From positions 737 to 64,736 of the forward strand of contig JBBRVE010000005.1 in NCBI GenBank assembly GCA_038247245.1: DNA of 64,000 nt, in the 5' to 3' direction. This DNA is from Bdellovibrionales bacterium. Its GTDB lineage: Bacteria > Pseudomonadota > Alphaproteobacteria > Micavibrionales > UBA2020. The notes beneath the pieces are model-generated. The model made no database searches and was not told the DNA's origin. It saw nothing but the letters and a program-made list of their open reading frames with translations. The stretch's first letter is position 1. Each line of letters opens with the position of its first letter. Positions 1 through 64,000 of this stretch are shown here, in pieces. Both the position numbers and the translations under genes were made by a program.

Positions 1-1
1 T

Positions 2-3000
2 GTCGGCGCGGTTGCGCAGGCGCAGATTTTCGAAGCCTTCCGCCATCCCGGCGACCCCTACCTGAAGGGGCAGGGCGTCACCGAACTGGATGCGACCGCC
101 GGCACGATTGCCGGATCGAGCGGCCTGTTCGACCTGCGCGTGCAGGGTAACGGCATTTCGACCGACTATGCGCTGATGGCGCTCGACAAGGTTTTGCGTC
201 AGGGCATGGCTAGCAACCCCACCGGCGGCGCGCTGCAAAACGCGCTGGGCGGCCTGATGCAGATTTATAACTCCGGTATGCTTGTCGTCGCCTGCCTGAT
301 GATCGGCTGGATGGTCATTTCCGTCATCATCGACACCGCGAAAACCGGTACGGTCGGTGGCGGACGCCACAACATGGTCTGGGTTCCTATCCGCGTGCTG
401 TTCGCGCTTGGCATCATGTTCCCGCTGGGCTCCGCCGGTTTCTCGGGCGGCCAGTACATGGTCGTGAAGCTTGCGGAATGGGGTTCCAACTTCGGTACGC
501 GCGGCTGGGCGACTTATGTCGCTTCCATCGTCGGCAACCAGACGCTGCTGTCGCCCTATACCGTCAACAACAACACCAACGTCGTCACCTCGATCAACAA
601 AATCATGGTCTGCCAGGTGGCGTACAACACCTATCTGCAGCAGCGCACCGGCGCGCTTGATGCCGATCAGGTGATCGAGCTGAAGCAGGACACAATGAGC
701 GGCGCGCCCGGCACCCCGCAGCAAAGCCAGCTTTACATCACCAACCGTTACAGCAACAACACCGCCAACAATATCTGCGGTGCGATCAAGTTTGCGACGG
801 CCGCGACGCCCGACGACAATAACCAGTTCCTCGACTGGAGCACGGCGACGCCGAACACGGCAATGACTGCGTCGACCACGACCGGCACCATGCCCGACAA
901 CAACTATAAAAACGTCGGCATGGCAACCGCCGTGAAAGGTTTCCGCGATGCGATGCGTGGCGCGCTGTCTGCCGATCTGGCTGACACCCCGACCGGCGTT
1001 GGCGCGGGTTCTGTCGTGACCGATGCCCGCCAGTTCGCCTGCCAGTTCGTTTCCCGTCGTTTCAGCGATGGCGGCGGCGCGGGCAACCCCGTGGCCGATA
1101 TTCCGATGTGCGGAGGCGCAGCGGCTGCCGCCACCGACCCCGATACGGCGTCGCACCAGAACATGCTGAACACCATGCAGGCCGCGATGATGGCCGCCTA
1201 TACCGGCGGCGGACGCGGCGCGCTCAACAACTATGTGGGCACCACATCGGCCAGCCCGATGATGACCGAAATGTCGAGCCGCGGCTGGGCCGGCATGGCC
1301 ATGTGGTATCAGGACATTGCGAACCTGAACAACGTGCAGTACACGGCGCAGGAACCGATGGCAACGGTCGAGCCCGGCTCGATCTGGTCGGGTTCCGGCG
1401 GTGCGGGCTGGGAGCGTTGCGCGGGTGATGCCAGTGAATCAGGCGAGCAGTGCAAAATCTCCGGCCTTGAGGACAAAGTGTTCTCGGTCATGAACGAATA
1501 CGACCGTTGGTGGGGTGTTTCCGGCCTTTCGGGTGCGCCCGGTAAAGTTGGCCAGGCCGCGGCTTCGTCCAACCAGGAACTGAACCCCGCGGTTGGCTCC
1601 TCGATCGGCTCGATCCTGTCATGGATCGGCAACGTGTCGATCGGCGACAACGGCATCCTGACCGTGCTGACGCGCTTTATCTTCCCGCGTGCGGCCGGCG
1701 TGTTCCTGTTCAAGGCTGTCGACCTGTCGGCGACCAACACCTATCCGCTGGCGCAGCTGTCGGACACCGGCCATAGCGTGCTGGGCATCGGCGCGCTGCT
1801 GTGGACGGGCGTCTCGATCCTGCAGGCTGTCTCCACGATTGACGGCGCGGGTTTCTCGCTGGGTAAAGGTCTTGCCTTCTCGGCGCTGATGGGCGCGCTT
1901 GCCTCCGTCGGCTCCATGATGATTTTGGCGGGCTGCGTGATTTCCTTCTATCTGCCGGCGCTGCCGTTTATCCGCGTCGCGTTTTCGGTGCTGACATGGC
2001 TGACCTCGGTGTTCGAGGCTGTCGTGATGGTACCGGTTGCGGCGCTGACCCACCTGTCCACCATGGGGCCCGGCCTGATGGGTAACCACGGGCGGACGGC
2101 CTGGACGCTGTGGTTCAACGTCTTTATGCGCCCGATCCTGACTGTTTTCGGCTTTGTCGCCGGTATGCTGTGCTATTCGACCTTCGCTGTGTTCTTCCAC
2201 ACGACGTTCGAACAGGGCGCGGCATCGGTGATGTCGACGCATTGGTACCCGATGCAGATCCTTGCCAAGGTCGCGTATTCGGTTATCTATCTCGGCACGC
2301 TTTATGCGGCTGCGAACACCTCTTTCAAGCTGCTGGACGTATTCCCCAACCACCTGATGCGCTGGCTGGGTGAATGGGGCGCGAAACAGGATACGGCGCT
2401 GCTCGACGGCCGTTCCAACATCGGCGGCGGCCTCGGCTTCGCGGGTGCGACACTGATCAAGAACCTGGAATCGGCGATCCCGATGTCGCAGGGCTGGAAC
2501 GTGCGTAACCTGATCAAGAGCGACGACGAACTGACCAACCTCAGAAACCCGAACAGTGTCGCGTCCCGCGCGGTGGCCATGGGCGTGCGTGACGAACTGC
2601 TGACCGATACCAAACTTGCGCGCAAGGAATCGGATATGCAGCTTGCCCGTTCCCGCATGACCGCGGATGAACGCGACCGCATGGCCAATATGTCGTCGGG
2701 CGACAAGGACCGCTTCCTGCAGCACAAATTCCTGGAGCAGGAGAACAAAAAATATAAACGCTTCGGCTTCGAGCGCGGCATCGGCTACAGCCTGAACACG
2801 ACCGGCAAGGCAGGGTACAGCAGTTTGGGCACCTCCGTTGCGGGCCTGAACATGCATGCCAGCATGAACCCGCGCCGCTGGTTCTCCCGCAACGAGGGCG
2901 GCAAGAGTATGGGCGGTTCCGGCTTCCATTTCGGTGAAAAACTGGCCGGTCACGGCCAGCGCGGCCACAAGGACAACGACCAGGGCTTCCGCGAACTGGA

Positions 3001-3715
3001 CGGCCCGTCGATTGGTCGCAGCCAGATGGCCGGTATTTCCGTCTCCGACAGCGCGCTCGATGGCGCTCTCTCGGGTGGCGCCGGCTCGGGCATGGACCTG
3101 ATGAACGCAACCCAGATGGCAAGCGTGCGCCAGAAAATCGAAAACCAGATGTCGGGCGCCGACGCCGTCAACTATGTGTCGATGTCGGATGCGGACAAAG
3201 ACAGCTTTATCCGCCGCTATTACGAAACCGACCCTGAACTGTTCGCGCCTGGCGTGGGCAAATCGGGCACGGACGCGATGTTCGGCTACATGAAAGCGCA
3301 GGACGAGCTGAATACAATCAGCAAATTGGGGCTTGGCGGTGCCGCCCTTGACGAGGCGACTCGCGAACCCCGCCAGACGATCGGCTATGCGCAAGCGATG
3401 TGGGAAGAGAAAAACGCAGGTTCCGACGTCAACTCGCAATGGGGCTTCATGACCCGCGATGAAAAAGCGGCCGTCGCCATGGCGCACGGCAAGCTGGTGG
3501 AATCGCGTGACCGTGCGGCCGAGAACGAAATGTCATCCGAACAGCGTATGGCATGGAAAAACGCCGATATCGCAAAACGCGAGCAATTCTCGGATGCGAA
3601 ATACGCCGAAAGCGTGATGCGCGGGCTGGTTGCCAAGGGCGTTGCGAACGAAGGCAAGCTCAACGACCTGATCAAGGCGAACGAAGCGCTGGGTGCCAAG
3701 CTGTTCAAGATCTGA
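2..3715 (+). CDS. dotA: DotA/TraY-family type IVB secretion membrane protein, paralog 1 (5'-truncated by window edge)
   Basis: Frame open from base 2 (VGAVAQAQIFEAFRHPGDPY aligns with paralog 2 VGEVAQAQLFFTHPGNPY). DotA/TraY-like motifs: DTAKTGTVGG..W.PIR, RGWAGMAMWY, YPLAQLSDTGH, SFYLPALPF, FEAVVMVPVAAL, NVFMRPILTVFG, P...MRWLG; multiple TM segments. Confidence 0.8.
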   Translation, partial: VGAVAQAQIFEAFRHPGDPYLKGQGVTELDATAGTIAGSSGLFDLRVQGNGISTDYALMALDKVLRQGMASNPTGGALQNALGGLMQIYNSGMLVVACLMIGWMVISVIIDTAKTGTVGGGRHNMVWVPIRVLFALGIMFPLGSAGFSGGQYMVVKLAEWGSNFGTRGWATYVASIVGNQTLLSPYTVNNNTNVVTSINKIMVCQVAYNTYLQQRTGALDADQVIELKQDTMSGAPGTPQQSQLYITNRYSNNTANNICGAIKFATAATPDDNNQFLDWSTATPNTAMTASTTTGTMPDNNYKNVGMATAVKGFRDAMRGALSADLADTPTGVGAGSVVTDARQFACQFVSRRFSDGGGAGNPVADIPMCGGAAAAATDPDTASHQNMLNTMQAAMMAAYTGGGRGALNNYVGTTSASPMMTEMSSRGWAGMAMWYQDIANLNNVQYTAQEPMATVEPGSIWSGSGGAGWERCAGDASESGEQCKISGLEDKVFSVMNEYDRWWGVSGLSGAPGKVGQAAASSNQELNPAVGSSIGSILSWIGNVSIGDNGILTVLTRFIFPRAAGVFLFKAVDLSATNTYPLAQLSDTGHSVLGIGALLWTGVSILQAVSTIDGAGFSLGKGLAFSALMGALASVGSMMILAGCVISFYLPALPFIRVAFSVLTWLTSVFEAVVMVPVAALTHLSTMGPGLMGNHGRTAWTLWFNVFMRPILTVFGFVAGMLCYSTFAVFFHTTFEQGAASVMSTHWYPMQILAKVAYSVIYLGTLYAAANTSFKLLDVFPNHLMRWLGEWGAKQDTALLDGRSNIGGGLGFAGATLIKNLESAIPMSQGWNVRNLIKSDDELTNLRNPNSVASRAVAMGVRDELLTDTKLARKESDMQLARSRMTADERDRMANMSSGDKDRFLQHKFLEQENKKYKRFGFERGIGYSLNTTGKAGYSSLGTSVAGLNMHASMNPRRWFSRNEGGKSMGGSGFHFGEKLAGHGQRGHKDNDQGFRELDGPSIGRSQMAGISVSDSALDGALSGGAGSGMDLMNATQMASVRQKIENQMSGADAVNYVSMSDADKDSFIRRYYETDPELFAPGVGKSGTDAMFGYMKAQDELNTISKLGLGGAALDEATREPRQTIGYAQAMWEEKNAGSDVNSQWGFMTRDEKAAVAMAHGKLVESRDRAAENEMSSEQRMAWKNADIAKREQFSDAKYAESVMRGLVAKGVANEGKLNDLIKANEALGAKLFKI

Positions 3716-3743
3716 ACGGGTGTGCCTGTATCACGGTAATAAC

Positions 3744-3778
3744 GCACCGCCGGGCACATGTCCGGCGGTGTCTTTTTC
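3744..3778 (+). terminator. intrinsic terminator after dotA paralog 1
   Basis: caccgccggg-cacatg-tccggcggtg stem-loop followed by tctttttc. Confidence 0.7.
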
Positions 3779-3804
3779 GGGCGGGCGCATCACCGCCCCG
3801 CTGG

Positions 3805-3820
3805 TTAGGTTTTTGTTAAC
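3805..3820 (+). promoter_or_regulatory. CtrA-like box (1 mismatch)
   Basis: TTAG-gtttttg-TTAAC versus consensus TTAA-N7-TTAAC. Confidence 0.45.
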
Positions 3821-3877
3821 TATATGAGATTACTTGCCAATTCCGTCCCATAAAATTTTGCATAAATGTCCATAAAT

Positions 3878-3906
3878 TTGACGGTTTTAAGAAAAAGGCG
3901 TACAAT
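3878..3906 (+). promoter_or_regulatory. sigma70-type promoter of dotA paralog 2
   Basis: TTGACG-N17-TACAAT about 50 nt upstream of the ATG. Confidence 0.7.
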
Positions 3907-3956
3907 TTAAGAATAAGCCTGTTATAGGTTCCGGTCTTTATTTGCAGGGCAAAACC

Positions 3957-6900
3957 ATGAGCGATTCCAAGCATAAGGGTTTAATTGCGGACGGTCTTCG
4001 CGCACTCGCGGAGCTACGCAAGGACAAAAAGGCCGATGCCGCCGTCGAGAGATTCGCAACCGGCGAGCGTGTTACAGGCCGCCGCACCCTTACGGACGTA
4101 CAAAAAGCCGCCAGCCCCTATGCCGAAAAACGCGCGCTGGAGAAGCGCGAGATCGCGGAAGGCAAACGCCAGCCGTTCCGCATCAAGGGCTCCGCCATCG
4201 CCGCCTTCATGTTCCTGCCGCAGTTCAGCCTGTGCTTCCGCGGCTTTTCGCACATCTATCCCGTGTTCATGCGCATCATGGCGCAGGTGCTGGTGCAGGC
4301 GTCACTGCTGCCCAATGACCATCCCGCCGTGAACTATGGCGCCGAAGGCGTTCCCAATGTCAGCTTCCGCAAGATGATGGGTGATGTCTGGTTCAAGCTG
4401 CGCACCACGCGCCGCACCGGCATGTACCAGTACGGCATGTTCGCCGTCGTCGTCATGATGATCGTGACGCTGACTGCCACGATTGGTACTTTCTTCGCCC
4501 GTATCTTTCTGGGTGTCGGCGAAGTCGCACAGGCGCAGTTGTTCTTCACGCACCCCGGCAACCCCTACGGCGCCGGCGCGGGCAAGACAGACATGGGCAA
4601 CGTGGGTGCCATCACGGGCGCGGGCGGCCTGTTCGACGGCCGCGTCGCCAACAACAATATCTCGACCGATTACGGCCTGATGGTGCTGGACAAGATCCTG
4701 CGTCAGGCGGCAGCCGATACGCCGAATGGCGGCGCGCTGCAGAACGCCCTTGCCGGCATGATGGGCGCCTATAACACCGGCGTCATCACGATTGCCTGCG
4801 TCATGATGCTGTGGATGATCGTTTCCATTGTCATCGACACCGCAAAAACCGGTGTGTTCGGCGGCGGCCGCCATAACATGGTCTGGGCGCCGATCCGCGT
4901 GATGTTCGCGCTTGGCCTGCTGTTCCCGCTCGGCTCGGGCTTTTCGTCCGGCCAGTATGCCGTGATGAAGCTTGCGGAATGGGGTTCCAACTTCGGTACG
5001 CGCGCCTGGTCGCAATATGTGGCGGGCGTTGTGGGCGACCAGTCGCTGCTGGCGCCCTTCGCGGTCAATAACGCAACCTCCCTCGTCAACAGCATCGGCA
5101 AGGTGATGGTCTGCCAGGTGGCCTTCAACACCTACCTGCAGCAAACGCAGGGCGGCCTGCCGCCCGACCAGGTGATCCGTCGCGTGCAGGACGTGACGCC
5201 GAACCTCGGCACCATCACAAACCGCTATACCAACAACACCGGCTCCAACGTCTGCGGCACGATCAGCTATTCGACCGCCTCCACCGCCGACGACATGGAC
5301 AAGTTCCTGGCGTGGTCGGCGATGGTGCCTTCGACCCCGATGACGGGCTCGACTCCGATTGTGAGCGGCACGGATTATAACGCTGCCCCCAACTTCACGA
5401 TTGCCGCCCGCGCGTTCCGTAATGCGATGCGTGGCGCGCTGGAACCTGCGATGCAGGACAGCGCGACCAGCGCGCTGGGTTCCGGCGGTACGGTCATTGA
5501 AATGGCCCGCCGCTTCGCCTGCCGCTATGTTGCCCGCAAATTCCCGGACGGCGGCACGGGCACCAGCCCTGTCGGCGCGATTCCTCAATGCGACGCGGCG
5601 ACGACGGCTGCGGCCGCTGCCGACCCCACGATGGCCGAACAGCAGGCAATGTCGAACCAGTTGCAGACCGACATCATGGCCGCCTATGACGGCCCCGGCA
5701 AAACCGCCCTGACGACCTATATCGGCGGCCCGATGGTGGCGCAGATGAATGCGCGCGGCTGGGCGGGCATGGGCATGTGGTATCAGGACATCACCAACAT
5801 GAACAGCCTGATGGCAGGCGCACAACAACCGACCGCGACCGTTGAACCGGGTTCCGTGTGGATCGGTGCCGGCGGATCCGGCTGGCTGCGTTGCATCGGA
5901 TCGAAAATCATCGGCCGCTCGTGCCGTATCTCGGGCCTCGAGGAAAAAGTCCTCGGCGCGCTCGACGGCTACGACAAATGGTGGGCGAACTCGACGGCGC
6001 CCGGCAGCCCCGGCCGCAGCCTGAACACGGCTTCCACCGGCGGCCGCGACATCAACACGGGTTCCAGCGGAAGTTTGAAAAACCTGATGGCGGCGTTTAA
6101 AAACCTCTCGGGTGGCGACAACAACATCGCGTCGACGCTCGCGCGCTTCTTCGTGCCCAGCCATGGCGGCGCGTTTATCTTCCGCGCGGTCGATTTGGCC
6201 GCAACCGGCACTTACCCCCTCGCGCAGCTGGCCAATACCGGCCATAGCGTGCTGGGTACGGGCGCCCTGCTCTGGGGCGGCGTGACACTGGTGCAGGCGG
6301 TATCGACGCTGAAAGGCTTCGGCTTCTCGCTTGGTATCGGTGTCGCCGTTTCCTCGCTGCTCAACGCGTTTGCCACGATCGGTACCGCGATGATCGTGTC
6401 GGGCCTGATGATTTCCTTCTACCTGCCTGTTCTGCCGTTCCTGCGCGTTGCCTTCTCGGTCCTGACCTGGATGGTGTCGGTGTTCGAGGCGGTGGTGATG
6501 GTGCCTGTCGCGGCGCTGGCGCACCTGGTCTCGACCGGTGACGGCCTGACGGCGGGGCAGCCGCAGTTGCGCACGGCATGGATCATGTGGCTGAACGTGC
6601 TGATGCGCCCTGTGCTGACGGTGATGGGCTTTGTCGCCGGTATGCTGATCTATAATACCTTTGCTGTGTTCTTCCACACGACCTTCTCGCAGGGTGCTGC
6701 TTCGGTCATCTCGTCCAACAACTACTTCATGGCGCTGATGGCCAAGGTCTGTTATTCGGTCATCTATCTGGGCACGCTGTACACGGCTGCGAACACTTCG
6801 TTCAAGCTGCTCGACATCTTCCCGGAAAACCTGATCCGCTGGATGGGCGGTTCGCCGGATCGCAGCGTCTCTGCTTCGCTGGGTCAGGGCCATGACGGCA

Positions 6901-7253
6901 ACATGTACGCTGCAACCCGCGTCTTCAACCAGATGCAGCCGCGAGGCGACGTGGCGATCAAGGATGCGGATACTCTTGCTGCCGAGCGCCAGCAACTGGC
7001 AAGCCGTGCCGACAACATGAAGGCGAACGCCAAGGACAAAGCGCTGAGCGGCGACGAACGCAAGCAGGCCGCGATCGACAAGAGCAACACGATCGACGGG
7101 CTGAACGCCAAGGACAAAGCCGCCTACAACAAGATGAGCCCCGACAAGCAGGACGATTTCCTGGCATCCAAGTTCAAGGAACAGGCAAACGCCAAATACG
7201 TCCGCCTGCCATGGGAAAAAGGCCTCACCGGCAAGCGCGGTTACCAGACCTAG
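3957..7253 (+). CDS. dotA: DotA/TraY-family type IVB secretion membrane protein, paralog 2
   Basis: Same motif set as paralog 1 (VWAPIRVMF, RGWAGMGMWY, YPLAQLANTGH, FYLPVLPF, NVLMRPVL, IRWMGG); ATG at 3957 preferred over TTG at 3942. Confidence 0.8.
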   Translation: MSDSKHKGLIADGLRALAELRKDKKADAAVERFATGERVTGRRTLTDVQKAASPYAEKRALEKREIAEGKRQPFRIKGSAIAAFMFLPQFSLCFRGFSHIYPVFMRIMAQVLVQASLLPNDHPAVNYGAEGVPNVSFRKMMGDVWFKLRTTRRTGMYQYGMFAVVVMMIVTLTATIGTFFARIFLGVGEVAQAQLFFTHPGNPYGAGAGKTDMGNVGAITGAGGLFDGRVANNNISTDYGLMVLDKILRQAAADTPNGGALQNALAGMMGAYNTGVITIACVMMLWMIVSIVIDTAKTGVFGGGRHNMVWAPIRVMFALGLLFPLGSGFSSGQYAVMKLAEWGSNFGTRAWSQYVAGVVGDQSLLAPFAVNNATSLVNSIGKVMVCQVAFNTYLQQTQGGLPPDQVIRRVQDVTPNLGTITNRYTNNTGSNVCGTISYSTASTADDMDKFLAWSAMVPSTPMTGSTPIVSGTDYNAAPNFTIAARAFRNAMRGALEPAMQDSATSALGSGGTVIEMARRFACRYVARKFPDGGTGTSPVGAIPQCDAATTAAAAADPTMAEQQAMSNQLQTDIMAAYDGPGKTALTTYIGGPMVAQMNARGWAGMGMWYQDITNMNSLMAGAQQPTATVEPGSVWIGAGGSGWLRCIGSKIIGRSCRISGLEEKVLGALDGYDKWWANSTAPGSPGRSLNTASTGGRDINTGSSGSLKNLMAAFKNLSGGDNNIASTLARFFVPSHGGAFIFRAVDLAATGTYPLAQLANTGHSVLGTGALLWGGVTLVQAVSTLKGFGFSLGIGVAVSSLLNAFATIGTAMIVSGLMISFYLPVLPFLRVAFSVLTWMVSVFEAVVMVPVAALAHLVSTGDGLTAGQPQLRTAWIMWLNVLMRPVLTVMGFVAGMLIYNTFAVFFHTTFSQGAASVISSNNYFMALMAKVCYSVIYLGTLYTAANTSFKLLDIFPENLIRWMGGSPDRSVSASLGQGHDGNMYAATRVFNQMQPRGDVAIKDADTLAAERQQLASRADNMKANAKDKALSGDERKQAAIDKSNTIDGLNAKDKAAYNKMSPDKQDDFLASKFKEQANAKYVRLPWEKGLTGKRGYQT

Positions 7254-7275
7254 CAACGCCGATATTATCTTCGAT

Positions 7276-7307
7276 AAAACCGCCGGGCCTGAAACCCCGG
7301 CGGTTTT
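7276..7307. terminator. intrinsic terminator (bidirectional form)
   Basis: aaaaccgccggg-cctgaaac-cccggcggtttt. Confidence 0.75.
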
Positions 7308-7366
7308 CGTTTGAGCATGGGGTTTCGGTTCCCCGCATTTGCACAAAAATGCCGCATTTGTGCGTC

Positions 7367-7395
7367 TTGCCACCGGTGACCGGGGCGGGTATAGT
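7367..7395 (+). promoter_or_regulatory. sigma70-type promoter of yej operon
   Basis: TTGCCA-N17-TATAGT; RBS AGGAG before ATG 7445. Confidence 0.55.
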
Positions 7396-7444
7396 AACCC
7401 CACGGCATCTGATGCTTAACCCCTTGGATTATCAGGAGATTTAA

Positions 7445-9304
7445 ATGGCGCGCACCGGGTTGTTAAAGGGTCTGGCAATTGCTTGCCTGCTGGCGGTTTC
7501 CGGTGCCGCGATGGCGCAGGAAACTTCAGCGGCCGCGCCAGCTGCGGTGCCCGCCGTTGCCATGCATGGCACGCCGAAATACGGCGCGGATTTCACGCAT
7601 TTCGAATACACCAACCCCGATGCGCCGAAGGGCGGCCAAATCCGGCTGGCGGCGTCCGGTACTTTCGATACGCTCAATGGTTTCATCATCAAGGGTGTAC
7701 CGGCTCCCGGCCTTGGCATGATTTACCAGCCCCTCACATCAAAGTCGGATGACGAAGCCTTCACGCAATACGGCCAGATCGCCCAAACCATCGAAATGCC
7801 GGAAGACCGCAGCTGGGTCGTGTTCAACCTGCGCAAGGAAGCAAAGTGGAGCGACGGCAAGCCGCTGACCGCCGACGACGTGGTGTTTACCTTCAATACT
7901 CTGATGAAGGATGGCCACCCGTTTTACCGCGCCTACTACGCGAATGTGAAAGAGGCAAAGGCCGAAACTCCGACCCGCGTAAAATTTACCTTTAACATGG
8001 CGGGCAACCGCGAACTGCCGCTTATCATGGGCGAAATGCAGGTGCTGCCCAGGCATTACTGGGAAGGCAAGAAATTCGACGCGACCACGCTCGAGGCACC
8101 GATTGGTTCCGGCGCGTACAAAATCAAGTCGGTCGATGCCGGCAAGCGCATTGTGTACGAACGCGTGAAAAACTGGTGGGGCGAAAACCTGCCCGTGAAC
8201 AAGGGGCAATATAACTTCGACACCGTCGTCTACGACCTTTACCGCGATGAAACCGTGCTGCTGCAGGCGTTGTTTGCGGGCGAATATGATTTCCGCGCCG
8301 AAAACCAGGCGAAAGCGTGGAATTCGGAATACAATACCGTTCCCGTCACCGAAGGCTGGATCAAGAAAGACGAGATCCACCACAGCCTGCCGTCCGGCAT
8401 GCAGGGCTTTATCTTTAACACCCGCCGCAACATATTCTCCGACGTACTGACGCGTCGCGCGCTTGGCTATGCGTTCGACTTTGAATGGTCGAACAAGCAA
8501 TTCGCGTTCGGTTCCTATAAACGCACCAACAGCTACTTCGACAACTCCGAACTTGCCGCAACAGGCCGCCCGCAGGGACGGGAGCTGGAAATCCTTGAAA
8601 AATACCGCGGCAAAATCCCGAACGAAATTTTCGTCGATGAATTCAAAAGCCCCGTGACCGATGGTTCGGGTGCCGATATGCGCGACAATCTGTCGATGGC
8701 AAAGCGCCTGCTGGCCGCAGCCGGCTGGCGCATGGGCGCCGGCAAGGTGCTGGTGCGCGGCGCGGATGTCATGAAATTCGAAATCCTGCTGTCCAGCCCC
8801 ATGTTCGAACGCTGGGTCGGCCCGTTTGCGGCGAACCTGAAAAAACTGGGCGCTGTCGTCACGGTGCGCACGATCGACCCGACGCAGTACCAGAACCGCA
8901 TGGACAGTTTCGATTTCGACGTCACGGTCGGCACCTTCGGCCAGTCGCTGTCGCCCGGCAATGAACAGCGCGATTATTGGGGCTCCGACAAGGTCAACGT
9001 GAAGGGCAGCCGCAACCTGATCGGCATCAAGGATCCCGTGGTGGACGAACTCATCGACCTCGTCATCACCGCGAAAGACCGCGAGGAGCTGCTGGCCGCA
9101 ACGCACGCGCTCGACCGTATCCTGCTGTGGAGCTATTACCTGATCCCGCATTGGCATATCGATTACTTCCGCATCGCCTATTGGGATAAATTCGGCCGCC
9201 CCGACATCACGCCCAAATACGGCCTCGGCATCCCCTACAACTGGTGGTATGACAAGAAAAAGGCCGATGTAGTGGCCGAACGCCTGAAAACCCTGAAAAA
9301 ATAA
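7445..9304 (+). CDS. yejA: ABC transporter substrate-binding protein (family 5, YejA)
   Basis: Signal peptide; AMHGTPKY..DFTHFEY.NPDAPKGG, GTFDTLN.FIIKG, NFD.VVYD.YRD, FDFEWSNK signatures. Confidence 0.92.
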   Translation: MARTGLLKGLAIACLLAVSGAAMAQETSAAAPAAVPAVAMHGTPKYGADFTHFEYTNPDAPKGGQIRLAASGTFDTLNGFIIKGVPAPGLGMIYQPLTSKSDDEAFTQYGQIAQTIEMPEDRSWVVFNLRKEAKWSDGKPLTADDVVFTFNTLMKDGHPFYRAYYANVKEAKAETPTRVKFTFNMAGNRELPLIMGEMQVLPRHYWEGKKFDATTLEAPIGSGAYKIKSVDAGKRIVYERVKNWWGENLPVNKGQYNFDTVVYDLYRDETVLLQALFAGEYDFRAENQAKAWNSEYNTVPVTEGWIKKDEIHHSLPSGMQGFIFNTRRNIFSDVLTRRALGYAFDFEWSNKQFAFGSYKRTNSYFDNSELAATGRPQGRELEILEKYRGKIPNEIFVDEFKSPVTDGSGADMRDNLSMAKRLLAAAGWRMGAGKVLVRGADVMKFEILLSSPMFERWVGPFAANLKKLGAVVTVRTIDPTQYQNRMDSFDFDVTVGTFGQSLSPGNEQRDYWGSDKVNVKGSRNLIGIKDPVVDELIDLVITAKDREELLAATHALDRILLWSYYLIPHWHIDYFRIAYWDKFGRPDITPKYGLGIPYNWWYDKKKADVVAERLKTLKK

Positions 9305-9326
9305 TTGCGCCCGAAGGAAATCAACC

Positions 9327-10439
9327 TTGTTCGCCTACACGATACGCCGCCTGCTACTGATGATCCCGACGCTGTTCGGTATCCTGCTGCTCAATTTTTT
9401 GATTGTGCAGCTGGCGCCGGGCGGGCCGGTCGAGCAGGTGATTGCGCGTCTTCAAGGCATGGATACCTCGGCGACGGCGAGGTTTTCCGGCGGCGGCACC
9501 GATACCAGTATCCAATCGCAGCAACAACAGATGGCAATCTCCGGCGGCGGGTCTAAATACCGCGGCGCGCAGGGTCTTGACCCCGAATTCATCAAAAGTC
9601 TCGAAAAGCAGTTCGGTTTCGACAAGCCGCTGCATGAACGTTTCTGGATGATGCTGAAAAACTACCTCACCTTCGATTTCGGCAACAGTTATTTTCAGGA
9701 CCGTGCTGTGATGGATCTTGTACTGGATAAGTTGCCTGTTTCCATCACGCTGGGACTTTGGACAACATTTTTCGCTTATATTATTTCAATCCCTCTCGGA
9801 ATCCGTAAAGCGGTGAAGGATGGGACACCTTTCGATACATGGACATCGGCGATTATAATTGTCGGCTACTCGATTCCTTCGTTCCTAATCGCGATTTTAC
9901 TCATCGTTCTTTTTGCCGGAGGGCAATATTGGAATATATTCCCCTTGCGAGGGATCGTTTCCGACGGCTGGCAGGACATGTCATGGCCAAAACGAATTTT
10001 GGACTATCTCTGGCACATCACCTTACCGGTACTGGCTATGACGATTGGCGGATTTGCAGGCTTGACGATACTTACAAAAAATTCCTTTCTTGAAGAAATT
10101 AACAAATTATACGTCCAGACAGCGCGTGCCAAAGGTCTTACAGAGCGTAGAGTTTTGTACGGCCACGTATATCGGAACGGCATGCTGGTGATTATCGCTG
10201 GCGTGCCAGGCGCTTTGCTGGGAATTTTCTTTGGCGAAGCGTTCCTCATCGAGAACATTTTTTCGTTGGACGGTTTGGGACTGCTCAGTTTTGAGTCGGT
10301 CATTAATCGCGACTATCCGGTCATGTTCGGCACTCTTTATGTGTTTACGCTAATGGGTCTTCTTATCAAGCTCGTTTCCGACCTGTTGATGACATGGGTT
10401 GACCCGCGCATAGATTTCAATGCGCAAGGGAGCCGATAA
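9327..10439 (+). CDS. yejB: peptide (microcin C-type) ABC transporter permease YejB
   Basis: AYTIRRLLLMIPTL, APGGPVEQ, YRGAQGLDPEFI..LEKQFGFDKP, TARAKGL, DPRIDF; TTG start with AAGGA RBS. Confidence 0.92.
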   Translation: MFAYTIRRLLLMIPTLFGILLLNFLIVQLAPGGPVEQVIARLQGMDTSATARFSGGGTDTSIQSQQQQMAISGGGSKYRGAQGLDPEFIKSLEKQFGFDKPLHERFWMMLKNYLTFDFGNSYFQDRAVMDLVLDKLPVSITLGLWTTFFAYIISIPLGIRKAVKDGTPFDTWTSAIIIVGYSIPSFLIAILLIVLFAGGQYWNIFPLRGIVSDGWQDMSWPKRILDYLWHITLPVLAMTIGGFAGLTILTKNSFLEEINKLYVQTARAKGLTERRVLYGHVYRNGMLVIIAGVPGALLGIFFGEAFLIENIFSLDGLGLLSFESVINRDYPVMFGTLYVFTLMGLLIKLVSDLLMTWVDPRIDFNAQGSR

Positions 10440-11467
10440 TGGAATTTACGTCTATATCAAAACGTCGGTTAGCCCAATTTCACCGCAATCGCAGGGGTTA
10501 CTTTTCCCTTTGGATATTTGTGGTAATTTTTGCAATCAGCATGTGCGCTGAATTCGTTGCAAACGACAAGCCGATCCTAGTCGTTTATAACGGTGATTAT
10601 TATGCCCCTGTTTTCAAGTCCTATGCGGAAACCCAGTTCGGCGGGGAGTTCGAAACAGAAGCCGATTACCGGGACCCTGCGGTGGCTGAACTCATCAACC
10701 GTAAGGGTTGGATGATTTGGCCACCCATCCGCTACTCTTATCAAACCATCAATTATAATCTTGACGTTCCCGCGCCATCCCCGCCCAGTCGCGAAAACCT
10801 GCTCGGCACAGATGATCAAGCGCGTGACGTTTTTGCACGGCTGATTTATGGTTTTCGCATTTCCGTTATTTTTGGCTTCATCTTGACGATAGTCAGTTCG
10901 GTAATAGGTATTTGTATCGGTGCGATGGAAGGGTATTTCGGTGGCTGGTTCGATCTTTTGACTCAGCGTCTTATCGAAATTTGGGCTGGCATGCCTGTAT
11001 TATTTCTGCTTATCATCATGGCTAGCGTGATCACACCGAGTTTTTTTACGGTGCTTGGCATCATGCTGCTATTTTCATGGATGACCCTCGTGCCTTTAGT
11101 GAGGATCGAGTTTTTAAAGGCGCGTAATCTCGACTATATCCGTGCAGCCAAAGCGTTGGGCGTGACCACTCCGGCCATTATGTTTAAGCATGCATTGCCG
11201 AATGCCATGGTATCAGTATTGTCGATGCTGCCGTTTATTCTGGCAGGATCAGTGACCACGCTGACAAGTCTTGATTTCCTTGGATTTGGTCTGCCGCCTG
11301 GTTCTGCGTCATTAGGCGAGCTGCTGTCGCAGGGGAAAAACAACCTGCAGGCGCCGTGGCTGGGGATGACGGCATTTTTCTCGATCGCGGTGATGCTGAG
11401 CCTGCTGACCTTTATCGGCGAAGCGGTGCGCGACGCCTTCGACCCGCGCAAGATTTTCAAAGGATAA
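10439..11467 (+). CDS. yejE: peptide ABC transporter permease YejE
   Basis: NRRGYFSLWIF, AEF.ANDKP, LGTDDQARDV.ARLIYGFRIS, LDFLGFGLPPGSASLGELL.QGKNNLQAPW; coupled to yejB (TAATG). Confidence 0.92.
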   Translation: MEFTSISKRRLAQFHRNRRGYFSLWIFVVIFAISMCAEFVANDKPILVVYNGDYYAPVFKSYAETQFGGEFETEADYRDPAVAELINRKGWMIWPPIRYSYQTINYNLDVPAPSPPSRENLLGTDDQARDVFARLIYGFRISVIFGFILTIVSSVIGICIGAMEGYFGGWFDLLTQRLIEIWAGMPVLFLLIIMASVITPSFFTVLGIMLLFSWMTLVPLVRIEFLKARNLDYIRAAKALGVTTPAIMFKHALPNAMVSVLSMLPFILAGSVTTLTSLDFLGFGLPPGSASLGELLSQGKNNLQAPWLGMTAFFSIAVMLSLLTFIGEAVRDAFDPRKIFKG

Positions 11468-11472
11468 TCACC

Positions 11473-13086
11473 ATGGCCCTGCTGGACGTCAAAAACCTCT
11501 CGGTCGATTTCGTGAACGGCAAGCAGGTCACGCATGCGGTGAAAAACATTTCCTTTTCCATCGAAAAGGGCGAAACGCTGGCGGTGGTCGGTGAATCAGG
11601 CTCCGGTAAATCCGTCACGGCGCTGTCCGTTCTGCAACTGCTGCCCTATCCGGTCGCGCAGCATCCGTCGGGCTCCATCAAGTTCAATGGTCAGGAACTG
11701 ATGGGCGCTGGCGACAGTGTGCTGCGCACCATCCGCGGCAACAAGGTTGCGATGATCTTTCAAGAGCCGATGACCTCGCTGAACCCGCTGCACACGATTG
11801 AAAAGCAGATTGCCGAAGCGCTGTTCCTGCATAAAAAAATGGAGCCGGATGCCGCACGCAAACGCGTGATCGAATTGCTGGAACTGGTCGGCCTGTCCAA
11901 ACTGACGCAGCGCCTTGGCGCATACCCGCATGAATTGTCGGGCGGGCAGCGGCAGCGCGTGATGATCGCGATGGCCTTGGCGAACGAGCCCGACCTGCTG
12001 ATCGCGGATGAACCCACCACGGCGGTCGATGTGACCGTACAGGCACAGATTTTGAAACTGCTGGCCGAATTGCAGCAGAAAATGGGCATGGCGATCCTGC
12101 TGATCACCCATGACCTGTCGATTGTGCGCAAGATGGCGAACCGCGTCGCCGTCATGTATCACGGCGATATCGTGGAACAGGCTGACACCCGGACATTGTT
12201 CGCCAACCCACAGCATGATTACACCAAAATGCTGCTGGCCGCGCAGCCACACGGGCAGCCGATGCCCTTTGATACGAACGCAGCGCCGATACTGAAGGCC
12301 GACGACCTGAAGGTGCATTTCCCGATCAAGACCGGGGTTTTTCGCCGCACGACCGATTACGTGCGCGCGGTCGACGGCATCAATATCGCCATCCGTCCGG
12401 GGCAGACGGTCGGCGTGGTGGGCGAATCCGGTTCGGGCAAGACGACGCTCGGCCTTGCGCTGCTGCGCCTGCTGAACAGTCAGGGGCTGGTGCAATTCGA
12501 AGGTAAATCGCTGAACGACATGGCAGACAAACAAATCCGCCCGTTGCGCCGTGATATGCAGATCGTGTTTCAGGACCCTTATGGCTCGCTCAGTCCGCGC
12601 CTGTCGGTCGCGCAGATCATCGAGGAAGGGTTGCTGGTGCATTTTCCGCAGATGAATGCGGCGCAACGTGACGCAAAAGTGGTGGCGGGACTGAATGAAG
12701 TCGGCCTCGACCCCGAAACGCGCAACCGGTATCCGCATGAATTTTCGGGCGGGCAGCGGCAGCGTATTGCGATTGCGCGCGCGATGGTGCTGAACCCGAA
12801 ATTCGTGATCCTTGATGAACCGACATCGGCATTGGATATGTCGGTGCAGGCGCAGATCGTGGAACTGCTGCGCAAATTGCAGCGCGACCACAACCTGGCC
12901 TATATGTTCATCAGCCATGATTTGCGCGTGGTGAAGGCGATGGCACATGACGTGATCGTGATGCGCAACGGCAAGGTGGTCGAGAGCGGCCCCGCCGCGC
13001 AAGTCTTCGATGCCCCGCGCGAGGATTACACCAAGGCGCTGCTGGCCGCCGCGCTCAACATCGACGTCGCGCCGCAGGCTGCATAA
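11473..13086 (+). CDS. yejF: peptide ABC transporter dual ATP-binding subunit YejF
   Basis: Two NBDs (GESGSGKS and [15 protein letters not shown] twice, DEPT twice); start trimmed to ATG 11473 after AGGA. Confidence 0.92.
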
Positions 13087-13158
13087 AATTTTATATGTTT
13101 CACAAACGTGAACGCGCGAAGGCGCGTCGTCATGATTTGTAAACAATTCTATCAATAC

Positions 13159-13173
13159 TTAAACCGATGTTAA
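13159..13173. promoter_or_regulatory. CtrA box (perfect)
   Basis: TTAA-accgatg-TTAA. Confidence 0.6.
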
Positions 13174-13243
13174 AATTTCGGGTGATATACTGAAACTAGG
13201 AAACATCGGGGGACGCTTCCAATGATGAAAAAGAAAAGGGGTC

Positions 13244-13489
13244 GTGTCCATGCAAGTATCGGTTCACAAAACACTGCAAAAACCTGTTCAGGTTTTAAAC
13301 AAATATAAAATGTATTTTATCATTCTCGCCTTCGCCTTGCCGCTGTTCTTCTTTGCTTCGAACGGTTTTGGCAGTGAAGATGGCGGCCCGGCGCCTATCT
13401 GGCAACCGGTATCGGCGGATAATTACGTCATGCCGATGGAACGCGCCGAAGGCTGGCAAGTGCGCCTGCGGCTGGCATCAAAAATGTAA
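13244..13489 (+). CDS. small hypothetical membrane/exported protein
   Basis: 81-aa ORF with one hydrophobic stretch (MYFIILAFALPLFFFA), AAGGGG RBS, fills intergenic space. Confidence 0.5.
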   Translation: MSMQVSVHKTLQKPVQVLNKYKMYFIILAFALPLFFFASNGFGSEDGGPAPIWQPVSADNYVMPMERAEGWQVRLRLASKM

Positions 13490-13497
13490 ACGGCCGG

Positions 13498-16400
13498 TCA
13501 GGCGGCGCGCTTCTGCTCCGGCTGGACAGGCCTGTTGAAGCTGAGGAGTAGTGCTGCTTCCGCTTCCTTGGCTTTCTTCAGGTGCGCGTCCTTCACATGA
13601 CCGTAACCGCGGATATGTTCCGGGATGCTGGCGATATCGACAGCGACGTTGAAATTGCGGTCGGTCAGGCCCGTCAGCAGGCCTTCGATCGTCGCGCGAT
13701 AATCCTTGATCAGCTGGCGTTCCGTGCGGCGTTCGTGGGTATAGCCGAAAATATCGAGCGGCGTGCCACGCAGGCCTTTCAGCTTCGCCAGAACGGCGAA
13801 GACCGGCAAGATCCACGCGCCGAATTCCATTTTCTGGAGCTCGCCCGTCACCGCGTCGCGTTTCGCAATCAGCGGCGGGGCAAGATGGAAGCGCAGCTTG
13901 TAATCGCCGTCAAGGGTGCTTTTCAGCTGCGACAGGAAGTGGCCGTCGGTGTGCAGGCGGGCGACTTCGTATTCGTCCTTGTAGGCCATCAGCTTGTAAT
14001 AGTAACGCGCAACGGCCTCGGTCAGTTTGCCGGGGTTGCCCTTGACGCGGATTTCGGCGGTGCGTACGGCATCGACGAGGTCCTTGTATTTTTCCGCATA
14101 GGCTTCGTTTTGATAACCCGTGAGCGACATCATGCGGCGGTCGATGGTTTCTTCGGTCGAGGTGGAAATCTGGCGGTGGCGGTCCGATCCGTCCGCCGTT
14201 TTCTTGGGCGCGGCCAGTTCTTCGACCTTTGCGATATCCCATGCGGCGCGGCGGCCCCATGTGAAGCTCTGCTGGTTCATGCCGATGGCAACGCCGTTCA
14301 GTTCAATCGCCTTCATGATCGCGTCATGGCCAAGCGGGATCAGCCCTTTTTGCCACGCATAGCCCAGCATGAACATGTTGGTCGCAATCGAATCGCCCAT
14401 CAGCGCCGTTGCGATTTGTGACGTGTCGAGGACGGACAGGTTATCGCGGCCGCACAGGGCTGCGATAGAATCGATGATGGATTTCGACGGGATCGTCCAG
14501 TCGGGCTTGCGGGTGAATTCGCCCGTCTGCGCCTTGTGCGTGTTCAGGACGATTTTGGTTTCGCCCTGACGGATTTTCGACAGACAGTCGCCATCCGCTG
14601 TCACTAGCAAATCCGCGCCGATGATCACATTCGCGCCGGCGATGCCGATGCGCACGGTGTTGATCGCGTCGGGGGTTTTTGCGATGCGGATATGGCTCGT
14701 GACCGCGCCGCCCTTTTGCGCGAGGCCGGTCTGGTCCATGGTGGTCGCGCCCTTGTCTTCAAGATGTGCCGCCATGGCGAGGATCGCGCCAACGGTCACG
14801 ATGCCCGTGCCGCCTACGCCGTTGACGAGGATTGCGCAAGGTTCGGACAGGTCGCCGATGACGGGCATCGGCATTGCCGCAAAAAATTCCTCAACCTCGT
14901 TGCCGATTTTCGCCGCTTCGGGTTTCTTCAATCCGCCGCCCAGCACGGTGACGAAGCTGGGGCAGAAGCCCTTCACGCAGGAGAAATCCTTGTTGCAGCT
15001 GGATTGGTCAATCTGGCGCTTGCGGCCGAATTCGGTTTCGACGGGCGCGATCGACAGGCAGTTCGATTTCTTGCCGCAATCGCCGCAACCTTCGCAGACG
15101 CGCTCGTTAATCACGACGCGTTTCGGCGGGTCAATCATGAGGCCGCGTTTACGGCGGCGGCGTTTTTCGGCGGCGCAGGTCTGGTCATAGATCATGACCG
15201 TCACGCCCGGGATTTCGCGCAATTTGCGCTGCACGGCATCAAGATCGTCGCGGTGGGTGATCTGCACGCCCTGCGGCAGCATGACGCCCTTGTATTTCCA
15301 CGGCTCGTCCGACACGACATAGATCGTCTCGATCCCTTCGGCGCGCACTTGGCTCGCCACCATCGGCACTGACAGCTGGCCGTCGACCGGCTGGCCGCCC
15401 GTCATGGCGACGGCGTCATTGTAGAGAATTTTATAGGTGATGTTCACCTTCGCGGCTTGCGCTGCGCGGATCGCCAGCAGGCCGGAATGGAAATAGGTGC
15501 CGTCGCCCAGGTTGGTGAAGATATGCTTTTCATCCGTGAACGGGGCCTGGCCGATCCATGGCACGCCTTCGCCGCCCATCTGGGTGAACATCATGGTGGA
15601 TCTGTCCATCCACATCGTCATGTAATGGCAACCGATACCGGCAAGCGCGCGGGAACCTTCGGGCACCACGGTCGAGGTGTTGTGCGGGCAGCCGGAGCAG
15701 AACCACGGCATCCGCACGACGGGCGAGGGCTTGCCCTTCAGGTCGAAATTCTTGTGGATGATATCCATGCGGCTGGCGAAGCTGGACGTATCCATGATCG
15801 GCGTCAGGCGCTTGATCAGCGCATCGGCAATCTGGCCGGGCGACAGTTCATATGTTTCGGGCAGCAGCGGCGCGCCGCGCTCGTCGATCTTGCCGGTTAC
15901 GCGCGGGCGGCGGGGCAGGGGCATGTTGAACAGCGCCTTTTTGATCTGTTCTTCGATCAGTCCGCGCTTTTCCTCCACCACAAACAATTCTTCGACTTCT
16001 TCGGCAAGCTTGAGGATGCCGGAGGTTTCCAGCGGCCAGACAAGGGCGACCTTGTAAACCGCCAAACCCATTTCTTCGGCGCGCTGTTTCGTGATGCCCA
16101 AATCTTCCAGCGCCTGCATTGTGTCCATCCAGCCCTTGCCGGTCGCGACAATGCCGAAGCGTTTGCGGGCGGGGTTGAGGGTCAGGCGGTCGAGGCCGTT
16201 CGCGCGGGCATAGGCCTGCGCGGCGGGCAGCTTCAGCGTGACAAGGCGCTCTTCCTGCGCGACGGGCGCATCGTACCAGCGGATGTTCAACCCGTCTTCC
16301 GGCATCGCGAAATCGGTCGGCGTATTGAACGTCATCGCAAAGGGGTTGGTATAGACGGAGGCCGAGCTGTCCGCGAAATCGGAAATGATTTTCAGGCCCG

Positions 16401-16986
16401 ACCAAGTACCCGAATAGCGGCTCATGGCGATGCCGTGCAGGCCAAGCTCCAGCGCGTCCTCGATCCCTGCAGGGTGCAGCATCGGGATCATGGCATGCAT
16501 AAACGCATGTTCCGACTGGTGCGGGAAGGTGGATGATTTGCAGGCATGGTCGTCACCGGCCAGCGCCAGCACGCCACCGTGTTTCGACGATCCGGCGGCG
16601 TTCGCGTGTTTCAGCACGTCAATCGAACGGTCAACGCCGGGGCCCTTGCCGTACCACATGCCCACGATGCCGTCGTAACGTGCGGCGGGACCGAGGTTCA
16701 ATTGCTGGCTGCCCCAGACGGCGGTCGCGCCCAAATCCTCGTTCACGCCGGGGACGAACTTGATCTCGTGTTCTGCGGTGAATTTCTTGGCCTGCATGAT
16801 GGCCTGATCGAGCCCGCCCAAGGGCGAGCCGCGATAGCCGGAGATGAAGGTGGCGGTTTTGAGGCCGGCGGCCTTGTCCAGTTCATGTTGCATCATCGGG
16901 ATGCGCACGAGCGCCTGAAGGCCGTTCAGGTAAATCCGGCCCGATTTCTCGGTGTATTTGTCATCCAGCGTAACTGCGTCGCGCAT
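13498..16986 (-). CDS. indolepyruvate:ferredoxin oxidoreductase family protein (fused alpha/beta)
   Basis: SGYRGSPLGG, WYGKGPGVDR, FCSGCPHN, GDGTYFHSG (TPP), CEGCGDC..SNC ferredoxin motif, GVGGTGIVT, AYKDEYEVARL. Confidence 0.93.
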   Translation of the reverse strand: MRDAVTLDDKYTEKSGRIYLNGLQALVRIPMMQHELDKAAGLKTATFISGYRGSPLGGLDQAIMQAKKFTAEHEIKFVPGVNEDLGATAVWGSQQLNLGPAARYDGIVGMWYGKGPGVDRSIDVLKHANAAGSSKHGGVLALAGDDHACKSSTFPHQSEHAFMHAMIPMLHPAGIEDALELGLHGIAMSRYSGTWSGLKIISDFADSSASVYTNPFAMTFNTPTDFAMPEDGLNIRWYDAPVAQEERLVTLKLPAAQAYARANGLDRLTLNPARKRFGIVATGKGWMDTMQALEDLGITKQRAEEMGLAVYKVALVWPLETSGILKLAEEVEELFVVEEKRGLIEEQIKKALFNMPLPRRPRVTGKIDERGAPLLPETYELSPGQIADALIKRLTPIMDTSSFASRMDIIHKNFDLKGKPSPVVRMPWFCSGCPHNTSTVVPEGSRALAGIGCHYMTMWMDRSTMMFTQMGGEGVPWIGQAPFTDEKHIFTNLGDGTYFHSGLLAIRAAQAAKVNITYKILYNDAVAMTGGQPVDGQLSVPMVASQVRAEGIETIYVVSDEPWKYKGVMLPQGVQITHRDDLDAVQRKLREIPGVTVMIYDQTCAAEKRRRRKRGLMIDPPKRVVINERVCEGCGDCGKKSNCLSIAPVETEFGRKRQIDQSSCNKDFSCVKGFCPSFVTVLGGGLKKPEAAKIGNEVEEFFAAMPMPVIGDLSEPCAILVNGVGGTGIVTVGAILAMAAHLEDKGATTMDQTGLAQKGGAVTSHIRIAKTPDAINTVRIGIAGANVIIGADLLVTADGDCLSKIRQGETKIVLNTHKAQTGEFTRKPDWTIPSKSIIDSIAALCGRDNLSVLDTSQIATALMGDSIATNMFMLGYAWQKGLIPLGHDAIMKAIELNGVAIGMNQQSFTWGRRAAWDIAKVEELAAPKKTADGSDRHRQISTSTEETIDRRMMSLTGYQNEAYAEKYKDLVDAVRTAEIRVKGNPGKLTEAVARYYYKLMAYKDEYEVARLHTDGHFLSQLKSTLDGDYKLRFHLAPPLIAKRDAVTGELQKMEFGAWILPVFAVLAKLKGLRGTPLDIFGYTHERRTERQLIKDYRATIEGLLTGLTDRNFNVAVDIASIPEHIRGYGHVKDAHLKKAKEAEAALLLSFNRPVQPEQKRAA

Positions 16987-17263
16987 GCCCTGAGCCCCAC
17001 CCGTATATAGCTTTACCGCGTCGCGGCGGCCGATTCCGTACCTGCGTTAAGGTAGTATCGTATACCGCCCCGGGCAACTTTATTTCAACATTTTTTTTCA
17101 TAAATTGGCGTAGATAAATGTTAAAAATCAACGCGATAGCGCAACTTTTTGTGCTGCAACGCACAAATCGGCGCGAAATATAAGGCTTTTCAGGCAAGCA
17201 AAGCCTATGTTACAACCGCTGACGCCAATCAAGGCGAGCTTTTATAAAGAGATTCGGAAAGGG

Positions 17264-17479
17264 GTGATTACCATCGTACAGGTCATCGTACGCGATAACA
17301 ACGTAGACCAGGCACTGCGCGCATTGAAGAAAAAGATGCAGCGTGAAGGACTGTTCCGCGAAATGAAACTGCGCCGCCACTATGAGAAGCCTTCTGTCAA
17401 GAAGGCGCGTGAGCGTTCTGAAGCAGTTCGTCGCCACCGCAAACTTGAGCGCAAGCGCAAGGAAAGGGACGGCGAATAA
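17264..17479 (+). CDS. rpsU: 30S ribosomal protein S21 (start uncertain: GTG 17264, or ATC 17273 / GTA 17276)
   Basis: [39 protein letters not shown] is the alphaproteobacterial S21 pattern. Confidence 0.95.
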
Positions 17480-17513
17480 TCGTTATCGGCTAATATCACC
17501 GCTAAGGTATTGA

Positions 17514-17547
17514 GAAAGGGGTCCGCGCGTTATGCCGGACCCTTTTT
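17514..17547 (+). terminator. intrinsic terminator after rpsU
   Basis: aaaggggtccg...cggaccctttt stem with T-tract. Confidence 0.7.
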
Positions 17548-17564
17548 GCTGTTCGCTCCATGAG

Positions 17565-17677
17565 CGTCATGCCCGGCCTTGTGCGGACATCCGGTAGGCT
17601 GTCCAACCGTCATATGACTCTGGAGCCACATGACGTGCGGACGCGCTCCCAGACCCCCGCACAAGGCGGGGGTGACG
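17565..17677. repeat. palindromic miniature element (REP/MITE-like, GTCAT...TGAC type)
   Basis: Imperfect terminal inverted repeats cgtcatgcccggccttgtgcgg / ccgcacaaggcgggggtgacg; right arm is itself a hairpin. Confidence 0.6.
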
Positions 17678-17683
17678 CGGAAT

Positions 17684-18637
17684 TTAAATCTTCAGCTTTG
17701 CGATCTGTGATTGCGGGGCGGGTTTGTCGTCCAGCACTTGCGGCTGGCCGCCGGCTTTTTTCAATTCATCGGCTGCGCGGGAAAGGGTGGCGTCAGCGAG
17801 CGTGGTGAATCTCTCGGCAACGCCCAGCGTTTCCGCGCCGGTTTTCAGGTTCTCGGAAATAATCAGGCGTTCGCGGGATTCGAAATTGAAAATTTCGGTG
17901 ATCTTGCGGTTCAGCACGGGCATGTCGGCGATTTTGGCGATGGTGGTGGCGTTCATCAGCGCCCATGTTTCCGATGCGCTGGCGGGCTTGTTTTCGTTGG
18001 CGGCGGGAACAGCAACAACGGCGGGCGTTTCCACCGGCGGCGCGCCTCGCACGGTCGTCTCGATGATTTTTTGCAGGCGCGGGTATTTTTCGCGGGCGAG
18101 GTCGGCGGGCGTCTTGTCATCCTTGCCCGGCATATCGGTGCGCGCGCCGGCGGTAATCAGGAATTCCAGCACTGCGCCGCGGTCGTTGGCGACGGCGTAA
18201 TAGGCAGCGGTCAATTCGTCCTTTTTATTGCGCACATTCAGGTCGGCGTTTTTTTCGGCCAGTGCCTTCACCGCATCAAGGTCGCCGTTATGCGCCGCCC
18301 AGTGGATAGGATAGGTATAGCTGCTGTTATGCGCGTTCACATCCGACCCTGCCGCGATCAGCAGCAACGCCGCCGCCGATTTATCCTTGGTCAGCGCGAG
18401 CAGCAGCGCGTGGTTTCCCTCGGGGTCTGTCAGGTTGAGGTCGGGCTTGCGCGTGAGGAGGTATTTGATGGCTTCCAGCTGCCCCGCCTCCGCCGCCAGC
18501 ATCAGGGCGGTCTTGCCTTCGGCGTTTTTCATGTCGACGGGATAGGGCGTACCGGTCTGCAAACCGTATTTGAGTTCATCAAGATCACCGCTGATCGCGG
18601 CCGCAAAGAAGGTCTTCTTCGTGCTGATGAATGCCAT
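17684..18637 (-). CDS. ankyrin-repeat protein with unrecognised C-terminal TEIFNFESRER domain
   Basis: GKTALMLAA..G, GNHALLLA, YPIHWAAHNG, LTAAYYAV, KTPADLA ankyrin units; Pro/Ala linker; C-terminal domain shared with neighbours. Confidence 0.88.
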   Translation of the reverse strand: MAFISTKKTFFAAAISGDLDELKYGLQTGTPYPVDMKNAEGKTALMLAAEAGQLEAIKYLLTRKPDLNLTDPEGNHALLLALTKDKSAAALLLIAAGSDVNAHNSSYTYPIHWAAHNGDLDAVKALAEKNADLNVRNKKDELTAAYYAVANDRGAVLEFLITAGARTDMPGKDDKTPADLAREKYPRLQKIIETTVRGAPPVETPAVVAVPAANENKPASASETWALMNATTIAKIADMPVLNRKITEIFNFESRERLIISENLKTGAETLGVAERFTTLADATLSRAADELKKAGGQPQVLDDKPAPQSQIAKLKI

Positions 18638-18678
18638 GTGGTAAGTCGTTTTCCCCGCGTTGTTTATGGTGTTGGGGA

Positions 18679-18707
18679 ATTATCCCAACCGCACGAGAAA
18701 CGGTCAA
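18679..18707 (-). promoter_or_regulatory. sigma70-type promoter of ankyrin gene 18637
   Basis: minus strand TTGACC-N17-GATAAT. Confidence 0.55.
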
Positions 18708-18775
18708 GAGGTATTATAATACCATACTGAAAACGTTCACGTTTTCAGCTTTTATAACAATCAATCGTTGGGTTT

Positions 18776-19726
18776 TTAAACGCGGAACGGCTTCTGCGGG
18801 CCGGAAGTGCCGCCCGTATTGCGCTTGCCGATCACATCGGATTCCGCCGCTTCACCGCCCAGCTTCACGAATTCGGCGAGCGCCTTGCGGAGCGCTGCTT
18901 CGGCGATGTTGTCGAAATTTTCGGGCGCGGAAGTTGTCTCCACGCCGCTGCGCGTGTTTTCGTTGATGACCGTGCGCTCGCGGCTTTCGAAATTGAAAAT
19001 TTCGGTCAGGCGGCGGTTGATGTCGGGGATCTCGCCGATATGCGTCACCTGATGTTCGCCGGTGCGTAACCATCGGTCATTGCCGCTATAGGCGGCTGCG
19101 GCTGGTTGCTGCGCGGCGGGTTCATCTTTGGCGACCGGTGTCTCGAGGATTTTCTGCAGGTGCGCGCCCTTGGTGGTTGCGATATCCATCTGCGTCTGGC
19201 CTTTTTTGTCGGGTATGTCGGTGCGCGCACCGCTTTGCACCAGAAATTCCACCACGTTCGCATGGCCCTGAATGACCGCCCAATGCAGGGGCGTGTAGCC
19301 ATTATTGACGATCACCGTATCGAGATCGGCGTTATAACTTACCAGCAGCTTCACCAGTTCGATATCTCCCTGATGCGCGGCGAAATGCAGGGGGGTGATG
19401 TAATCGGCGGCATGGGCGTTCACATCCGCGCCGCGCTTGACCAGCACTTTAGCAGCCTCGCGCCGCTTGTTAATCAGGCTGAGTGTCAGCGGCGTGTGGC
19501 CTTCCTTGTCAGGCGTGTCTGCGCTGAGGCCGAATTTCAGCATGGTATTGAGGATATCTGCATGGCCCAGCTTGGCGGCATGGGCGATGGCGGTCATGCC
19601 CGCTTCGTCGCGCGCGTTCAAATCGACTTTGCGGCTGTTGAAATAGTATTCCTTCACATAGCGCGTGACGGTTTTCTCGTCGTTGTCTTTCACGGCCTGA
19701 AGGAATTTTTTTACGCTGTCGAACAT
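18776..19726 (-). CDS. ankyrin-repeat protein with C-terminal TEIFNFESRER domain
   Basis: GMTAIAHAA, GHTPLTLS, TPLHFAAHQG, GYTPLHWAV..GH repeats. Confidence 0.88.
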   Translation of the reverse strand: MFDSVKKFLQAVKDNDEKTVTRYVKEYYFNSRKVDLNARDEAGMTAIAHAAKLGHADILNTMLKFGLSADTPDKEGHTPLTLSLINKRREAAKVLVKRGADVNAHAADYITPLHFAAHQGDIELVKLLVSYNADLDTVIVNNGYTPLHWAVIQGHANVVEFLVQSGARTDIPDKKGQTQMDIATTKGAHLQKILETPVAKDEPAAQQPAAAAYSGNDRWLRTGEHQVTHIGEIPDINRRLTEIFNFESRERTVINENTRSGVETTSAPENFDNIAEAALRKALAEFVKLGGEAAESDVIGKRNTGGTSGPQKPFRV

Positions 19727-20838
19727 TACGGCATCCTCGCCGTTTTATTGAGCGTGCGTTTGGTCAGCTGCGTGTCATCCAGCGCGCCGCCGAAATCGCG
19801 GTAGGCGGTCGCGGCCTTCTGCAATGCCGCTTCATCCAGCGTGTCGAAGCTTTGCGGCGCTGCCATGTTTTCAGCGCCCGTGCGCAGGTTTTCCGATATC
19901 ACGATGCGCTCGCGGCTTTCGAAATTGAAAATCTCGGTCAGTTTGCGCTCCAGCGCAGGATAGATGCCCACATGCGCAACCTTGCCCTCGCCCATGCGCA
20001 GCCATGTTTCGGTTTCTTTTTCCGTCGTATCGGGCATGTCGTAACCGGGGCGAGCGATCTTTTCAAACGGCGTCAGCAACCGGACGGCGAATTCGTTGCC
20101 GTGCGAACGGGCGTATTCCAGCGCGTTGAGGCCGTTGTTGGTTTTGACGTCGGGATTTGCGCCTTTTTCAATCAGGTGCTCGATCATCTGCTGGCGATTA
20201 TAGACAATCGCCCAATGCAGGGGGCTGTAGCCGTTCGCGCTGTCGCGCTGGTTAATATCCGCGCCGCTGTCCAGCAGCAGCGTCACCATTTTCTGCGAAT
20301 TGTTGATCGCTGCGTAATGCAGGGGGCAGCGTTTCTGGTCGTCATTTATATCGATATCAGCGCCTGCCGCGAGCAGCAATTTTACGATTTCAGTACGGTC
20401 GTGTTGCGCCGCCTGCAACAAAGGCTGGTTCAGGTTCGGGTCGGCCTTCGCCTCCAGCAGATACGTAACCCCCGTGGCGCTGCCACGTGCTGCCGCGATA
20501 GACAATGGCGTAGCGCTGCCTTGCGCTTTGCCATTCGCATCGGCGCCGTTGACCAGAAAATGGCGCAGCGCCTCGTTGCGGCCATTCATTACGGCGATGG
20601 CAAGCGGCGTGTAATGGATGCTGCCTGTGGCCTCGATATCCGCACCTGCGTCCAGCAGCGCGTCAATCGTGTTTATCTTGCCCGCCTTGGCGGCAAGGTG
20701 CAGGGCGGTATAGCCCTCGCGATCGGTCACTTTCAGGTATTCGGCGGCATGCTTGCCCGCCAGATAGCTTTTCAGCACATCCACATCGCCACGCTCGGCG
20801 GCCTTCAGGAAGCCTTTATTGGTGTGCATCAGGGGCAT
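19726..20838 (-). CDS. ankyrin-repeat protein with C-terminal TEIFNFESRER domain
   Basis: GYTALHLAA, YTPLAIAV, TPLSIAA, PLLQAA, CPLHYAA, GYSPLHWA repeats; TAATG coupling to the next gene. Confidence 0.88.
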   Translation of the reverse strand: MPLMHTNKGFLKAAERGDVDVLKSYLAGKHAAEYLKVTDREGYTALHLAAKAGKINTIDALLDAGADIEATGSIHYTPLAIAVMNGRNEALRHFLVNGADANGKAQGSATPLSIAAARGSATGVTYLLEAKADPNLNQPLLQAAQHDRTEIVKLLLAAGADIDINDDQKRCPLHYAAINNSQKMVTLLLDSGADINQRDSANGYSPLHWAIVYNRQQMIEHLIEKGANPDVKTNNGLNALEYARSHGNEFAVRLLTPFEKIARPGYDMPDTTEKETETWLRMGEGKVAHVGIYPALERKLTEIFNFESRERIVISENLRTGAENMAAPQSFDTLDEAALQKAATAYRDFGGALDDTQLTKRTLNKTARMP

Positions 20839-20873
20839 CGCGATCCTGTCATTGGAATCCGAGGAACAGGCGT

Positions 20874-20902
20874 ACTATAGAAAATAGGGGTTACTATGTC
20901 AA
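20874..20902 (-). promoter_or_regulatory. sigma70-type promoter of ankyrin pair
   Basis: minus strand TTGACA-N17-TATAGT. Confidence 0.7.
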
Positions 20903-20971
20903 AGCGGAATCGGCGATTGTTAATTACCATAACGCACAACATCTGGCGCTTATATATTTGCGCGGGGGGAA

Positions 20972-21634
20972 GTGACAGTGTTTATCCGCCTTCATATGCT
21001 GGCACATCTAGGACAGGGCATTTTGGCGACATATCAGGAAATTTTCGGGCTGGTGGCGTTCCTTATCGGGCTATGGGGGACGGGCGTATATGTCGCCTCC
21101 ATCTTCCGCGGCGAAACGCGCCCGCATGTATACACGCATCTGGTTTGGGGCCTCGTCACGCTGATCGCGTTTCTGGGGCAGCTGGCCGATCACGCAGGGC
21201 CCGGCGCATGGGCGCTGGGCATCACGGCGGCGGCGTGCCTGTTTCAGGCTGGCCTTGCGCTGAAATGGGGCGAGAAAAACATCACGCGCGGTGACAAGCT
21301 GTCACTTGTCGCAGCCTTCGTCGCGGTCGTGCCGTGGATGATGACGGATGATCCGTTATTGTCGGTCGTGCTGGCATCGGTCATCAGCGGCGTCGCGTTC
21401 TTCCCGACGATCCGCAAATCATGGACAAAACCGGACGAAGAAAACCTGACCGCCTATATGATCGCGAATGTGAAACTGGGGCTGTCACTTGTCGCACTCA
21501 CGCATTTCACGGTGACAACGCTTGTGTATCCTGTGTCGTCCATCGTGATTAACACGGCGTTTGTTTTGTTATGCGTTTCCCGCCGCGCCGCCTTGGCCCC
21601 CTCTACCGCCCTTGCGGGAGAGGGCGGGGGGTGA
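20972..21634 (+). CDS. hypothetical multi-pass membrane protein (start uncertain)
   Basis: About 6 hydrophobic segments; SIFRGETRPHVYTHLVW and FFPTIRKSW.KP.EE motifs. Confidence 0.7.
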   Translation: MTVFIRLHMLAHLGQGILATYQEIFGLVAFLIGLWGTGVYVASIFRGETRPHVYTHLVWGLVTLIAFLGQLADHAGPGAWALGITAAACLFQAGLALKWGEKNITRGDKLSLVAAFVAVVPWMMTDDPLLSVVLASVISGVAFFPTIRKSWTKPDEENLTAYMIANVKLGLSLVALTHFTVTTLVYPVSSIVINTAFVLLCVSRRAALAPSTALAGEGGG

Positions 21635-21720
21635 GGGTGAGTCTGGGATGGAATGCCCGTCAATTCTCGCACTGACACGCACCCCCACCCTGACCCTCCC
21701 CCGCAAGGGCGGGAGAGGGG
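21597..21720. repeat. palindromic miniature element (CCCCTCTCCC...GGGAGAGGGG type)
   Basis: About 40-bp imperfect inverted arms: ccccctctaccgcccttgcgggagagggcggggggtgagggtg / cacccccaccctgaccctcccccgcaagggcgggagagggg. Confidence 0.75.
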
Positions 21721-21747
21721 ATAAGGGCGCGGTAGTGTTTTAAAATA

Positions 21748-23826
21748 TTACAGGCAGAAATTCTGCAGCTTCGGCGAAGGGCCGTTGCCTTTGCTGATGG
21801 GCTGGGTGGCTTTCACGAGGAACTCCGCAGCCGAAGGATCAACCTTGTCCAGCAGTGGCTTCAGCGTGTTGCGGACTTCCGTGTGGTAATCGTTCAGCCA
21901 TTTCAATTCTTCGGGCGTCAGCAGGGCAGGCTCGACCAAATTGGTGTCGATGGGCGCCATGGTGAGCGTCTTGAAGCCCAGCAGTTTCTTGCCATCCGCA
22001 TCCACCTTGCCCGTATCAATCACGGTCACGAGGTTTTCGATACGGATGCCGTATGCGCCTTCCTTGTAAAACCCCGGTTCGTTCGACACGATCATGCCGG
22101 CTTCGAACGGCACGGTGGTGGAGCGCGGTGAAATGCCCGCAGGGCCTTCATGCACGGAAAGATAGCTGCCCACGCCATGGCCGGTGCCATGCGCGTAATC
22201 AAGGCCGACTTCCTTCAGCGCGGCGCGCGCCTTGTCGTCCAGCGCCTTGCCCACGGTGCCTTCGGGGAATACGCTCATTGCGACCTGAATATGCCCCTTC
22301 AGCACGCGGGTGTTGTGTTCCTTCATCTCCGCCGTCACGTTATCGACCGCGACGGTGCGGGTAATATCGGTCGTGCCGTCAAGGTATTGCGCGCCGGAAT
22401 CGACAAGATAGATAGGCCCTGCGATTAGCGGCTTGTTGGTTTCGGGCGACGAGCGATAATGCACAATCGCGCCGTTGCCGCCCGCACCGGAAATGGTGTC
22501 AAAGCTCAGGCCACGGAAATTCTGCCCCTGCTCGCGGAAGGATTGCAGCAGGTCGGATGCCGTCAGTTCGTCGTATTTCGCCGCCTGACCCTGACCGCAG
22601 ATGGATGCCAGAAAGCGCGTGACAGCCACGCCGTCGCGGATATGCGCGTCGATCGTGCCCTGAATTTCCACCGCGTTCTTTTTCGCTTTCATCAGCTGGA
22701 TCGGGCTTTTTTCGGCAATCATCGCGCCGCCCGCCGTCTTGATGATGTCTTCGACCTTGGCGGGGGAGGAGCCGGGATCAACCCAGACCTTCTTACCCTG
22801 TTTCGCCAAGGCCTCGATGCCGCCCGCGAATGCCGCAAGGTCGTGCAGGCGCACATCGGCGCCCACCCAAGCTTTCGTTTCCTCGGTCACCTTGCGGCTG
22901 TCGATATACCAGTCAACAGATCCGTCCTTGTGCGCGATGGCATAGGAAAGGGCGAAGGGCGTGCAGGGCACGTCGCCGCCACGGATGTTGAGAAGCCATG
23001 CAATTTCTTCGGGCAGCGCGACCGCGATCGCATCCGCGCCTTTTGTGGTCAATGCCTGCGCCAGGTCGTTGCGCTTGTCGTCCGACGTCTTGCCGGCGAA
23101 TTGCAGAGGTTGCGGCACAACGGGGGCGAGCGGCGCGGGCGGCTGGTCTTTCCACGCGGCGTCCAGCGGGTTGTCCTGCAGCAGAACCAGCGTGCCGCCG
23201 GCCTTTTCGACCGCATCCTTGATGCGTTTCAGATCATTGGGCGTATGCACCCACGGATCGACGCCGAAGCGCGCGCCGGCGGGCAAATTCTTTTCGATCC
23301 ATTCAACCGGCGACATGGTCGGGATCGGCGCCTGATTTTCCGACACGTTGCAGATCTGGAATGATTTGTCGTCAACTTGGGCGCGGGATTGCAGCGTGTA
23401 GCGGCCATCGGTGAAAAAGCCGGCCTTGTCGTTCAGCACCACCGCATAACCGGCGGAGCCTGTGAATTCGGTGATCCAGGCAAGGCGTTCGGCGCGGGCC
23501 GGCACATATTCGCCCTGAAATTCATCGGCGCGGGGAATATAGAAACCATCGACGCCGCGCTTCGCCATTTCGGCGCGAAGATCCGCCAGTTTATCCTGCT
23601 TCACATTGTTCTGGTTGGCGGCGAGGTGTTCTTTCAATGCGGCCAGCTGCTGCACGGTTTCGGCATTGTCGTTGGTCTGGAACAGGCGCGCCCAGCGTTG
23701 CGGCTCGCCAAGGTCGGCGGGCGCGGCGTTGATGCCACGCAACGTTTCCTTCACTTCCTCGACCGAGCGTTTTTCGCCGGAAGCGGAGAGGAGGGATTTC
23801 AGGTGCTCGTCGCCTTTATAGCTCAT
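21748..23826 (-). CDS. aminopeptidase P family protein (Xaa-Pro, M24)
   Basis: DEFQGEYV..RL.W.T.FTGSAG, DGRYTLQ, DSGAQYLDGTTDITRT, HGTGHGVG.YLSVHEGP, SNEPGFY, GIRIEN. Confidence 0.92.
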   Translation of the reverse strand: MSYKGDEHLKSLLSASGEKRSVEEVKETLRGINAAPADLGEPQRWARLFQTNDNAETVQQLAALKEHLAANQNNVKQDKLADLRAEMAKRGVDGFYIPRADEFQGEYVPARAERLAWITEFTGSAGYAVVLNDKAGFFTDGRYTLQSRAQVDDKSFQICNVSENQAPIPTMSPVEWIEKNLPAGARFGVDPWVHTPNDLKRIKDAVEKAGGTLVLLQDNPLDAAWKDQPPAPLAPVVPQPLQFAGKTSDDKRNDLAQALTTKGADAIAVALPEEIAWLLNIRGGDVPCTPFALSYAIAHKDGSVDWYIDSRKVTEETKAWVGADVRLHDLAAFAGGIEALAKQGKKVWVDPGSSPAKVEDIIKTAGGAMIAEKSPIQLMKAKKNAVEIQGTIDAHIRDGVAVTRFLASICGQGQAAKYDELTASDLLQSFREQGQNFRGLSFDTISGAGGNGAIVHYRSSPETNKPLIAGPIYLVDSGAQYLDGTTDITRTVAVDNVTAEMKEHNTRVLKGHIQVAMSVFPEGTVGKALDDKARAALKEVGLDYAHGTGHGVGSYLSVHEGPAGISPRSTTVPFEAGMIVSNEPGFYKEGAYGIRIENLVTVIDTGKVDADGKKLLGFKTLTMAPIDTNLVEPALLTPEELKWLNDYHTEVRNTLKPLLDKVDPSAAEFLVKATQPISKGNGPSPKLQNFCL

Positions 23827-24734
23827 ACGGGTTTCTCCAGACTGAACCAGGTTATTTCATGTTTGTTGTGATACAAATGGATAGCATACGACCCCTCGAT
23901 GTCAAGGAAGGGCTGGATGGCCTTGAAGTCGGTATCCCCTTGTAATTTAATCGTAGTTACAAAGTTGCGCGCAAAACCCTGATCGCGCCAGTCGCTCACA
24001 AGGCGGAAGAGGCGTTCCGGATAACATATGACATCTGAAAACAGCCAGTCGACCGGGCCGATATCCTTCGGCGCAATCGAAAACGCACTTTGCTCCATGT
24101 ATTTCACGCGCGGCAGTTTCGCGATGTTGGGGGCGAGCGGCGCTTTGTCGACGCTGATGACGTTCGCGCCAAGGCTGTGCAAAACCCAGGTCCAGCCGCC
24201 GGGGGCGGAGCCGAAATCGATGCAGGTCTCGCCGTTTTTCGGCATCTTGCCGCCACGGGTGAGCGCCTCCCACAATTTCAGGTAGGCGCGGTTGGGCGGC
24301 TCGCCCTTGTCCTCGTCGAATTTATACGCGCCGTTCGGCACGGGTTCGGAACAGGCGGGCGAGGCGAGGATCAGGTTTTCCTTCACCAGCGTCCATGATC
24401 CCAGCGGCGCGGTAATCAGCGGCTGCCCGAATTTCAGCGGCTTGCCGCCCACATGCGGCAGTTTTTCAGTGATAAGGCCGGAACGGCGGTGAAAATCGAA
24501 ACCGTAATTCCACCAGTTGCGCTGCAAAGACTTTAACTTTTTTGCGGCATCGCCGATGGAGGACACTTCAATCCATTGCGGGTTCAGCCAGCTGTTTTCC
24601 GCCCAGATCACGCGCCGCGCGGGCTTTTTTGAAATGACAAGGCGTTCATGCACATCATCCACATCATCGCCGAGTTCGGCCACCAGTTCATGGACGAAAC
24701 CTTCAGGCGCCAGATAGGCTGAAAAATCGCTCAT
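23823..24734 (-). CDS. SAM-dependent methyltransferase, FtsJ/RlmM-like
   Basis: PPNRAYLKLWEA, IDFGSAPGGWT, SVDKAPL, DWLFSDV, KL, HNKHE catalytic-type residues. Confidence 0.8.
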   Translation of the reverse strand: MSDFSAYLAPEGFVHELVAELGDDVDDVHERLVISKKPARRVIWAENSWLNPQWIEVSSIGDAAKKLKSLQRNWWNYGFDFHRRSGLITEKLPHVGGKPLKFGQPLITAPLGSWTLVKENLILASPACSEPVPNGAYKFDEDKGEPPNRAYLKLWEALTRGGKMPKNGETCIDFGSAPGGWTWVLHSLGANVISVDKAPLAPNIAKLPRVKYMEQSAFSIAPKDIGPVDWLFSDVICYPERLFRLVSDWRDQGFARNFVTTIKLQGDTDFKAIQPFLDIEGSYAIHLYHNKHEITWFSLEKPV

Positions 24735-25294
24735 GGGGATTTGGGGCGGATCAGCGTGGATTTGCGCAAGGCAGTTGCGCTGTCGAACACCTGCGCCGCA
24801 TCGTTATCATTCACCACGGCATTTCTTGCTGCGTGGGTGATGATTTCCTGCTGGAATTTCACCAATGCGTCGGGGTCGTTTTTCAGGTCGAAAACAATCG
24901 CGCGCACGTTGGATGTAGCAACGCCGTCTTCGATTTTTATTTCCGCGCCGTTATAACGGATATCGAAATTCGACAGCCCGATCTGCAGCGCGTTCTTGCC
25001 GCCCGACTTGGTCGCAAGGCCGAACAGCCGGTGGATGCTGCCGATGCGTAACACGCCGCTGATCGGCACGGTCACGCTGGCATTGCTGAAAAGGTCGAAC
25101 GCCTGTTCCGATGAATCGCCGAAAACTTCCAGCGAAACGTCGATGCCCGCTTCCTTTAATTCGCCAATCGCGGTGCTGATATTTTGCAGCGCCTTGTCGA
25201 AGCCGGATTTCGCGCCATAGCTTGCGAATTCGTCCTTCGCGGCGTTGAATTCTGCGGTGATTTTTTCGCGGGGTAAACGCTTCATGGCATCCAT
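24731..25294 (-). CDS. hypothetical protein
   Basis: About 187-aa ORF with host-like codon use, ATGA overlap with the downstream methyltransferase; start trimmed to MDAMK; upstream TTGCCA-N16-TATAGT at 25316-25343. Confidence 0.7.
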   Translation of the reverse strand: MDAMKRLPREKITAEFNAAKDEFASYGAKSGFDKALQNISTAIGELKEAGIDVSLEVFGDSSEQAFDLFSNASVTVPISGVLRIGSIHRLFGLATKSGGKNALQIGLSNFDIRYNGAEIKIEDGVATSNVRAIVFDLKNDPDALVKFQQEIITHAARNAVVNDNDAAQVFDSATALRKSTLIRPKSP

Positions 25295-25439
25295 TAGAAT
25301 CTGGTTAAGGGTTCCACTATAGTGAAATAATATACCTTGGCAATATGAAAACTGCAGGAGTTGCGTTTGCTTGCGAGGAAGGGTGGGGTGGGATAAAACT
25401 AATGACACTATAATTTCACCAGTTTCCGGAATATCGCAC

Positions 25440-26849
25440 ATGCAGACAGCCAAGAAAACCTTCGCCGCCACCCACACATTCGACCAGAGCATCCTGCGCG
25501 AATACGACATTCGCGGCACAGTTGGCAATACCTTGAAGGCAGATGACTGCTATTTCATCGGTCGCGGCTTTGGCACTGTCTTGAAACGCAAGGGCGGTAC
25601 GACGATTGCGGTGGGCTTTGACGGCCGCGAAAGCTCCCCCGAATTTGCCGAACACGCGATCCGTGGGTTGATGGATTGCGGCCTCACGGTCGAGGCGATC
25701 GGCTTGGGCCCCACCCCCATGGCCTATTTCACCATGAAATCACGCGACCTTGATGCGGCCATTCAGGTTACCGGCTCCCACAGCCCGCTGTCGTATAACG
25801 GCATCAAGATGACCTTCAAGGACCAGTCGTTCTTTGGCGCGGATATCCAGAAACTGGGCAAAATGGTGGCCGCCGGTGATTTCGAGACGGGGCAGGGTAC
25901 TGTCACCGAAATCGATATTCAGGATATTTACGTCGACCGCCTTGCCAAGGCTTATGACGGCCCGAAAGATTTGAATGTGGCATGGGATAACGGCAATGGC
26001 GCGGCGGGTGAAATCCTGCGCCGCCTTGTGAAAAAACTGCCCGGCAAACACACGCTGATTTTCGACGAGATCGACGGCACGTTTCCGAACCACCACCCCG
26101 ACCCGACGGTTGCTAAAAACCTTGTCGACCTGCAAAAGCTGGTCAAGGACGTGAAGGCCGATGTGGGCATCGGTTTCGATGGCGATGCCGACCGTATCGG
26201 CGCGGTCGATGGCGATGGCAGTATCCTGTGGGCGGATCTGCTGATGGCGGTCTACGCGCAGGAAGTGCTGAACACCCATCCCGGCGCGTATATCATCGCC
26301 GACGTGAAATGCAGCCGCGTGCTGTTCGATGAAATCGAACGCCTTGGCGGCAAACCCGTCATGTGGATCACCGGCCATTCGCTGATCAAGCAAAAGATGC
26401 GCGAACTGAACGCGCCGCTGGCGGGCGAGCTTGCGGGCCATATCTGCTTTGCCGATAAATATTACGGCTTCGACGATGCGATTTATGACGCTGTGCGCCT
26501 GCTGAACATTCTCAGCCATTCCGGCAAGTCGCTGTCGCAGCTGACCGCGCATCTGCCGAAAATGCAGAACACCCCCGAAATCCGTTTCCATGTTCCGGCG
26601 GAGCGTAAATTCGACATCGCGCCCGAAATCAAGGCGCGCCTGAAAGCGGAAGCGGCCAAGGATGTCGAGATCATCGATATCGACGGCGTGCGCGTGACAA
26701 CGCCCGATGGCTGGTGGCTGATGCGCCCGTCGAACACCGAAGACGCGCTGACCATCCGCGCCGAAGGATTTAACGCCGAAGGGCTGGAGCGTTTGAAAAA
26801 CCAGCTGATCGACCAGCTGAAACAAAGCGGTATCGGATCGCCGTTCTAA
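25440..26849 (+). CDS. phosphomannomutase/phosphoglucomutase
   Basis: REYDIRG, TGSHSP..YNG.K active-site Ser loop, FPNHHPDP, FDGDADR metal loop. Confidence 0.93.
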   Translation: MQTAKKTFAATHTFDQSILREYDIRGTVGNTLKADDCYFIGRGFGTVLKRKGGTTIAVGFDGRESSPEFAEHAIRGLMDCGLTVEAIGLGPTPMAYFTMKSRDLDAAIQVTGSHSPLSYNGIKMTFKDQSFFGADIQKLGKMVAAGDFETGQGTVTEIDIQDIYVDRLAKAYDGPKDLNVAWDNGNGAAGEILRRLVKKLPGKHTLIFDEIDGTFPNHHPDPTVAKNLVDLQKLVKDVKADVGIGFDGDADRIGAVDGDGSILWADLLMAVYAQEVLNTHPGAYIIADVKCSRVLFDEIERLGGKPVMWITGHSLIKQKMRELNAPLAGELAGHICFADKYYGFDDAIYDAVRLLNILSHSGKSLSQLTAHLPKMQNTPEIRFHVPAERKFDIAPEIKARLKAEAAKDVEIIDIDGVRVTTPDGWWLMRPSNTEDALTIRAEGFNAEGLERLKNQLIDQLKQSGIGSPF

Positions 26850-26871
26850 TCTTTAACCCAAGGGGAATATC

Positions 26872-27513
26872 ATGGACGTCCTGCTGAGCCCGCGCGTGAT
26901 GGAATTGATCGCATCACGCATCTGCCACGATCTGGTCAGCCCCGTGGGCGCGGTCAGCAACGGTGTGGAACTCATGCAGGAACTGGGCGATGACGCGGGC
27001 GAGGAAGCGATGAAGCTGATCGCCGACAGCGCGCTGCAGGCCTCCATCCGCCTGAAGGCGTTCCGCCTGTCCTACGGCGCGGCGGGCACCGACAAAAACG
27101 TCGGGTTCAAGGATATCCGCGATGTGTTTTCCGACCTTTTGAAATCCGGCCGTATTCAGGCAGAGTTCGAGCCTGATCTGGGCGTCAAATTTTCGATGCC
27201 GCCGCGCGGTTTTTTCAAAGTCCTGCTGAACCTGCTGGTGCTTGCCGAAGAATGCAACCACGGCGAAGGCAAAATTTCCGTCTCCGCGCTGGAAGGCAAC
27301 AAGGGCCTGAAAATCCTTGTCACCGGAAAAAATCCCGGTTTCCGCGAAGGTGCCGAAGCCGCGCTGCGCGGTGAAACGGCTGCCGACGACCTCGACCCGC
27401 GTTCTGTCCATGCGTATGTGACGGGCAAATTCGCGCAAGTGTTTGACCTGAAACTGACCTGGACATCGCAGGCGGATTTCGGCCGCGTGGAATTCCAGCT
27501 GCATACCTCCTGA
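26872..27513 (+). CDS. chpT: histidine phosphotransferase ChpT
   Basis: ASRICHDLVSPVGAVSNGVEL, FRLSYGAAG, LDPRSVHAY. Confidence 0.88.
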   Translation: MDVLLSPRVMELIASRICHDLVSPVGAVSNGVELMQELGDDAGEEAMKLIADSALQASIRLKAFRLSYGAAGTDKNVGFKDIRDVFSDLLKSGRIQAEFEPDLGVKFSMPPRGFFKVLLNLLVLAEECNHGEGKISVSALEGNKGLKILVTGKNPGFREGAEAALRGETAADDLDPRSVHAYVTGKFAQVFDLKLTWTSQADFGRVEFQLHTS

Positions 27514-27653
27514 TCCGTTTAAAACCGCGCGCGATATTCGCCAGCAAAGTCAGATCCTTGCGGATTTGAAATTGCGTTTTTCGCATTTATATGTTATGTT
27601 TAAAAGGATAACGGTTATTGAACATGGTGAAAAAGGGACTAAAAACCGATAGA

Positions 27654-27681
27654 TTGACATAATTCAACGGCGCGCTAAACT
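27654..27681 (+). promoter_or_regulatory. sigma70-type promoter of ankyrin gene 27710
   Basis: TTGACA-N16-TAAACT. Confidence 0.5.
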
Positions 27682-27709
27682 ATACCTGTTCCAAAACCCG
27701 AGGTTACCG

Positions 27710-28231
27710 ATGCCCACAGGTCCACAAGCCACCGCCTTTGGCGAAGATTTGCTGAAAGAAGTGCAGAAGGCCATGCCCGACATGGACCATGTCAACTGGC
27801 TGGCCAGCCGCGCCGACCTGAAACTGGCCGACAGCCAGAACCGCACCGCGCTGATGACCGTCATGGGCTGGGGCAATCAGGAACTGATGCAGAAAATGCT
27901 GGTGAACGGCGCCGACATCAACCAGAAAGGCGCGCGCGGCAATACCGCCGTGCATCTTGCGCTGGCCGGCGGCAACGAACAGACGGCGGCGACCGTGCTG
28001 GCCTACAAAGGCAACCTTGCGCAGCCGAACGATGCGGGCAAGGTGCCGTTCGATTTCGCGGAAGGAAAATTCAAGCCCGATATGATGGCGCGGTTGAGGC
28101 AGCGTTTCGAGGAACAGGACCCCGGCATAAGCCGCCGCCGCGCCTTCAACGCCCATATCGAAAAGCACGGCGTGCGCACCGAAAAACCCACCAAGGCCCC
28201 GAAGCCCGCCGTTTTTAAAATCAAACGCTGA
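27710..28231 (+). CDS. short ankyrin-repeat protein with basic C-terminal tail
   Basis: RTALM..., GADINQKG..GNTAVHLA, GKVPFDFA; GAGG RBS. Confidence 0.82.
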   Translation: MPTGPQATAFGEDLLKEVQKAMPDMDHVNWLASRADLKLADSQNRTALMTVMGWGNQELMQKMLVNGADINQKGARGNTAVHLALAGGNEQTAATVLAYKGNLAQPNDAGKVPFDFAEGKFKPDMMARLRQRFEEQDPGISRRRAFNAHIEKHGVRTEKPTKAPKPAVFKIKR

Positions 28232-28312
28232 TCCGGCATACTGCCGTATGCAGCACATAATCGAAACTTAATCCTTCTCGTCCATCCTTGTATCTGTGCA
28301 AGGAGATCGCGC

Positions 28313-30370
28313 ATGGACGAGCTGATGCAGGAATTCCTGACCGACACGACGGAAAAGCTGGGCGCGCTGGACCTCGACCTTGTGCGCCTTGAAAAAAATC
28401 CGAATGACGCTGAATTGATCGGGCGTATCTTCCGCCTTGTGCATACCGTGAAGGGTAATTGCGGGTTCCTCGGCCTGCCGCGTCTTGAAAATGTCACGCA
28501 TCACGCCGAAAGCGTGCTCAGCCAATACCGCGCGGGCACTGTGCCCGTCACGACGGATTCAGTATCGCTGATTTTGCAGTCGCTTGACCGCATCAAGGGT
28601 ATTGTGGGCGGTATTGCCGAAACGGGGGTCGAACCTGCGGGCGATGACCGCGTGCTGATCGACCTGCTCGACAGGGAAACGGCATCGTGCAAGTCGATGC
28701 CCGAAGCGGTGAACGCCTTCAGTGCGGCAATCGACGATTTGTCGGCAAAATCGCTGCGCATCGGCGTCGATACGCTGGAAGACATGATGACGTTGATGGG
28801 CGAATTGGTGCTGGCGCGCAACCAGCTGTTGCCGCATATGCGCGGCGAATTGCACCAGCCGCTGCACCGGCTGGATAAAACCGTCTCCGCGCTCCAGCAA
28901 AGCATGCTGAAGGCGCGCATGCAGCCGGTCGGGAATTTATGGGGAAAGCTGCCCCGTATCGTGCGCGACATGGCGATCGACCTTGGCAAAAAAATACGCC
29001 TCGATATGGCGGGCGGTACGACCGAAATTGACAGGCAGGTGCTGGAACTGATCCGCGATCCGCTGACGCATCTGCTGCGCAATGCCGCCGACCATGGCAT
29101 CGAAAAACCCGCGCTGCGTGTCACGCGCGGCAAATCACCCGAAGGCGTCATTTTGCTGTCCGCACGGCACGAAGGAGGGCAGGTGGTGATTGATGTCGCC
29201 GATGACGGGCGCGGCCTTGATGAAGCGGCGATATTGCAAAAGGCGATTGAAAACGGGCTGGTGCCCGCAACGCGCGGGCGCAGCCTGACCGCGTCGCAGG
29301 TGCAGCAGCTGGTATTCGCGCCGGGGTTCAGCACTGCCGCCGAAGTCACGGCGCTGTCGGGGCGGGGTGTCGGCATGGATGTGGTGCGCGCCAATATCGA
29401 AAAAATCGGCGGGACCGTTGAATTATCGTCTGTCGCAGGCAAGGGCGCGGTCGTGACCATGCGCATTCCGCTGACGCTCGCCATTATTCCCGCCCTCGTC
29501 GTGAAAACGGAGGGCGAAAGATATGCCCTCCCGCGCAGCGCCATCCGCGAGGTGGTGGCGCTGAAACGCGGCGGCGCGCACCAGATGCAGCGCATCGACC
29601 GCGCGAAATTCCTGCCGCTGCGCGGCCAGATGGTGCCGCTGGTGTCTCTGCAAACAGTCTTCGGCGCGGATGAACTGGCGCCCAGGGCGCTGAACCCTTT
29701 TGTGGTGATCCTGCATGTGGGGGGCGGCGGCGTGTTCGGCGTGATCTGCGATGGCATCGCAACGGCAGAGGAAATTGTGGTGAAGCCGCTATCGCCTGCG
29801 CTGCAGCGTTTACGCCTGTTTTCCGGCAATGCCGTGCTGGGTGATGGCGGCGTGGTGCTGATCCTTGATCCATCGGGCATTGCCCGCGAAGCGAATATAG
29901 AACCCGCGCCGAAACCCGTGGCTGCGGAAATGACAATGCTGGCCGGTAACGGCCGACCCGCGCTGCTTTTCCGCGCGGGTGCCGGGTCTGATCGCGCTGT
30001 GCCGCTGGAGTATTTATCAAGGATCGAGCGCATCGATATGTCGACGGTTCAAAATACCGGTGGACGGCGGGTGATGGCCTATCGCGACGGTTTGCTGCCG
30101 CTGATCGCCTATCCGGGCAGTACGCCGACCGGCAAGCGTCAGCCCGTATTGGTGATCCGCGACGGAGATGCGCAGGCGGGGGTTATTTTCGACAGCGTGC
30201 TGGGGGTAGTCGATGCGCTGCCCGATGTCGCGCTGAAACTGGAAAGCGGATCCGGGTCGCTGGGCAGCGCGCTTGCCGAGGGACAGGCGGTCGATGTGAT
30301 GGATGCGCCGTGGCTGATCCGCCGCGCGCGCGAAGGGTTGATGCATGACCACCCAGATATTGTCATTTAA
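28313..30370 (+). CDS. cheA: chemotaxis histidine kinase CheA
   Basis: Hpt FRLVHTVKG, MGELVLARNQL, HLLRNAADHGIE, DDGRG, FAPGFST..SGRGVGMDVV, IPLTLAI, CheW-like domains. Confidence 0.92.
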   Translation: MDELMQEFLTDTTEKLGALDLDLVRLEKNPNDAELIGRIFRLVHTVKGNCGFLGLPRLENVTHHAESVLSQYRAGTVPVTTDSVSLILQSLDRIKGIVGGIAETGVEPAGDDRVLIDLLDRETASCKSMPEAVNAFSAAIDDLSAKSLRIGVDTLEDMMTLMGELVLARNQLLPHMRGELHQPLHRLDKTVSALQQSMLKARMQPVGNLWGKLPRIVRDMAIDLGKKIRLDMAGGTTEIDRQVLELIRDPLTHLLRNAADHGIEKPALRVTRGKSPEGVILLSARHEGGQVVIDVADDGRGLDEAAILQKAIENGLVPATRGRSLTASQVQQLVFAPGFSTAAEVTALSGRGVGMDVVRANIEKIGGTVELSSVAGKGAVVTMRIPLTLAIIPALVVKTEGERYALPRSAIREVVALKRGGAHQMQRIDRAKFLPLRGQMVPLVSLQTVFGADELAPRALNPFVVILHVGGGGVFGVICDGIATAEEIVVKPLSPALQRLRLFSGNAVLGDGGVVLILDPSGIAREANIEPAPKPVAAEMTMLAGNGRPALLFRAGAGSDRAVPLEYLSRIERIDMSTVQNTGGRRVMAYRDGLLPLIAYPGSTPTGKRQPVLVIRDGDAQAGVIFDSVLGVVDALPDVALKLESGSGSLGSALAEGQAVDVMDAPWLIRRAREGLMHDHPDIVI

Positions 30371-30806
30371 GGTCGCAGGGCAGCTCTGCGGCATTCCCGC
30401 GCTTGACGTGCATGACGTCATCCGTGGCGGGCAGCGGCTGACGCCTGTGCCGCGCGCCGCACCTGCCATAATCGGCATCCTGAACCTGCGCGGGCGCATC
30501 GCGGTTGCGGTCAGTTTGCGCCGCTATCTGGAATTGCAGGATGCGCCAAGACACGCGGCGGGTATGTCATTGGTGATCGAAAACGCCGGAAACCTCTACT
30601 GTCTTGCGGTGGATAGCGTGGGCGAGGTATTGTCGTTCGAGGGGAAGGCAGGGCCGGTGCCGCCGGTTCTGGACGCCAATTGGCGTAAAGTCATGTCCGG
30701 TGTCTGGCCATGCGGCGACGCGCTTCTGGCGCAGCTGGATATCAGGGGCATGATCGATGCGCTCTGCGTCCCCCAAGATGAACAGATGCCTGCGGGGACA
30801 TTATGA
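30345..30806 (+). CDS. cheW: chemotaxis protein CheW
   Basis: TPVPRA..I.GILNLRGRI, LAVDSVGEV. Confidence 0.9.
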   Translation: MTTQILSFKVAGQLCGIPALDVHDVIRGGQRLTPVPRAAPAIIGILNLRGRIAVAVSLRRYLELQDAPRHAAGMSLVIENAGNLYCLAVDSVGEVLSFEGKAGPVPPVLDANWRKVMSGVWPCGDALLAQLDIRGMIDALCVPQDEQMPAGTL

Positions 30807-31168
30807 AGACTTGCCTTATCGTCGATGACAGCAGCATTGTGCGCCGCCTTGCGACAAAATTGCTGGAGGAAATCGGCTTTGAATGCTCGCAGGCCGAAGA
30901 CGGCCAGCAGGCGCTGGACGCGTGCAAAATAAAAATGCCCGATATCATGCTGCTCGACTGGAACATGCCCGTGATGAACGGCATCGACTGCATGAAATCC
31001 TTGCGCGAATTTCCGGGCGGCGAAGACATTAAAATCATTTTCTGCAGCACCCACAGCGAAATGGCGCAGATACAGGAGGCGCTGGAGGCAGGGGCGGACG
31101 AATACATCATGAAACCCTTCGACCGCGATATCCTGAAGACCAAATTCCGCCAGGTCGGCGTGCTGTAG
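30803..31168 (+). CDS. cheY: chemotaxis response regulator CheY
   Basis: LIVDDS, LLDWNMPVMNG, GADEYIMKPF; single REC domain. Confidence 0.9.
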   Translation: MKTCLIVDDSSIVRRLATKLLEEIGFECSQAEDGQQALDACKIKMPDIMLLDWNMPVMNGIDCMKSLREFPGGEDIKIIFCSTHSEMAQIQEALEAGADEYIMKPFDRDILKTKFRQVGVL

Positions 31169-31172
31169 CATC

Positions 31173-32255
31173 ATGCCGAAGTCTGGAAAAAACATTTCCG
31201 GTATCGTGCGCGTGATGGTGGTCGATGATTCAAGCATCGTGCGCGGGTTCCTGACCCGCTTTCTGGAGGCAGACCCCGCGATCAAGGTGACGGCGGCGGT
31301 GCCGAACGGGCAGGCCGCGTTGCAGGAACTGGCGGCGGCCGCGCCCGATGTCGTGATCCTTGACCTTGAAATGCCGGTGATGGACGGCATCACCGCGCTG
31401 CCGTTATTACTGGCGGCAAACCCGACGCTGCCGATTATCGTCGCATCGACCAAGACGCGTGAAAACGCGGCGCTGGCGCTCAAATGCCTTGCGCTGGGCG
31501 CGGTTGATTGCCTTGGCAAACCGAACGTGCATGACCTGTCCGACCCCGGGCCCTTCCAGGATGAATTAATACAGCGCGTGAAAGTGCTGGGACGATTGCG
31601 CGGCAAACCCGCACAGCCTGCGCCTTTTTTTTCGCCCACAGTACCACTAAGGGTTGTGGAACATGCAGCCGCGCCGGATGCGCCCGCCGCGCTTGGCATT
31701 TGCGCATCGACCGGCGGGCCGCTGGCGTTGTTGAAGGTGCTGGGCGGGTTGTCGCCACTTAGCGTGCCGGTTTTCATCACGCAGCATATGCCCGCGGGTT
31801 TCACCGCGCTGCTGGCGGAAAACATTGCGCAATCGACGGGGCTTGATTGCCGCGAGGCGGTGGATGGCGAAGCGGTGGTGGCGGGCCGCGTCTATGTCGC
31901 GCCAGGCAATTACCATTTGACCGTCGAGGGGTTTGACGGGTTTCGCCGCATATCGCTCAATCAGGAACTGCCCGAACATTTCTGCCGCCCCGCCGCCGAC
32001 CCGATGCTGCGCAGCCTTGCGGCATCATATGGCGCGGGGCTGCTCGTGGCGGTGCTGACAGGCATGGGCACCGATGCCGTTGCGGGCGCGCGCGCGGTTG
32101 TGGCGATGGGCGGGGCGGTCGTGACGCAGGACGAAGCATCCAGCGTCGTCTGGGGCATGCCGGGCGCGGTCGTGCAGGCGGGGTTGAGCGCGCAAACGGT
32201 ATCGCTCGATGATATGGCGGCCACGCTGCTGCGGTGGCTGAAGGTGGCCGCATGA
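31173..32255 (+). CDS. cheB: chemotaxis methylesterase CheB
   Basis: REC domain plus ASTGGP, QHMP, RPAAD, LTGMGTD, VVWGMPGA. Confidence 0.92.
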   Translation: MPKSGKNISGIVRVMVVDDSSIVRGFLTRFLEADPAIKVTAAVPNGQAALQELAAAAPDVVILDLEMPVMDGITALPLLLAANPTLPIIVASTKTRENAALALKCLALGAVDCLGKPNVHDLSDPGPFQDELIQRVKVLGRLRGKPAQPAPFFSPTVPLRVVEHAAAPDAPAALGICASTGGPLALLKVLGGLSPLSVPVFITQHMPAGFTALLAENIAQSTGLDCREAVDGEAVVAGRVYVAPGNYHLTVEGFDGFRRISLNQELPEHFCRPAADPMLRSLAASYGAGLLVAVLTGMGTDAVAGARAVVAMGGAVVTQDEASSVVWGMPGAVVQAGLSAQTVSLDDMAATLLRWLKVAA

Positions 32256-33070
32256 ATTTGCACCCGCAGGATTTCTTACTGTTTATTGATGTGCTGCGCC
32301 GTGAATCCGGCCTTGTGCTGGCGCCGGGGCAGGAATATTTGCTGAAATCGCGGCTGATGCCGGTGGCCGACAGATACGGCGTTGATGACCTTGCGGGGGT
32401 GGCGCGTGAAATCCGCATGGGGTCGCCGCAGATTTTGCGTGATGTGGTGGAGGCGATGTCGACGCATGAAACATCGTTCTTCCGCGATATGCTGCCGTTC
32501 CGCCAGTTGCAGGAAAAGGTGTTGCCCGCCCTGATGCGCGCGCGTGACGATAAAACCCTGCGCATCTGGTCGGCGGGCTGCGCGACGGGGCAGGAGGTCT
32601 ATTCGATTGCCATGCTGCTGCATGATATGGGCATCGCCCATGCGGGGTGGAAATATGACATTCTTGCGACCGATATCTCGCATCAGGTGCTGGAAAAGGC
32701 GAAGGCCGCGAGTTACACCGCGTTCGAGGCACAGCGCGGCGTGCCCGCCGCAACGCTGCTGCGTCACTTCAACCGCAGCGACGAAGAATGGGTGCTGAAA
32801 ACACATATCAGCGATGTGGTGAAATTCCGGCAGATGAACCTACTGGACGGCGTCGGGCATCTGGGCCAGTTCGACCTGATCCTGTGCCGCAACGTGCTGA
32901 TCTATTTCGACGCCGCCACGCGCCTTGCCGTGCTGTCCGATATCCGCGCCAGCCTGCGGCGCGATGGCGTGCTGATGCTGGGCGCCGCCGAAACCCCGCC
33001 CGCCGAGGCTGCGGGGCTCAAGCTGCTGGACGGCGTGATGGGCGGGTATATGCGGAGTGATAGTTTTTAA
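32252..33070 (+). CDS. cheR: chemotaxis methyltransferase CheR
   Basis: THETSFFRD, IWSAGCATGQE.YSIAM, ATDIS, CRNVLIYFD; ATGA overlap with cheB. Confidence 0.92.
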   Translation: MNLHPQDFLLFIDVLRRESGLVLAPGQEYLLKSRLMPVADRYGVDDLAGVAREIRMGSPQILRDVVEAMSTHETSFFRDMLPFRQLQEKVLPALMRARDDKTLRIWSAGCATGQEVYSIAMLLHDMGIAHAGWKYDILATDISHQVLEKAKAASYTAFEAQRGVPAATLLRHFNRSDEEWVLKTHISDVVKFRQMNLLDGVGHLGQFDLILCRNVLIYFDAATRLAVLSDIRASLRRDGVLMLGAAETPPAEAAGLKLLDGVMGGYMRSDSF

Positions 33071-33165
33071 GCATCTATTTATTGTGCGTAGTTACGGTGG
33101 GCACTATTATTGAATTACTGCTGCATAGTCTGCAGCGATATAGTTCGATCAGAGGGGTAAAGAGC

Positions 33166-33594
33166 ATGGCAGTAACTTGGTATGCGGCGCATGTCATTAC
33201 GAGCTTTCGCCAAAAAAACACAAAACGGAAATGGATCAATCTTTGGGAAACTATTTACCTCGTAAACGGAAAGACTCCTTCTCAAGCCAGAAAGAAGGCA
33301 GAAAAAATTGGCAAGGATGAAGCTAAGGCAGGAAGTGCTCATCTGACAATTGATGGTAAGCCCGGCAAAATGGTGTTTGAGGGAATCCGCAAGTTAATGG
33401 AAGTAATGAACTCATATCCAATGGAGATGTCCGAGGAGCGTCCTAATGACGGGACTGACCTGACCCATTTGGAACTTGGTGTACGCGACGAAAAGGAACT
33501 TAAAAAATTAGTCTCGGGGAAGCAGGTATCTGTGGAATATTATGACGCAGTCCGCCCTGCAGCTGCTAAAAAGAAGCGCAAGAAGAAAACCTGA
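33166..33594 (+). CDS. DUF4288-like hypothetical protein, AT-rich
   Basis: WY.....WETIYLV.....AR.KA..IGK...FEGIRKL...DGT pattern resembles DUF4288; GAGGGG RBS; low-GC codon use. Confidence 0.65.
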   Translation: MAVTWYAAHVITSFRQKNTKRKWINLWETIYLVNGKTPSQARKKAEKIGKDEAKAGSAHLTIDGKPGKMVFEGIRKLMEVMNSYPMEMSEERPNDGTDLTHLELGVRDEKELKKLVSGKQVSVEYYDAVRPAAAKKKRKKKT

Positions 33595-33618
33595 TAGAAA
33601 TAAATACACGAGGTGAAT

Positions 33619-33652
33619 AAAAAAACGGCTGCACGAATGCAGCCGTTCTTTT
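33619..33652. terminator. bidirectional terminator between convergent genes
   Basis: aaaaaaacggctgca-cgaa-tgcagccgttctttt. Confidence 0.75.
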
Positions 33653-33675
33653 CGGGAAGAACCCTAAAACTTGTA

Positions 33676-34389
33676 TTACGCGTTCGCCGTTTCCTTGCCG
33701 GCGGTCGCGCCTGCCGGATCGCGCAGCACATAGCCGCGTCCCCAGACCGTTTCGATGCAGCCGCCGCCGTCGGGCATAATCTTTTCAATCTTCTTGCGAA
33801 GTTTGCAGATGAACACGTCGATGATCTTGACTTCGGGTTCGTCCATGCCGCCATAGAGGTGGTTGAGGAACATTTCCTTGGTCAGCGTCGATCCCTTGCG
33901 GAGCGAGAGAAGCTCGATAATGCCGTATTCTTTCGATGTCAGGTGCAGCTGCTTGCTGTCAACTTCCACGGTGCGGGCATCCAGATTGACCGTGATCGGG
34001 CCGGTCTTGATGACGCTTTGGGCATGTCCCTTGGAGCGACGGACGATCGCCTGGATACGCGCCATCAATTCACGCTTGTCGAAAGGCTTGGTCAGGTAAT
34101 CGTCGGCGCCGAAGCCAAGACCCTTCAGCTTGCTGTCGAGTTCCGACAGGCCGGAGAGAATAAGGATGGGCGTTTCGACCTTCGCCGCACGCAGGCGCTT
34201 CAACACTTCATAACCGTCAAGGTCGGGGAGCATAAGGTCAAGGATGATGATGTCGTATTCGTAGAGCTTGCCGATTTCAAGGCCGTCTTCGCCCATATCG
34301 GTCGCATCAACGACATATCCGTCAGACTTGAGCATCAGCTCGATGCTCTTTGCCGTGGACTGGTCGTCTTCAATAAGCAGCACCCGCAT
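33676..34389 (-). CDS. ctrA: cell-cycle master response regulator CtrA
   Basis: [83 protein letters not shown]. Confidence 0.96.
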
Positions 34390-34592
34390 CGCGTTTCCCC
34401 TTAATGTTTGCTTAGTGGAGTTGAATCAGTACTTAATCCTTACTAACATTATAACATGATCGTTAATAAAGGTTAAAAATAGTTCGGGAATTTTAACGAT
34501 CATGGCGAATTATCGTTTAATATCAAAGAGAAAAACATATTCATTTTTCATTAAAAAATATGAGATAATCGTAAAAGAAGCGGGGGTTTCTC

Positions 34593-35975
34593 ATGGTTTC
34601 GGACCATCATTTCATCGAAAACTTAGGCGAAAGCATCAACGAACTGGCCGATTACCAGCTGTTTGGCCGAGTCTCCAAAATTCTCGGCATGCTCGTCGAA
34701 GTGGGCGGCGTGGAGCGAGAACTCGCGATTGGCGACCGCTGCAACCTGATGCCACGCGGCGCAGACCCGATCCCCTGCGAAGTTGTCGGTTTCCGCGAAG
34801 GCCATGCGCTGGTGATGCCGTTCAAGCCGCTTGACCGCGTCGGCCTCGGCTGCCGCGCGGAAGTCGGTACGGCGCAGCCCGCCGTATTCCCCAGCAACGC
34901 ATGGCTCGGCCGCGTCATCAACGCGTTTGGCGAACCGATCGACGGCAAGGGCCCGATTTTGGGCGGCGAAGACCACATGCTGCTGAAAAACAAGCCGCCC
35001 GCGGCGCATGACAGAAAACGCCTTGGCGAAAAACTCGACCTCGGCGTACGCGCGATCAACTGTTTTCTCTCGACCGCGCGCGGACAGCGGATGGGCATTT
35101 TCGCGGGCTCCGGCGTTGGTAAATCGGTTTTGATGTCGATGCTGGCGCGTTATACCGAAGCGGAAGTTTCGGTCATCGGCCTGATCGGCGAACGCGGGCG
35201 CGAGGTGCAGGAATTCCTTGAAGATGACCTTGGCGTTGAAGGTTTGAAGAAAAGCGTCGTCATCGTGTCAACGTCGGATGAATCGCCGCTGATGCGCCGT
35301 CAGGCCGCCTATATGACGCTCGCCGTCGCCGAATATTTCCGCGACCAGAACAAACAGGTCCTGTGCATGATGGACAGCGTGACGCGCTTTGCCATGGCGC
35401 AGCGCGAAATCGGCCTGTCCGCCGGTGAACCGCCGACATCGAAGGGTTATCCGCCCACCACCTTCTCCGAACTCGCCAAACTGCTGGAACGCGCAGGGCC
35501 GGGCGTGAAGGGCAAGGGCGATATCACCGCCTTTTTCTCCGTCCTTGTCGAAGGCGACGACCACAACGAGCCGATTTCCGATGCCGTGCGCGGGATCATC
35601 GACGGTCACGTCGTGCTGGAACGCGCGATTGCCGATCGCGGGCGTTATCCCGCCATCAACGTATTACGCTCCATTTCACGCTCCATGCCGCGCTGCCTGA
35701 CGCCGGAACAGGCGGCATTGGTCGCGCGCGGGCGCGAAATCATGTCGACATATGAAGACATGGCGGAGCTGATCCGTCTGGGCGCGTATCGCCGTGGCGC
35801 GGACCCCAAGGTTGACGAAGCGATTTTGGTTTATCCGAAGATCGAGGCGTTTCTGGCGCAAAAACCGCTTGAAAAAACGTCGCTCGCGGACGGATACAAG
35901 CAATTGGCGCAAGTGTTGGGGATGGCGCCCGCAGCGCCGCCCGCCAAGCCTGCTGCACCGCCCCCCAAGAAGTAG
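34593..35975 (+). CDS. fliI: flagellar export ATPase FliI
   Basis: GQRMGIFAGSGVGKS, GLIGERGRE, DSVTRFAMAQREIGL..GEPP..KGY. Confidence 0.94.
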   Translation: MVSDHHFIENLGESINELADYQLFGRVSKILGMLVEVGGVERELAIGDRCNLMPRGADPIPCEVVGFREGHALVMPFKPLDRVGLGCRAEVGTAQPAVFPSNAWLGRVINAFGEPIDGKGPILGGEDHMLLKNKPPAAHDRKRLGEKLDLGVRAINCFLSTARGQRMGIFAGSGVGKSVLMSMLARYTEAEVSVIGLIGERGREVQEFLEDDLGVEGLKKSVVIVSTSDESPLMRRQAAYMTLAVAEYFRDQNKQVLCMMDSVTRFAMAQREIGLSAGEPPTSKGYPPTTFSELAKLLERAGPGVKGKGDITAFFSVLVEGDDHNEPISDAVRGIIDGHVVLERAIADRGRYPAINVLRSISRSMPRCLTPEQAALVARGREIMSTYEDMAELIRLGAYRRGADPKVDEAILVYPKIEAFLAQKPLEKTSLADGYKQLAQVLGMAPAAPPAKPAAPPPKK

Positions 35976-35981
35976 TGACGC

Positions 35982-36407
35982 ATGGCCGACCTTTCCGTCC
36001 TGATCCGCCTGCATAAACATGAACTCGATGAAAAACGCCGCGCGCTGGGCGAACTCCACGGCCAGATGGCCGAAATGGAACGTCGCCGCCGCGAGCTGGA
36101 GCGCAGTTTCGAGACGGAAAAGGAATCCATCCGCTTGAATGGCGACGTCCATTTCACCTTCGCCCAATACGCCGAAACCGTCCGTATGCAGCAGCGCAAG
36201 ATGATCGAGGATGAACAGCAGCTGGAAAAACATATCGAAAAAGCCAAGGAATCCCTGATGGAAACCTTCAGCGAGCTGAAAAAATACGAGATGACGCAGG
36301 AAGAACGCGAGCGTCTGGAGGCCGAAGAACAATCCATCAAGGAAAGCCGCGAGATGGACGCCATCGGCCTCGAAGGCTTCCGGCGCAAGCAGGACGAACA
36401 GAGTTAG
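35982..36407 (+). CDS. fliJ: flagellar export protein FliJ
   Basis: LIRLHK..LDEKRR, ELKKYE, E.REMD.IG coiled coil; directly after fliI. Confidence 0.85.
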   Translation: MADLSVLIRLHKHELDEKRRALGELHGQMAEMERRRRELERSFETEKESIRLNGDVHFTFAQYAETVRMQQRKMIEDEQQLEKHIEKAKESLMETFSELKKYEMTQEERERLEAEEQSIKESREMDAIGLEGFRRKQDEQS

Positions 36408-36416
36408 GCTGCAGAA

Positions 36417-38360
36417 TTAGGCCGTCGTGCCCTGCATCGGCGTATCAATCGTCACCCATTTTTGCGCGCGGGTCTGGAAGCTGATTCCGCCTTCCATTTC
36501 GGCCTGCTTCAACCCCTTAGTAAAGCTCCCCATCAATTCGCGGCGCATGGATTCCGGCAGGGCATCGGCGCTGCGCAGGATCAGATCAAATGTTTTCTTG
36601 CGCAGCAACCCGTCCAGCTGCATATCGCCCATGCGCGAGAGGTGCAAGTTCAGGATAAAGCGCGTGGGCGCGGCAGCGCGCGCATCGCCGTCTTTTTCGG
36701 GCGTGTCGTCCTGGTTCTGGCGGCGGATATAGAATTGCATCTGGCCGATTTCGCCGTCATGCATCATCGGCATCGAAATCGCGCGCCATTCGCCGGATAA
36801 AGGTTCTTTCGACTGCGCTGAAATCTTGCCGAAATCGCCGGTCAGGCGGTCGGCGAGCGATGATTTGCCCGCCTGCCGCAGCGATTGCAGCGTGCCCTCG
36901 CCCAGCCAGCTTTCAACCGCGCCGCTGCGCAGTGCCGCAAGGAAAAACAGCGCGGTCGGCACAAGGCGGGGCGTGGGCGACGGAATGCTGTCCTTAATCG
37001 CCTGCGCATTCGGCATTGCGCCAAGTGCCGCCAAGGCATCCATCGTTTCCTGCAGCGCAGGCCAAGTGGTGCTCCAGAGCGGCGTGAAACCGGACGGTGC
37101 GGCGGTTTGGCGCAACGCATCCATCTGGAAGCTGGTCATGACCTGTTGCGGCGTCATGGGCGTTGATTCAAACACGACCTGCGTGCCGATGGGCAGCGAT
37201 GCGGGCATACGCAGCAGGAAACTCTGCCCGCCGGCGCGGATGGACGGTTGGCCGTTGGTCGTGACGAATTCAACCTCGCCCAGTATCTGCCCCTGTTGCG
37301 GCAGGGGCGGCGCTTCGCCCAGCGGCGTAACACTGACAATGCGCAGCTGGCTCATGCTCGGGATCAACCCCTGCAATCCCTGCGGCATATCTGTTTTCTG
37401 CCCGCCCGCCATGCGCGGCATGATGCCGCCGGGGCCGGGATTGGCATTTTGAAGGCTTTCAATCAGCGGCAGCAATCCTTTCAACGCGCCAACGCCGGTC
37501 GGCGGCGGCGCATTGCCCGTGCCCTTGCCAGCCGGAACGGGCAGGGGTGGCATGTCGGTTTCGGCTGCGGGTATACCGGATGGCGCATTTTGTGGCAGCG
37601 GTGTTTGCGTTTGTGCCTGCGCAGGTGCCTGTGTTTGCGTTGGCAGGGGTACGGGCGGCAGTTGTATCATCTGCGAAAGTTTCGCGGCAACCTCCGGCTT
37701 CGCCAGGTAATTCAAAATTGCCTGCTGTTGTTCCGGCGGCAGTTTTTGCAAGGCGGCGAGTTTATCGGGCGCTGCCGCCAGTTGCAGGATAACCTCGTCC
37801 GGCACAGGCAGAGGTTTTGGCAACTGGCGCAGCATATCAGGCGTCAGGCGTTCCAGCACCTGCGCGGCGCGTTGAAGCGGGATATCGGATTCCTGCGCTG
37901 GCTGCGGGTTGACGGCCTCGTCTCTCATGACAAGAGCGGTTACGACATCGCCCGGCTTCAATGGTGGCGCGGGCGGCAATTTGGGCGCTGGCGGTAATAT
38001 CTGTTCGGCACTTTCGGCGGCCTTAGCCTTCTCGCGCAGCAGCGTGATCTGCGCCATCAAACCGATATTTTTGCCGCGCGTGAGTTCGAGCATCACCGTG
38101 GCATCTTTGGGGATCGGCTTGTCGCTGTTAACGACAATCTCGCCGCGTGATGTGGCGATGCGGGTTTCTCCGGTCTCGCGGTTTTGCGATACCACGCGGC
38201 CTTCCAGTTTAAGGGGCGTGCGCTCAGCGGAGATATCGGCGGGGGATTGCCTGACGGGCGCGGCTTCGTCCAATAAACGCTGCGTACCCTGGGGCTTGGC
38301 AGCCGTCGCGGCGGCCAGCACGTTGGAGGGCGGCTTGGGCGGGATGGATGAATCGCTCAT
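36417..38360 (-). CDS. Pro-rich flagellar-associated hypothetical protein with FliK-like C-terminal segment
   Basis: 647-aa Pro/Gln-rich ORF downstream of flhG; C-terminal TRFILNLHLSRMGDMQLDG. Confidence 0.7.
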   Translation of the reverse strand: MSDSSIPPKPPSNVLAAATAAKPQGTQRLLDEAAPVRQSPADISAERTPLKLEGRVVSQNRETGETRIATSRGEIVVNSDKPIPKDATVMLELTRGKNIGLMAQITLLREKAKAAESAEQILPPAPKLPPAPPLKPGDVVTALVMRDEAVNPQPAQESDIPLQRAAQVLERLTPDMLRQLPKPLPVPDEVILQLAAAPDKLAALQKLPPEQQQAILNYLAKPEVAAKLSQMIQLPPVPLPTQTQAPAQAQTQTPLPQNAPSGIPAAETDMPPLPVPAGKGTGNAPPPTGVGALKGLLPLIESLQNANPGPGGIMPRMAGGQKTDMPQGLQGLIPSMSQLRIVSVTPLGEAPPLPQQGQILGEVEFVTTNGQPSIRAGGQSFLLRMPASLPIGTQVVFESTPMTPQQVMTSFQMDALRQTAAPSGFTPLWSTTWPALQETMDALAALGAMPNAQAIKDSIPSPTPRLVPTALFFLAALRSGAVESWLGEGTLQSLRQAGKSSLADRLTGDFGKISAQSKEPLSGEWRAISMPMMHDGEIGQMQFYIRRQNQDDTPEKDGDARAAAPTRFILNLHLSRMGDMQLDGLLRKKTFDLILRSADALPESMRRELMGSFTKGLKQAEMEGGISFQTRAQKWVTIDTPMQGTTA

Positions 38361-38377
38361 GTCCCCGCGCTCCGATG

Positions 38378-39178
38378 CTAGACGAGGATTTCGGCGACCA
38401 CGCGGTCGGCGATTTTTTCAAGGTCCTGTGCGGTCTCGGTATTGGGCGACCGGATAAGGAACGGTGTTTGCGCGCGGATGGCATCGCGCACACGTTTATC
38501 CTGCCGGATAATGCCCATCAGCGGCGGCGAGAGTTTCAGGAAGTTCTTGGCGGCCTTCAGGATCGTGCCGTAAGTGCCTTCGCCTTCTTTTTCGCTGCCC
38601 GTCTGGTTGACGATAATTTTCAGGTTATCGCCATGCCCTGCGGCATGGCTGAGTTTAATAAACGCATAGGCATCAGTCAGCGCGGTCGGTTCATCCGTTG
38701 TGATGACAAAGGTCACATCGGCGGCAGCCGCCATGAAACGCACGGTGCGGTCGATGCCCGCGCCAAGGTCGATGATGATGGCATCGTATTTCGGCAGCAG
38801 TCCGCGGATCTGTTCCATCAATTCCTGCAAACGCGGCAATGCCATGGCGGAAAGCGAGCCGTGGCCGGAACGTCCCGCAATCACGTCAAATCCGCCTTCT
38901 TCATACGGCGTGATGACTTGCGCAAGGGTCAGGTTGCCCTCGATCACGTCATTCAGGTCGCGTTTTGCCATCAATCCCAACTGGACGTCGATATTGGCGA
39001 GGCCCAGATCGCCGTCGAACAGCAAAACCTTTTTCCCGCGCTGTGTCAGGGCGTGGCAGAGCGTGATGGAAAACCATGTCTTGCCGACGCCGCCCTTGCC
39101 GGATGCAACAGCAAAAAGTTTTTGCGCGGGCGCCTCGCCAGTGGTGTTCGTTGGCGGCTGTTTTGTTTTTGTGGTCAT
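38378..39178 (-). CDS. flhG: MinD/ParA-family flagellar number regulator FlhG/FleN
   Basis: ASGKGGVGKT, DGDLGLANID, IDLGAGI, EPTALTDAYA.IK. Confidence 0.85.
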   Translation of the reverse strand: MTTKTKQPPTNTTGEAPAQKLFAVASGKGGVGKTWFSITLCHALTQRGKKVLLFDGDLGLANIDVQLGLMAKRDLNDVIEGNLTLAQVITPYEEGGFDVIAGRSGHGSLSAMALPRLQELMEQIRGLLPKYDAIIIDLGAGIDRTVRFMAAAADVTFVITTDEPTALTDAYAFIKLSHAAGHGDNLKIIVNQTGSEKEGEGTYGTILKAAKNFLKLSPPLMGIIRQDKRVRDAIRAQTPFLIRSPNTETAQDLEKIADRVVAEILV

Positions 39179-40161
39179 GACTTGCCTTTCTTCGCCTTGC
39201 CCGATGCGGGAACATGCGGCATCAGGAAATCCGCGAGTGTGTCGGGGGTCAGCGTGATAATGCCATTGGCAACCTGTGGCGTATGGCTGGCCGCGCCGAA
39301 AACGAGGCCGCCCTTGTCCGCCGCGCTTAAAATGCCGCCGATACGACGCGCGAAATCAAGGCGCGTGGGGATCAGGCGGCGCACCCCGATAATGTCGAAC
39401 GTCATCGCCATTTCGGCGCTTTCCTCCGCATCGAACCCTGCGGGCAGCACCAGTGCGGCGTCCATATCGGCAACGCCCATCAGTTTCAGCAGCGTTTTCA
39501 TTTCGGCGGGGTCGAACGGGTTCAGCCCGCCGGTATCGATGATGATCGGCGATGCGTTCTTGATCTTCGCGAGTGCGGCGGCCAGCGTTTTCGCATCTTC
39601 CGCCTGATACAGCGGCAGTTTCATGATATCGAGGAAGGCGGACAGCTGCTCGATGCCGCCCGCGCGCGCGATATCGGTCGTGATAATGGCGGGTTTCTGG
39701 CCGCTCATGACGGCGGCGGCCGCCATCTTGGCCGTCATCAGCGTCTTGCCCGCACCCGGCGGGCCGACGAGGATCAGCGGCTTGGGCGTTTTTTTGGCGG
39801 GCGTATCGAATTTGAAAATCTTGCCCAGCGCACCCGCCAGCATCTTCTTCGGCTCACGCGCTGGCAGCACCATGGCGGCGGCGACGATTTTTTCGCTGAC
39901 ATTGCCCGGCACGCGGTGCTTCAGCAGCGCATCGGTGATCATCTCGATCATTTCTTCTTCGTCATAGGGCTGCGGGTCGCGCAGCGTGCCGGCTTTCGGT
40001 TTTTGCGCGACCGGCAATTCATCCTGTTCGACCGCCGCGGTCACGCGGATCCAGCCGCCGGCTTCCTTGGTGCTCACGATGATGGCGTCGTCGCCCAATG
40101 CTTCCTTGATCTGGCGCATGGCGTCGGTCATCGTTTTTGCTTCGAATGATTTAAGGCGCAT
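39175..40161 (-). CDS. flhF: flagellar SRP-type GTPase FlhF (compact)
   Basis: MRLKSFEAKTM..AM.QI.EALG.DAIIVST; GPPGAGKT...K.AA, IIIDTGG, TRLD. Confidence 0.85.
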   Translation of the reverse strand: MRLKSFEAKTMTDAMRQIKEALGDDAIIVSTKEAGGWIRVTAAVEQDELPVAQKPKAGTLRDPQPYDEEEMIEMITDALLKHRVPGNVSEKIVAAAMVLPAREPKKMLAGALGKIFKFDTPAKKTPKPLILVGPPGAGKTLMTAKMAAAAVMSGQKPAIITTDIARAGGIEQLSAFLDIMKLPLYQAEDAKTLAAALAKIKNASPIIIDTGGLNPFDPAEMKTLLKLMGVADMDAALVLPAGFDAEESAEMAMTFDIIGVRRLIPTRLDFARRIGGILSAADKGGLVFGAASHTPQVANGIITLTPDTLADFLMPHVPASGKAKKGKS

Positions 40162-40170
40162 GTGCTGCTA

Positions 40171-42255
40171 TCACGTTATTTGTGCGAAAGTGCGGATTTT
40201 CGCACGCGGGTGGATTTCGTTTTGCGACATCACGATCGTCTGCGGGCGGAACCGTTCGATGATCGAGCGCACATAGGGGCGGATGCCGGGGCTGGTCAGC
40301 AGGACGGGGCTTTCACCCTTCATCGCCATGTCTTCATATACCGTGCGCACGGACTGGATGAATTGCTGCAGGCGCGACGGCGCCATGGCGAGCTGTTTTT
40401 CCTCGCCCTGGCCGACTAGCGCCTCGGCAAAGGCCTGTTCCCATTCGCCGGAGAGCGTGACGAGCGGCAGGATGCCCGCATTGTTGCTGTTCTGGTCGCA
40501 GATCTGGCGGGCAAGGCGCGCGCGCACATGTTCGGTGATCATGGTGACGTTGCTGGTAAATCCCGTCGCCTCCGCCACGCCTTCCAGAATGGTGGGCAGG
40601 TCGCGGATAGAGATGCGCTCGGAGACGAGGTTCTGCAGCACGCGCTGCAGTCCGGTCACGGTAATCTTGGTCGGCAGGACGTCGGCCACCAGCTTCTGGT
40701 GCGCCTTGGGCAGTTCATCCAGCAGCTTTTGCGTTTCGGCATAGGACAGCAGGTCGGGCATGTTGTCCTTGATGACTTCGGTGATATGCGTCGTGACGAC
40801 CGTTGCTGGATCGACCACGGTATAGCCGCGGAAATGCGCTTCTTCGCGGTAATCGGGGCTGATCCACATGGCGGGCAGGCCAAAGGTCGGTTCGCGCGTG
40901 ACTTCGCCCGGCAATTCGATTTTATCGCCCGTCGGGTTCATGCACAGCAGCATGTCGGGGCGGATATCGCCCTTGCCGGCCTCGATTTCCTTGATGCGCA
41001 CGACATAGGAATTGGCGGCCAGTTGCAGGTTATCCTGAATGCGGACGGAGGGCAGGATAAAGCCCATGTCTTCCGCCAGCTGGCGGCGCAGGCCCTTGAT
41101 CTGGTCGGTCAGGCGGCCCTTTTCGGGGTTATTGACGAGTGGCAGCAGGCCATAGCCCAGTTCCACGCGGATGTTATCAATCGCCAATGCCTTGGAAATC
41201 GGTTCTTCCGCCACCGGCACTTTGGCAATCGCGGCCTGTTCTTCGGTCGCCTTGGTCGATGCGGTTTTTTTGCGGGTTTCGATGGTGTTATACGCGAAGA
41301 TGCCCGCCGTTCCCGCCATGATAAGGAAGGGGAGCGCGGGAATGCCGGGTATGACGGCCAGCACGGCCATCAGCACGGCGCTCATGATCAACGCCTGCGG
41401 GTAATTGCTCAGCTGCGCAAAGACGGCTTTTTCGGCCGAGCCGGAAACGCCCGCTTTTGATACCAGCATACCCGATGCGATGGAAACGATCAGCGCGGGG
41501 ATCTGGGTGACAAGGCCGTCACCGATGGTCAGGTGGGTGTAGAAATGCGACGCGTCGTCAAAGCTCAGGTCTTTTTGCACCATGCCGATGACGATGCCGG
41601 CGACCACGTTGATGAACACGATCAGGATGCCGGCGATGGCGTCGCCGCGCACGAATTTCGCCGCACCGTCCATGGCGCCGAAGAAGGTGCTTTCCTGCTC
41701 CAGCTGCGATCTGCGGAAACGGGCTTCTTTTTCGTCGATCATGCCGGCGGAAAGGTCGGCGTCGATCGCCATTTGCTTGCCGGGCATGGCGTCCAGACTG
41801 AAACGCGCCGCGACTTCGGCGATGCGGCCCGCGCCCTTGGTGATGACGACGAAGTTGACGATGGTCAAAATCGCGAAAACGATGATACCGATGACGAAGT
41901 TATCGCCCATGACGAAACTGCCGAAGGCCTCGATCACATGTCCGGCGGCGGAATTACCCTCGTGCCCATGCGCCAGAATGAGCCGCGTCGAGGCAAGGTT
42001 CAGCGCAAGCCGTATCATGGTCGCGACCAAAAGGATGGTCGGGAATGACGACAATTCCAGCGGTTTTTCGATAAACAGCACCGTCATCAGGATCAGGACG
42101 GAGAAGGTGAGCGACAGCGCGAGCGCGGCATCAAGCAGCCAGGGCGGCATCGGCAGGATCAGCACGACCAGGATCGCGATAATGCCAAAGGCGAAAATCA
42201 CATCGCTGCGGATGCGGAAATTAGAGCCGAAACTGGATGCGCCTGCTTCAGCCAT
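40171..42255 (-). CDS. flhA: flagellar export gate protein FlhA
   Basis: FVVITKGAGRIAEVAARFSLDAMPGKQMAIDADL, FFGAMDGA.KFVRGDAIAG. Confidence 0.96.
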   Translation of the reverse strand: MAEAGASSFGSNFRIRSDVIFAFGIIAILVVLILPMPPWLLDAALALSLTFSVLILMTVLFIEKPLELSSFPTILLVATMIRLALNLASTRLILAHGHEGNSAAGHVIEAFGSFVMGDNFVIGIIVFAILTIVNFVVITKGAGRIAEVAARFSLDAMPGKQMAIDADLSAGMIDEKEARFRRSQLEQESTFFGAMDGAAKFVRGDAIAGILIVFINVVAGIVIGMVQKDLSFDDASHFYTHLTIGDGLVTQIPALIVSIASGMLVSKAGVSGSAEKAVFAQLSNYPQALIMSAVLMAVLAVIPGIPALPFLIMAGTAGIFAYNTIETRKKTASTKATEEQAAIAKVPVAEEPISKALAIDNIRVELGYGLLPLVNNPEKGRLTDQIKGLRRQLAEDMGFILPSVRIQDNLQLAANSYVVRIKEIEAGKGDIRPDMLLCMNPTGDKIELPGEVTREPTFGLPAMWISPDYREEAHFRGYTVVDPATVVTTHITEVIKDNMPDLLSYAETQKLLDELPKAHQKLVADVLPTKITVTGLQRVLQNLVSERISIRDLPTILEGVAEATGFTSNVTMITEHVRARLARQICDQNSNNAGILPLVTLSGEWEQAFAEALVGQGEEKQLAMAPSRLQQFIQSVRTVYEDMAMKGESPVLLTSPGIRPYVRSIIERFRPQTIVMSQNEIHPRAKIRTFAQIT

Positions 42256-42258
42256 CTA

Positions 42259-43623
42259 TTATTTCCCGCCTTCCGCGACCGACAGGCCGGGATCGCCGTA
42301 TTCCTTCAGCTTGTTCCGCAGCGTGCGGATGGAAATGCCGAGGATATTGGCGGCATGTGTGCGGTTGCCCAAGCAATGGTCGAGCGTGTTCAGGATAAGC
42401 TCGCGTTCCACATCGGCGACGGTGCGGCCGACAAGCGCGGGCTGGTCGCTGCCTGCGGCGGGTGCGGCGGCTTTTTCGACGGCCTTGGCGGCGGCAGCGG
42501 CGGCTTGCGCGACGCTGGCGGCTTTTTGCCCGGCCAGCATGATGGAGGTCGGTTCAATCTCCGCCTCCTGCGACACAAGGATGGCGCGGTGCATGGTGTT
42601 TTCAAGTTCGCGCACGTTGCCCTGCCAGTGGTGCGCGCGCAGTTTTTCGGTGGCGGCGGGCGACAGGCGCTTGTTCGGGATGCCGTTCTGCTCGCTGTAT
42701 TTCGCGGCGAACATGGCAGCCAGCGGCACGATATCGGCCGGACGTTCGCGCAGGGCGGGCAGTTGCAGGTTGATGACGTTGAGGCGGAAATAAAGGTCTT
42801 CGCGGAATTTGCCTTCGCTGACGGCCTGTTCCATGTCGCGGTTGGATGTGGCGATCAGGCGGATGTCGATTTTCACGGGCGCGTTGCCGCCCACGCGGTC
42901 GATCACGCGCTCCTGAATGGCGCGCAACAGTTTTGCCTGCAGCGACGGGTGCATCTCGCTCACTTCGTCGAGCAGCAGCGTGCCGCCGTTCGCTTCCTCG
43001 AATTTCCCCGTGCGGCGGGCGACTGCGCCGGTGAAGGAGCCTTTTTCATGCCCGAACAGTTCGGATTCCAGCAGGCTTTCGGGAATGGCGGCGCAGTTGA
43101 TGGAGATGAACGGGCCGTTATGGCGCTTGCTCTTCTGGTGGATGTAGCGCGACATCACCTCTTTGCCCGTGCCGGATTCGCCGGTGATGAGGATCGTGGC
43201 ATCCGACGGCGCGACGCGGTCGGCGACCTGCAAAATCGCCTTCATACTGGCATCGCCCGCAATCATGGCGTTGCTTTCTTCCGTCACGGCCTGCAGCACG
43301 GCGGCGATCAGCTCGGCATTCGGGGGCAGGGGAATGTATTCCTTGGCTCCCGCCTTGATCGCGCGCACGGCGGTTGCGGCGTCGGTGTTGATGCCGCAGG
43401 CGACGACGGGCACGACGAAGCGTTCTTCCTTCAGCTGCACGATGAAGCCCGCGATATCCTGCTTCACATCGATCATGATGAGGTCCGCGCCGCGGCCGGA
43501 ACGTAAGGCACCGAGCGCCTGTTCGGCGTCTTCGGTATGCGTAACCTTGGCCCCGCGGCTGATGGCGATTTTGCCAGCCGTGCTGATTTGGCCGTTGAGG
43601 CTGCCGACGATCATCAGGCGCAT
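42259..43623 (-). CDS. flbD: sigma54-dependent flagellar activator FlbD
   Basis: MRLMIVG.L.GQ...A atypical REC; GESGTGKE, GSFTGA, GNVRELEN; GNRTHAANILGISIRTLRNKL HTH; located between fliN and flhA. Confidence 0.9.
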   Translation of the reverse strand: MRLMIVGSLNGQISTAGKIAISRGAKVTHTEDAEQALGALRSGRGADLIMIDVKQDIAGFIVQLKEERFVVPVVACGINTDAATAVRAIKAGAKEYIPLPPNAELIAAVLQAVTEESNAMIAGDASMKAILQVADRVAPSDATILITGESGTGKEVMSRYIHQKSKRHNGPFISINCAAIPESLLESELFGHEKGSFTGAVARRTGKFEEANGGTLLLDEVSEMHPSLQAKLLRAIQERVIDRVGGNAPVKIDIRLIATSNRDMEQAVSEGKFREDLYFRLNVINLQLPALRERPADIVPLAAMFAAKYSEQNGIPNKRLSPAATEKLRAHHWQGNVRELENTMHRAILVSQEAEIEPTSIMLAGQKAASVAQAAAAAAKAVEKAAAPAAGSDQPALVGRTVADVERELILNTLDHCLGNRTHAANILGISIRTLRNKLKEYGDPGLSVAEGGK

Positions 43624-43657
43624 CTAAGGATTATCCCGTCTATCGATAAAGGTAGTG

Positions 43658-43981
43658 TTACTGGGATGAGCGGTCGGATTTGACGATCTCGGTCATCGTG
43701 ACGCCAAGACGGTCTTCGACCACGATCACTTCGCCGCGGGCGACCAGGCGGTTGTTGACGTAGATGTCAATCGCCTCGCCGACCTTGCGGTCCAGTTCCA
43801 CGACCGCGCCGCGGCCGAGTTTCAGCAGCTGGCTGACCTGCATGGTCGATTTGCCAAGGACTGCGGAAATCTGGACGGGAATGTCGTAGATGGCGTCGAT
43901 GTCTTTTTTGCGGACTTCGGTCGTCACATGCTCTTCCAGGTCTTCGAATTCAACCTGCGGCTTGTTCGGTTCGTTGGCCAT
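43658..43981 (-). CDS. fliN: flagellar motor switch protein FliN
   Basis: DIPVQISAVLG, LLKLGRGAVVELDRKVGEAIDIYVNNRLVARGEV. Confidence 0.94.
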   Translation of the reverse strand: MANEPNKPQVEFEDLEEHVTTEVRKKDIDAIYDIPVQISAVLGKSTMQVSQLLKLGRGAVVELDRKVGEAIDIYVNNRLVARGEVIVVEDRLGVTMTEIVKSDRSSQ

Positions 43982-44006
43982 TTTTCTCTCCAGTTGTTAA
44001 ATCTGT

Positions 44007-44651
44007 TCAGTCTTTAATCGTCGATTGCATCCCGGCGATCGCTTTTGCGAACTCCGATTCAATTTGCGCGTAGAGGCGTTCATACAAACGCTCCGCCCCG
44101 CCATCCGCCCATTCGACGCGCACATCGGACGGGGACATGGCGTCGTCGGACAGCAGGATCAGTTTGCCGGCATATCCTTTGTCGATTGCCATTTTGTCGA
44201 TGCCGGCCTTCAGTGCGTCCATGTGCAGGGTCGGGATGGTGATGGCGATGCGCGGCTCGTCGCGGCGCGCCTCGATTGCTTCGGTAATGACGCGCTCGAT
44301 CTCGTCCATCGAATAGCGGTCGGCGAATTGGGGCAGCAGTTTATGCGTCACGCGTGCGGTCAGGCGCACGGTTGCCATCATTTTCTCAATTTCACGCTTG
44401 TCTTCGGCAAGGATGAGGCGCTCCAGCAACGTGATGATCTGGTGGAAACATTTCAGCGCGGTTTCTTCCTGCGCGGCGCGGGTTTCGCGCACGCCTTCGG
44501 CCTTGCCTGTTTGCGCGGCCTGCATCTTGGCGAGGATCAGCTGTTCTTCGGAATAGACAGCATTTTCCGGCAAGGAACTGTCCTTGTCGAAATCATTGGT
44601 GTCGAAGAGAAACTTCTTCACCTCGCCGTCATTTTTAGTAGATGAGCTCAT
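44007..44651 (-). CDS. fliH: flagellar assembly protein FliH
   Basis: [25 protein letters not shown]; between fliG and fliN; start trimmed to ATG 44651. Confidence 0.85.
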
Positions 44652-45651
44652 CTTCATCCTTCGAGGTGATAATCGCAATCTCGCCGCGGTCGGCGAGGTC
44701 TTTGGCGGTGGAGACGAGGCTTGCCTGCGCTTCCTCCACATCTTTCAGGCGCACGGGGCCCATGGCGCCCATGTCTTCCTTCATGATCTTGGCCGCGCGC
44801 TCCGACATGTTCGAGAAGAACAGGTCTTTCATGGCGTCCGACGCGCCCTTCAGCGCAAGCGGCAGCATTTCCTTGTTCGCGGAGCGGATAACGGTCTGGA
44901 TCGCCGACGGGTCGAGGCGGCCGAGGTCTTCGAAGGTGAACATCAGGCTGCGGATTTTCTCGGCGGCGTCGGGGTTGCGCTCTTCCAAATTCGTCATGAA
45001 TTTGGTTTCGGTCGCGCGTTCCAGATTGTTGAAAATTTCGGCCATGATCTCGTGGCTGTCGCGGCGGCTGGTTTTCGCGAGGTTCATCATGAATTCGGTG
45101 CGGAGCGTTTTTTCGACGTCGTCCAATACTTCCTTCTGCACCGCTTCCATGCGGAGCATCCGCATCACGACCTCCATCGCGAAGCCTTCGGGCAGCAGGG
45201 CGAGGGTGCGGGCCGAATGTTCGGCGGTGATTTTCGACAGCACGACGGCGACGGTCTGCGGGTATTCCTTTTGCAGGAAGTTCGCAAGGATGTCTTCGTT
45301 CACGTTGGAGAGCTTTTCCCACATGGTGCGGCCGGCGGGGCCGCGGATCTCTTCCATGATATTGTCGACTTTATCCTTGCCCAATACCTTTTGGAGCAGG
45401 CGTTCGGTTGAATCGAGCGAGCCGACGAGGGAAGAGGTGGAGGTGATGCTTTCCGCGAATTCGATGAACAAGCGCTCGATGACGCCCGCGCTGACCTTGC
45501 CAAGGTTCGACATGGTTTGCGACAGCTGGAGGATTTCTTCCTCGTCCAGCGCCTCGAACACCTTGGATGTGTATTCCTCGCCCAGCGACAATAGCAGGAT
45601 CGAGGCCTTCTCGGCCCCGGTCAGCGTGCGATAATCTTCACGTACGCGCAT
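44635..45651 (-). CDS. fliG: flagellar motor switch protein FliG
   Basis: [55 protein letters not shown]. Confidence 0.95.
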
Positions 45652-45687
45652 TTAACTCTCCCCAAGCCTCAATCCGAATTCCCGGTC

Positions 45688-47382
45688 TTAATTTTCCTGC
45701 GACATCCACTGGCGAATGACCGAAACGGTTTCATTCGGGTGGTTCGTCACGAGGTCGGAAATTTTCTGCACCGAAGATGCCTTGACCTTGCCTTCGACCG
45801 ACGACATGTCGATCATCGATTCAAGCTCCGATGGGCCGCTGATCATGCCGCCGCCGCCGGGACCGGACAATTGCGCCTGTTGCGGCCCACCGGCCAGCTG
45901 GGGCGCATCACCGGCTTCACCCGGCGCCCGCGGCTGGCGTGCCGCCGCCGCGAAATGCATGGCCAGAGGGCGCAGCACCAACAGGATTACGAGGATGGCC
46001 ACGAGGCTGAGCGCCATTGTTTCCGCCATGCCCAGCAGATCCGATTTCGGGAAGCCGAAAATGGTGTCGTTCGCGACGGGAGTCGCGTCGAACAGTTCGC
46101 TTTGCGCGAACTGCATGTTCACGACTTCGACCGTGTCGCCACGGCTTTCGTCGTAGCCGACCGCCGATTTCACGAGCGCCGCGATCTTGGTCAGTTCATC
46201 GCCCGAGCGGGGCGTGTATTTCATGGGCGCGGCCCAGTCGGCGGGCGCATCCTTCGGTTTCTGCGCGGCAGTGTCGGCGGCATAGCTGCCATCGACGAGG
46301 ACCGAGATAGAAATTTTTTCAATCTCGCCGCCCTCGCGCACCATGGTTTCCACCGTCTTGGTGATTTCGTAGTTGGTGGTTTCTTCGGTGCGGTTGTTTT
46401 TAGATCCGGCTTGCGCGGCATCTGCGCCCGGCAGGCCGGGCAGGTTGTTGGCAACCGTTACAGCGCCATTGCCGTTGGATGAGGCGGAGCTGTCCGAGTT
46501 TTCTTCGGTAACGCTTTGCGTAGAGCGCACGACCTGACCGTCGGGGTTATAGCTTTCGGAATTGCGGTTCACCACATCGAAATTCATTTTTGCGGTGACG
46601 GCGGCGCGTACCTTGTCGAAACCGACGATGCGGCCCACGATATCCTCGATCGAGGCCTTGGTGCGGGTTTCATAGCTTTTGCGCATGTCATCCGCATTGC
46701 GGCTCATGCTGTCGCGGCCCTGTTCGTCTTCGGCGCGCGCCAGCACGTTGCCGCTCTGGTCAACAACGGCAACGGAACCGGGTTTCAATTGCGGCACGGC
46801 GGCCGCCACCAGCTGGCGGATCGCCATGATCTGTTCATTGCCGATATTGCCAGCGCTGCGCAGGTTGACGAAAACGGAAGCGGAGGCGGGCTGGCGGTCG
46901 CGGCTGAACAGCTCGCGCTGCGGCAGCACCAGCATTACGCGGGCGGAGCGCACCTGATCCATCGTGCCGATGGTGCGGGCAAGTTCACCCTCCAGCGCGC
47001 GCTTGGCGGTGTTGTTCTGCTCGAAGCTGGTTTTGCCGAAGGTCTGTTTCTGGTCGAACAGTTCGTTGCCCATCGCGCCTTTGCGGGGCAGGCCTTCAGC
47101 GGCCAGCAACATGCGGGCCTTGGCGATGTCCTTGTGCGGCACGGAAACTTTGGTGCCGTCATCGCTGAGCGCATAGGGCACGTTGGAATTATCGAGCTTG
47201 GCGGCAATCTCCGTCGCATCGGCGGTGGAGAGGTCGCTATAGAGTGGACTGAGCGACGGCGCGCTGGAGCGCACGGCGATAAAAACGAAAAAGATGATGA
47301 GCCCGAAGAACGTGACCAACATCATGATCAGCCGTCCAGGACCCAGATTTTTCAGCGATTCCAGTAACGAATCCAAAGTCAT
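45688..47382 (-). CDS. fliF: flagellar MS-ring protein FliF
   Basis: Two TM segments, RALEGELARTI, ASASV, YNPDGQVVRS, EETTNYEI, AVGYDESRGD. Confidence 0.94.
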   Translation of the reverse strand: MTLDSLLESLKNLGPGRLIMMLVTFFGLIIFFVFIAVRSSAPSLSPLYSDLSTADATEIAAKLDNSNVPYALSDDGTKVSVPHKDIAKARMLLAAEGLPRKGAMGNELFDQKQTFGKTSFEQNNTAKRALEGELARTIGTMDQVRSARVMLVLPQRELFSRDRQPASASVFVNLRSAGNIGNEQIMAIRQLVAAAVPQLKPGSVAVVDQSGNVLARAEDEQGRDSMSRNADDMRKSYETRTKASIEDIVGRIVGFDKVRAAVTAKMNFDVVNRNSESYNPDGQVVRSTQSVTEENSDSSASSNGNGAVTVANNLPGLPGADAAQAGSKNNRTEETTNYEITKTVETMVREGGEIEKISISVLVDGSYAADTAAQKPKDAPADWAAPMKYTPRSGDELTKIAALVKSAVGYDESRGDTVEVVNMQFAQSELFDATPVANDTIFGFPKSDLLGMAETMALSLVAILVILLVLRPLAMHFAAAARQPRAPGEAGDAPQLAGGPQQAQLSGPGGGGMISGPSELESMIDMSSVEGKVKASSVQKISDLVTNHPNETVSVIRQWMSQEN

Positions 47383-47469
47383 TCTCCCCTTGCTTTGACG
47401 TCACTCAAAGAAGGGAGTCCGGGCATTGATATATAATAGAAAACCCGAAACCCCACTTCTCAACAGTAA

Positions 47470-47500
47470 CCAATTTTTACCGACTAGGCAAATTTTGCCC
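47470..47500. promoter_or_regulatory. ftr-like FlbD-binding palindrome(s) upstream of fliF
   Basis: GGCAAATTTTGCC at 47487-47499 plus adjacent degenerate copy ccaatttttaccg. Confidence 0.5.
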
Positions 47501-47722
47501 GATGCTTTTCCCAAGTTTTTCAGCCGGTATGGCATAAATTCCCCATAGTGCTTTGATATAGAATGTTTTTCTTTGATTTAAATATGCAAGGACTGTGCAA
47601 AATATCCTTTACTTCCCTCATGTTAAACGAATTTAATTGCTATCCAGATAATAAATGATTGTTTTTTAAGGGTATTTTAGCAAGGGGCAGGCCCGAATAA
47701 ATATTCGGACAGGTGTTCAATA

Positions 47723-47739
47723 GTTAATAAAGTATTAAC
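47723..47739. promoter_or_regulatory. CtrA box (perfect) in fliF divergent intergenic region
   Basis: GTTAA-taaagta-TTAAC; a second 1-mismatch box TAAA-N7-TTAA at 47743-47757. Confidence 0.7.
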
Positions 47740-47871
47740 AAGTAAATAATACGTTAAGGAATAAGTAACTAAATGAATATCTTGCTTTTTTTACTTGTAA
47801 TTACTACCAGATGTTGTAAGATAAGAATTGTAGGAGTAGATTTTTTGCTCGTGCGATAGGAATCATAGGAC

Positions 47872-48321
47872 ATGATTGAATCTATTAGCACATTGTCGGT
47901 CCAAAGTTCCGTTCTGAGGTATCAACCTCAGAGCAATACGGATTCGGCACCATCCGTTTCGGCACCCCGCGAGGCCGAAGTCGTTACCTCGCGCATTCGT
48001 GTCGACAACCTGCAAAACGTTGCCATTCTTGAATATCGTTCGTCGGAAGGCGCTGTCGTGCGCCAGTATCCGACCCAATCCCAGATCAACGCGTTCAAAC
48101 GCGCCGAAAGCCTGCATACGTCTGATAGCAATGGGTCGTCTGGCAGCGCACCGCAAGAAACAACCGCTAACAGCCAGTCGTCGCAGGGTCAAACCCAGTC
48201 TGCAGCTCCGGCTCCGGCACCCGCGCCCGCAACGGGCGGTTCGGCGCCGGCATCGTATTCGTCGGCGGGGACTTCCGCTGGCGGCAGCGGTGATGGCTCC
48301 ACGCAGTCGGTTGTTGTTTAA
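47872..48321 (+). CDS. FlaG-like protein with Ser/Ala/Pro-rich tail
   Basis: RVDNLQNVAILEYRSSEGAVVRQYPTQSQI resembles the FlaG core GEVIRQIP. Confidence 0.6.
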   Translation: MIESISTLSVQSSVLRYQPQSNTDSAPSVSAPREAEVVTSRIRVDNLQNVAILEYRSSEGAVVRQYPTQSQINAFKRAESLHTSDSNGSSGSAPQETTANSQSSQGQTQSAAPAPAPAPATGGSAPASYSSAGTSAGGSGDGSTQSVVV

Positions 48322-48370
48322 CCCAACCGTACGCTCAGCGGCATATTAACAAATATTCTTATCCTGGATT

Positions 48371-48859
48371 TTACGCGAGGCTGTCGGTCGGCTTGTTATC
48401 CGCCTGCGACGCTGCGGGCATATCCGGCTTTTTCTTGCCAAGAGCGCCCGGTACCGGGGGCGGGGCGGCCGGCTTTTTCAGCAGGCCTGCCGCGATGTTG
48501 CGGTTGATCTCGACCAGCGCCTGAATTTTATCGGGGTTCGGGTCGGCCAGCAATTCCAGCGTGCGCTTGAAGACGAACATGCCCAGCGTGGCGATGTTAT
48601 TTTTCAATTCCTGGGGCAGGGGGTGGTCGGGGTTGATCGTCTCGCTGACGAACAACTGCCAGAGCTTCTGGTTGTATTCCAGCACATCGCCCTTTTCGAC
48701 AAGCGTGACTTTTTCTCCGGCCTTGAGGCGCTTGGCAAGGTCTTCAAGCTTCATGGCGGATTTCAACAGGATCGTGCCCTCTAGCGCGCGGGGGTCGACG
48801 GATGCTGCGGTGTTGCCATAGGCGGCGACGGCGGATGTATATGGGTTTTCGTTAGGCAC
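48371..48859 (-). CDS. flaF: flagellar biosynthesis regulator FlaF
   Basis: PRALE...L.K.A, YNQKLW, PLPQELKNNIA.LG.FVF, LVEINRNIAAGL. Confidence 0.9.
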   Translation of the reverse strand: MPNENPYTSAVAAYGNTAASVDPRALEGTILLKSAMKLEDLAKRLKAGEKVTLVEKGDVLEYNQKLWQLFVSETINPDHPLPQELKNNIATLGMFVFKRTLELLADPNPDKIQALVEINRNIAAGLLKKPAAPPPVPGALGKKKPDMPAASQADNKPTDSLA

Positions 48860-49235
48860 TGGCCAGCAGCTCCTTCTCGTATTCGATCAGCGATTTTGCT
48901 TCCTTCAGCGCCTTGTAATAATGGTTCTGCAGGATATGGTCATTGATCTTCATGAAATGGATCGTCGTGGACGGCGCGGCGTTTTGCACGTCGCGGATCT
49001 GCTGGAAATATAGCTCGTGTATTTTGGCGGGGTCTGCCGCCAGGTACATCAGCTGGATCGTGAAATAGATACGCTTGCAGGGCGAATTCGCCTCTTCCTC
49101 GCGCATGATGTCTTTTTCGCGCAGGATCGGGCTGTCGCCTTCGATATGCAGGCGCGTGCGGTTGGCATCATTGGTAATCAGCGCGCCGCCGATAATGATC
49201 CGTTCCTGTGGTTTTAAATCGATGATGAGTGCCAT
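48852..49235 (-). CDS. flbT: flagellin post-transcriptional regulator FlbT
   Basis: L...LKP.ERIII, PILREKDIM, SPCKRIYF.IQLMY, YYKALK..K.LI.YE. Confidence 0.92.
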   Translation of the reverse strand: MALIIDLKPQERIIIGGALITNDANRTRLHIEGDSPILREKDIMREEEANSPCKRIYFTIQLMYLAADPAKIHELYFQQIRDVQNAAPSTTIHFMKINDHILQNHYYKALKEAKSLIEYEKELLASA

Positions 49236-49305
49236 GAGATTCTCTCCGTGGTCTTGATGAAGGGGAATTCTTCCACCGTTTTTACAGTTACCATCCTGCC
49301 ATTAA

Positions 49306-49324
49306 ATGGTTAATAAACAGGTAA
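49306..49324 (-). promoter_or_regulatory. CtrA site upstream of flbT
   Basis: minus strand TTAC-N7-TTAACCAT, containing the ungapped TTAACCAT motif. Confidence 0.55.
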
Positions 49325-49339
49325 TTTCGCACGACGGAC

Positions 49340-49380
49340 AAAAAAGAACCGGCGGCTTTTTCAAGGCCGCCGGTCTTTTT
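49340..49380 (-). terminator. intrinsic terminator after flagellin
   Basis: accggcggc...gccgccggt stem flanked by A and T tracts. Confidence 0.75.
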
Positions 49381-49402
49381 AGATTTGGTCTTGGTCTTGC
49401 GA

Positions 49403-50230
49403 TTACTGGAACAGACGCAGGACCGACTGGTTCGCTTGCGAAGCGAGAGACAGAGACGTGATACCGAGAGACTGCGTGGTTTGCAGCGACAGCAGTTTCG
49501 CGCCTTCTTCGTTTTTATCCGCAACAACCAGCTTGTCAGAGCCTTCCTTCAGAACGTTGATCAGGTTCGAAGTAAAGTCCTGGCGGGTCTGGATGATGTT
49601 CAGGCTGGTACCGAAGGCAGCAGCCGTGTTGCGGGTCGTGGTCAAGTCGGCCGCGATCGCATCAAGCGTAGCCTGGGTAGCCGTCGTGTCAGCAAAGTTA
49701 CCGCCGCTCAGTGAAACGGTCAGATCGTTACCAACGGTCAGGTCGGCACCTTGGACGTCCAAGGTCGAGGTTCCTGATTCATTGAAAGTCACGGACAAGG
49801 TCGCAGCGCCGGCAGCAAGGTTGGTACCGCGATAGCCGGAGTCACCCGCCAGAGTATCGATCTGGGCAAGGACTTCGTCAAAGCTTGCGGCGAGCGAGGT
49901 CACGTCGGCAGCGGGGTCGGCGTTCAGCTGATCCTGTGCTTCTTGAGCGATAGCTTGCGCCTGCTCGAGGAAGCTTGTGATCTGCTGGATACCTTGGTCA
50001 GCTGCTTTCAGAACCTGAATCGCCTGGCCCTGGCCGTCCAGAAGACGGTTCAGGTCATTTGCGCGGTTTTGGATGGATTGGGAAGCGAAGAACGCGCTCG
50101 GGTTATCGAGTGCGCTGTTAACTTTCAGGCCCGTCGCAAGACGGAGCTGGGTCGAGTCGAGGAGTCTTTGGGTGCCCTGAAGGCTCAAGAGGTTAGAGCG
50201 CAGCGCGGCAGTGAGTGTAACGTCAGCCAT
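49403..50230 (-). CDS. flagellin (short, 275 aa)
   Basis: VTLTAALRSNLLSLQ, RLATGLKVNSALDNP, D.GY.G.NL, ADKNEEGA.LLSLQT.Q.L...SLSLASQA.QSVLRLF. Confidence 0.93.
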   Translation of the reverse strand: MADVTLTAALRSNLLSLQGTQRLLDSTQLRLATGLKVNSALDNPSAFFASQSIQNRANDLNRLLDGQGQAIQVLKAADQGIQQITSFLEQAQAIAQEAQDQLNADPAADVTSLAASFDEVLAQIDTLAGDSGYRGTNLAAGAATLSVTFNESGTSTLDVQGADLTVGNDLTVSLSGGNFADTTATQATLDAIAADLTTTRNTAAAFGTSLNIIQTRQDFTSNLINVLKEGSDKLVVADKNEEGAKLLSLQTTQSLGITSLSLASQANQSVLRLFQ

Positions 50231-50315
50231 GGCATGTTCCTTTTCTAGGTTGATGCATTTAGGTTATGAAGCCTCGGGATACTCCCTAAGCTATAAATCA
50301 TCTTCTCATGGGGCT

Positions 50316-50332
50316 GGTTAACAAATGGTTTA
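50316..50332 (-). promoter_or_regulatory. CtrA-like box upstream of flagellin
   Basis: minus strand TAAA-ccatttg-TTAACC (1 mismatch). Confidence 0.5.
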
Positions 50333-50392
50333 TGTCGCTTAAAATGTTGGATAAATTGTATACAACTGAAATCCAAAGATAATTTGACTTCG

Positions 50393-51874
50393 TCAACGAT
50401 CGGATTTCAATGCTGTTTCAAGCGGCTTCAGGTAGGCGGCGTAGCGGTGCCCTTTTCCGACCGAATCTCCATAAATAGGTTTGCGGACCTGTGCGGCGCT
50501 GGCGGTTTTGACCTGCCGCGTCGTGGTGTGAAACGAAAGACAGGCGTCATTCCAGTCAAGGCCGCTATAGGCCAGCAATTTGCGTGTTTCGCTTTCCTGA
50601 TCCGTCACTATTGATTCATAGCTTACGGTATACATCCTCCCGGGAAAAAGTTTTTCCCAATGCGCCATCAGTTTTTGATAGCCGCGCATGTAGCGTCCGA
50701 TATCGCCGAGGTCATTTGCCCAAGGCATCAACCCTTCGGAAAAAAAGGTCTGCCAGATCGACAGCCCGCAATCGAGCGGGTCGCGCGTGCAGTGAATGAC
50801 GCGCGCTTTGGGGAAGGCGCGGAAAATAACGCCGACCCACAGGTAATTGAAAAGCATCTTGTCTGTCACGCGCGGCGCGGCGCTGTGCGTCAGGCCCAGA
50901 TATTTCTGCGCAATCATATCCAATGCGGAGGGGGTAAGGTTTTCAAGGAAAGTGCGCCCGATCGTGGGAATGCCATCGCCCGCGCTGCCGGGTGCTTCGG
51001 CATTCGTGTAAAAGGGCAGGCTTTCCTGCAGGAACGGCACTTCGCCAACGCCAGCAACATCGGGATGGCTGCACAATATCTGGTCGATCAGCGTGGAGCC
51101 GGAGCGGGGCAGGCCGACGATAAAGACGGGCTGTTCGCTACTATTGCGGCCCGTCGTCGTGTCGCTGAACAGCGCAATGATCGTATCTATATAACGATCG
51201 AAAAGGTCTGGCTTATAACGCGCCGATGCCTTGCGGATATCATGCGCGGCAGCGTAATGCGCAAAGCCCCTATCCGCGTCGCCCGCCGCCAGATACGCGT
51301 GCGCCAGCGTATATTCCAGCACGCTCTGCTGTTGCGGCGGCAGTTTTGAGGCGTTTTTGTGCAGGTTCAGCAGTGCGTTGAATTCGGGTGAACTGGCGCC
51401 GAATTTTCTGAGCTGCCCCAGCGCGTGATAAGGCGCAATAAAATCGGGCTGCTTGCGGATTGCTTCGGTGAAGCAGGCGATGGACTGTTCCGCCTGGCCG
51501 GCTTCGCCGTACAAAACGCCTAAGCGGTTTAACACGGGCGCTGACGGCTGGCAGGTCAAGGCACGCGCGGCAAGCGCCAGGGCTTCATCGCGCTGCTCCG
51601 CATCCATGCGCAGCCGTGCGAGCGCGGCAAGTGCATTGGCGTTGCGCGCATCGATGTTTGTGATGTTTTCGAAAATTCCGGCGGCTTCAGCGGGCGATTT
51701 CTGCATCAGCATCAGGCCAAGGTCGAGCAATGCGGCGGTATTATCGGGTTCAAGCTGAAGGTAAAGGCGGCAGGCCGTCTCCGCCTCCGCATGGCGGTCC
51801 TGCTGCAAAAAACCGCGCGCGTTTTTTAGCGTCGCCGCTGCTTTTCTGGAATCTTTTTCAAGCCGCGCGCTCAA
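50393..51874 (-). CDS. TPR-containing sulfotransferase family protein
   Basis: N-terminal TPRs; 5'-PSB loop FIVGLPRSGSTL, DKML.N, RDPLD..LS (3'-PB), YESIV, TASAAQVRKPIY. Confidence 0.88.
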   Translation of the reverse strand: MSARLEKDSRKAAATLKNARGFLQQDRHAEAETACRLYLQLEPDNTAALLDLGLMLMQKSPAEAAGIFENITNIDARNANALAALARLRMDAEQRDEALALAARALTCQPSAPVLNRLGVLYGEAGQAEQSIACFTEAIRKQPDFIAPYHALGQLRKFGASSPEFNALLNLHKNASKLPPQQQSVLEYTLAHAYLAAGDADRGFAHYAAAHDIRKASARYKPDLFDRYIDTIIALFSDTTTGRNSSEQPVFIVGLPRSGSTLIDQILCSHPDVAGVGEVPFLQESLPFYTNAEAPGSAGDGIPTIGRTFLENLTPSALDMIAQKYLGLTHSAAPRVTDKMLFNYLWVGVIFRAFPKARVIHCTRDPLDCGLSIWQTFFSEGLMPWANDLGDIGRYMRGYQKLMAHWEKLFPGRMYTVSYESIVTDQESETRKLLAYSGLDWNDACLSFHTTTRQVKTASAAQVRKPIYGDSVGKGHRYAAYLKPLETALKSDR

Positions 51875-53391
51875 GCGCCTTCTTTCAGCGATTGAATCAG
51901 GGGCTGTAGATGAGCCTCGTATTTTTTCCAGCGCGCAACCGACCCGGTATAGAGGCTTTGACGCACTTGGGACGAACTGGCTGTGCTGACAGGGCGGTCG
52001 GTTTCATGGAATTTCATGCAACGCTCGTCCCATGGCAGGTCACAGAATTGCAGCAAGCGGCGCGTTTCGAATTCCTGATTTGCCACCATGGTCTCGTAAT
52101 TCGCTTCGAATATCTGGCCCGGGAACAGTTTGTCCCAATGCGCCATCAGTTTTTTGTAGGCGCGGTAATACCTGCCGATTTCACGCTGGTCATAGGCCCA
52201 GAACATGTCGGCATAGAACATCTTCTGCCAGATCGACAGGCCCATCGCCACGGGGTCGCGCGAGCAATGGATGATTTTCGCATTCGGCAGCGCCAGCCGG
52301 ATCATGCCGATCAGGAGGAAATTGAACAGCATCTTGTCGGAAAGTTTCGCGCCCTCCTTTGCAAAGGGATCGGTCAGTTGCAGGTATTTCTTCGCGATGC
52401 CATCCAGCATATCGCCCGACAGGTTGTCGACCAGCTGTTTTGTGATCGTGGGCATTCCGGGGGAGAACAATTGCGGCACTTCCGCATTTGGAAAGACCGG
52501 TATGCAATTTTGCAGGAACCCGACCTCGCCCATCGCCGCCATCTGCGGGTGGCTGGAAAGGATCTGTTCTGTCAGCGTAGAGCCGGAGCGCGGCATGCCG
52601 ACAATAAAGACCGGACGGGATGTCGATACCGCGCCGGCATTGGCGAATTTCTGCACCAGCTCCGGCGTGAACAGCGCGATAATGCTGTCGATGTATTTTT
52701 CGATGCTGGCGACGGCGATGGTTTTATGCGCCAAACGCTGCAGGCGGTTGCCAGTCTCGTAATGGCCGAAAGCCTCGTCATCGCGGCCTACATCAAGCAT
52801 CGCGTTGCCGAGCGTAAATTCCAGCTTGATGCGCAGGTTATCCGGCAGGCTGCCCGCCTTGTCCACCAGCGCGGTCAAGTTCTTGAAATCGGCATCTTCC
52901 AGCTTGAATTTCTTCAGGGTAGACAGCGTGTAATACCCGTCGACGCAATCGGGGTCTTTTTCAACAGCGCGTTCCGCCATCAACTGCGCGGCCGCGATGT
53001 CGCCGGCGCGGCGCATAATGATGGAGCAGCGCATCTGGATAAACGGGGCGTCCGACATGGACGCGGCGCGCGTCGCAAGCTGCCGCGCTTCCTCGGTCGA
53101 GCCCTTTTCCATGCAAACGGCTGCAAGCGCGGTCATCGCCTCGAGGTCGGCGGGCGCTGTGTGCAACATGCGGCGGAAACAATATTCAGCGTCGTCGTAT
53201 TGCGCCAGATGGCGGTGTATCTGCCCAAGATTATACAGGGCGGGCAGCAAATCCGGCACATAGCCCAGCAACACCTGATAAGCGCGCATCGCTTCAGGCA
53301 CCCTGCCTGCTTTACGCAGCGAGTCGGCCGTCTTCAGCATTGTCCCGATATCGGGCGTGCCGCTTTTTGCGGGTTTCGGTTTTTTGGCCAT
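51871..53391 (-). CDS. TPR-containing sulfotransferase family protein
   Basis: N-terminal TPRs; FIVGMPRSGSTLTEQILSSHP, DKML.N, RDP....LS, TASSSQVRQ.LY..SV.RWKKY. Confidence 0.88.
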   Translation of the reverse strand: MAKKPKPAKSGTPDIGTMLKTADSLRKAGRVPEAMRAYQVLLGYVPDLLPALYNLGQIHRHLAQYDDAEYCFRRMLHTAPADLEAMTALAAVCMEKGSTEEARQLATRAASMSDAPFIQMRCSIIMRRAGDIAAAQLMAERAVEKDPDCVDGYYTLSTLKKFKLEDADFKNLTALVDKAGSLPDNLRIKLEFTLGNAMLDVGRDDEAFGHYETGNRLQRLAHKTIAVASIEKYIDSIIALFTPELVQKFANAGAVSTSRPVFIVGMPRSGSTLTEQILSSHPQMAAMGEVGFLQNCIPVFPNAEVPQLFSPGMPTITKQLVDNLSGDMLDGIAKKYLQLTDPFAKEGAKLSDKMLFNFLLIGMIRLALPNAKIIHCSRDPVAMGLSIWQKMFYADMFWAYDQREIGRYYRAYKKLMAHWDKLFPGQIFEANYETMVANQEFETRRLLQFCDLPWDERCMKFHETDRPVSTASSSQVRQSLYTGSVARWKKYEAHLQPLIQSLKEGA

Positions 53392-53452
53392 GGGCAGTCC
53401 TGCCTTCCTGCACGGATAGTCGGTCAGGCATCTGCCAGAATCAAGACAAAAG

Positions 53453-53520
53453 ATAAGGGGCCCCCCGGCTTTCTGCCAGTGGGGCCCCTATGCCTTTCCC
53501 CTTGTCGGAAGGGAAAGGGT
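53453..53520 (-). terminator. tandem hairpins downstream of flgE
   Basis: aggggcccc...ggggcccct and cctttccc...gggaaagg stems. Confidence 0.5.
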
Positions 53521-53532
53521 ATTGTTCCTTTA

Positions 53533-55113
53533 TTATCTCAGCTGCAGCAGTTCGGCCGTCATCTGGTCCGCGGTCGTGATGACCTTGGTGTTGGCAGAAT
53601 AGGCGCGCTGCGTGATGATCATCTTGGAGAATTCATCGGCGAGGTCGACGTTGGATTGCTCCAGCGCGCCGCCTTCGATGTAACCCGCGCCACCGGTGTT
53701 CGCGGCCACCACATCGGGGTCACCCGATGTGTCGGATACGCGGAACACGGTGCCGGTCAGTGCAGACAGGCCGTCGGGGTTGATGAAGTTGGCGATGCCA
53801 AGCTGGTAAACCTGGCGTGACAACCCGTTAGAGAACTGTGCGCTGACAATGCCGTCGCGGCTGACCGACACGCCCGTGCGGTAACCGACAGGCGATCCGT
53901 TCTGGTCGGCCTGCGCGGTGTAGGCGCCGGTTTGCTGCGTCATGCCTGCGAGGTCCAGGTTGAATGCGGCGGAGGTTCCGGCAGGGGTTGTCCATGAAAC
54001 GGGCCCGAGGCCGATGTTGACCGTGCCGTCGGTTGCGACCGGCGCGTTCAGCGAGCCGTCGCTGTTGAAGTTGATCGACTGGCCGGTCGGCAACAGGTCG
54101 CCGGTTGCGGTCGTGACCTGGATATCCCACCAGCCGTTGGGGTTTTCGGTGACGGGGGCCGCGCCGGTGACGGGCGTTGCAGATGTCGTGACGGTCGTGC
54201 CATCGGGTACGCCCAACGTGTTGAGCGCAAGGGGAGTACCCGAGCCGTCGGTCAATGTCACTTCCGACAGGGCGACTTCGTTCTGGATCACAAGGAAGCC
54301 GTTGCCGTCCAGCTGCGCGTTGATGCCGGGAACCGCGTTCAGGTCGGTCAGCAGTTTGTTGACGTTGCCGTCGAGGTTGATGGTGGTGGGGCCAAAGCCC
54401 GCATCGACGTCGAAGCTGTCGGTGCCGGGGACGAAGTTGCCGGTCTGCGCGCGCAGGTCGACGGTGCCCTGGACGGTACCCGCGGTCGGCGCATGTTTTT
54501 TGAAGCTGACCGAAATCGTGCGGGGGTTGCCGCCGTCATCATAAATTGTGATGTCGCGCGTGAAGTCGGAAGCATTCGTGCTGACCGCCTGTGCGGCGTT
54601 AAGGTTTGCTTTCAGCGATACGGCAGTTGTCATTTGCGAGACGCCGCCGGAGGTCAGGTTGACGGGGACAAGCGAGCCGATATTCGTGCCGCCGACAATT
54701 GCACCGTTCTGGTCAAGCGGCCAGCCCTGCAGGATAAATCCGCCGGTATTGCGCAGGTTGCCGTTAACGTCTTCGCTGAACGAGCCCGCGCGGGTGTAAA
54801 GGTTTTCAGCGCCTGCGCCCGTGCCGTTCTGTACGACGAAGAAGCCGTTGCCCGACATCGCGAGGTCGGTCGAGGAAGAGCTTTGTTGCAAGATACCTTG
54901 CAGGCTTACGCGCTGGTTCTGCGTCGCCTTGACGGAACCGGGCGTATAAAGAGTTGAACGGCCGCCCGTGGTCACGAGGTCGGAGAACGACGCGTCGCTG
55001 CGCTTGTAACCGACGGTGCTGACGTTGGCGATGTTGTTCGAGATCATGCCCAGAGATTGGCTCTGCGCGGTGAGGCCCGAAACTGCGGTGAAGAGTGATC
55101 CGAAAACGCTCAT
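53533..55113 (-). CDS. flgE: flagellar hook protein FlgE
   Basis: SLFTAVSGL.AQ, SNNIANVSTVGYK, DLA.SGNGFFVV, YTRAGSF, LEQSNVDLA.EFSKMIITQRAYSAN; start trimmed to ATG 55113 after AAGGAG. Confidence 0.94.
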   Translation of the reverse strand: MSVFGSLFTAVSGLTAQSQSLGMISNNIANVSTVGYKRSDASFSDLVTTGGRSTLYTPGSVKATQNQRVSLQGILQQSSSSTDLAMSGNGFFVVQNGTGAGAENLYTRAGSFSEDVNGNLRNTGGFILQGWPLDQNGAIVGGTNIGSLVPVNLTSGGVSQMTTAVSLKANLNAAQAVSTNASDFTRDITIYDDGGNPRTISVSFKKHAPTAGTVQGTVDLRAQTGNFVPGTDSFDVDAGFGPTTINLDGNVNKLLTDLNAVPGINAQLDGNGFLVIQNEVALSEVTLTDGSGTPLALNTLGVPDGTTVTTSATPVTGAAPVTENPNGWWDIQVTTATGDLLPTGQSINFNSDGSLNAPVATDGTVNIGLGPVSWTTPAGTSAAFNLDLAGMTQQTGAYTAQADQNGSPVGYRTGVSVSRDGIVSAQFSNGLSRQVYQLGIANFINPDGLSALTGTVFRVSDTSGDPDVVAANTGGAGYIEGGALEQSNVDLADEFSKMIITQRAYSANTKVITTADQMTAELLQLR

Positions 55114-55186
55114 GGTAGTCTCCTTCTTTTTCTGTTTCTGCCGGAAATTTTTTTCCGGCGGTGAATTAAAATCCTGCTGCGGTCCT

Positions 55187-55203
55187 TGCAACCGCCGTGC
55201 CAG
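55187..55203 (-). promoter_or_regulatory. sigma54 (-24/-12) promoter of flgE
   Basis: minus strand CTGGCAC-GGCGG-TTGCA, perfect consensus. Confidence 0.8.
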
Positions 55204-55206
55204 TTT

Positions 55207-55878
55207 CTACAGGGCCTCGGAAATTTTGCGCACATCTGTCAACGGAACCTTGACGCCGTTGACGTTCAGCACAAGCGTGCCGTCATCCGCGGATTCAAGG
55301 CTCGTGACGCGGCCCGGAACATATGTCGTGACGTTCAGCGATGTGGTGGTTGCGTTACCCGCGCTGACCTTCAATGTATATGTGCCCGCGGGCGCCATGT
55401 TGCCGTTGTTATTTTTACCATCCCACACGAAGTCGTGCGTGCCGGCAGTTTTTGCAGCGTCTTCGGAATAAACCGTGTCGCCGTTTGCATCGAGGATACT
55501 GATCGTGCCGCTTGTCGATGCTTCGGGCAACGTGTAGGACATCGACGTGCTGGCTGTGCCGTCCGTGGTGAAGGTATCACCGGTCACTTCGACATCCTTG
55601 CCGATGAAGCTGACGCCAAGCGCCGTCATATTGAGTGTTTGCATCGCCAGCAACTGGTTCAGCGTGTCGTTGCCGCGCAATTGCTGCTCGACCTGGCTGA
55701 ACTGGACGAGCTGGTTTGTAAATTGTGCCGTGTCCATCGGGGACAGCGGATCCTGGTTTTGCAGCTGTGTCGTCAGCATTTTCAGGAAGTCGTCGAAATT
55801 CTGGTTCAGCTGCGTGGATGCTGTCGCGTTCTTTGTCGCGTTTGTCTGGACTTGTGCGGATGTGCCGACTGCTGTCAT
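55207..55878 (-). CDS. flgD: flagellar hook capping protein FlgD
   Basis: FLKMLTTQLQNQDPLSPMD..QFTNQL.QFS.VEQ, F.WDG....G...P.G.Y. Confidence 0.94.
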   Translation of the reverse strand: MTAVGTSAQVQTNATKNATASTQLNQNFDDFLKMLTTQLQNQDPLSPMDTAQFTNQLVQFSQVEQQLRGNDTLNQLLAMQTLNMTALGVSFIGKDVEVTGDTFTTDGTASTSMSYTLPEASTSGTISILDANGDTVYSEDAAKTAGTHDFVWDGKNNNGNMAPAGTYTLKVSAGNATTTSLNVTTYVPGRVTSLESADDGTLVLNVNGVKVPLTDVRKISEAL

Positions 55879-55896
55879 TTTATTATCTCCCTAACC

Positions 55897-57279
55897 CTAT
55901 ACCATTATGTTGATGCCGCCCTGGCGGATGGAACCCATCGCGCCCGCGGAAATATTTGCCTGTACTGCGACGGCTTGCATGGTGCCGTCATCGTTGTCGC
56001 CGTCTTGCGCCTGATTGCCGTTATTATTGTATGCAGCGCCGGTGTTCTGGTCGCGCTGTTGGCGCAGGTCAAAGCTAAGCGCGTTGCCGTCCAGCTGCAG
56101 GCCGGATTGCTCGAGCATTTTTTGCAGCTGCGCGGAATCTTTTTGCAGGATCGCCAGAGTCTCGGGCTTCTCGGCCACCAGATGCGCTTTCATCGTGCCG
56201 TCTTTCGAAAACTTCAGGCGCACTTCCAGCTGTCCCATGTCGGTCGGGTGCAGTTGCATGCGGAAAGTATCAACCTGTGTCTGGGCGTTGCGCTGGATTT
56301 GCAGGGCGATCGTCTGCGTCGTCTGCGCGCTGGTAGCCGAGCTCATATAATTGATGAAGCTGCCGGGCGTGCCTGAAGCGGTCTGGGTCGTGGCGGTGCC
56401 GGCCGTCATGCCCGGCATATTATAGCCGCTTTGCGAGAACGAAGACTGGCTGCCAAAACCATCCGCGCCTGCATCCTGCGAAGAGAAGGAATTGATGAGT
56501 GACAAATGTGTGGCGGGCGACTGTGCCTGCGACTGCTGCGATTTGGGGGCGGCCTGCTGCGCATCCTGCGGCAGCGGCGCCTGTTGCTGGGACGCGGACG
56601 AATCCTTCGCCGCGTTGGGGTTATAATGATCGTCTGCCTTGTGGGCAGGCATATATTTGCTATTGGTGTCCTGAACCGCTTGCTGCGTCTGTGCGGTTTG
56701 CACGGGTGCTTCGGGATCCAGCGGCATCATCAGCGCGGTTTGCTGTTCCTGCGTCAGTTGCGGTGCCAACTGGTCGGAGAGTTTTACAAGGATGCGCTCG
56801 ATCGATGCATCATCCAGGCCCATGCCCTTCATCGTGTCGATCGCGTTTTTACGGAATTGTTCGATGTCCTGCGCGCCATCTGCAAAAAGATCCTGCAACT
56901 GGGCGATGGTGTCTTCATCCGCCGCATCGTTTTGAAGCATCAGGGACAGGTTTGCCGACAGGTTGACGGGCAGGGCGGGCTTCGCATCGACCGCAGCGGT
57001 ATCCATCAGTGCCGTCAGGTTCTGCAACAGCTCGTCATCGTTCTTCGGTGCCGAAGCCTGCAGCTGTTCAATGATGGAGGTTTTTTGCGCAGAGGGCAGG
57101 CGATCCAGTTGGGCAAGTTTTGCCTGCAATTTTTGCGTACCGGTCATCTGCGACAGCTTGGCGTTCAGCGCCTTCATAAACACTTGCGCATCGCTGGCAG
57201 ACATGGATTTGGCGCGCGGCGCCTGCGTTTTCACGCTTCCCTGTGCCTGTATCGCAATGATGTTGTTCAACTGGTCCAC
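55897..57279 (-). CDS. fliK: flagellar hook-length control protein FliK
   Basis: Q/S-rich body; C-terminal MQLHPTDMGQLEVRL...ETLAILQKD...L...L.QSGL; upstream of flgD. Confidence 0.85.
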   Translation of the reverse strand: MDQLNNIIAIQAQGSVKTQAPRAKSMSASDAQVFMKALNAKLSQMTGTQKLQAKLAQLDRLPSAQKTSIIEQLQASAPKNDDELLQNLTALMDTAAVDAKPALPVNLSANLSLMLQNDAADEDTIAQLQDLFADGAQDIEQFRKNAIDTMKGMGLDDASIERILVKLSDQLAPQLTQEQQTALMMPLDPEAPVQTAQTQQAVQDTNSKYMPAHKADDHYNPNAAKDSSASQQQAPLPQDAQQAAPKSQQSQAQSPATHLSLINSFSSQDAGADGFGSQSSFSQSGYNMPGMTAGTATTQTASGTPGSFINYMSSATSAQTTQTIALQIQRNAQTQVDTFRMQLHPTDMGQLEVRLKFSKDGTMKAHLVAEKPETLAILQKDSAQLQKMLEQSGLQLDGNALSFDLRQQRDQNTGAAYNNNGNQAQDGDNDDGTMQAVAVQANISAGAMGSIRQGGINIMV

Positions 57280-57311
57280 GTATTACCTGCGTTGTTATCT
57301 GTATCTATCCT

Positions 57312-57328
57312 TGCACATGCCGTGCCAG
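57312..57328 (-). promoter_or_regulatory. sigma54 promoter of fliK-flgD
   Basis: minus strand CTGGCAC-GGCAT-GTGCA. Confidence 0.7.
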
Positions 57329-57421
57329 TTTTTGGATCGCCATAACAATTGAGCGGAGGGAGATTTTCGCGAAATAACGCGTGAAACGCGGCATATAATG
57401 CACATGCGTAAACGCCCGAAT

Positions 57422-57448
57422 GGGCCGTCTGTGGGAAGCAGACGGCCC
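57422..57448. terminator. hairpin downstream of flgI-flgJ-flgN-like operon
   Basis: gggccgtctg-tgggaag-cagacggccc perfect 10-bp stem; no clear T-tract. Confidence 0.5.
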
Positions 57449-57483
57449 GCTTGGGAGGGAGAGTGGTAGTGTCAGTTTGTCAG

Positions 57484-57975
57484 TTAGAGGTTTTTATCCA
57501 CGGAGAGGGAAAGCGTGGATGTTTTATAAGCTTGTGCTTGTCCTTTCGCTGAGTAGTTGGTTTGTTTGTCATCGACGACAGCCTTTCTGGCTGCATCGAG
57601 GATTTTGTTGACGAGTCGGCCCGCGCTTGCCTTCGCGGTTTCGAGGGCCGTCAGGTTCTCCTGAAGGATGTGGGTGAAGCCCGTGCGGGATTTCACCAGT
57701 TTCTCGCGCAGCGGCATTTCCAGCAGCGCGACTTCCGCCTTGCGTGCGGTCAGGCCGGTCACCAGCGCCTGGTATTCATTGGCGAGGTTTTTCTTGGCCG
57801 CCTGCAGGCGATCAACGGTTTTAAAATCTGATTTGCGCAGGGCGGTGGTTTCTTCCGCCAGCAGCTGCCCGAAAGTATCGAGGATCTTCATGACGGACTG
57901 CACATCGTTGCGCAGGTTGCCGTTGGCAGGTTTCGCGACGGTTTTGGTCAAAGTGTTCGTTCCCATGGTTATCAC
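57484..57975 (-). CDS. FlgN-like flagellar chaperone
   Basis: LL.EET.ALR...K..LA..Y helical pattern; third gene of the flgI-flgJ operon. Confidence 0.65.
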   Translation of the reverse strand: MITMGTNTLTKTVAKPANGNLRNDVQSVMKILDTFGQLLAEETTALRKSDFKTVDRLQAAKKNLANEYQALVTGLTARKAEVALLEMPLREKLVKSRTGFTHILQENLTALETAKASAGRLVNKILDAARKAVVDDKQTNYSAKGQAQAYKTSTLSLSVDKNL

Positions 57976-58292
57976 CCCTTTTGCTGTTGTTCTTGTATCT
58001 GAAGCATCATCTTCTTCATTTCCGTAGCAATTCCCGTGCCAGTTCCGGCGGCCATGGCTTTGCCATATTCTTGCGTCAATAGACTGCGGAACATTTTCTC
58101 GCCGTTGCCGCCGCCGAACATGGGGTCGTCGCCCACGCCTTCGAACATGATCGTGGTCATCTCGCCCATGAACATCGCTTCGAATTCCTGCGCGCTTTTT
58201 TCGATCTTGGCGTTGGGCTTGGCGATCTGCGCCTGCCGCGCCTGGTTCATCGCGATATCGGCAGAAGCCGGAAGGGGCATTGCGTTGCTCAT
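57972..58292 (-). CDS. flgJ: rod-binding protein (FlgJ without muramidase domain)
   Basis: AQEFEAMF, FGGGNGEKMFRSLL..EY, GIA. Confidence 0.85.
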   Translation of the reverse strand: MSNAMPLPASADIAMNQARQAQIAKPNAKIEKSAQEFEAMFMGEMTTIMFEGVGDDPMFGGGNGEKMFRSLLTQEYGKAMAAGTGTGIATEMKKMMLQIQEQQQKG

Positions 58293-59446
58293 TACATCAC
58301 CTCGATTTCGGCTTGCAGCGCGCCTGCGGCCTTGATCGACTGCAGGATTGTAATGATGTCGCGGGGGCCGACGCCCAGGGCGTTCAGGCTGGCAACGAGT
58401 GTCTGCAGGCTCACGCCGGATTGCAGCACGGTGATCTTGTTGTCTTCGTCCTTGTCGACCTGCACTTCGGTGCGGGGCACGACAACCGTTTCGCCTTCTT
58501 CGGAGAATGCGTTGGGCTGCGATACCTGCGGGGTTTCGGTGATACGGATCGTCAGGTTGCCCTGCGCCAGCGCCACGGTCGAGATGCGCACATCCTTGCC
58601 CATCACGATCACGCCGGAACGTTCGTCAATCACGACGCGCGCGATCTGGTCAGGCGCAATGCGCAGCTGTTCGATGTCGGTGATCAGGTTCACGATACCC
58701 GCGTTATAGCCGGGCGGCACGTTCAGTGTGATAGAGGCCGGGTTTTCGGCAGAAGCCGCGTTGAATTTCAGGTAGCCGTTGATCGCCGATGCCACGCGGC
58801 GTGCGGTCGTGAAATCGGGGTTGCGCAGCGCAAGGCGCGTGGTGGTCATGCCGGCCAGAGCGAAGGGAATTTCACGCTCCACAATCGCGCCCGCCGAGAT
58901 ACGTCCGCCGGTCGGGATGTTCTGCGTGACGGAAGCAGAGTCGCCCTTGGCCGAGAAGCCGGCGATGGCAACCGAGCCTTGCGCAACCGCGTAAACTTGA
59001 GAGTCAGCGCCCAGCAGCGGGGTGACCAGCAGCGTGCCGCCCTGCAGGCTTTTCGCATCGCCCAGCGCGGAAATGGAAACGTCAATGCGCGAGCCCTGAT
59101 TGGTGAAAGGGGGCAGCGTGCCGGTCACCATGACCGCCGCGATGTTTTTTGTGTTCAGCTTTTCATCGCGCACGTTGACGCCAAGGCGTTCCAGCATCCC
59201 GATCAGGGATTGTTGCGTGAAGGGCGAGTTGTTCAGGCTGTCGCCCGTGCCATTCAGGCCGACCACAAGGCCGTAGCCGACCAGCATGTTGTCGCGGATG
59301 CCTTCGATATCGACGATGTCCTTGATACGGGTGGAGCCTGCTGTCGATGCTGTCATCGGCGCGGCCTTTGTCTTCTGTGCGATCGCAAGTGTCGGCAGAG
59401 CCGTTGCGAGCATCGCGGTCAGGACTAATTTGATAAATGTATTCAT
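58292..59446 (-). CDS. flgI: flagellar P-ring protein FlgI
   Basis: Signal peptide; RIKDI, GYGLVVGLNGTGD, GDAKSLQGGTL, LQSIKAAGALQA; alternative start 59467. Confidence 0.95.
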   Translation of the reverse strand: MNTFIKLVLTAMLATALPTLAIAQKTKAAPMTASTAGSTRIKDIVDIEGIRDNMLVGYGLVVGLNGTGDSLNNSPFTQQSLIGMLERLGVNVRDEKLNTKNIAAVMVTGTLPPFTNQGSRIDVSISALGDAKSLQGGTLLVTPLLGADSQVYAVAQGSVAIAGFSAKGDSASVTQNIPTGGRISAGAIVEREIPFALAGMTTTRLALRNPDFTTARRVASAINGYLKFNAASAENPASITLNVPPGYNAGIVNLITDIEQLRIAPDQIARVVIDERSGVIVMGKDVRISTVALAQGNLTIRITETPQVSQPNAFSEEGETVVVPRTEVQVDKDEDNKITVLQSGVSLQTLVASLNALGVGPRDIITILQSIKAAGALQAEIEVM

Positions 59447-59489
59447 GACAGACCCATCCCAGATCATATGTTTTCCCGATGAAACACGA

Positions 59490-59506
59490 TGCGAGGACCA
59501 TGCCAG
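59490..59506 (-). promoter_or_regulatory. sigma54 promoter of flgI
   Basis: minus strand CTGGCAT-GGTCC-TCGCA. Confidence 0.65.
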
Positions 59507-59549
59507 CTGTAAAATTAAGGTATTTCAGTGTTTTACGCGGCGGCGGGCA

Positions 59550-59592
59550 GGGCAATAAACGCCGCAGGGCGCTGGTTGGGCAAATATTGCCG
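59550..59592. promoter_or_regulatory. ftr-like FlbD enhancer elements between flgI and fliX
   Basis: GGGCAAATATTGCCG at 59578-59592 and GGGCAATAAACGCCG at 59550-59564, upstream of the sigma54 site. Confidence 0.55.
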
Positions 59593-59631
59593 ACTGGTAT
59601 CGGCCGCGTAACCCGCATATAATAGGTATTC

Positions 59632-60066
59632 ATGAAAGTAGACGGACCAGGAAAATCATCAGGCGCCAAGGGCGTTTCTAAAACCGGCACCAAGCAGGGC
59701 GCGGGCGGCGCGTCGTTTAGCGGCATGATCGACAGCGCCGACGAAGCCGAAGAGCAAAAGCCTGTCAGCGGTGCTATGTCTGTCGGCCAACTGGATGCAT
59801 TGTTATCGTTGCAGGAAAGCGGCGGCGGTACTTCCGAAGAAGCCCGCAAGAAGGCAAAACAGCGCGCAACCATGCTGCTCGACCATCTTGATCAAGTGCG
59901 CATCGGCATCCTGCAGGGCGGCATTCCCGTTGCTGCGCTGCAGCAATTGACCAATCTGGTGGGCCAGCACCGTGAAAAGATCATGGACCCGCTGCTGGCC
60001 GAGGTTCTGGACGATATCGACCTGCGCGTGCAGGTGGAGCTGGCCAAACACAGCATGAACCGCTGA
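59632..60066 (+). CDS. fliX: flagellar assembly regulator FliX
   Basis: DALLSLQ, LLD.LD..R.G.L.G, DP.L..VLDDIDLRV.VELAK; divergent from flgI, followed by dksA. Confidence 0.9.
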   Translation: MKVDGPGKSSGAKGVSKTGTKQGAGGASFSGMIDSADEAEEQKPVSGAMSVGQLDALLSLQESGGGTSEEARKKAKQRATMLLDHLDQVRIGILQGGIPVAALQQLTNLVGQHREKIMDPLLAEVLDDIDLRVQVELAKHSMNR

Positions 60067-60184
60067 TTTTCGGTTCTTTTTCTATAAAAACCCGACAATT
60101 CAAGGGAATCCGAATGCGGTATTGTGCATTGGGGGCGGGATGTTTATAATTTAAAGATACACAAAATCCCTAAGGTAACCGCAA

Positions 60185-60628
60185 ATGAACGCACAACCCG
60201 AAACCTCCCCGACCATTTTGCCGCCGGATTACAAGCCGACCGAAAAAGAGAAATTCATGAACCCGGTCATGCTGGAATACTTCCGCCAGAAGCTGCTGCG
60301 CTGGCGCGCGGAACTGCTGGAAGAATCCACGGAAACCATCAAGGAAATGCAGGAAGACAACCTGCAAAAGCCCGACATCGCCGACCGCGCCTCCGCCGAG
60401 ACAGATCACGCGCTGGAACTGCGTACGCGCGACCGTGAACGCAAGCTGATCTCCAAGATCAACGGCGCGATCGAGAAGATCGACGACGCTTCGTACGGCT
60501 ATTGCGAAGAAACGGGCGAACCGATCTCCGTCGCCCGCCTTGAAGCACGCCCGATTGCGACCCTGTCGCTCGAAGCACAGGAACGCCACGAGCGCAGGGA
60601 ACGCACACAGCGCGACATGCGCGAATAA
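60185..60628 (+). CDS. dksA: RNA polymerase-binding protein DksA
   Basis: FMN...LEYFR.KL..W, D..DRAS.E.D..LELRTRDRERKLI.KI, YGYCEETGEPI...RLEARPIATLS. Confidence 0.95.
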   Translation: MNAQPETSPTILPPDYKPTEKEKFMNPVMLEYFRQKLLRWRAELLEESTETIKEMQEDNLQKPDIADRASAETDHALELRTRDRERKLISKINGAIEKIDDASYGYCEETGEPISVARLEARPIATLSLEAQERHERRERTQRDMRE

Positions 60629-60646
60629 GCGTCGATCACATCCACG

Positions 60647-60679
60647 AAAAAGCCCCCGCGAAACCGGGGGCTTTTTTTT
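60647..60679 (+). terminator. intrinsic terminator after dksA
   Basis: aaaaagccccc-gcgaaacc-gggggctttttttt. Confidence 0.85.
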
Positions 60680-61161
60680 GTGCGGGAACGTATGTTCCGA
60701 GTCGCGGTCGAGTCGGGATTTTTTAGCCGGATTTTTTGCGCATGCGTGGGCGGGAGGCGCAAAAAAACTTTCACACGCGCGCGCGGAATATTTTGGAAAA
60801 TCATCACACGCGATTTTCCGACCTAACCGGTTGCGTTTCCAAGCCTGAATAGGAAAAACCCGCTAATGCTTATCGTTGTTGAGTTTCTTTGCGTAATCGC
60901 GAAGGAGATTTCAAATTTATGAAAAAATATGATTTTCATAAACTGTGCTTTTTGACCTAATAGGCGTGCCGCCGCCGCATTTCTTGAAATTTAAATGCTG
61001 CCATGCAGCGCATCTTTTTTCGACTCTTTCGTTTTTTGGTCTTGTCGGTTTCATAAAAACTGATACCGTTCTGATTGTTAAAAAAACGCTCCACAAACTG
61101 CGACAAAAAACCTCCGTCAGACGAAAGACGGGTAGGCATCACTTTTGAACGCGGTGGCTCT

Positions 61162-61177
61162 TTAACTAAACTTTAAC
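61162..61177 (+). promoter_or_regulatory. CtrA box (perfect) upstream of vWA gene
   Basis: TTAA-ctaaact-TTAAC, 18 nt before ATG 61196. Confidence 0.65.
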
Positions 61178-61195
61178 TGTTACGGGTTTAAATAT

Positions 61196-64000
61196 ATGGC
61201 TGCGCCCTCTGACCGTAGAAAGATCGAAAGCATTTTGCGCGAACCGCTGACGCGGCATCGCCTTATGTTGAATTCGAAACTGCGCGCGGCTCAAGCCGAA
61301 GAAAACCCGACCCCGTTCACCTTCGAAGACCTCAAGGCCTTCATGGGCGCGATCCGCAGCGCTGATCCCGACTATCAAAAAGAAACACTGAACGCGCTCG
61401 AAGCCGTCGCAACCGGCAAGGCTCCGCAGGAGCCGCGCTTCGATACACCCGAAACACAATTGATCTGGGGCGCGTCGCTTGCGTTCCTGTCGGCGAACCC
61501 CGACCACATGAAAACCTGGCTGAAGCCGCCCGCCGAAGGTGTCGCGCTGCCCCAGACCGAACTGTGGAAACAGGTTTCCACCACTGATTTCGCCTACGGC
61601 GAGCTGCTCAGCCACGCGCACCATATCCGCGAAGCGCTGCGCGACAAGGACACGAAATACGGCTGGGGCGAACCCGGCACCGGTTTCACGTTCGACCGTT
61701 CCAAGAATCTGATCAACGTCGATTTCATGCAGTCGATGGTCCTGGGTTTCGAACATGCCCGCGCTGATGTCTACCGCGAAATCGGCCACTCGCTGCTCTC
61801 GGTCACCTATCCGAAGCGGATGAAGGAAGTTTTCAAGGAAATGCAGCCGCTGATGAAAAAGTCGCGGCTGGCACAGGCGAAGAAGGGCCCCAAGCTCAAG
61901 CCCGACGAATATAAAAAACTGACCATGCTGTCGACCGAATGGCAGCTGCGCCACATGCTGTTTACTGCCGCCGAGGAAAACGTCGCCAACCGCTTCGTGT
62001 CCAACATGGGCTCGCAATTGCTGCAGGATTTCGGCGTGTCGCTCAACAACACCGCCGTCACGCATCGCGGCGTCGGCCTGACGCGCCTGCCGAACGATGG
62101 CATGTCCGAAGAACTGAAACGCTACATGAACCTGTGCAACACGGTTCAGCTCAGCTTCTTCGCGAATAACGCCCTGTTCGACGATACCGAAGCCGGCTGG
62201 GCAAAAGTCGGTATCGACCCCGGACTCGTGCGCAAAACCGCGACGCTGAATGCGCGCCCCGCGGGCCAGAAGGACGACACCGACGGCATCGAACACTCCG
62301 ATTTCAAACACCTGCGCGACCTCGCGGGCGGCCCGAAAGGCCTCGAAAATTTGCAGCCCAAGCAGCACGAACGCCTGTTCGGCTGGGCCAACCTGAAAAA
62401 CCGCGTTGAACGCGCCGATGCCGACCGCAAGGAAATCATCGATGAAATCTGGCGCGATTACGCGGAAGACCTGATTCAGAAAATCCTGAAAATGGCCAAT
62501 GACCAGATCGACGAAAATCTGGACAAGGCGCAGAAGGATCCGAAGAACCAGAAAGACAAAAAGAAACAGGACGGCAAGGACCTCGATCAGGATCAGGACG
62601 AGGACGGCGATGATCAGGATGGCGACGACGGCCAGGATGGTCAGGACGGCCAAGAGGGCGACGACGGACAAGAAGGCCAGGGCCGGGGTAAAGGCAAGGG
62701 CAAAGGTAAAGGCAAGCCCCAAAAAGGCAAAAAGCAGCGCGGCAAGCCGCAAGGCGAGCAGGACGACAGCGATGATTCCGATGACGCCGACGGCGACGAT
62801 GCCGATGGCCAGGAAGGCAAAGATAAAGACGGCAAAAAAGCCGACAAGGATAAAAAAGGCGACAAGAAAGAAAAAGGCAAAAAAGGCGAGAAGGGCGAAG
62901 ACGGCGAGGAGCAGGACGGCGACGGCGAAGATGGCGAAGGCCAGGACGCTGACGGCGAAGAGCAAGACGGCGACAAAAAAGGCAAGCAAAAAGGCAAAGG
63001 CAAAGAAGGCAAGCTCGGACAGGACGACGAAGACACCGTTCCCGTCGAAGGCGCAGGCGACCAGCCCGCTCCCAAAGGCTCGACCGAATTGCCCAGCGAC
63101 GAACTGGACCCGAACGGCGAAGGCAAGGATGCCGACGGCGAAGGTCAGGACGGCGATGGCGAAGGCCAGGATGCAGATGGCGAAGACGCGGACGGCGAAG
63201 ATGCCGATGGCGACGACGGCATGACCGCTGACGAGCTGGAGAAAGAGCTCGATAAGCGCAAACAAAAAGGCGAAGAAGGCGACGATGCCGACGGCCAGGA
63301 TGGCGAAGACGGCCAGGATGGCGAAGGCAAGGGCAAGCCCGGCAAAGGCAAACCCGGCAAGCCGTCCAAGCAGGCAGGCCATGGCGACGGCAAATCGCTC
63401 GAGGAACTCGCGAAACTGGATTGGACCGACTACCAGAAACGCATCGCGGAACTGGCAGGCCCGATCAGCCGTGTGCGCAAACTGTTCAAGGACGTTCAGG
63501 AACGCCAGCTGCAGCGCAAGCGCGCAGTCTCGTCGTCTCTCGAAATCCTGCCCGAAAACGGCGAGGTCAAGGACCGCTTCAACGTCGAAGCGCACCGCAA
63601 CCTCACGATCAAGCGCAAGACGGGCGATGTCGAAGAAAACGATTTGAAACGCTTCCATAGCGATCAAGTGAAGATGGTCCCGACCGAAGTCGATATCGTC
63701 ATCATGATCGACGGCTCCGGTTCCATGAACGGCACGGCGCTGAACTCGGCGCTGCAGGCGGCCGCCATCATGTTCGAAGCCGCCTCCGGCAAAGATATGA
63801 AGATGAACGTGTATGTCGGCATGTGGGGCGATGCAAACCCGCCCATGCTGATCACGCCGGGTGCAGACCGCATCGAAATCGGCAAGCAGATGGCGCGCGC
63901 GCAGAAGGGCCTGAATTCCGGCACCGACCTCGCGCCCGCGATCAAGAAGGTCGCGAAAACGATCGGCGAACAGCGCGGCAAGAGCGGCACGCTCTCGGGC
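61196..64000 (+). CDS. large vWA-domain protein (CobT-like architecture), 3'-truncated; absent from ORF track
   Basis: Frame read open from ATG 61196 (MAAPSDRRKIESILREP) to window end; REIGH segment, long D/G/E/K low-complexity linker, then VDIVIMIDGSGSM (MIDAS DxSxS) and SGTDLAPAI. Confidence 0.85.
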   Translation, partial: MAAPSDRRKIESILREPLTRHRLMLNSKLRAAQAEENPTPFTFEDLKAFMGAIRSADPDYQKETLNALEAVATGKAPQEPRFDTPETQLIWGASLAFLSANPDHMKTWLKPPAEGVALPQTELWKQVSTTDFAYGELLSHAHHIREALRDKDTKYGWGEPGTGFTFDRSKNLINVDFMQSMVLGFEHARADVYREIGHSLLSVTYPKRMKEVFKEMQPLMKKSRLAQAKKGPKLKPDEYKKLTMLSTEWQLRHMLFTAAEENVANRFVSNMGSQLLQDFGVSLNNTAVTHRGVGLTRLPNDGMSEELKRYMNLCNTVQLSFFANNALFDDTEAGWAKVGIDPGLVRKTATLNARPAGQKDDTDGIEHSDFKHLRDLAGGPKGLENLQPKQHERLFGWANLKNRVERADADRKEIIDEIWRDYAEDLIQKILKMANDQIDENLDKAQKDPKNQKDKKKQDGKDLDQDQDEDGDDQDGDDGQDGQDGQEGDDGQEGQGRGKGKGKGKGKPQKGKKQRGKPQGEQDDSDDSDDADGDDADGQEGKDKDGKKADKDKKGDKKEKGKKGEKGEDGEEQDGDGEDGEGQDADGEEQDGDKKGKQKGKGKEGKLGQDDEDTVPVEGAGDQPAPKGSTELPSDELDPNGEGKDADGEGQDGDGEGQDADGEDADGEDADGDDGMTADELEKELDKRKQKGEEGDDADGQDGEDGQDGEGKGKPGKGKPGKPSKQAGHGDGKSLEELAKLDWTDYQKRIAELAGPISRVRKLFKDVQERQLQRKRAVSSSLEILPENGEVKDRFNVEAHRNLTIKRKTGDVEENDLKRFHSDQVKMVPTEVDIVIMIDGSGSMNGTALNSALQAAAIMFEAASGKDMKMNVYVGMWGDANPPMLITPGADRIEIGKQMARAQKGLNSGTDLAPAIKKVAKTIGEQRGKSGTLSG
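62520..63380 (+). repeat. low-complexity coding repeats (DGED/DGQD and GKGK blocks)
   Basis: Many degenerate gacggcgaag / gatggccagg / aaaggc units inside the vWA gene. Confidence 0.75.

What the first reader, a model, noticed from the sequence alone, without database searches (positions are those of the whole stretch)
2..7253. Tandem DotA/TraY paralogs outside any dot/icm operon, each its own transcription unit
Seen: two adjacent ~1100-1200+ aa proteins with collinear TM segments and conserved Cys positions, a divergent periplasmic middle and largely different C-terminal tails; a terminator plus a separate TTGACG-N17-TACAAT promoter lies between them; downstream genes are housekeeping. Established: DotA (Legionella Dot/Icm) and TraY (IncI plasmids) are usually single-copy inner-membrane T4BSS components. 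Inference: a chromosomal, duplicated and separately regulated DotA suggests interchangeable secretion-channel variants, e.g. for different prey/hosts or life-cycle phases in a Micavibrio-like organism.
Basis: partly seen in the sequence, partly recalled or inferred. Interest (0 to 1): 0.7.

Follow-up and report, generated by a model that had tools for sequence, protein, structure and literature searches.

The report
Mixed-subunit DotA channel gene array
The two genes are the last members of a run of long-diverged copies (three in the assembly, likely four) of DotA, the central channel protein of a Legionella-type secretion machine whose outer ring and motors are single-copy, and they likely build one mixed five-subunit channel rather than serve as swappable alternatives.

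Summary
Observation confirmed. Both ORFs are DotA/TraY (TIGR04346 226 bits, cut-off 100; the model of B matches Legionella DotA). They are copies 3 and 4 of a four-gene tandem array: copy 1 lies on another contig, copy 2 mostly in an assembly gap. The rest of a chromosomal Dot/Icm system is elsewhere in the genome, with single-copy core genes.

'Separately regulated' is not supported. All copies carry the same ~80-nt promoter block as single-copy relatives. Each copy is its own orthologous group under purifying selection, with a fixed, copy-specific sequence at the predicted channel neck.

DotA was multiplied independently in a second family of the order (three matches in 180 of 222 genomes). 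DotA's partner IcmX is present as five stable paralogues in this family. In Legionella both proteins are pentamers. In published Micavibrio RNA-seq, the three likely dotA genes are expressed in both life phases.

Best reading (0.55): an asymmetric, mixed-subunit DotA/IcmX channel. Main rival: co-existing single-type channels. There is no direct binding evidence. The scan noted the five IcmX-like genes before, in another genome; my searches found no paper on the DotA arrays.

The parts
2..3715 (+). dotA copy 3 (A); full ORF 1387 aa, starts at contig C5:288 upstream of the window; 447-aa C-terminal tail
1841..1870 (+). predicted channel-neck loop of A (aligns, through B, with Legionella DotA neck residues 719-729); unchanged in 6 of 6 copy-3 orthologues, different in the other copies
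   Evidence: mapping is by sequence alignment
2630..2758 (+). helical tail motif shared by copies 3 and 4; a weaker second repeat lies further along A's tail
3744..3771 (+). intrinsic terminator-like hairpin after A (12-bp stem, T run)
3851..3929 (+). dotA-specific promoter block holding TTGACG-N17-TACAAT (3878-3906); 90% identical to the block before A, 84% between A and copy 1, also present before single-copy dotA of relatives
3957..7253 (+). dotA copy 4 (B), 1098 aa
4191..4541 (+). conserved ~115-aa N-terminal domain ending in a hydrophobic helix and an AQAQ signal-like end; present in nearly all full-length DotA examined in the order; no family match
6312..6341 (+). predicted channel-neck loop of B; unchanged in 5 of 5 copy-4 orthologues
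7074..7202 (+). helical tail motif of B, homologous to the first part of A's tail
7276..7307 (+). terminator-like hairpin after B
   Evidence: read from the sequence; not in the list
7445..13086 (+). context: peptide ABC transporter operon, also the downstream neighbour of the single dotA of G013, G003 and G022

Best explanation
Shown: family and fold, the array, the shared promoter block, single-copy core genes, five orthologous IcmX-like groups, purifying selection and independent expansions. From the literature: Legionella DotA and IcmX each form a pentamer, and together a closed channel that opens on host contact. Inferred: once the IcmX cap had five unlike subunits, each DotA position faced a different partner, so duplicated dotA genes could specialise by ring position (neck loop, periplasmic domain, tail) and become non-redundant. 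With four or three genes for five places, the stoichiometry would be uneven (for example 2:1:1:1 or 3:1:1). The machine likely delivers proteins into prey or host cells.
For: (1) Array: four tandem copies in G001 (one contig), G002, G010 and G011. The first 25 codons of C5 match the end of copy 2, and contigs of run X1 cover copy 2 and bridge the copy 1-2 junction. (2) Only one core machine: dotH, dotC, dotD, dotB, dotM, dotL, icmB, icmT, dotN and the dotF-like gene are single in G000; dotH is single in 5 of 5 multi-dotA genomes tested. (3) The same promoter block precedes every copy and single-copy relatives. (4) Copies group by array position, not by genome; core dN/dS is 0.01-0.19 in all four groups, and the longest identical tract between paralogues is 23-45 nt. 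(5) The neck loop is fixed within a copy and differs between copies. (6) Family f6 has three matches in 180 of 222 genomes and four in 23 (hand count); one origin for both expansions is rejected (p-AU 3e-70). (7) IcmX-like family: the best structural match is the 9ngy chain of IcmX size (Z 13.9, next 7.5, 274 aligned, rmsd 5.9), with TraW-like features at 0.96; five matches in 24 of 27 f1 genomes and six in 3, forming five orthologous clades. (8) M. aeruginosavorus rows assigned by gene order and size: the dotA triplet reads 11.9/4.8/3.6 in attack and 3.9/1.7/2.8 in attachment; the icmX pair reads 16.2:4.5 and 13:3.4. (9) The DotA-IcmX pentamer (PMC12501162).
Against: All the evidence for co-assembly is indirect. 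Relatives with five IcmX-like genes but one dotA exist in the same genus (G003, G007, G013, G014), so a mixed cap does not require a mixed DotA ring. Each copy keeps its own promoter and terminator, which allows separate tuning. Copy number is 3 in G006 and G009 and 4 in the G000 group, and copy 4 of G011 is split over two ORFs (77% complete assembly, error or decay not resolved). In f6 the IcmX number varies by genus (2, 3 or 5 in the seven loci read) and dotA positions 2 and 3 were re-duplicated in subclades. The Micavibrio dotA ratios shift between phases, come from one bulk data set in another family, and cannot separate mixed rings from mixed populations of rings. The IcmX assignment rests on fold and context; sequence profiles did not reach the IcmX chain.
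Confidence: 0.55

Rival explanations
1. Each paralogue forms its own single-type pentamer, so one cell carries several machine variants on a common core, differing in gate, substrate or prey preference.
For: Each copy is a complete DotA with its own promoter and terminator. Periplasmic domains are only 38-57% identical between copies, and neck loops and tails differ. Bartonella amplifies trwJ-trwI-trwH with a role in host range (PMC2883598, passages). Legionella DotA and IcmX evolve fast and are thought to be host-exposed (PMC6761968, passages).
Against: No diversifying signal within groups (periplasmic dN/dS 0.11-0.19). Copy number is held at three across most of f6. Co-expressed paralogues that are 57-73% identical in the membrane blocks would be expected to mix unless they evolved exclusion (inference).
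Confidence: 0.28
2. The copies are kept mainly for dosage of a consumed or shed channel protein and are functionally near-equivalent; rings mix at random.
For: Whole transcription units with the same promoter were duplicated. Legionella DotA is reported to be secreted (PMC6761968). The likely Micavibrio dotA and icmX rows are high in attack phase, when dotB and icmB are near zero.
Against: Dosage copies usually stay alike through gene conversion (established knowledge). These differ at about half of the periplasmic residues, show no conversion tracts, and keep copy-specific conserved features.
Confidence: 0.1
3. One reading: separately regulated variants switched by life-cycle phase or prey.
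For: Separate transcription units; small differences in the -10 hexamer between copies; dotA ratios shift between phases in the Micavibrio table.
Against: Near-identical promoter blocks, shared with single-copy relatives; all three likely Micavibrio copies are expressed in both phases and all are higher in attack.
Confidence: 0.06
4. The genes are remnants of a conjugative tra region or ICE.
For: TIGR04346 covers plasmid TraY as well as DotA.
Against: The same housekeeping flanks occur in single-copy relatives; a match was found in 282 of 290 genomes of the order; frames are intact and under purifying selection; there was no PF03432 relaxase match (one relaxase family tested).
Confidence: 0.01

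Closest known systems
Legionella pneumophila DotA-IcmX protochannel (PDB 9ngy; PMC12501162)
   Same: Sequence and fold homology of B to DotA; two hydrophobic blocks around a Cys-bearing periplasmic domain; an IcmX-like partner family and the core dot/icm genes are present.
   Different: Legionella has one dotA and one icmX, adjacent with icmV and icmW, forming homopentamers. Here there are likely four dotA and five icmX-like genes at separate loci, no icmV match, an extra N-terminal domain and long tails on two copies.
Rickettsiales rvh T4SS with four or five tandem RvhB6/VirB6 paralogues (PMC8035066; bioRxiv 2025.08.29.673095)
   Same: Tandem, deeply diverged paralogues of the pentameric channel subunit (DotA is placed as the VirB6 equivalent in PMC12857230), some with N- and C-terminal extensions and co-expressed; the same open question of mixed versus single-type complexes.
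   Different: That is a type IVA system without VirB5. Here it is type IVB, the VirB5-equivalent IcmX is multiplied too, and expansions arose at least twice in one order.
Bartonella Trw trwJ-trwI-trwH tandem amplification (PMC2883598)
   Same: Tandem amplification of the VirB5 and VirB6 equivalents in a non-conjugative T4SS.
   Different: Bartonella copies vary in number between species, recombine and diversify; these are stable orthologous groups under purifying selection, and dotA and icmX are unlinked.
IncI plasmid TraY and TraW
   Same: Same families (TIGR04346; TraW-like features for the IcmX-like genes).
   Different: Chromosomal, vertically inherited, no tra operon, and no relaxase of the one family tested.

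Membership tests
DotA/TraY family | Score above the TIGR04346 cut-off | tested here: met
   226 and 225.8 bits against 100; 0 of 14 control genomes match
DotA/TraY family | DotA fold | tested here: met
   Model of B (pLDDT 70.4): Foldseek 9ngy DotA E 2.5e-13, next hit VirB6 E 0.18; family profile against DotA E 8e-68. A was not folded.
DotA/TraY family | Forms a pentameric channel with IcmX/TraW | not testable with these tools
   Known for Legionella only (PMC12501162)
Legionella-type DotA equivalog (NF033886) | Score above 500 bits | tested here: not met
   143.7 and 137.4 bits
Legionella-type DotA equivalog (NF033886) | Single copy beside icmV, icmW and icmX | tested here: not met
   Tandem array between a HAD-like hydrolase gene (label recalled from motifs) and an ABC transporter; icmX-like genes are on C72 and C14
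[quoted passage not shown] | Core components DotB, DotC, DotD, DotG, DotH, DotI, DotL, DotM, DotN, IcmB/DotO, IcmT | tested here: met
   several are below equivalog cut-offs. IcmB is assigned by position, size, a weak TraC hit and gene order with the Micavibrio table.
[quoted passage not shown] | IcmV | tested here: inconclusive
   No NF038219 match in G000 (96% complete); the DotA N-terminal domain does not match an IcmV profile of 5 sequences (probability 0.1%)
[quoted passage not shown] | IcmS, IcmW, IcmQ, IcmR, IcmF, DotU, DotK | not tested
   No dedicated search
[quoted passage not shown] | Protein translocation into a target cell | not testable with these tools
   Inference from the family
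IcmX/TraW (five paralogues on C72 and C14) | IcmX fold | tested here: met
   One paralogue modelled (pLDDT 78.5): 9ngy_AP1 is rank 1 by Foldseek (E 2.6e-3, next 1.9) and VIA-align (Z 13.9, rmsd 5.9, 274 aligned, next 7.5). The chain is taken as IcmX from its residue range (23-458).
IcmX/TraW (five paralogues on C72 and C14) | Sequence match to IcmX or TraW models | tested here: inconclusive
   TraW NF033888 E 0.005, 16 bits, on the C14 paralogue; no IcmX hit from profiles against the PDB; language-model features TraW-like at 0.96, family on 61% of cluster members
IncI-type conjugative tra region or ICE | tra operon around traY, relaxase, patchy distribution | tested here: not met
   (only PF03432 tested for a relaxase)
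Rickettsiales RvhB6 expansion | VirB6 subunit of a type IVA system | tested here: not met
   The proteins are DotA/TraY in a type IVB system; analogy only

The most novel reading that the evidence does not exclude
This broken symmetry arose at least twice in one order, and the channel is restocked in the attack phase as the tool for breaching prey.
Probability: 0.42. Interest if true: 0.82.

Novelty: new variant of a known kind. Interest (0 to 1): 0.66.

Why it matters
DotA and IcmX were only recently shown to form the gated pentameric channel of type IVB secretion. Finding both multiplied, repeatedly and stably, around a single core machine suggests the channel works with unlike subunits. Whether paralogous channel subunits form mixed or single-type complexes is stated as an open question for rickettsial VirB6. 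The same question becomes testable here in a free-living predator, M. aeruginosavorus, whose genome paper reported no type IV secretion system and whose feeding mechanism is unknown. It also gives a natural series (1, 2, 3 or 4 DotA; 2 to 5 IcmX) for studying how a symmetric ring gains obligate subunit diversity.

Tried and rejected
Fused IcmV as the N-terminal domain: rejected for lack of support (profile comparison probability 0.1%; no NCBIfam or Pfam family; Atlas score 0.81 to an unnamed cluster). A search for free-standing forms of that domain gave only 2 proteins on 505- and 701-nt contigs.

Joining C135 directly to C5: rejected; the start of C5 is the end of copy 2, not of copy 1.

Gene conversion between copies: none seen. 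Paralogue dS values are probably saturated and were not used for dating.

A shared regulon motif: the dotA promoter block is not upstream of the other dot/icm genes.

'Exactly five IcmX everywhere': rejected; it holds for family f1 and G031 but not for f6.

A second dotG on C21: rejected; it is a DotG-like segment inside a larger unrelated protein.

Rows GMV_222-225 of the Micavibrio table were considered as the dotA triplet and rejected on neighbours.

The short-profile counts can overcount: the second matches in G022 and G292 are not full genes, and in G047 it is a fragment; G044 (2) and G161 (4) were confirmed (5 genomes checked).

No RNA holder was listed for this stretch. The search of named genomes with one f6 protein returned only that genome.

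Literature: 'Micavibrio' with 'DotA' gave 0 papers; searches listed none on these arrays.
Full report
Observation. The window starts inside a long ORF (A, 2-3715), followed by a second (B, ATG 3957-7253). The contig extends 736 nt upstream and gives A an ATG at C5:288, 1387 aa in all. A and B are 52% identical over 949 residues. Both pass TIGR04346 DotA/TraY at 226 bits and fall far below the Legionella equivalog cut-off. A model of B (pLDDT 70.4) has Legionella DotA (9ngy) as its only significant structural match, with VirB6 next. Terminator and promoter-like sites lie between the genes as described; the promoter count alone is at chance level. The tails are partly homologous: a 43-residue helical motif is shared by A and B and is found in no other gene of the assembly.

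The array has four genes. A third copy is on contig C135, cut at the contig end. In G001 (one contig), G002, G010 and G011 there are four tandem copies; in G006 and G009, three; in G003, G007, G013 and G014 of the same genus, one. The first 25 codons of C5 match the C-terminus of copy 2 of G001, and C135 is copy 1. Contigs of the run that best holds the window cover most of copy 2 and bridge the copy 1-2 junction (that run may be the source of the assembly). So A and B are copies 3 and 4. The flanking genes are the same as around the single dotA of G013, G003 and G022, so the array grew in place. Copy 4 of G011 is split over two ORFs.

One machine. Dot/Icm genes lie on C11 (dotI twice, dotH, dotG, a dotF-like gene, icmC/D-like genes, dotN, icmB), C72 (dsbG, dotD, dotC, dotB, icmT) and C4 (dotM, dotL). 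Ten core genes are single in G000, and dotH is single in 5 of 5 multi-dotA genomes tested. dotI has two tandem copies and two weak further hits. No PF03432 relaxase matched; other relaxase families were not tested.

Regulation. An ~80-nt block with the -35 and -10 hexamers precedes each copy (90% identical between A and B, 84% between A and copy 1). It precedes all four copies in relatives and the single dotA of G013, G007, G003, G014 and G022, and it occurs nowhere else in the assembly. Whole transcription units were duplicated and the promoter was kept. This argues for joint, not separate, regulation.

Selection. Copies cluster by array position (60 proteins). Within the four groups (6, 4, 6 and 5 sequences) dN/dS is 0.01-0.19 in the core and 0.27-0.41 in the tails; no identical tract over 45 nt links paralogues in three genomes. 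The loop that aligns with the Legionella neck residues 719-729 is nearly invariant within each copy and different between copies.

Across the order. A profile of the C-terminal membrane block matched 282 of 290 genomes. By hand count, family f6 has 3 matches in 180 of 222 genomes, 4 in 23, 2 in 10, 1 in 7 and 0 in 2. Of 23 f1 genomes outside this genus, 18 have 1, 4 have 2 and 1 has 0; two of those doubles are not full genes, one is two full genes on separate contigs, and one was not checked. The f6 loci read hold three or four tandem genes with short gaps; G044 of family f8 has two. The f6 and genus-g1 expansions are separate clades, and one origin is rejected (20 of the sequences, p-AU 3e-70). 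In f6, position-1 copies mostly form one clade while positions 2 and 3 were re-duplicated in subclades.

The partner is multiplied too. Four tandem signal-peptide-like proteins follow dotB-icmT on C72 and a fifth is on C14. A model of one matches chain AP1 of the DotA-IcmX structure best by Foldseek and VIA-align (Z 13.9 against 7.5); the Atlas places it with TraW-like proteins. Sequence profiles did not reach IcmX and the TraW model hit only weakly. In f1, 24 of 27 genomes at least 90% complete give five matches and 3 give six (the sixth of G002 scores identically to its fifth, on a second contig). They fall into five orthologous clades, shared with G031 of f8 for four of them (the G017 labels were partly overwritten by its lone locus, which is in pieces). 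The f6 paralogues form their own clade, with 2, 3 or 5 copies in the seven loci read. A place search of this genome returned nothing.

Expression in a cultured relative. The M. aeruginosavorus genome paper states there is no type IV secretion system (PMC3189940, passages), but its expression table lists icmO, icmB, icmL, icmT and dotB (supplement). By gene order and size against f6 loci, GMV_196-198 are likely the dotA triplet and GMV_2431-2432 the icmX pair; this is not verified by sequence. Their attack/attachment values are 11.9/3.9, 4.8/1.7 and 3.6/2.8, and 16.2/13 and 4.5/3.4. All are expressed in both phases. The ratios are near 3:1:1 in attack and 4:1 for icmX, which would fit pentamers, but the dotA ratio shifts in attachment and this is one bulk data set. 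I saw parts 2 and 13 of 20 of that table plus search hits.

Mechanism. Legionella DotA and IcmX each form a pentamer, and together a closed channel that opens on host contact (PMC12501162, parts 1-3 of 7 read). I infer that five stable IcmX paralogues make one asymmetric cap, that this lets duplicated DotA subunits specialise by position, and that they then co-assemble in uneven numbers (0.55). Against this, same-genus relatives manage with one dotA, copy numbers do not equal five, and no binding was shown. The main rival is several single-type rings on a common core (0.28). Dosage (0.10), phase switching (0.06) and a mobile remnant (0.01) fit less well.

Comparison and novelty. The nearest parallel is the four or five tandem VirB6 paralogues of Rickettsiales, where mixed versus single-type assembly is stated as open (PMC8035066 and bioRxiv 2025.08.29.673095, passages); DotA and IcmX are placed as VirB6 and VirB5 equivalents in PMC12857230 (passages). 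Bartonella trw amplification is the precedent for the rival (PMC2883598, passages). A type IVB system in Micavibrionales was noted in passing in PMC9418006 (passages). PMC6761968, PMC12428579, PMC4676284 and PMC11338181 were seen as passages and do not describe these arrays in what I saw. Searches found no paper on multiplied dotA; the library lacks most subscription papers, and a 2014 comparative paper on epibiotic predators (seen only as a reference) or unseen supplements may mention the system. The order name is inferred, and predation by this organism is not shown. Verdict: real, a new variant of a known kind, interest 0.66.

Noticed in passing
L062:1929-7454 (G000 C72) and L072:3121-6051 (C14): Five IcmX/TraW-like paralogues, four tandem after dotB-icmT and one 977-aa lone copy with a long insertion; one of each in most genomes of the family.
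   Followed up: yes
window 4191-4541 and homologous N-termini: DotA proteins across the order carry a conserved ~115-aa N-terminal domain before the signal-like helix; not IcmV, no known family, not found free-standing.
   Followed up: partly
G000 C21:14803-17130 and C26:3625-5436: Two related VWA-type proteins (label recalled from motifs) each carry a segment similar to a dot/icm protein: DotG in one (E 5e-41), the IcmD-like protein in the other (E 1e-18 to 2e-20).
   Followed up: partly
L061:14516-16741: Two near-identical small IcmD-like proteins flank a longer IcmC/TraQ-like protein of the same family; these possible pilin-like subunits are also multiplied.
   Followed up: no
G000 C71:1-2193: Tandem array of seven ~100-aa paralogues sharing a conserved motif; function unknown.
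   Followed up: no
L061:195-7912 and L062:13950-15478: Ankyrin-repeat proteins and a DUF6782 putative metallopeptidase flank the dot/icm clusters; possible substrates.
   Followed up: no
L062:12906-13724: A dsbG gene lies directly upstream of dotD; it may serve the Cys-rich DotA and IcmX periplasmic domains.
   Followed up: no
L066:3-15701: A phage head-tail or gene-transfer-agent-like gene cluster (judged by eye from N-terminal sequences).
   Followed up: no
PMC3189940 supplement rows GMV_196-198 and 2421-2439: The paper says no type IV secretion system, yet the table holds dot/icm genes; the likely dotA and icmX rows are high in attack phase while dotB and icmB rise on attachment.
   Followed up: partly
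L047:10736-14090 (G011): Copy 4 of dotA is split over two overlapping ORFs; assembly error or decay.
   Followed up: no
L055:11589-14837 (G035): The first dotA copy ends in a tail that resembles an intramolecular chaperone/peptidase S74-type domain (recalled from the motif, not tested).
   Followed up: no
L103:12690-16021: flgK and an flgL-like gene sit inside the dot/icm cluster between the icmX pair and icmT-dotB in genus g64.
   Followed up: no

What the first reader, a model, noticed from the sequence alone, without database searches (positions are those of the whole stretch)
17684..20838. Three tandem ankyrin proteins sharing an unrecognised ~80-aa C-terminal domain (W...TEIFNFESRER...EN..G.E...F......GG)
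Seen: the ankyrin parts differ in number and sequence, yet after a variable linker all three carry an alignable domain with the invariant 11-mer TEIFNFESRER (near 17870-17900, 18980-19007 and 19909-19938), then EN(L/T)(K/R)(T/S)G(A/V)E, a conserved F, an amphipathic helix ending in GG, and a short basic tail. There are two separate near-consensus sigma70 promoters. I do not recognise this domain as a named family. Established: ankyrin proteins are common Dot/Icm substrates in Legionella and Coxiella. Inference: a family with variable target-binding repeats and a constant domain acting as secretion, chaperone-binding or activity module. With dotA x2 this is the best candidate here for an undescribed system: a T4BSS effector repertoire in a free-living or predatory alphaproteobacterium.
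Basis: partly seen in the sequence, partly recalled or inferred. Interest (0 to 1): 0.8.

Follow-up and report, generated by a model that had tools for sequence, protein, structure and literature searches.

The report
Ankyrin proteins sharing an unnamed C-terminal module
Three neighbouring ankyrin-repeat genes end in the same small, uncatalogued protein module, which turns out to mark a family of 37 genes in this uncultured bacterium, most likely proteins it injects into a host cell.

Summary
Three minus-strand genes (19726-20838, 18776-19726, 17684-18637) encode ankyrin repeats, a disordered linker and a shared ~73-residue domain with the invariant TEIFNFESRER, followed by a 17-25-residue tail. 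No Pfam, NCBIfam, PADLOC or PDB sequence match covers the domain. AlphaFold2 gives a confident five-strand sheet plus helix with no significant structural relative (best Z 7.0). It is not limited to three duplicates. This genome has 37 genes with the domain, always at the extreme C-terminus: 16 with Pfam ankyrin hits, 16 short (97-147 aa, 14 of them domain-only in tandem arrays), and 5 with other N-termini. A 1.84-billion-protein library holds 923 clusters. The domain occurs only in two families of one alphaproteobacterial order. DotA and DotL are near-universal in that order, and ankyrin repeats have expanded greatly in those same two families. No T6SS or VirB4 was found. Best reading (0.4): Dot/Icm-type T4BSS substrates in which the module plus its Pro/Lys-rich tail forms the constant recognition part, analogous in logic to BID or XVIPCD. 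Translocation is unproven.

The parts
19726..20838 (-). Gene 1, 370 aa: ankyrin repeats (about residues 1-262), linker, C-terminal module (W279-G351) and tail
   Evidence: ORF; Pfam Ank_2 2e-43; domain profile E 5.1e-51
19786..20004 (-). C-terminal beta5-alpha module of gene 1. TEIFNFESRER lies at 19906-19938; the tail follows at 19729-19785
   Evidence: AF2 model of window:19729-20025 has pLDDT 87.6, strands 5-10, 15-22, 27-34, 39-46, 52-54 and helix 65-77
18776..19726 (-). Gene 2, 316 aa. Its start overlaps the stop of gene 1 (TAATG). Ankyrin helices at residues 4-195, low-confidence linker 198-215, module 218-290, then tail
   Evidence: Full-length AF2 model has pLDDT 91.2, pTM 0.69
18854..19072 (-). 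C-terminal module of gene 2 (W219-G291). TEIFNFESRER lies at 18974-19006; tail at 18779-18853
17684..18637 (-). Gene 3, 317 aa: ankyrin repeats, Pro/Ala-rich linker, module and tail
17747..17965 (-). C-terminal module of gene 3 (W225-G297). TEIFNFESRER lies at 17867-17899; tail at 17687-17746
20874..20902 (-). Sigma-70-like promoter pattern upstream of gene 1 (TTGACA-17-TATAGT)
   Evidence: This is a pattern match only; the count in the region is not above shuffles
18679..18707 (-). Sigma-70-like promoter pattern upstream of gene 3 (TTGACC-17-GATAAT, with TG)
   Evidence: sequence
18727..18748 (.). 9-bp hairpin between gene 2 and gene 3; possible end of the gene 1-2 transcript
   Evidence: No T-run follows it on the minus strand, so it is not a canonical terminator
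2..7253 (+). Context: two tandem DotA/TraY paralogues (2-3715, open at the window start; 3942-7253), about 10 kb from the ankyrin genes
   Evidence: TIGR04346 at 226 bits each, cut-off 100

Best explanation
The three genes belong to a lineage-specific family of 37 genes in this genome. The family is defined by a constant C-terminal cassette: a ~73-residue five-strand sheet packed by one helix that ends in LGG, then a 15-25-residue unstructured tail rich in Pro, Lys, Ala and Leu. In front of the cassette sits a variable ankyrin array (the target-binding part), another N-terminal region, or nothing. I read the family as substrates of the chromosomal Dot/Icm-like type IVB secretion system. The cassette (folded module plus charged tail) would act as the constant, position-dependent element that the coupling-protein complex recognises, and the ankyrin repeats would act in the recipient cell, most likely a eukaryote. 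The logic matches the bipartite BID-plus-basic-tail signal of Bartonella effectors and the XVIPCD of Xanthomonas T4SS effectors; both comparisons are recalled, not tested. What is shown: the family, its architecture, its fold model, its phyletic range, the presence of the T4BSS, and that other injection systems were not found. What is inferred: secretion, the route, recognition by the coupling complex, and the eukaryotic target.
For: 1. Position. The domain lies at the extreme C-terminus in 37 of 37 genome copies, with 0-25 residues after it. The same holds in all 150 best public hits, whatever the N-terminus is. T4SS signals are C-terminal (established knowledge).
2. Modularity. 16 copies have Pfam ankyrin repeats. 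5 long copies have no Pfam hit, and one of these is a beta-rich N-terminus unlike ankyrin. 16 copies are short: 14 domain-only (97-120 aa) and 2 of 146-147 aa.
3. Expansion and scatter. The copies are expanded, scattered and partly in tandem, as effector repertoires are: 22-40 matches per genome in the genus and 923 clusters at 50% identity.
4. Machine present. The genome encodes DotA x3, DotH/IcmK (235 bits), DotI x2, DotG-like, DotN, a DotL-like coupling protein and DotM.
5. No rival machine found. TssC (T6SS) was found in 0 of 121 genomes of the order. VirB4 was not found in this 96%-complete genome.
6. Co-occurrence. 47 of 48 domain-bearing genomes have DotA.
7. Ankyrin link. The two families with the domain are the two with large ankyrin expansions: Ank_2 in f1 14/14 and f8 9/9, mostly 50-66 matches, against 12 of 47 genomes with 1-8 matches elsewhere. 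Six further ankyrin genes abut the T4BSS cluster.
8. Cytoplasmic start. No N-terminal signal peptide or membrane segment is visible by eye, and the N-terminus of gene 2 is modelled as an ankyrin cap helix.
9. Shared tail composition. The last 20 residues of family members and of 23 other ankyrin-like ORFs have nearly the same Lys- and Pro-rich make-up (K 12%, P 16% in both).
Against: 1. The T4BSS is near-universal in the order (DotA 295/301, DotL 70/71), but the domain is confined to 2 of 8 families. The machine therefore works without the domain, and co-occurrence cannot discriminate.
2. Known Dot/Icm signals are short and unstructured. No folded family-wide signal domain is known for a T4BSS (recalled).
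3. The 14 domain-only proteins carry no cargo, which suggests the domain has a function of its own.
4. Three f1 genomes (G042, G065 and G081, 93-100% complete) have no domain match with either profile. Of these, G042 and G065 were also checked and keep DotL with its tail motifs, and G042 has 29 ankyrin matches.
5. The family genes are not next to T4BSS genes, apart from lying 10 kb from dotA in this window.
6. There is no expression or translocation data.
Confidence: 0.4

Rival explanations
1. The proteins are T4BSS effectors, but the folded module is not the signal. It would be a constant working part in the recipient cell, such as a targeting, peptide-binding or oligomerising unit. Only the unstructured Pro/Lys-rich tail would serve for export.
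For: Domain-only proteins in conserved tandem arrays (4 on C17, 7 on C71, 2 on C98, 1 on C104), with orthologous arrays in other genomes of the genus, imply an intrinsic function. Other ankyrin-like ORFs lack the module yet end in similar Lys/Pro-rich tails. The sheet-plus-helix arrangement resembles polo boxes, which bind peptides, though only at Z 5.6-6.1, below the tool's background level. Known Dot/Icm signals are unstructured (recalled).
Against: A domain that works only in the host would not need to be C-terminal in every architecture (37/37 and 150/150), although common descent could explain that. The tails of the three window proteins are not conserved with each other (0-4 identities in 17-19 positions).
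Confidence: 0.22
2. The family is not secreted. It would be a set of cytoplasmic adaptors in which the constant module docks on one bacterial hub (a protease, polymerase, ribosome or motor) and the ankyrin repeats bring different clients. The short members would act as competitors or regulators.
For: There is no direct evidence for export. The domain's range is narrower than that of the T4BSS. Short domain-only paralogues fit a competitor role. The three genes lie among housekeeping genes such as S21, aminopeptidase P and an oxidoreductase.
Against: Ankyrin expansions of this size in bacteria are typical of host-associated lineages with injection systems (established knowledge; search listings). 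The strict C-terminal position and the Lys/Pro-rich tail have no explanation in this model. The family is absent from the 400 other alphaproteobacterial genomes searched, so any hub would have to be lineage-specific as well.
Confidence: 0.2
3. The proteins are exported by another C-terminal-signal route, in particular type I secretion, as reported for Orientia ankyrin proteins.
For: Type I signals are C-terminal. Orientia Anks are reported as T1SS substrates (PMC4315096; title and start of abstract seen in the listing).
Against: No T1SS genes were looked for here, so this is untested. A folded beta domain with a Lys/Pro-rich tail is unlike the usual type I signals (recalled). No RTX or calcium-binding repeats were found by Pfam.
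Confidence: 0.08
4. The family is a defence or immunity family, with ankyrin sensors or arrays of immunity proteins, and has nothing to do with secretion.
For: PADLOC models PDC-M72A and Ankyrin, and NCBIfam MzaA, match the ankyrin part. Tandem arrays of ~100-aa paralogues resemble immunity-gene arrays.
Against: All those matches lie in the ankyrin repeats only. The module and five non-ankyrin or domain-only members gave 0 PADLOC hits. No toxin or nuclease partner was seen next to the three genes.
Confidence: 0.05

Closest known systems
Bartonella Bep effectors: BID domain plus positively charged C-terminal tail as a bipartite T4SS signal (recalled, no call)
   Same: A folded ~100-residue domain followed by a short charged tail sits at the C-terminus of a paralogous effector family. 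N-terminal modules vary, and some members consist of little besides the signal domain.
   Different: BID is a helical bundle and serves a VirB/D4 type IVA system (recalled). Here the model is a five-strand sheet plus one helix, the only T4SS found is type IVB, and there is no sequence relation.
XVIPCD of Xanthomonas/Stenotrophomonas X-T4SS effectors (recalled, no call)
   Same: A conserved C-terminal domain marks the whole substrate set of one T4SS and allows effectors to be listed with one profile.
   Different: XVIPCD proteins carry varied toxic N-terminal domains aimed at bacteria and have immunity partners. Here the N-termini are ankyrin repeats or absent, and no immunity-like partner was seen. 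Binding to the coupling protein is not shown here.
Legionella/Coxiella Dot/Icm ankyrin effectors (NCBIfam T4SS_AnkY, AnkH, AnkG, AnkX and others)
   Same: These are ankyrin-repeat proteins in a genome with a Dot/Icm-type system. NCBIfam models match at E 1e-18 to 6e-28.
   Different: Scores of 67-98 bits lie far below the cut-offs of 450-1400, and the matches cover only the repeats. None of those families has this C-terminal module.
ANK plus C-terminal PRANC/F-box proteins of poxviruses and Orientia (PMC4353913 and PMC4148323; listing only)
   Same: The overall architecture is the same: a variable ankyrin array followed by one short constant C-terminal domain across a large paralogous family.
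   Different: PRANC/F-box is helical and recruits SCF ligases (recalled). No Pfam PRANC or F-box hit appeared at E <= 1, and the model here is beta-rich.
Polo-box (Plk1 PB1, Cdc5, KKT3) and the KhtT N-domain (structures)
   Same: An antiparallel sheet is covered on one face by a C-terminal helix. KhtT N-domain 7agv_A gives Z 7.0, rmsd 3.1 over 65 residues. Plk1 PBD gives Z 5.6-6.1, rmsd 3.1-3.3 over 67-68 residues.
   Different: All Z values are below the tool's stated background (typical best Z of 7-8), identity is 4-11%, and Foldseek finds nothing at E <= 0.001. This is a resemblance of arrangement only.

Membership tests
Ankyrin-repeat proteins (Pfam Ank, Ank_2 to Ank_5) | Several 33-residue ANK repeats above Pfam gathering scores | tested here: met
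   Ank_2 scores 81, 107 and 147 bits against a cut-off of 27.3 for the three proteins. The AF2 model of gene 2 shows paired helices at residues 4-195.
Named Legionella Dot/Icm Ank effector equivalogs (NCBIfam NF0430xx) | Whole-protein score above the curated cut-off | tested here: not met
   Best scores are 67-98 bits against cut-offs of 450-1400, and the matches fall only on the repeats.
Dot/Icm (type IVB) substrates | The genome encodes a T4BSS with a coupling complex | tested here: met
   DotA x3, DotH 235 bits, DotI 190 bits, DotG-like, DotN 94 bits, DotL-like 378 bits (TrbC_conju model) and DotM 162 bits (below its cut-off of 230).
Dot/Icm (type IVB) substrates | C-terminal translocation signal of the Legionella type (Glu-rich block, small or polar residues) | tested here: inconclusive
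   The tails have an acidic patch just after GG in many members and then Lys/Pro-rich ends. No scoring model was available.
Dot/Icm (type IVB) substrates | Demonstrated T4BSS-dependent translocation | not testable with these tools
   Requires reporter assays.
BID-domain bipartite signal (Bartonella Beps, relaxases) | Helical-bundle BID fold | tested here: not met
   The model has five strands and one helix. The BID fold itself is recalled.
PRANC / F-box C-terminal domain of ANK proteins | Pfam PRANC or F-box match in the C-terminal part | tested here: not met
   No such hit at E <= 1 in the three proteins, nor among the 150 best public relatives.
Polo-box domain | Six-strand sheet plus helix with significant structural similarity | tested here: inconclusive
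   Z 5.6-6.1, rmsd 3.1-3.7, 67-74 residues aligned, 4-8% identity.
Known anti-phage defence proteins (PADLOC) | A PADLOC model matching the C-terminal module | tested here: not met
   0 hits for the module alone and for 4 non-ankyrin or domain-only members. Hits occur only on the ankyrin region.

The most novel reading that the evidence does not exclude
[quoted passage not shown] A beta5-alpha module plus a Pro/Lys tail would by itself define the injected repertoire (about 20-40 proteins per genome) of uncultured, ankyrin-rich alphaproteobacteria that exploit eukaryotic hosts. One profile could then list the effectors, and T4BSS substrate recognition without IcmS/IcmW could be studied directly.
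Probability: 0.3. Interest if true: 0.8.

Novelty: new variant of a known kind. Interest (0 to 1): 0.62.

Why it matters
Effectors of Dot/Icm-type systems are hard to predict because their signals are short and degenerate. A conserved, confidently folding C-terminal module on dozens of paralogues per genome would give a simple handle on the injected repertoire, in a lineage where the T4BSS is chromosomal and near-universal and the IcmS/IcmW adaptors are probably absent. The result also points to an uncultured alphaproteobacterial group that has a T4BSS in nearly every genome. Two of its families have expanded ankyrin repeats on the scale of Wolbachia or Orientia, which suggests unrecognised associations with eukaryotes in sediments and soils. 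Even if the secretion reading fails, the module is a real, widespread domain family (923 clusters) with no entry in Pfam or NCBIfam and no solved relative.

Tried and rejected
- Complex prediction. I ran the DotM cytoplasmic domain (alignment A6), DotL tail residues 690-866, and the module (A4) together. The score was 0.00, the verdict was 'no answer', and controls were not run. This is no evidence either way.
- DotL-tail hypothesis. The DotL tail carries 2-4 repeats of P-x-[ST]-W-x-[DE]-[VI]-I-G. I asked whether these track the domain. They do not track it cleanly. They occur in all 7 f1 and all 3 f8 tails read, including G065 and G042, which have no domain. Variants occur in f3, f4 and f5, and none in the 4 f6 tails. 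This was 21 tails of my own choosing out of 70 genomes with a DotL match.
- RNA evidence. No RNA holder is listed for the stretch; 6 DNA runs from 4 studies hold it or part of it.
- ESM Atlas gave no usable hit.
- The PDB sequence search gave a best E of 0.087.
- Foldseek against the PDB gave 0 matches at E <= 0.001.
- The search of earlier findings returned nothing in two look-ups.
- The listing of cluster members could not be made because the database was off. Source names say only 'ankyrin repeat protein' or 'uncharacterized protein'.
- IcmS and IcmW were not seen among 46 of the 60 ORFs of 85 aa or more in the 20 kb around dotL/dotM. They were not searched genome-wide. Passages of PMC8896642 say they arose within Legionellales.
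- TrwB_AAD_bind (PF10412) found no coupling protein; TraG-D_C (PF12696) did.
- Literature. Searches found no paper on this domain or on a T4BSS in Micavibrio-like bacteria. Passages of PMC3189940 state there is no evidence of type III or IV secretion in M. aeruginosavorus ARL-13. Whether that strain belongs to this order could not be checked.
- The first search for related loci attempt with A3 failed because no conserved stretch was available; A2 was used instead.
Full report
THE OBSERVATION. Three ORFs lie head to tail on the minus strand: 19726-20838 (370 aa), 18776-19726 (316 aa) and 17684-18637 (317 aa). Pfam finds ankyrin repeats in all three (Ank_2 at 147, 107 and 81 bits) and nothing over the last ~100 residues at E <= 1. 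NCBIfam gives only sub-threshold matches of the repeats to Legionella Ank effector models, at 67-98 bits against cut-offs of 450-1400. The alignment shows an invariant TEIFNFESRER, a W about 22 residues before it, EN..(T/S)G.E after it, a conserved F, and a helix ending in GG. The motif coordinates are 19906-19938, 18974-19006 and 17867-17899. Identity is 44-56% in the 73-residue core against 29-34% in the ankyrin part. Genes 1 and 2 overlap in TAATG. Promoter-like hexamers precede gene 1 (20902-20874) and gene 3 (18707-18679), but such patterns are not enriched over shuffles. The two large ORFs at the window start are both DotA/TraY.

HOW BIG THE FAMILY IS. A profile of the three domains finds 16 places in the window's own genome (3.07 Mb, 151 contigs, 96% complete), all at the end of ankyrin-type ORFs. 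A wider profile (A5), iterated locally, finds 37 ORFs. In every one the domain ends 0-25 residues before the stop.

The 37 ORFs divide as follows:
- 16 have Pfam ankyrin repeats.
- 5 long ones (268-313 aa) have no Pfam hit. Several look like degenerate ankyrin by eye, and one (contig C1) has an unrelated beta-rich N-terminus.
- 16 are short. Of these, 14 are essentially the domain alone (97-120 aa), in tandem arrays of 4 (C17), 7 (C71) and 2 (C98) plus one on C104. The other 2 are 146-147 aa.

Against 1.84 billion cluster representatives, the ankyrin-type profile finds 923 proteins at E <= 0.001 and 591 at E <= 1e-10. In all 150 listed, the match is at the C-terminal end. Of those 150, 56 of the first 60 and 82 of the other 90 have ankyrin repeats. 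The rest are mostly under 170 aa, and no other credible Pfam partner appears. Sources name the relatives only 'ankyrin repeat protein' or 'uncharacterized protein'.

WHAT THE DOMAIN IS. The following gave nothing over the module:
- Pfam, NCBIfam and PADLOC.
- A profile search of PDB sequences (best E 0.087).
- The ESM Atlas.

AlphaFold2 on 54 aligned domains gives a confident model (pLDDT 87.6, pTM 0.77). It has five antiparallel strands (5-10, 15-22, 27-34, 39-46, 52-54), one helix (65-77), and a disordered tail. The invariant 11-mer spans strand 3, the turn and strand 4. In the full-length model of gene 2 (pLDDT 91.2) the ankyrin stack (4-195) and the module (218-290) are joined by a low-confidence linker. 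Foldseek finds nothing at E <= 0.001. VIA-align's best matches are the KhtT N-domain (Z 7.0, rmsd 3.1, 65 residues) and polo boxes (Z 5.6-6.1). All are within what the tool calls background. The module is therefore a real, uncatalogued domain family with a sheet-plus-helix arrangement and no demonstrable relative.

WHERE IT OCCURS. Related loci in named genome records are almost all 'MAG: Alphaproteobacteria bacterium', and four are labelled Micavibrio sp.. In 301 genomes of the same order, the ankyrin-type profile matches 48:
- family f1: 37 of 41, plus the window's own genome;
- family f8: 9 of 9;
- family f6: 1 weak match in 218;
- the other five families: 0 of 32.

The wider profile gives the same picture in 121 genomes: f1 36/39, f8 9/9, all others 0/72, with 22-40 matches per genome in the window's genus. 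None of the 400 other genomes sampled across the class has it.

DotA/TraY is in 295 of the same 301 genomes, and a single-copy DotL-like coupling protein is in 70 of 71. So the domain is nested inside a T4BSS-bearing order: 47 of 48 domain-bearing genomes have DotA, but the reverse does not hold. Ankyrin repeats do follow the domain. In the other families they occur in 12 of 47 genomes with 1-8 matches each.

THE SECRETION CONTEXT. Besides three DotA paralogues, the genome encodes the following:
- DotH/IcmK (235 bits).
- Two DotI/IcmL, a DotG-like protein and DotN/IcmJ on contig C11, flanked by six ankyrin genes that lack the module. That call scanned 42 of 42 ORFs of 130 aa or more in one 20-kb locus and 11 of 45 in the next.
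- A DotM-DotL pair on contig C4.

DotM lies just upstream of DotL in 19 of 20 relatives examined. TssC of T6SS was found in 0 of 121 genomes of the order, and VirB4 was not found in this genome. The T4BSS is therefore the only injection machine seen apart from the flagellar export apparatus.

INTERPRETATION. I take four features together: the strict C-terminal position across different architectures, the scatter and expansion of the genes, the cytoplasmic-looking N-termini, and the presence of a T4BSS as the only candidate route. From these I read the family as T4BSS substrates. The module plus tail would be the constant recognition cassette, and the ankyrin repeats the variable, host-directed part (confidence 0.4). 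The logic matches the BID-plus-tail and XVIPCD systems, but membership in either family is excluded or untested.

The main rivals are:
- the module works in the recipient cell and only the tail is the signal (0.22);
- the family is not secreted at all (0.20);
- another export route is used (0.08);
- the family has a defence or immunity role (0.05).

Several facts count against my reading:
- The narrow phyletic range compared with the T4BSS.
- The cargo-less short members.
- Three f1 genomes (G042, G065, G081) with no domain match. G042 and G065 were checked further and keep DotL, and G042 has 29 ankyrin matches.
- The lack of any precedent for a folded T4BSS signal domain.

A LEAD THAT DID NOT SETTLE. 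The DotL tail is Ala/Pro-rich and carries four copies of a P-L-N-W-x-[DQ]-V-I-G-like motif. I asked whether this is the landing pad for the module. The repeats are present in all f1 and f8 tails read. They are also present in two f1 genomes without the module and, in variant form, in f3, f4 and f5. They are absent from the four f6 tails. The motif therefore does not track the module.

LIMITS. The organisms are metagenome-assembled and carry no names in the genome tool. Copy numbers from the genome search are capped by the number of candidates scored. Signal peptides were judged by eye. Properties of BID, XVIPCD, PRANC and Dot/Icm signals are recalled, not tested. For papers I saw only passages (PMC3189940, PMC8896642) or search listings.

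Noticed in passing
G000 genome-wide (for example C117:1741-2832, C73:2899-6025, C45:21504-22993, C4:51140-52772); no copy found in the window region studied: A second C-terminal signature. 36 ORFs end in ...(V/L)(A/S)AP(R/K/Q)TA.F(K/R)(K/R)... The motif occurs 44 times in all six-frame ORFs, and 36 of those lie 1-13 residues from the stop (reversed-sequence control: 6). Many carriers are ankyrin-like. One (C12:45288-45803) also has the beta5-alpha module. A degenerate DNA pattern gives 24, 21 and 19 matches in the three genomes of the genus sampled and 0-2 in the other 68 genomes of the order (controls 0-2), so the motif is genus-specific.
   Followed up: partly
L057:10177-12774 (-) = G000:C4:64177-66774: The DotL-like coupling protein (866 aa) has an Ala/Pro-rich C-terminal tail with four repeats (LNWMQVIG, VSWEDVIS, ISWMDVIG, LNWADVIG). 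Similar repeats occur in all f1 and f8 tails read. The f6 tails instead have NPMGFF or PSIFG-type motifs. This may be a docking site for adaptors or substrates in a T4BSS without IcmS/IcmW.
   Followed up: partly
window 2-3715 and 3942-7253 (+); also G000:C135:76-2346: There are three DotA/TraY paralogues in one genome, two of them in tandem. DotA is present in 295 of 301 genomes of the order, often with 3-6 matches per genome. A chromosomal T4BSS thus appears to be an order-wide trait of this alphaproteobacterial group.
   Followed up: partly
G000:C11 about 23.2-33.1 kb (L055:402-4313, L056:14551-19918): Six ankyrin genes (202-786 aa) without the module sit directly beside the dotI-dotH-dotG-dotN cluster. 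Family-wide, f1 and f8 genomes have ankyrin expansions (G000 has 211 first-look candidate stretches, and 62 of the 62 scored match).
   Followed up: partly
G000:C11 about 15.3-20.0 kb (L056:6560-11288): HK97-type major capsid, prohead protease and portal genes lie next to the ankyrin genes. This could be a prophage remnant or a gene-transfer-agent-like cluster.
   Followed up: no
window 50393-53391 (-): Two tandem TPR-plus-sulfotransferase genes (493 and 506 aa) lie between the flagellin/FlaF genes and the hook genes. They could modify flagellin.
   Followed up: no
window 20972-21634 (+): A 220-aa hydrophobic ORF is transcribed divergently from the ankyrin operon. It has no Pfam or NCBIfam match.
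   Followed up: no
window 61196-64000 (+): A large ORF (more than 934 aa, open at the window end) has only a VWA_2 hit near its end. An equally long ORF lies on the antisense strand, so the coding strand was not resolved.
   Followed up: no
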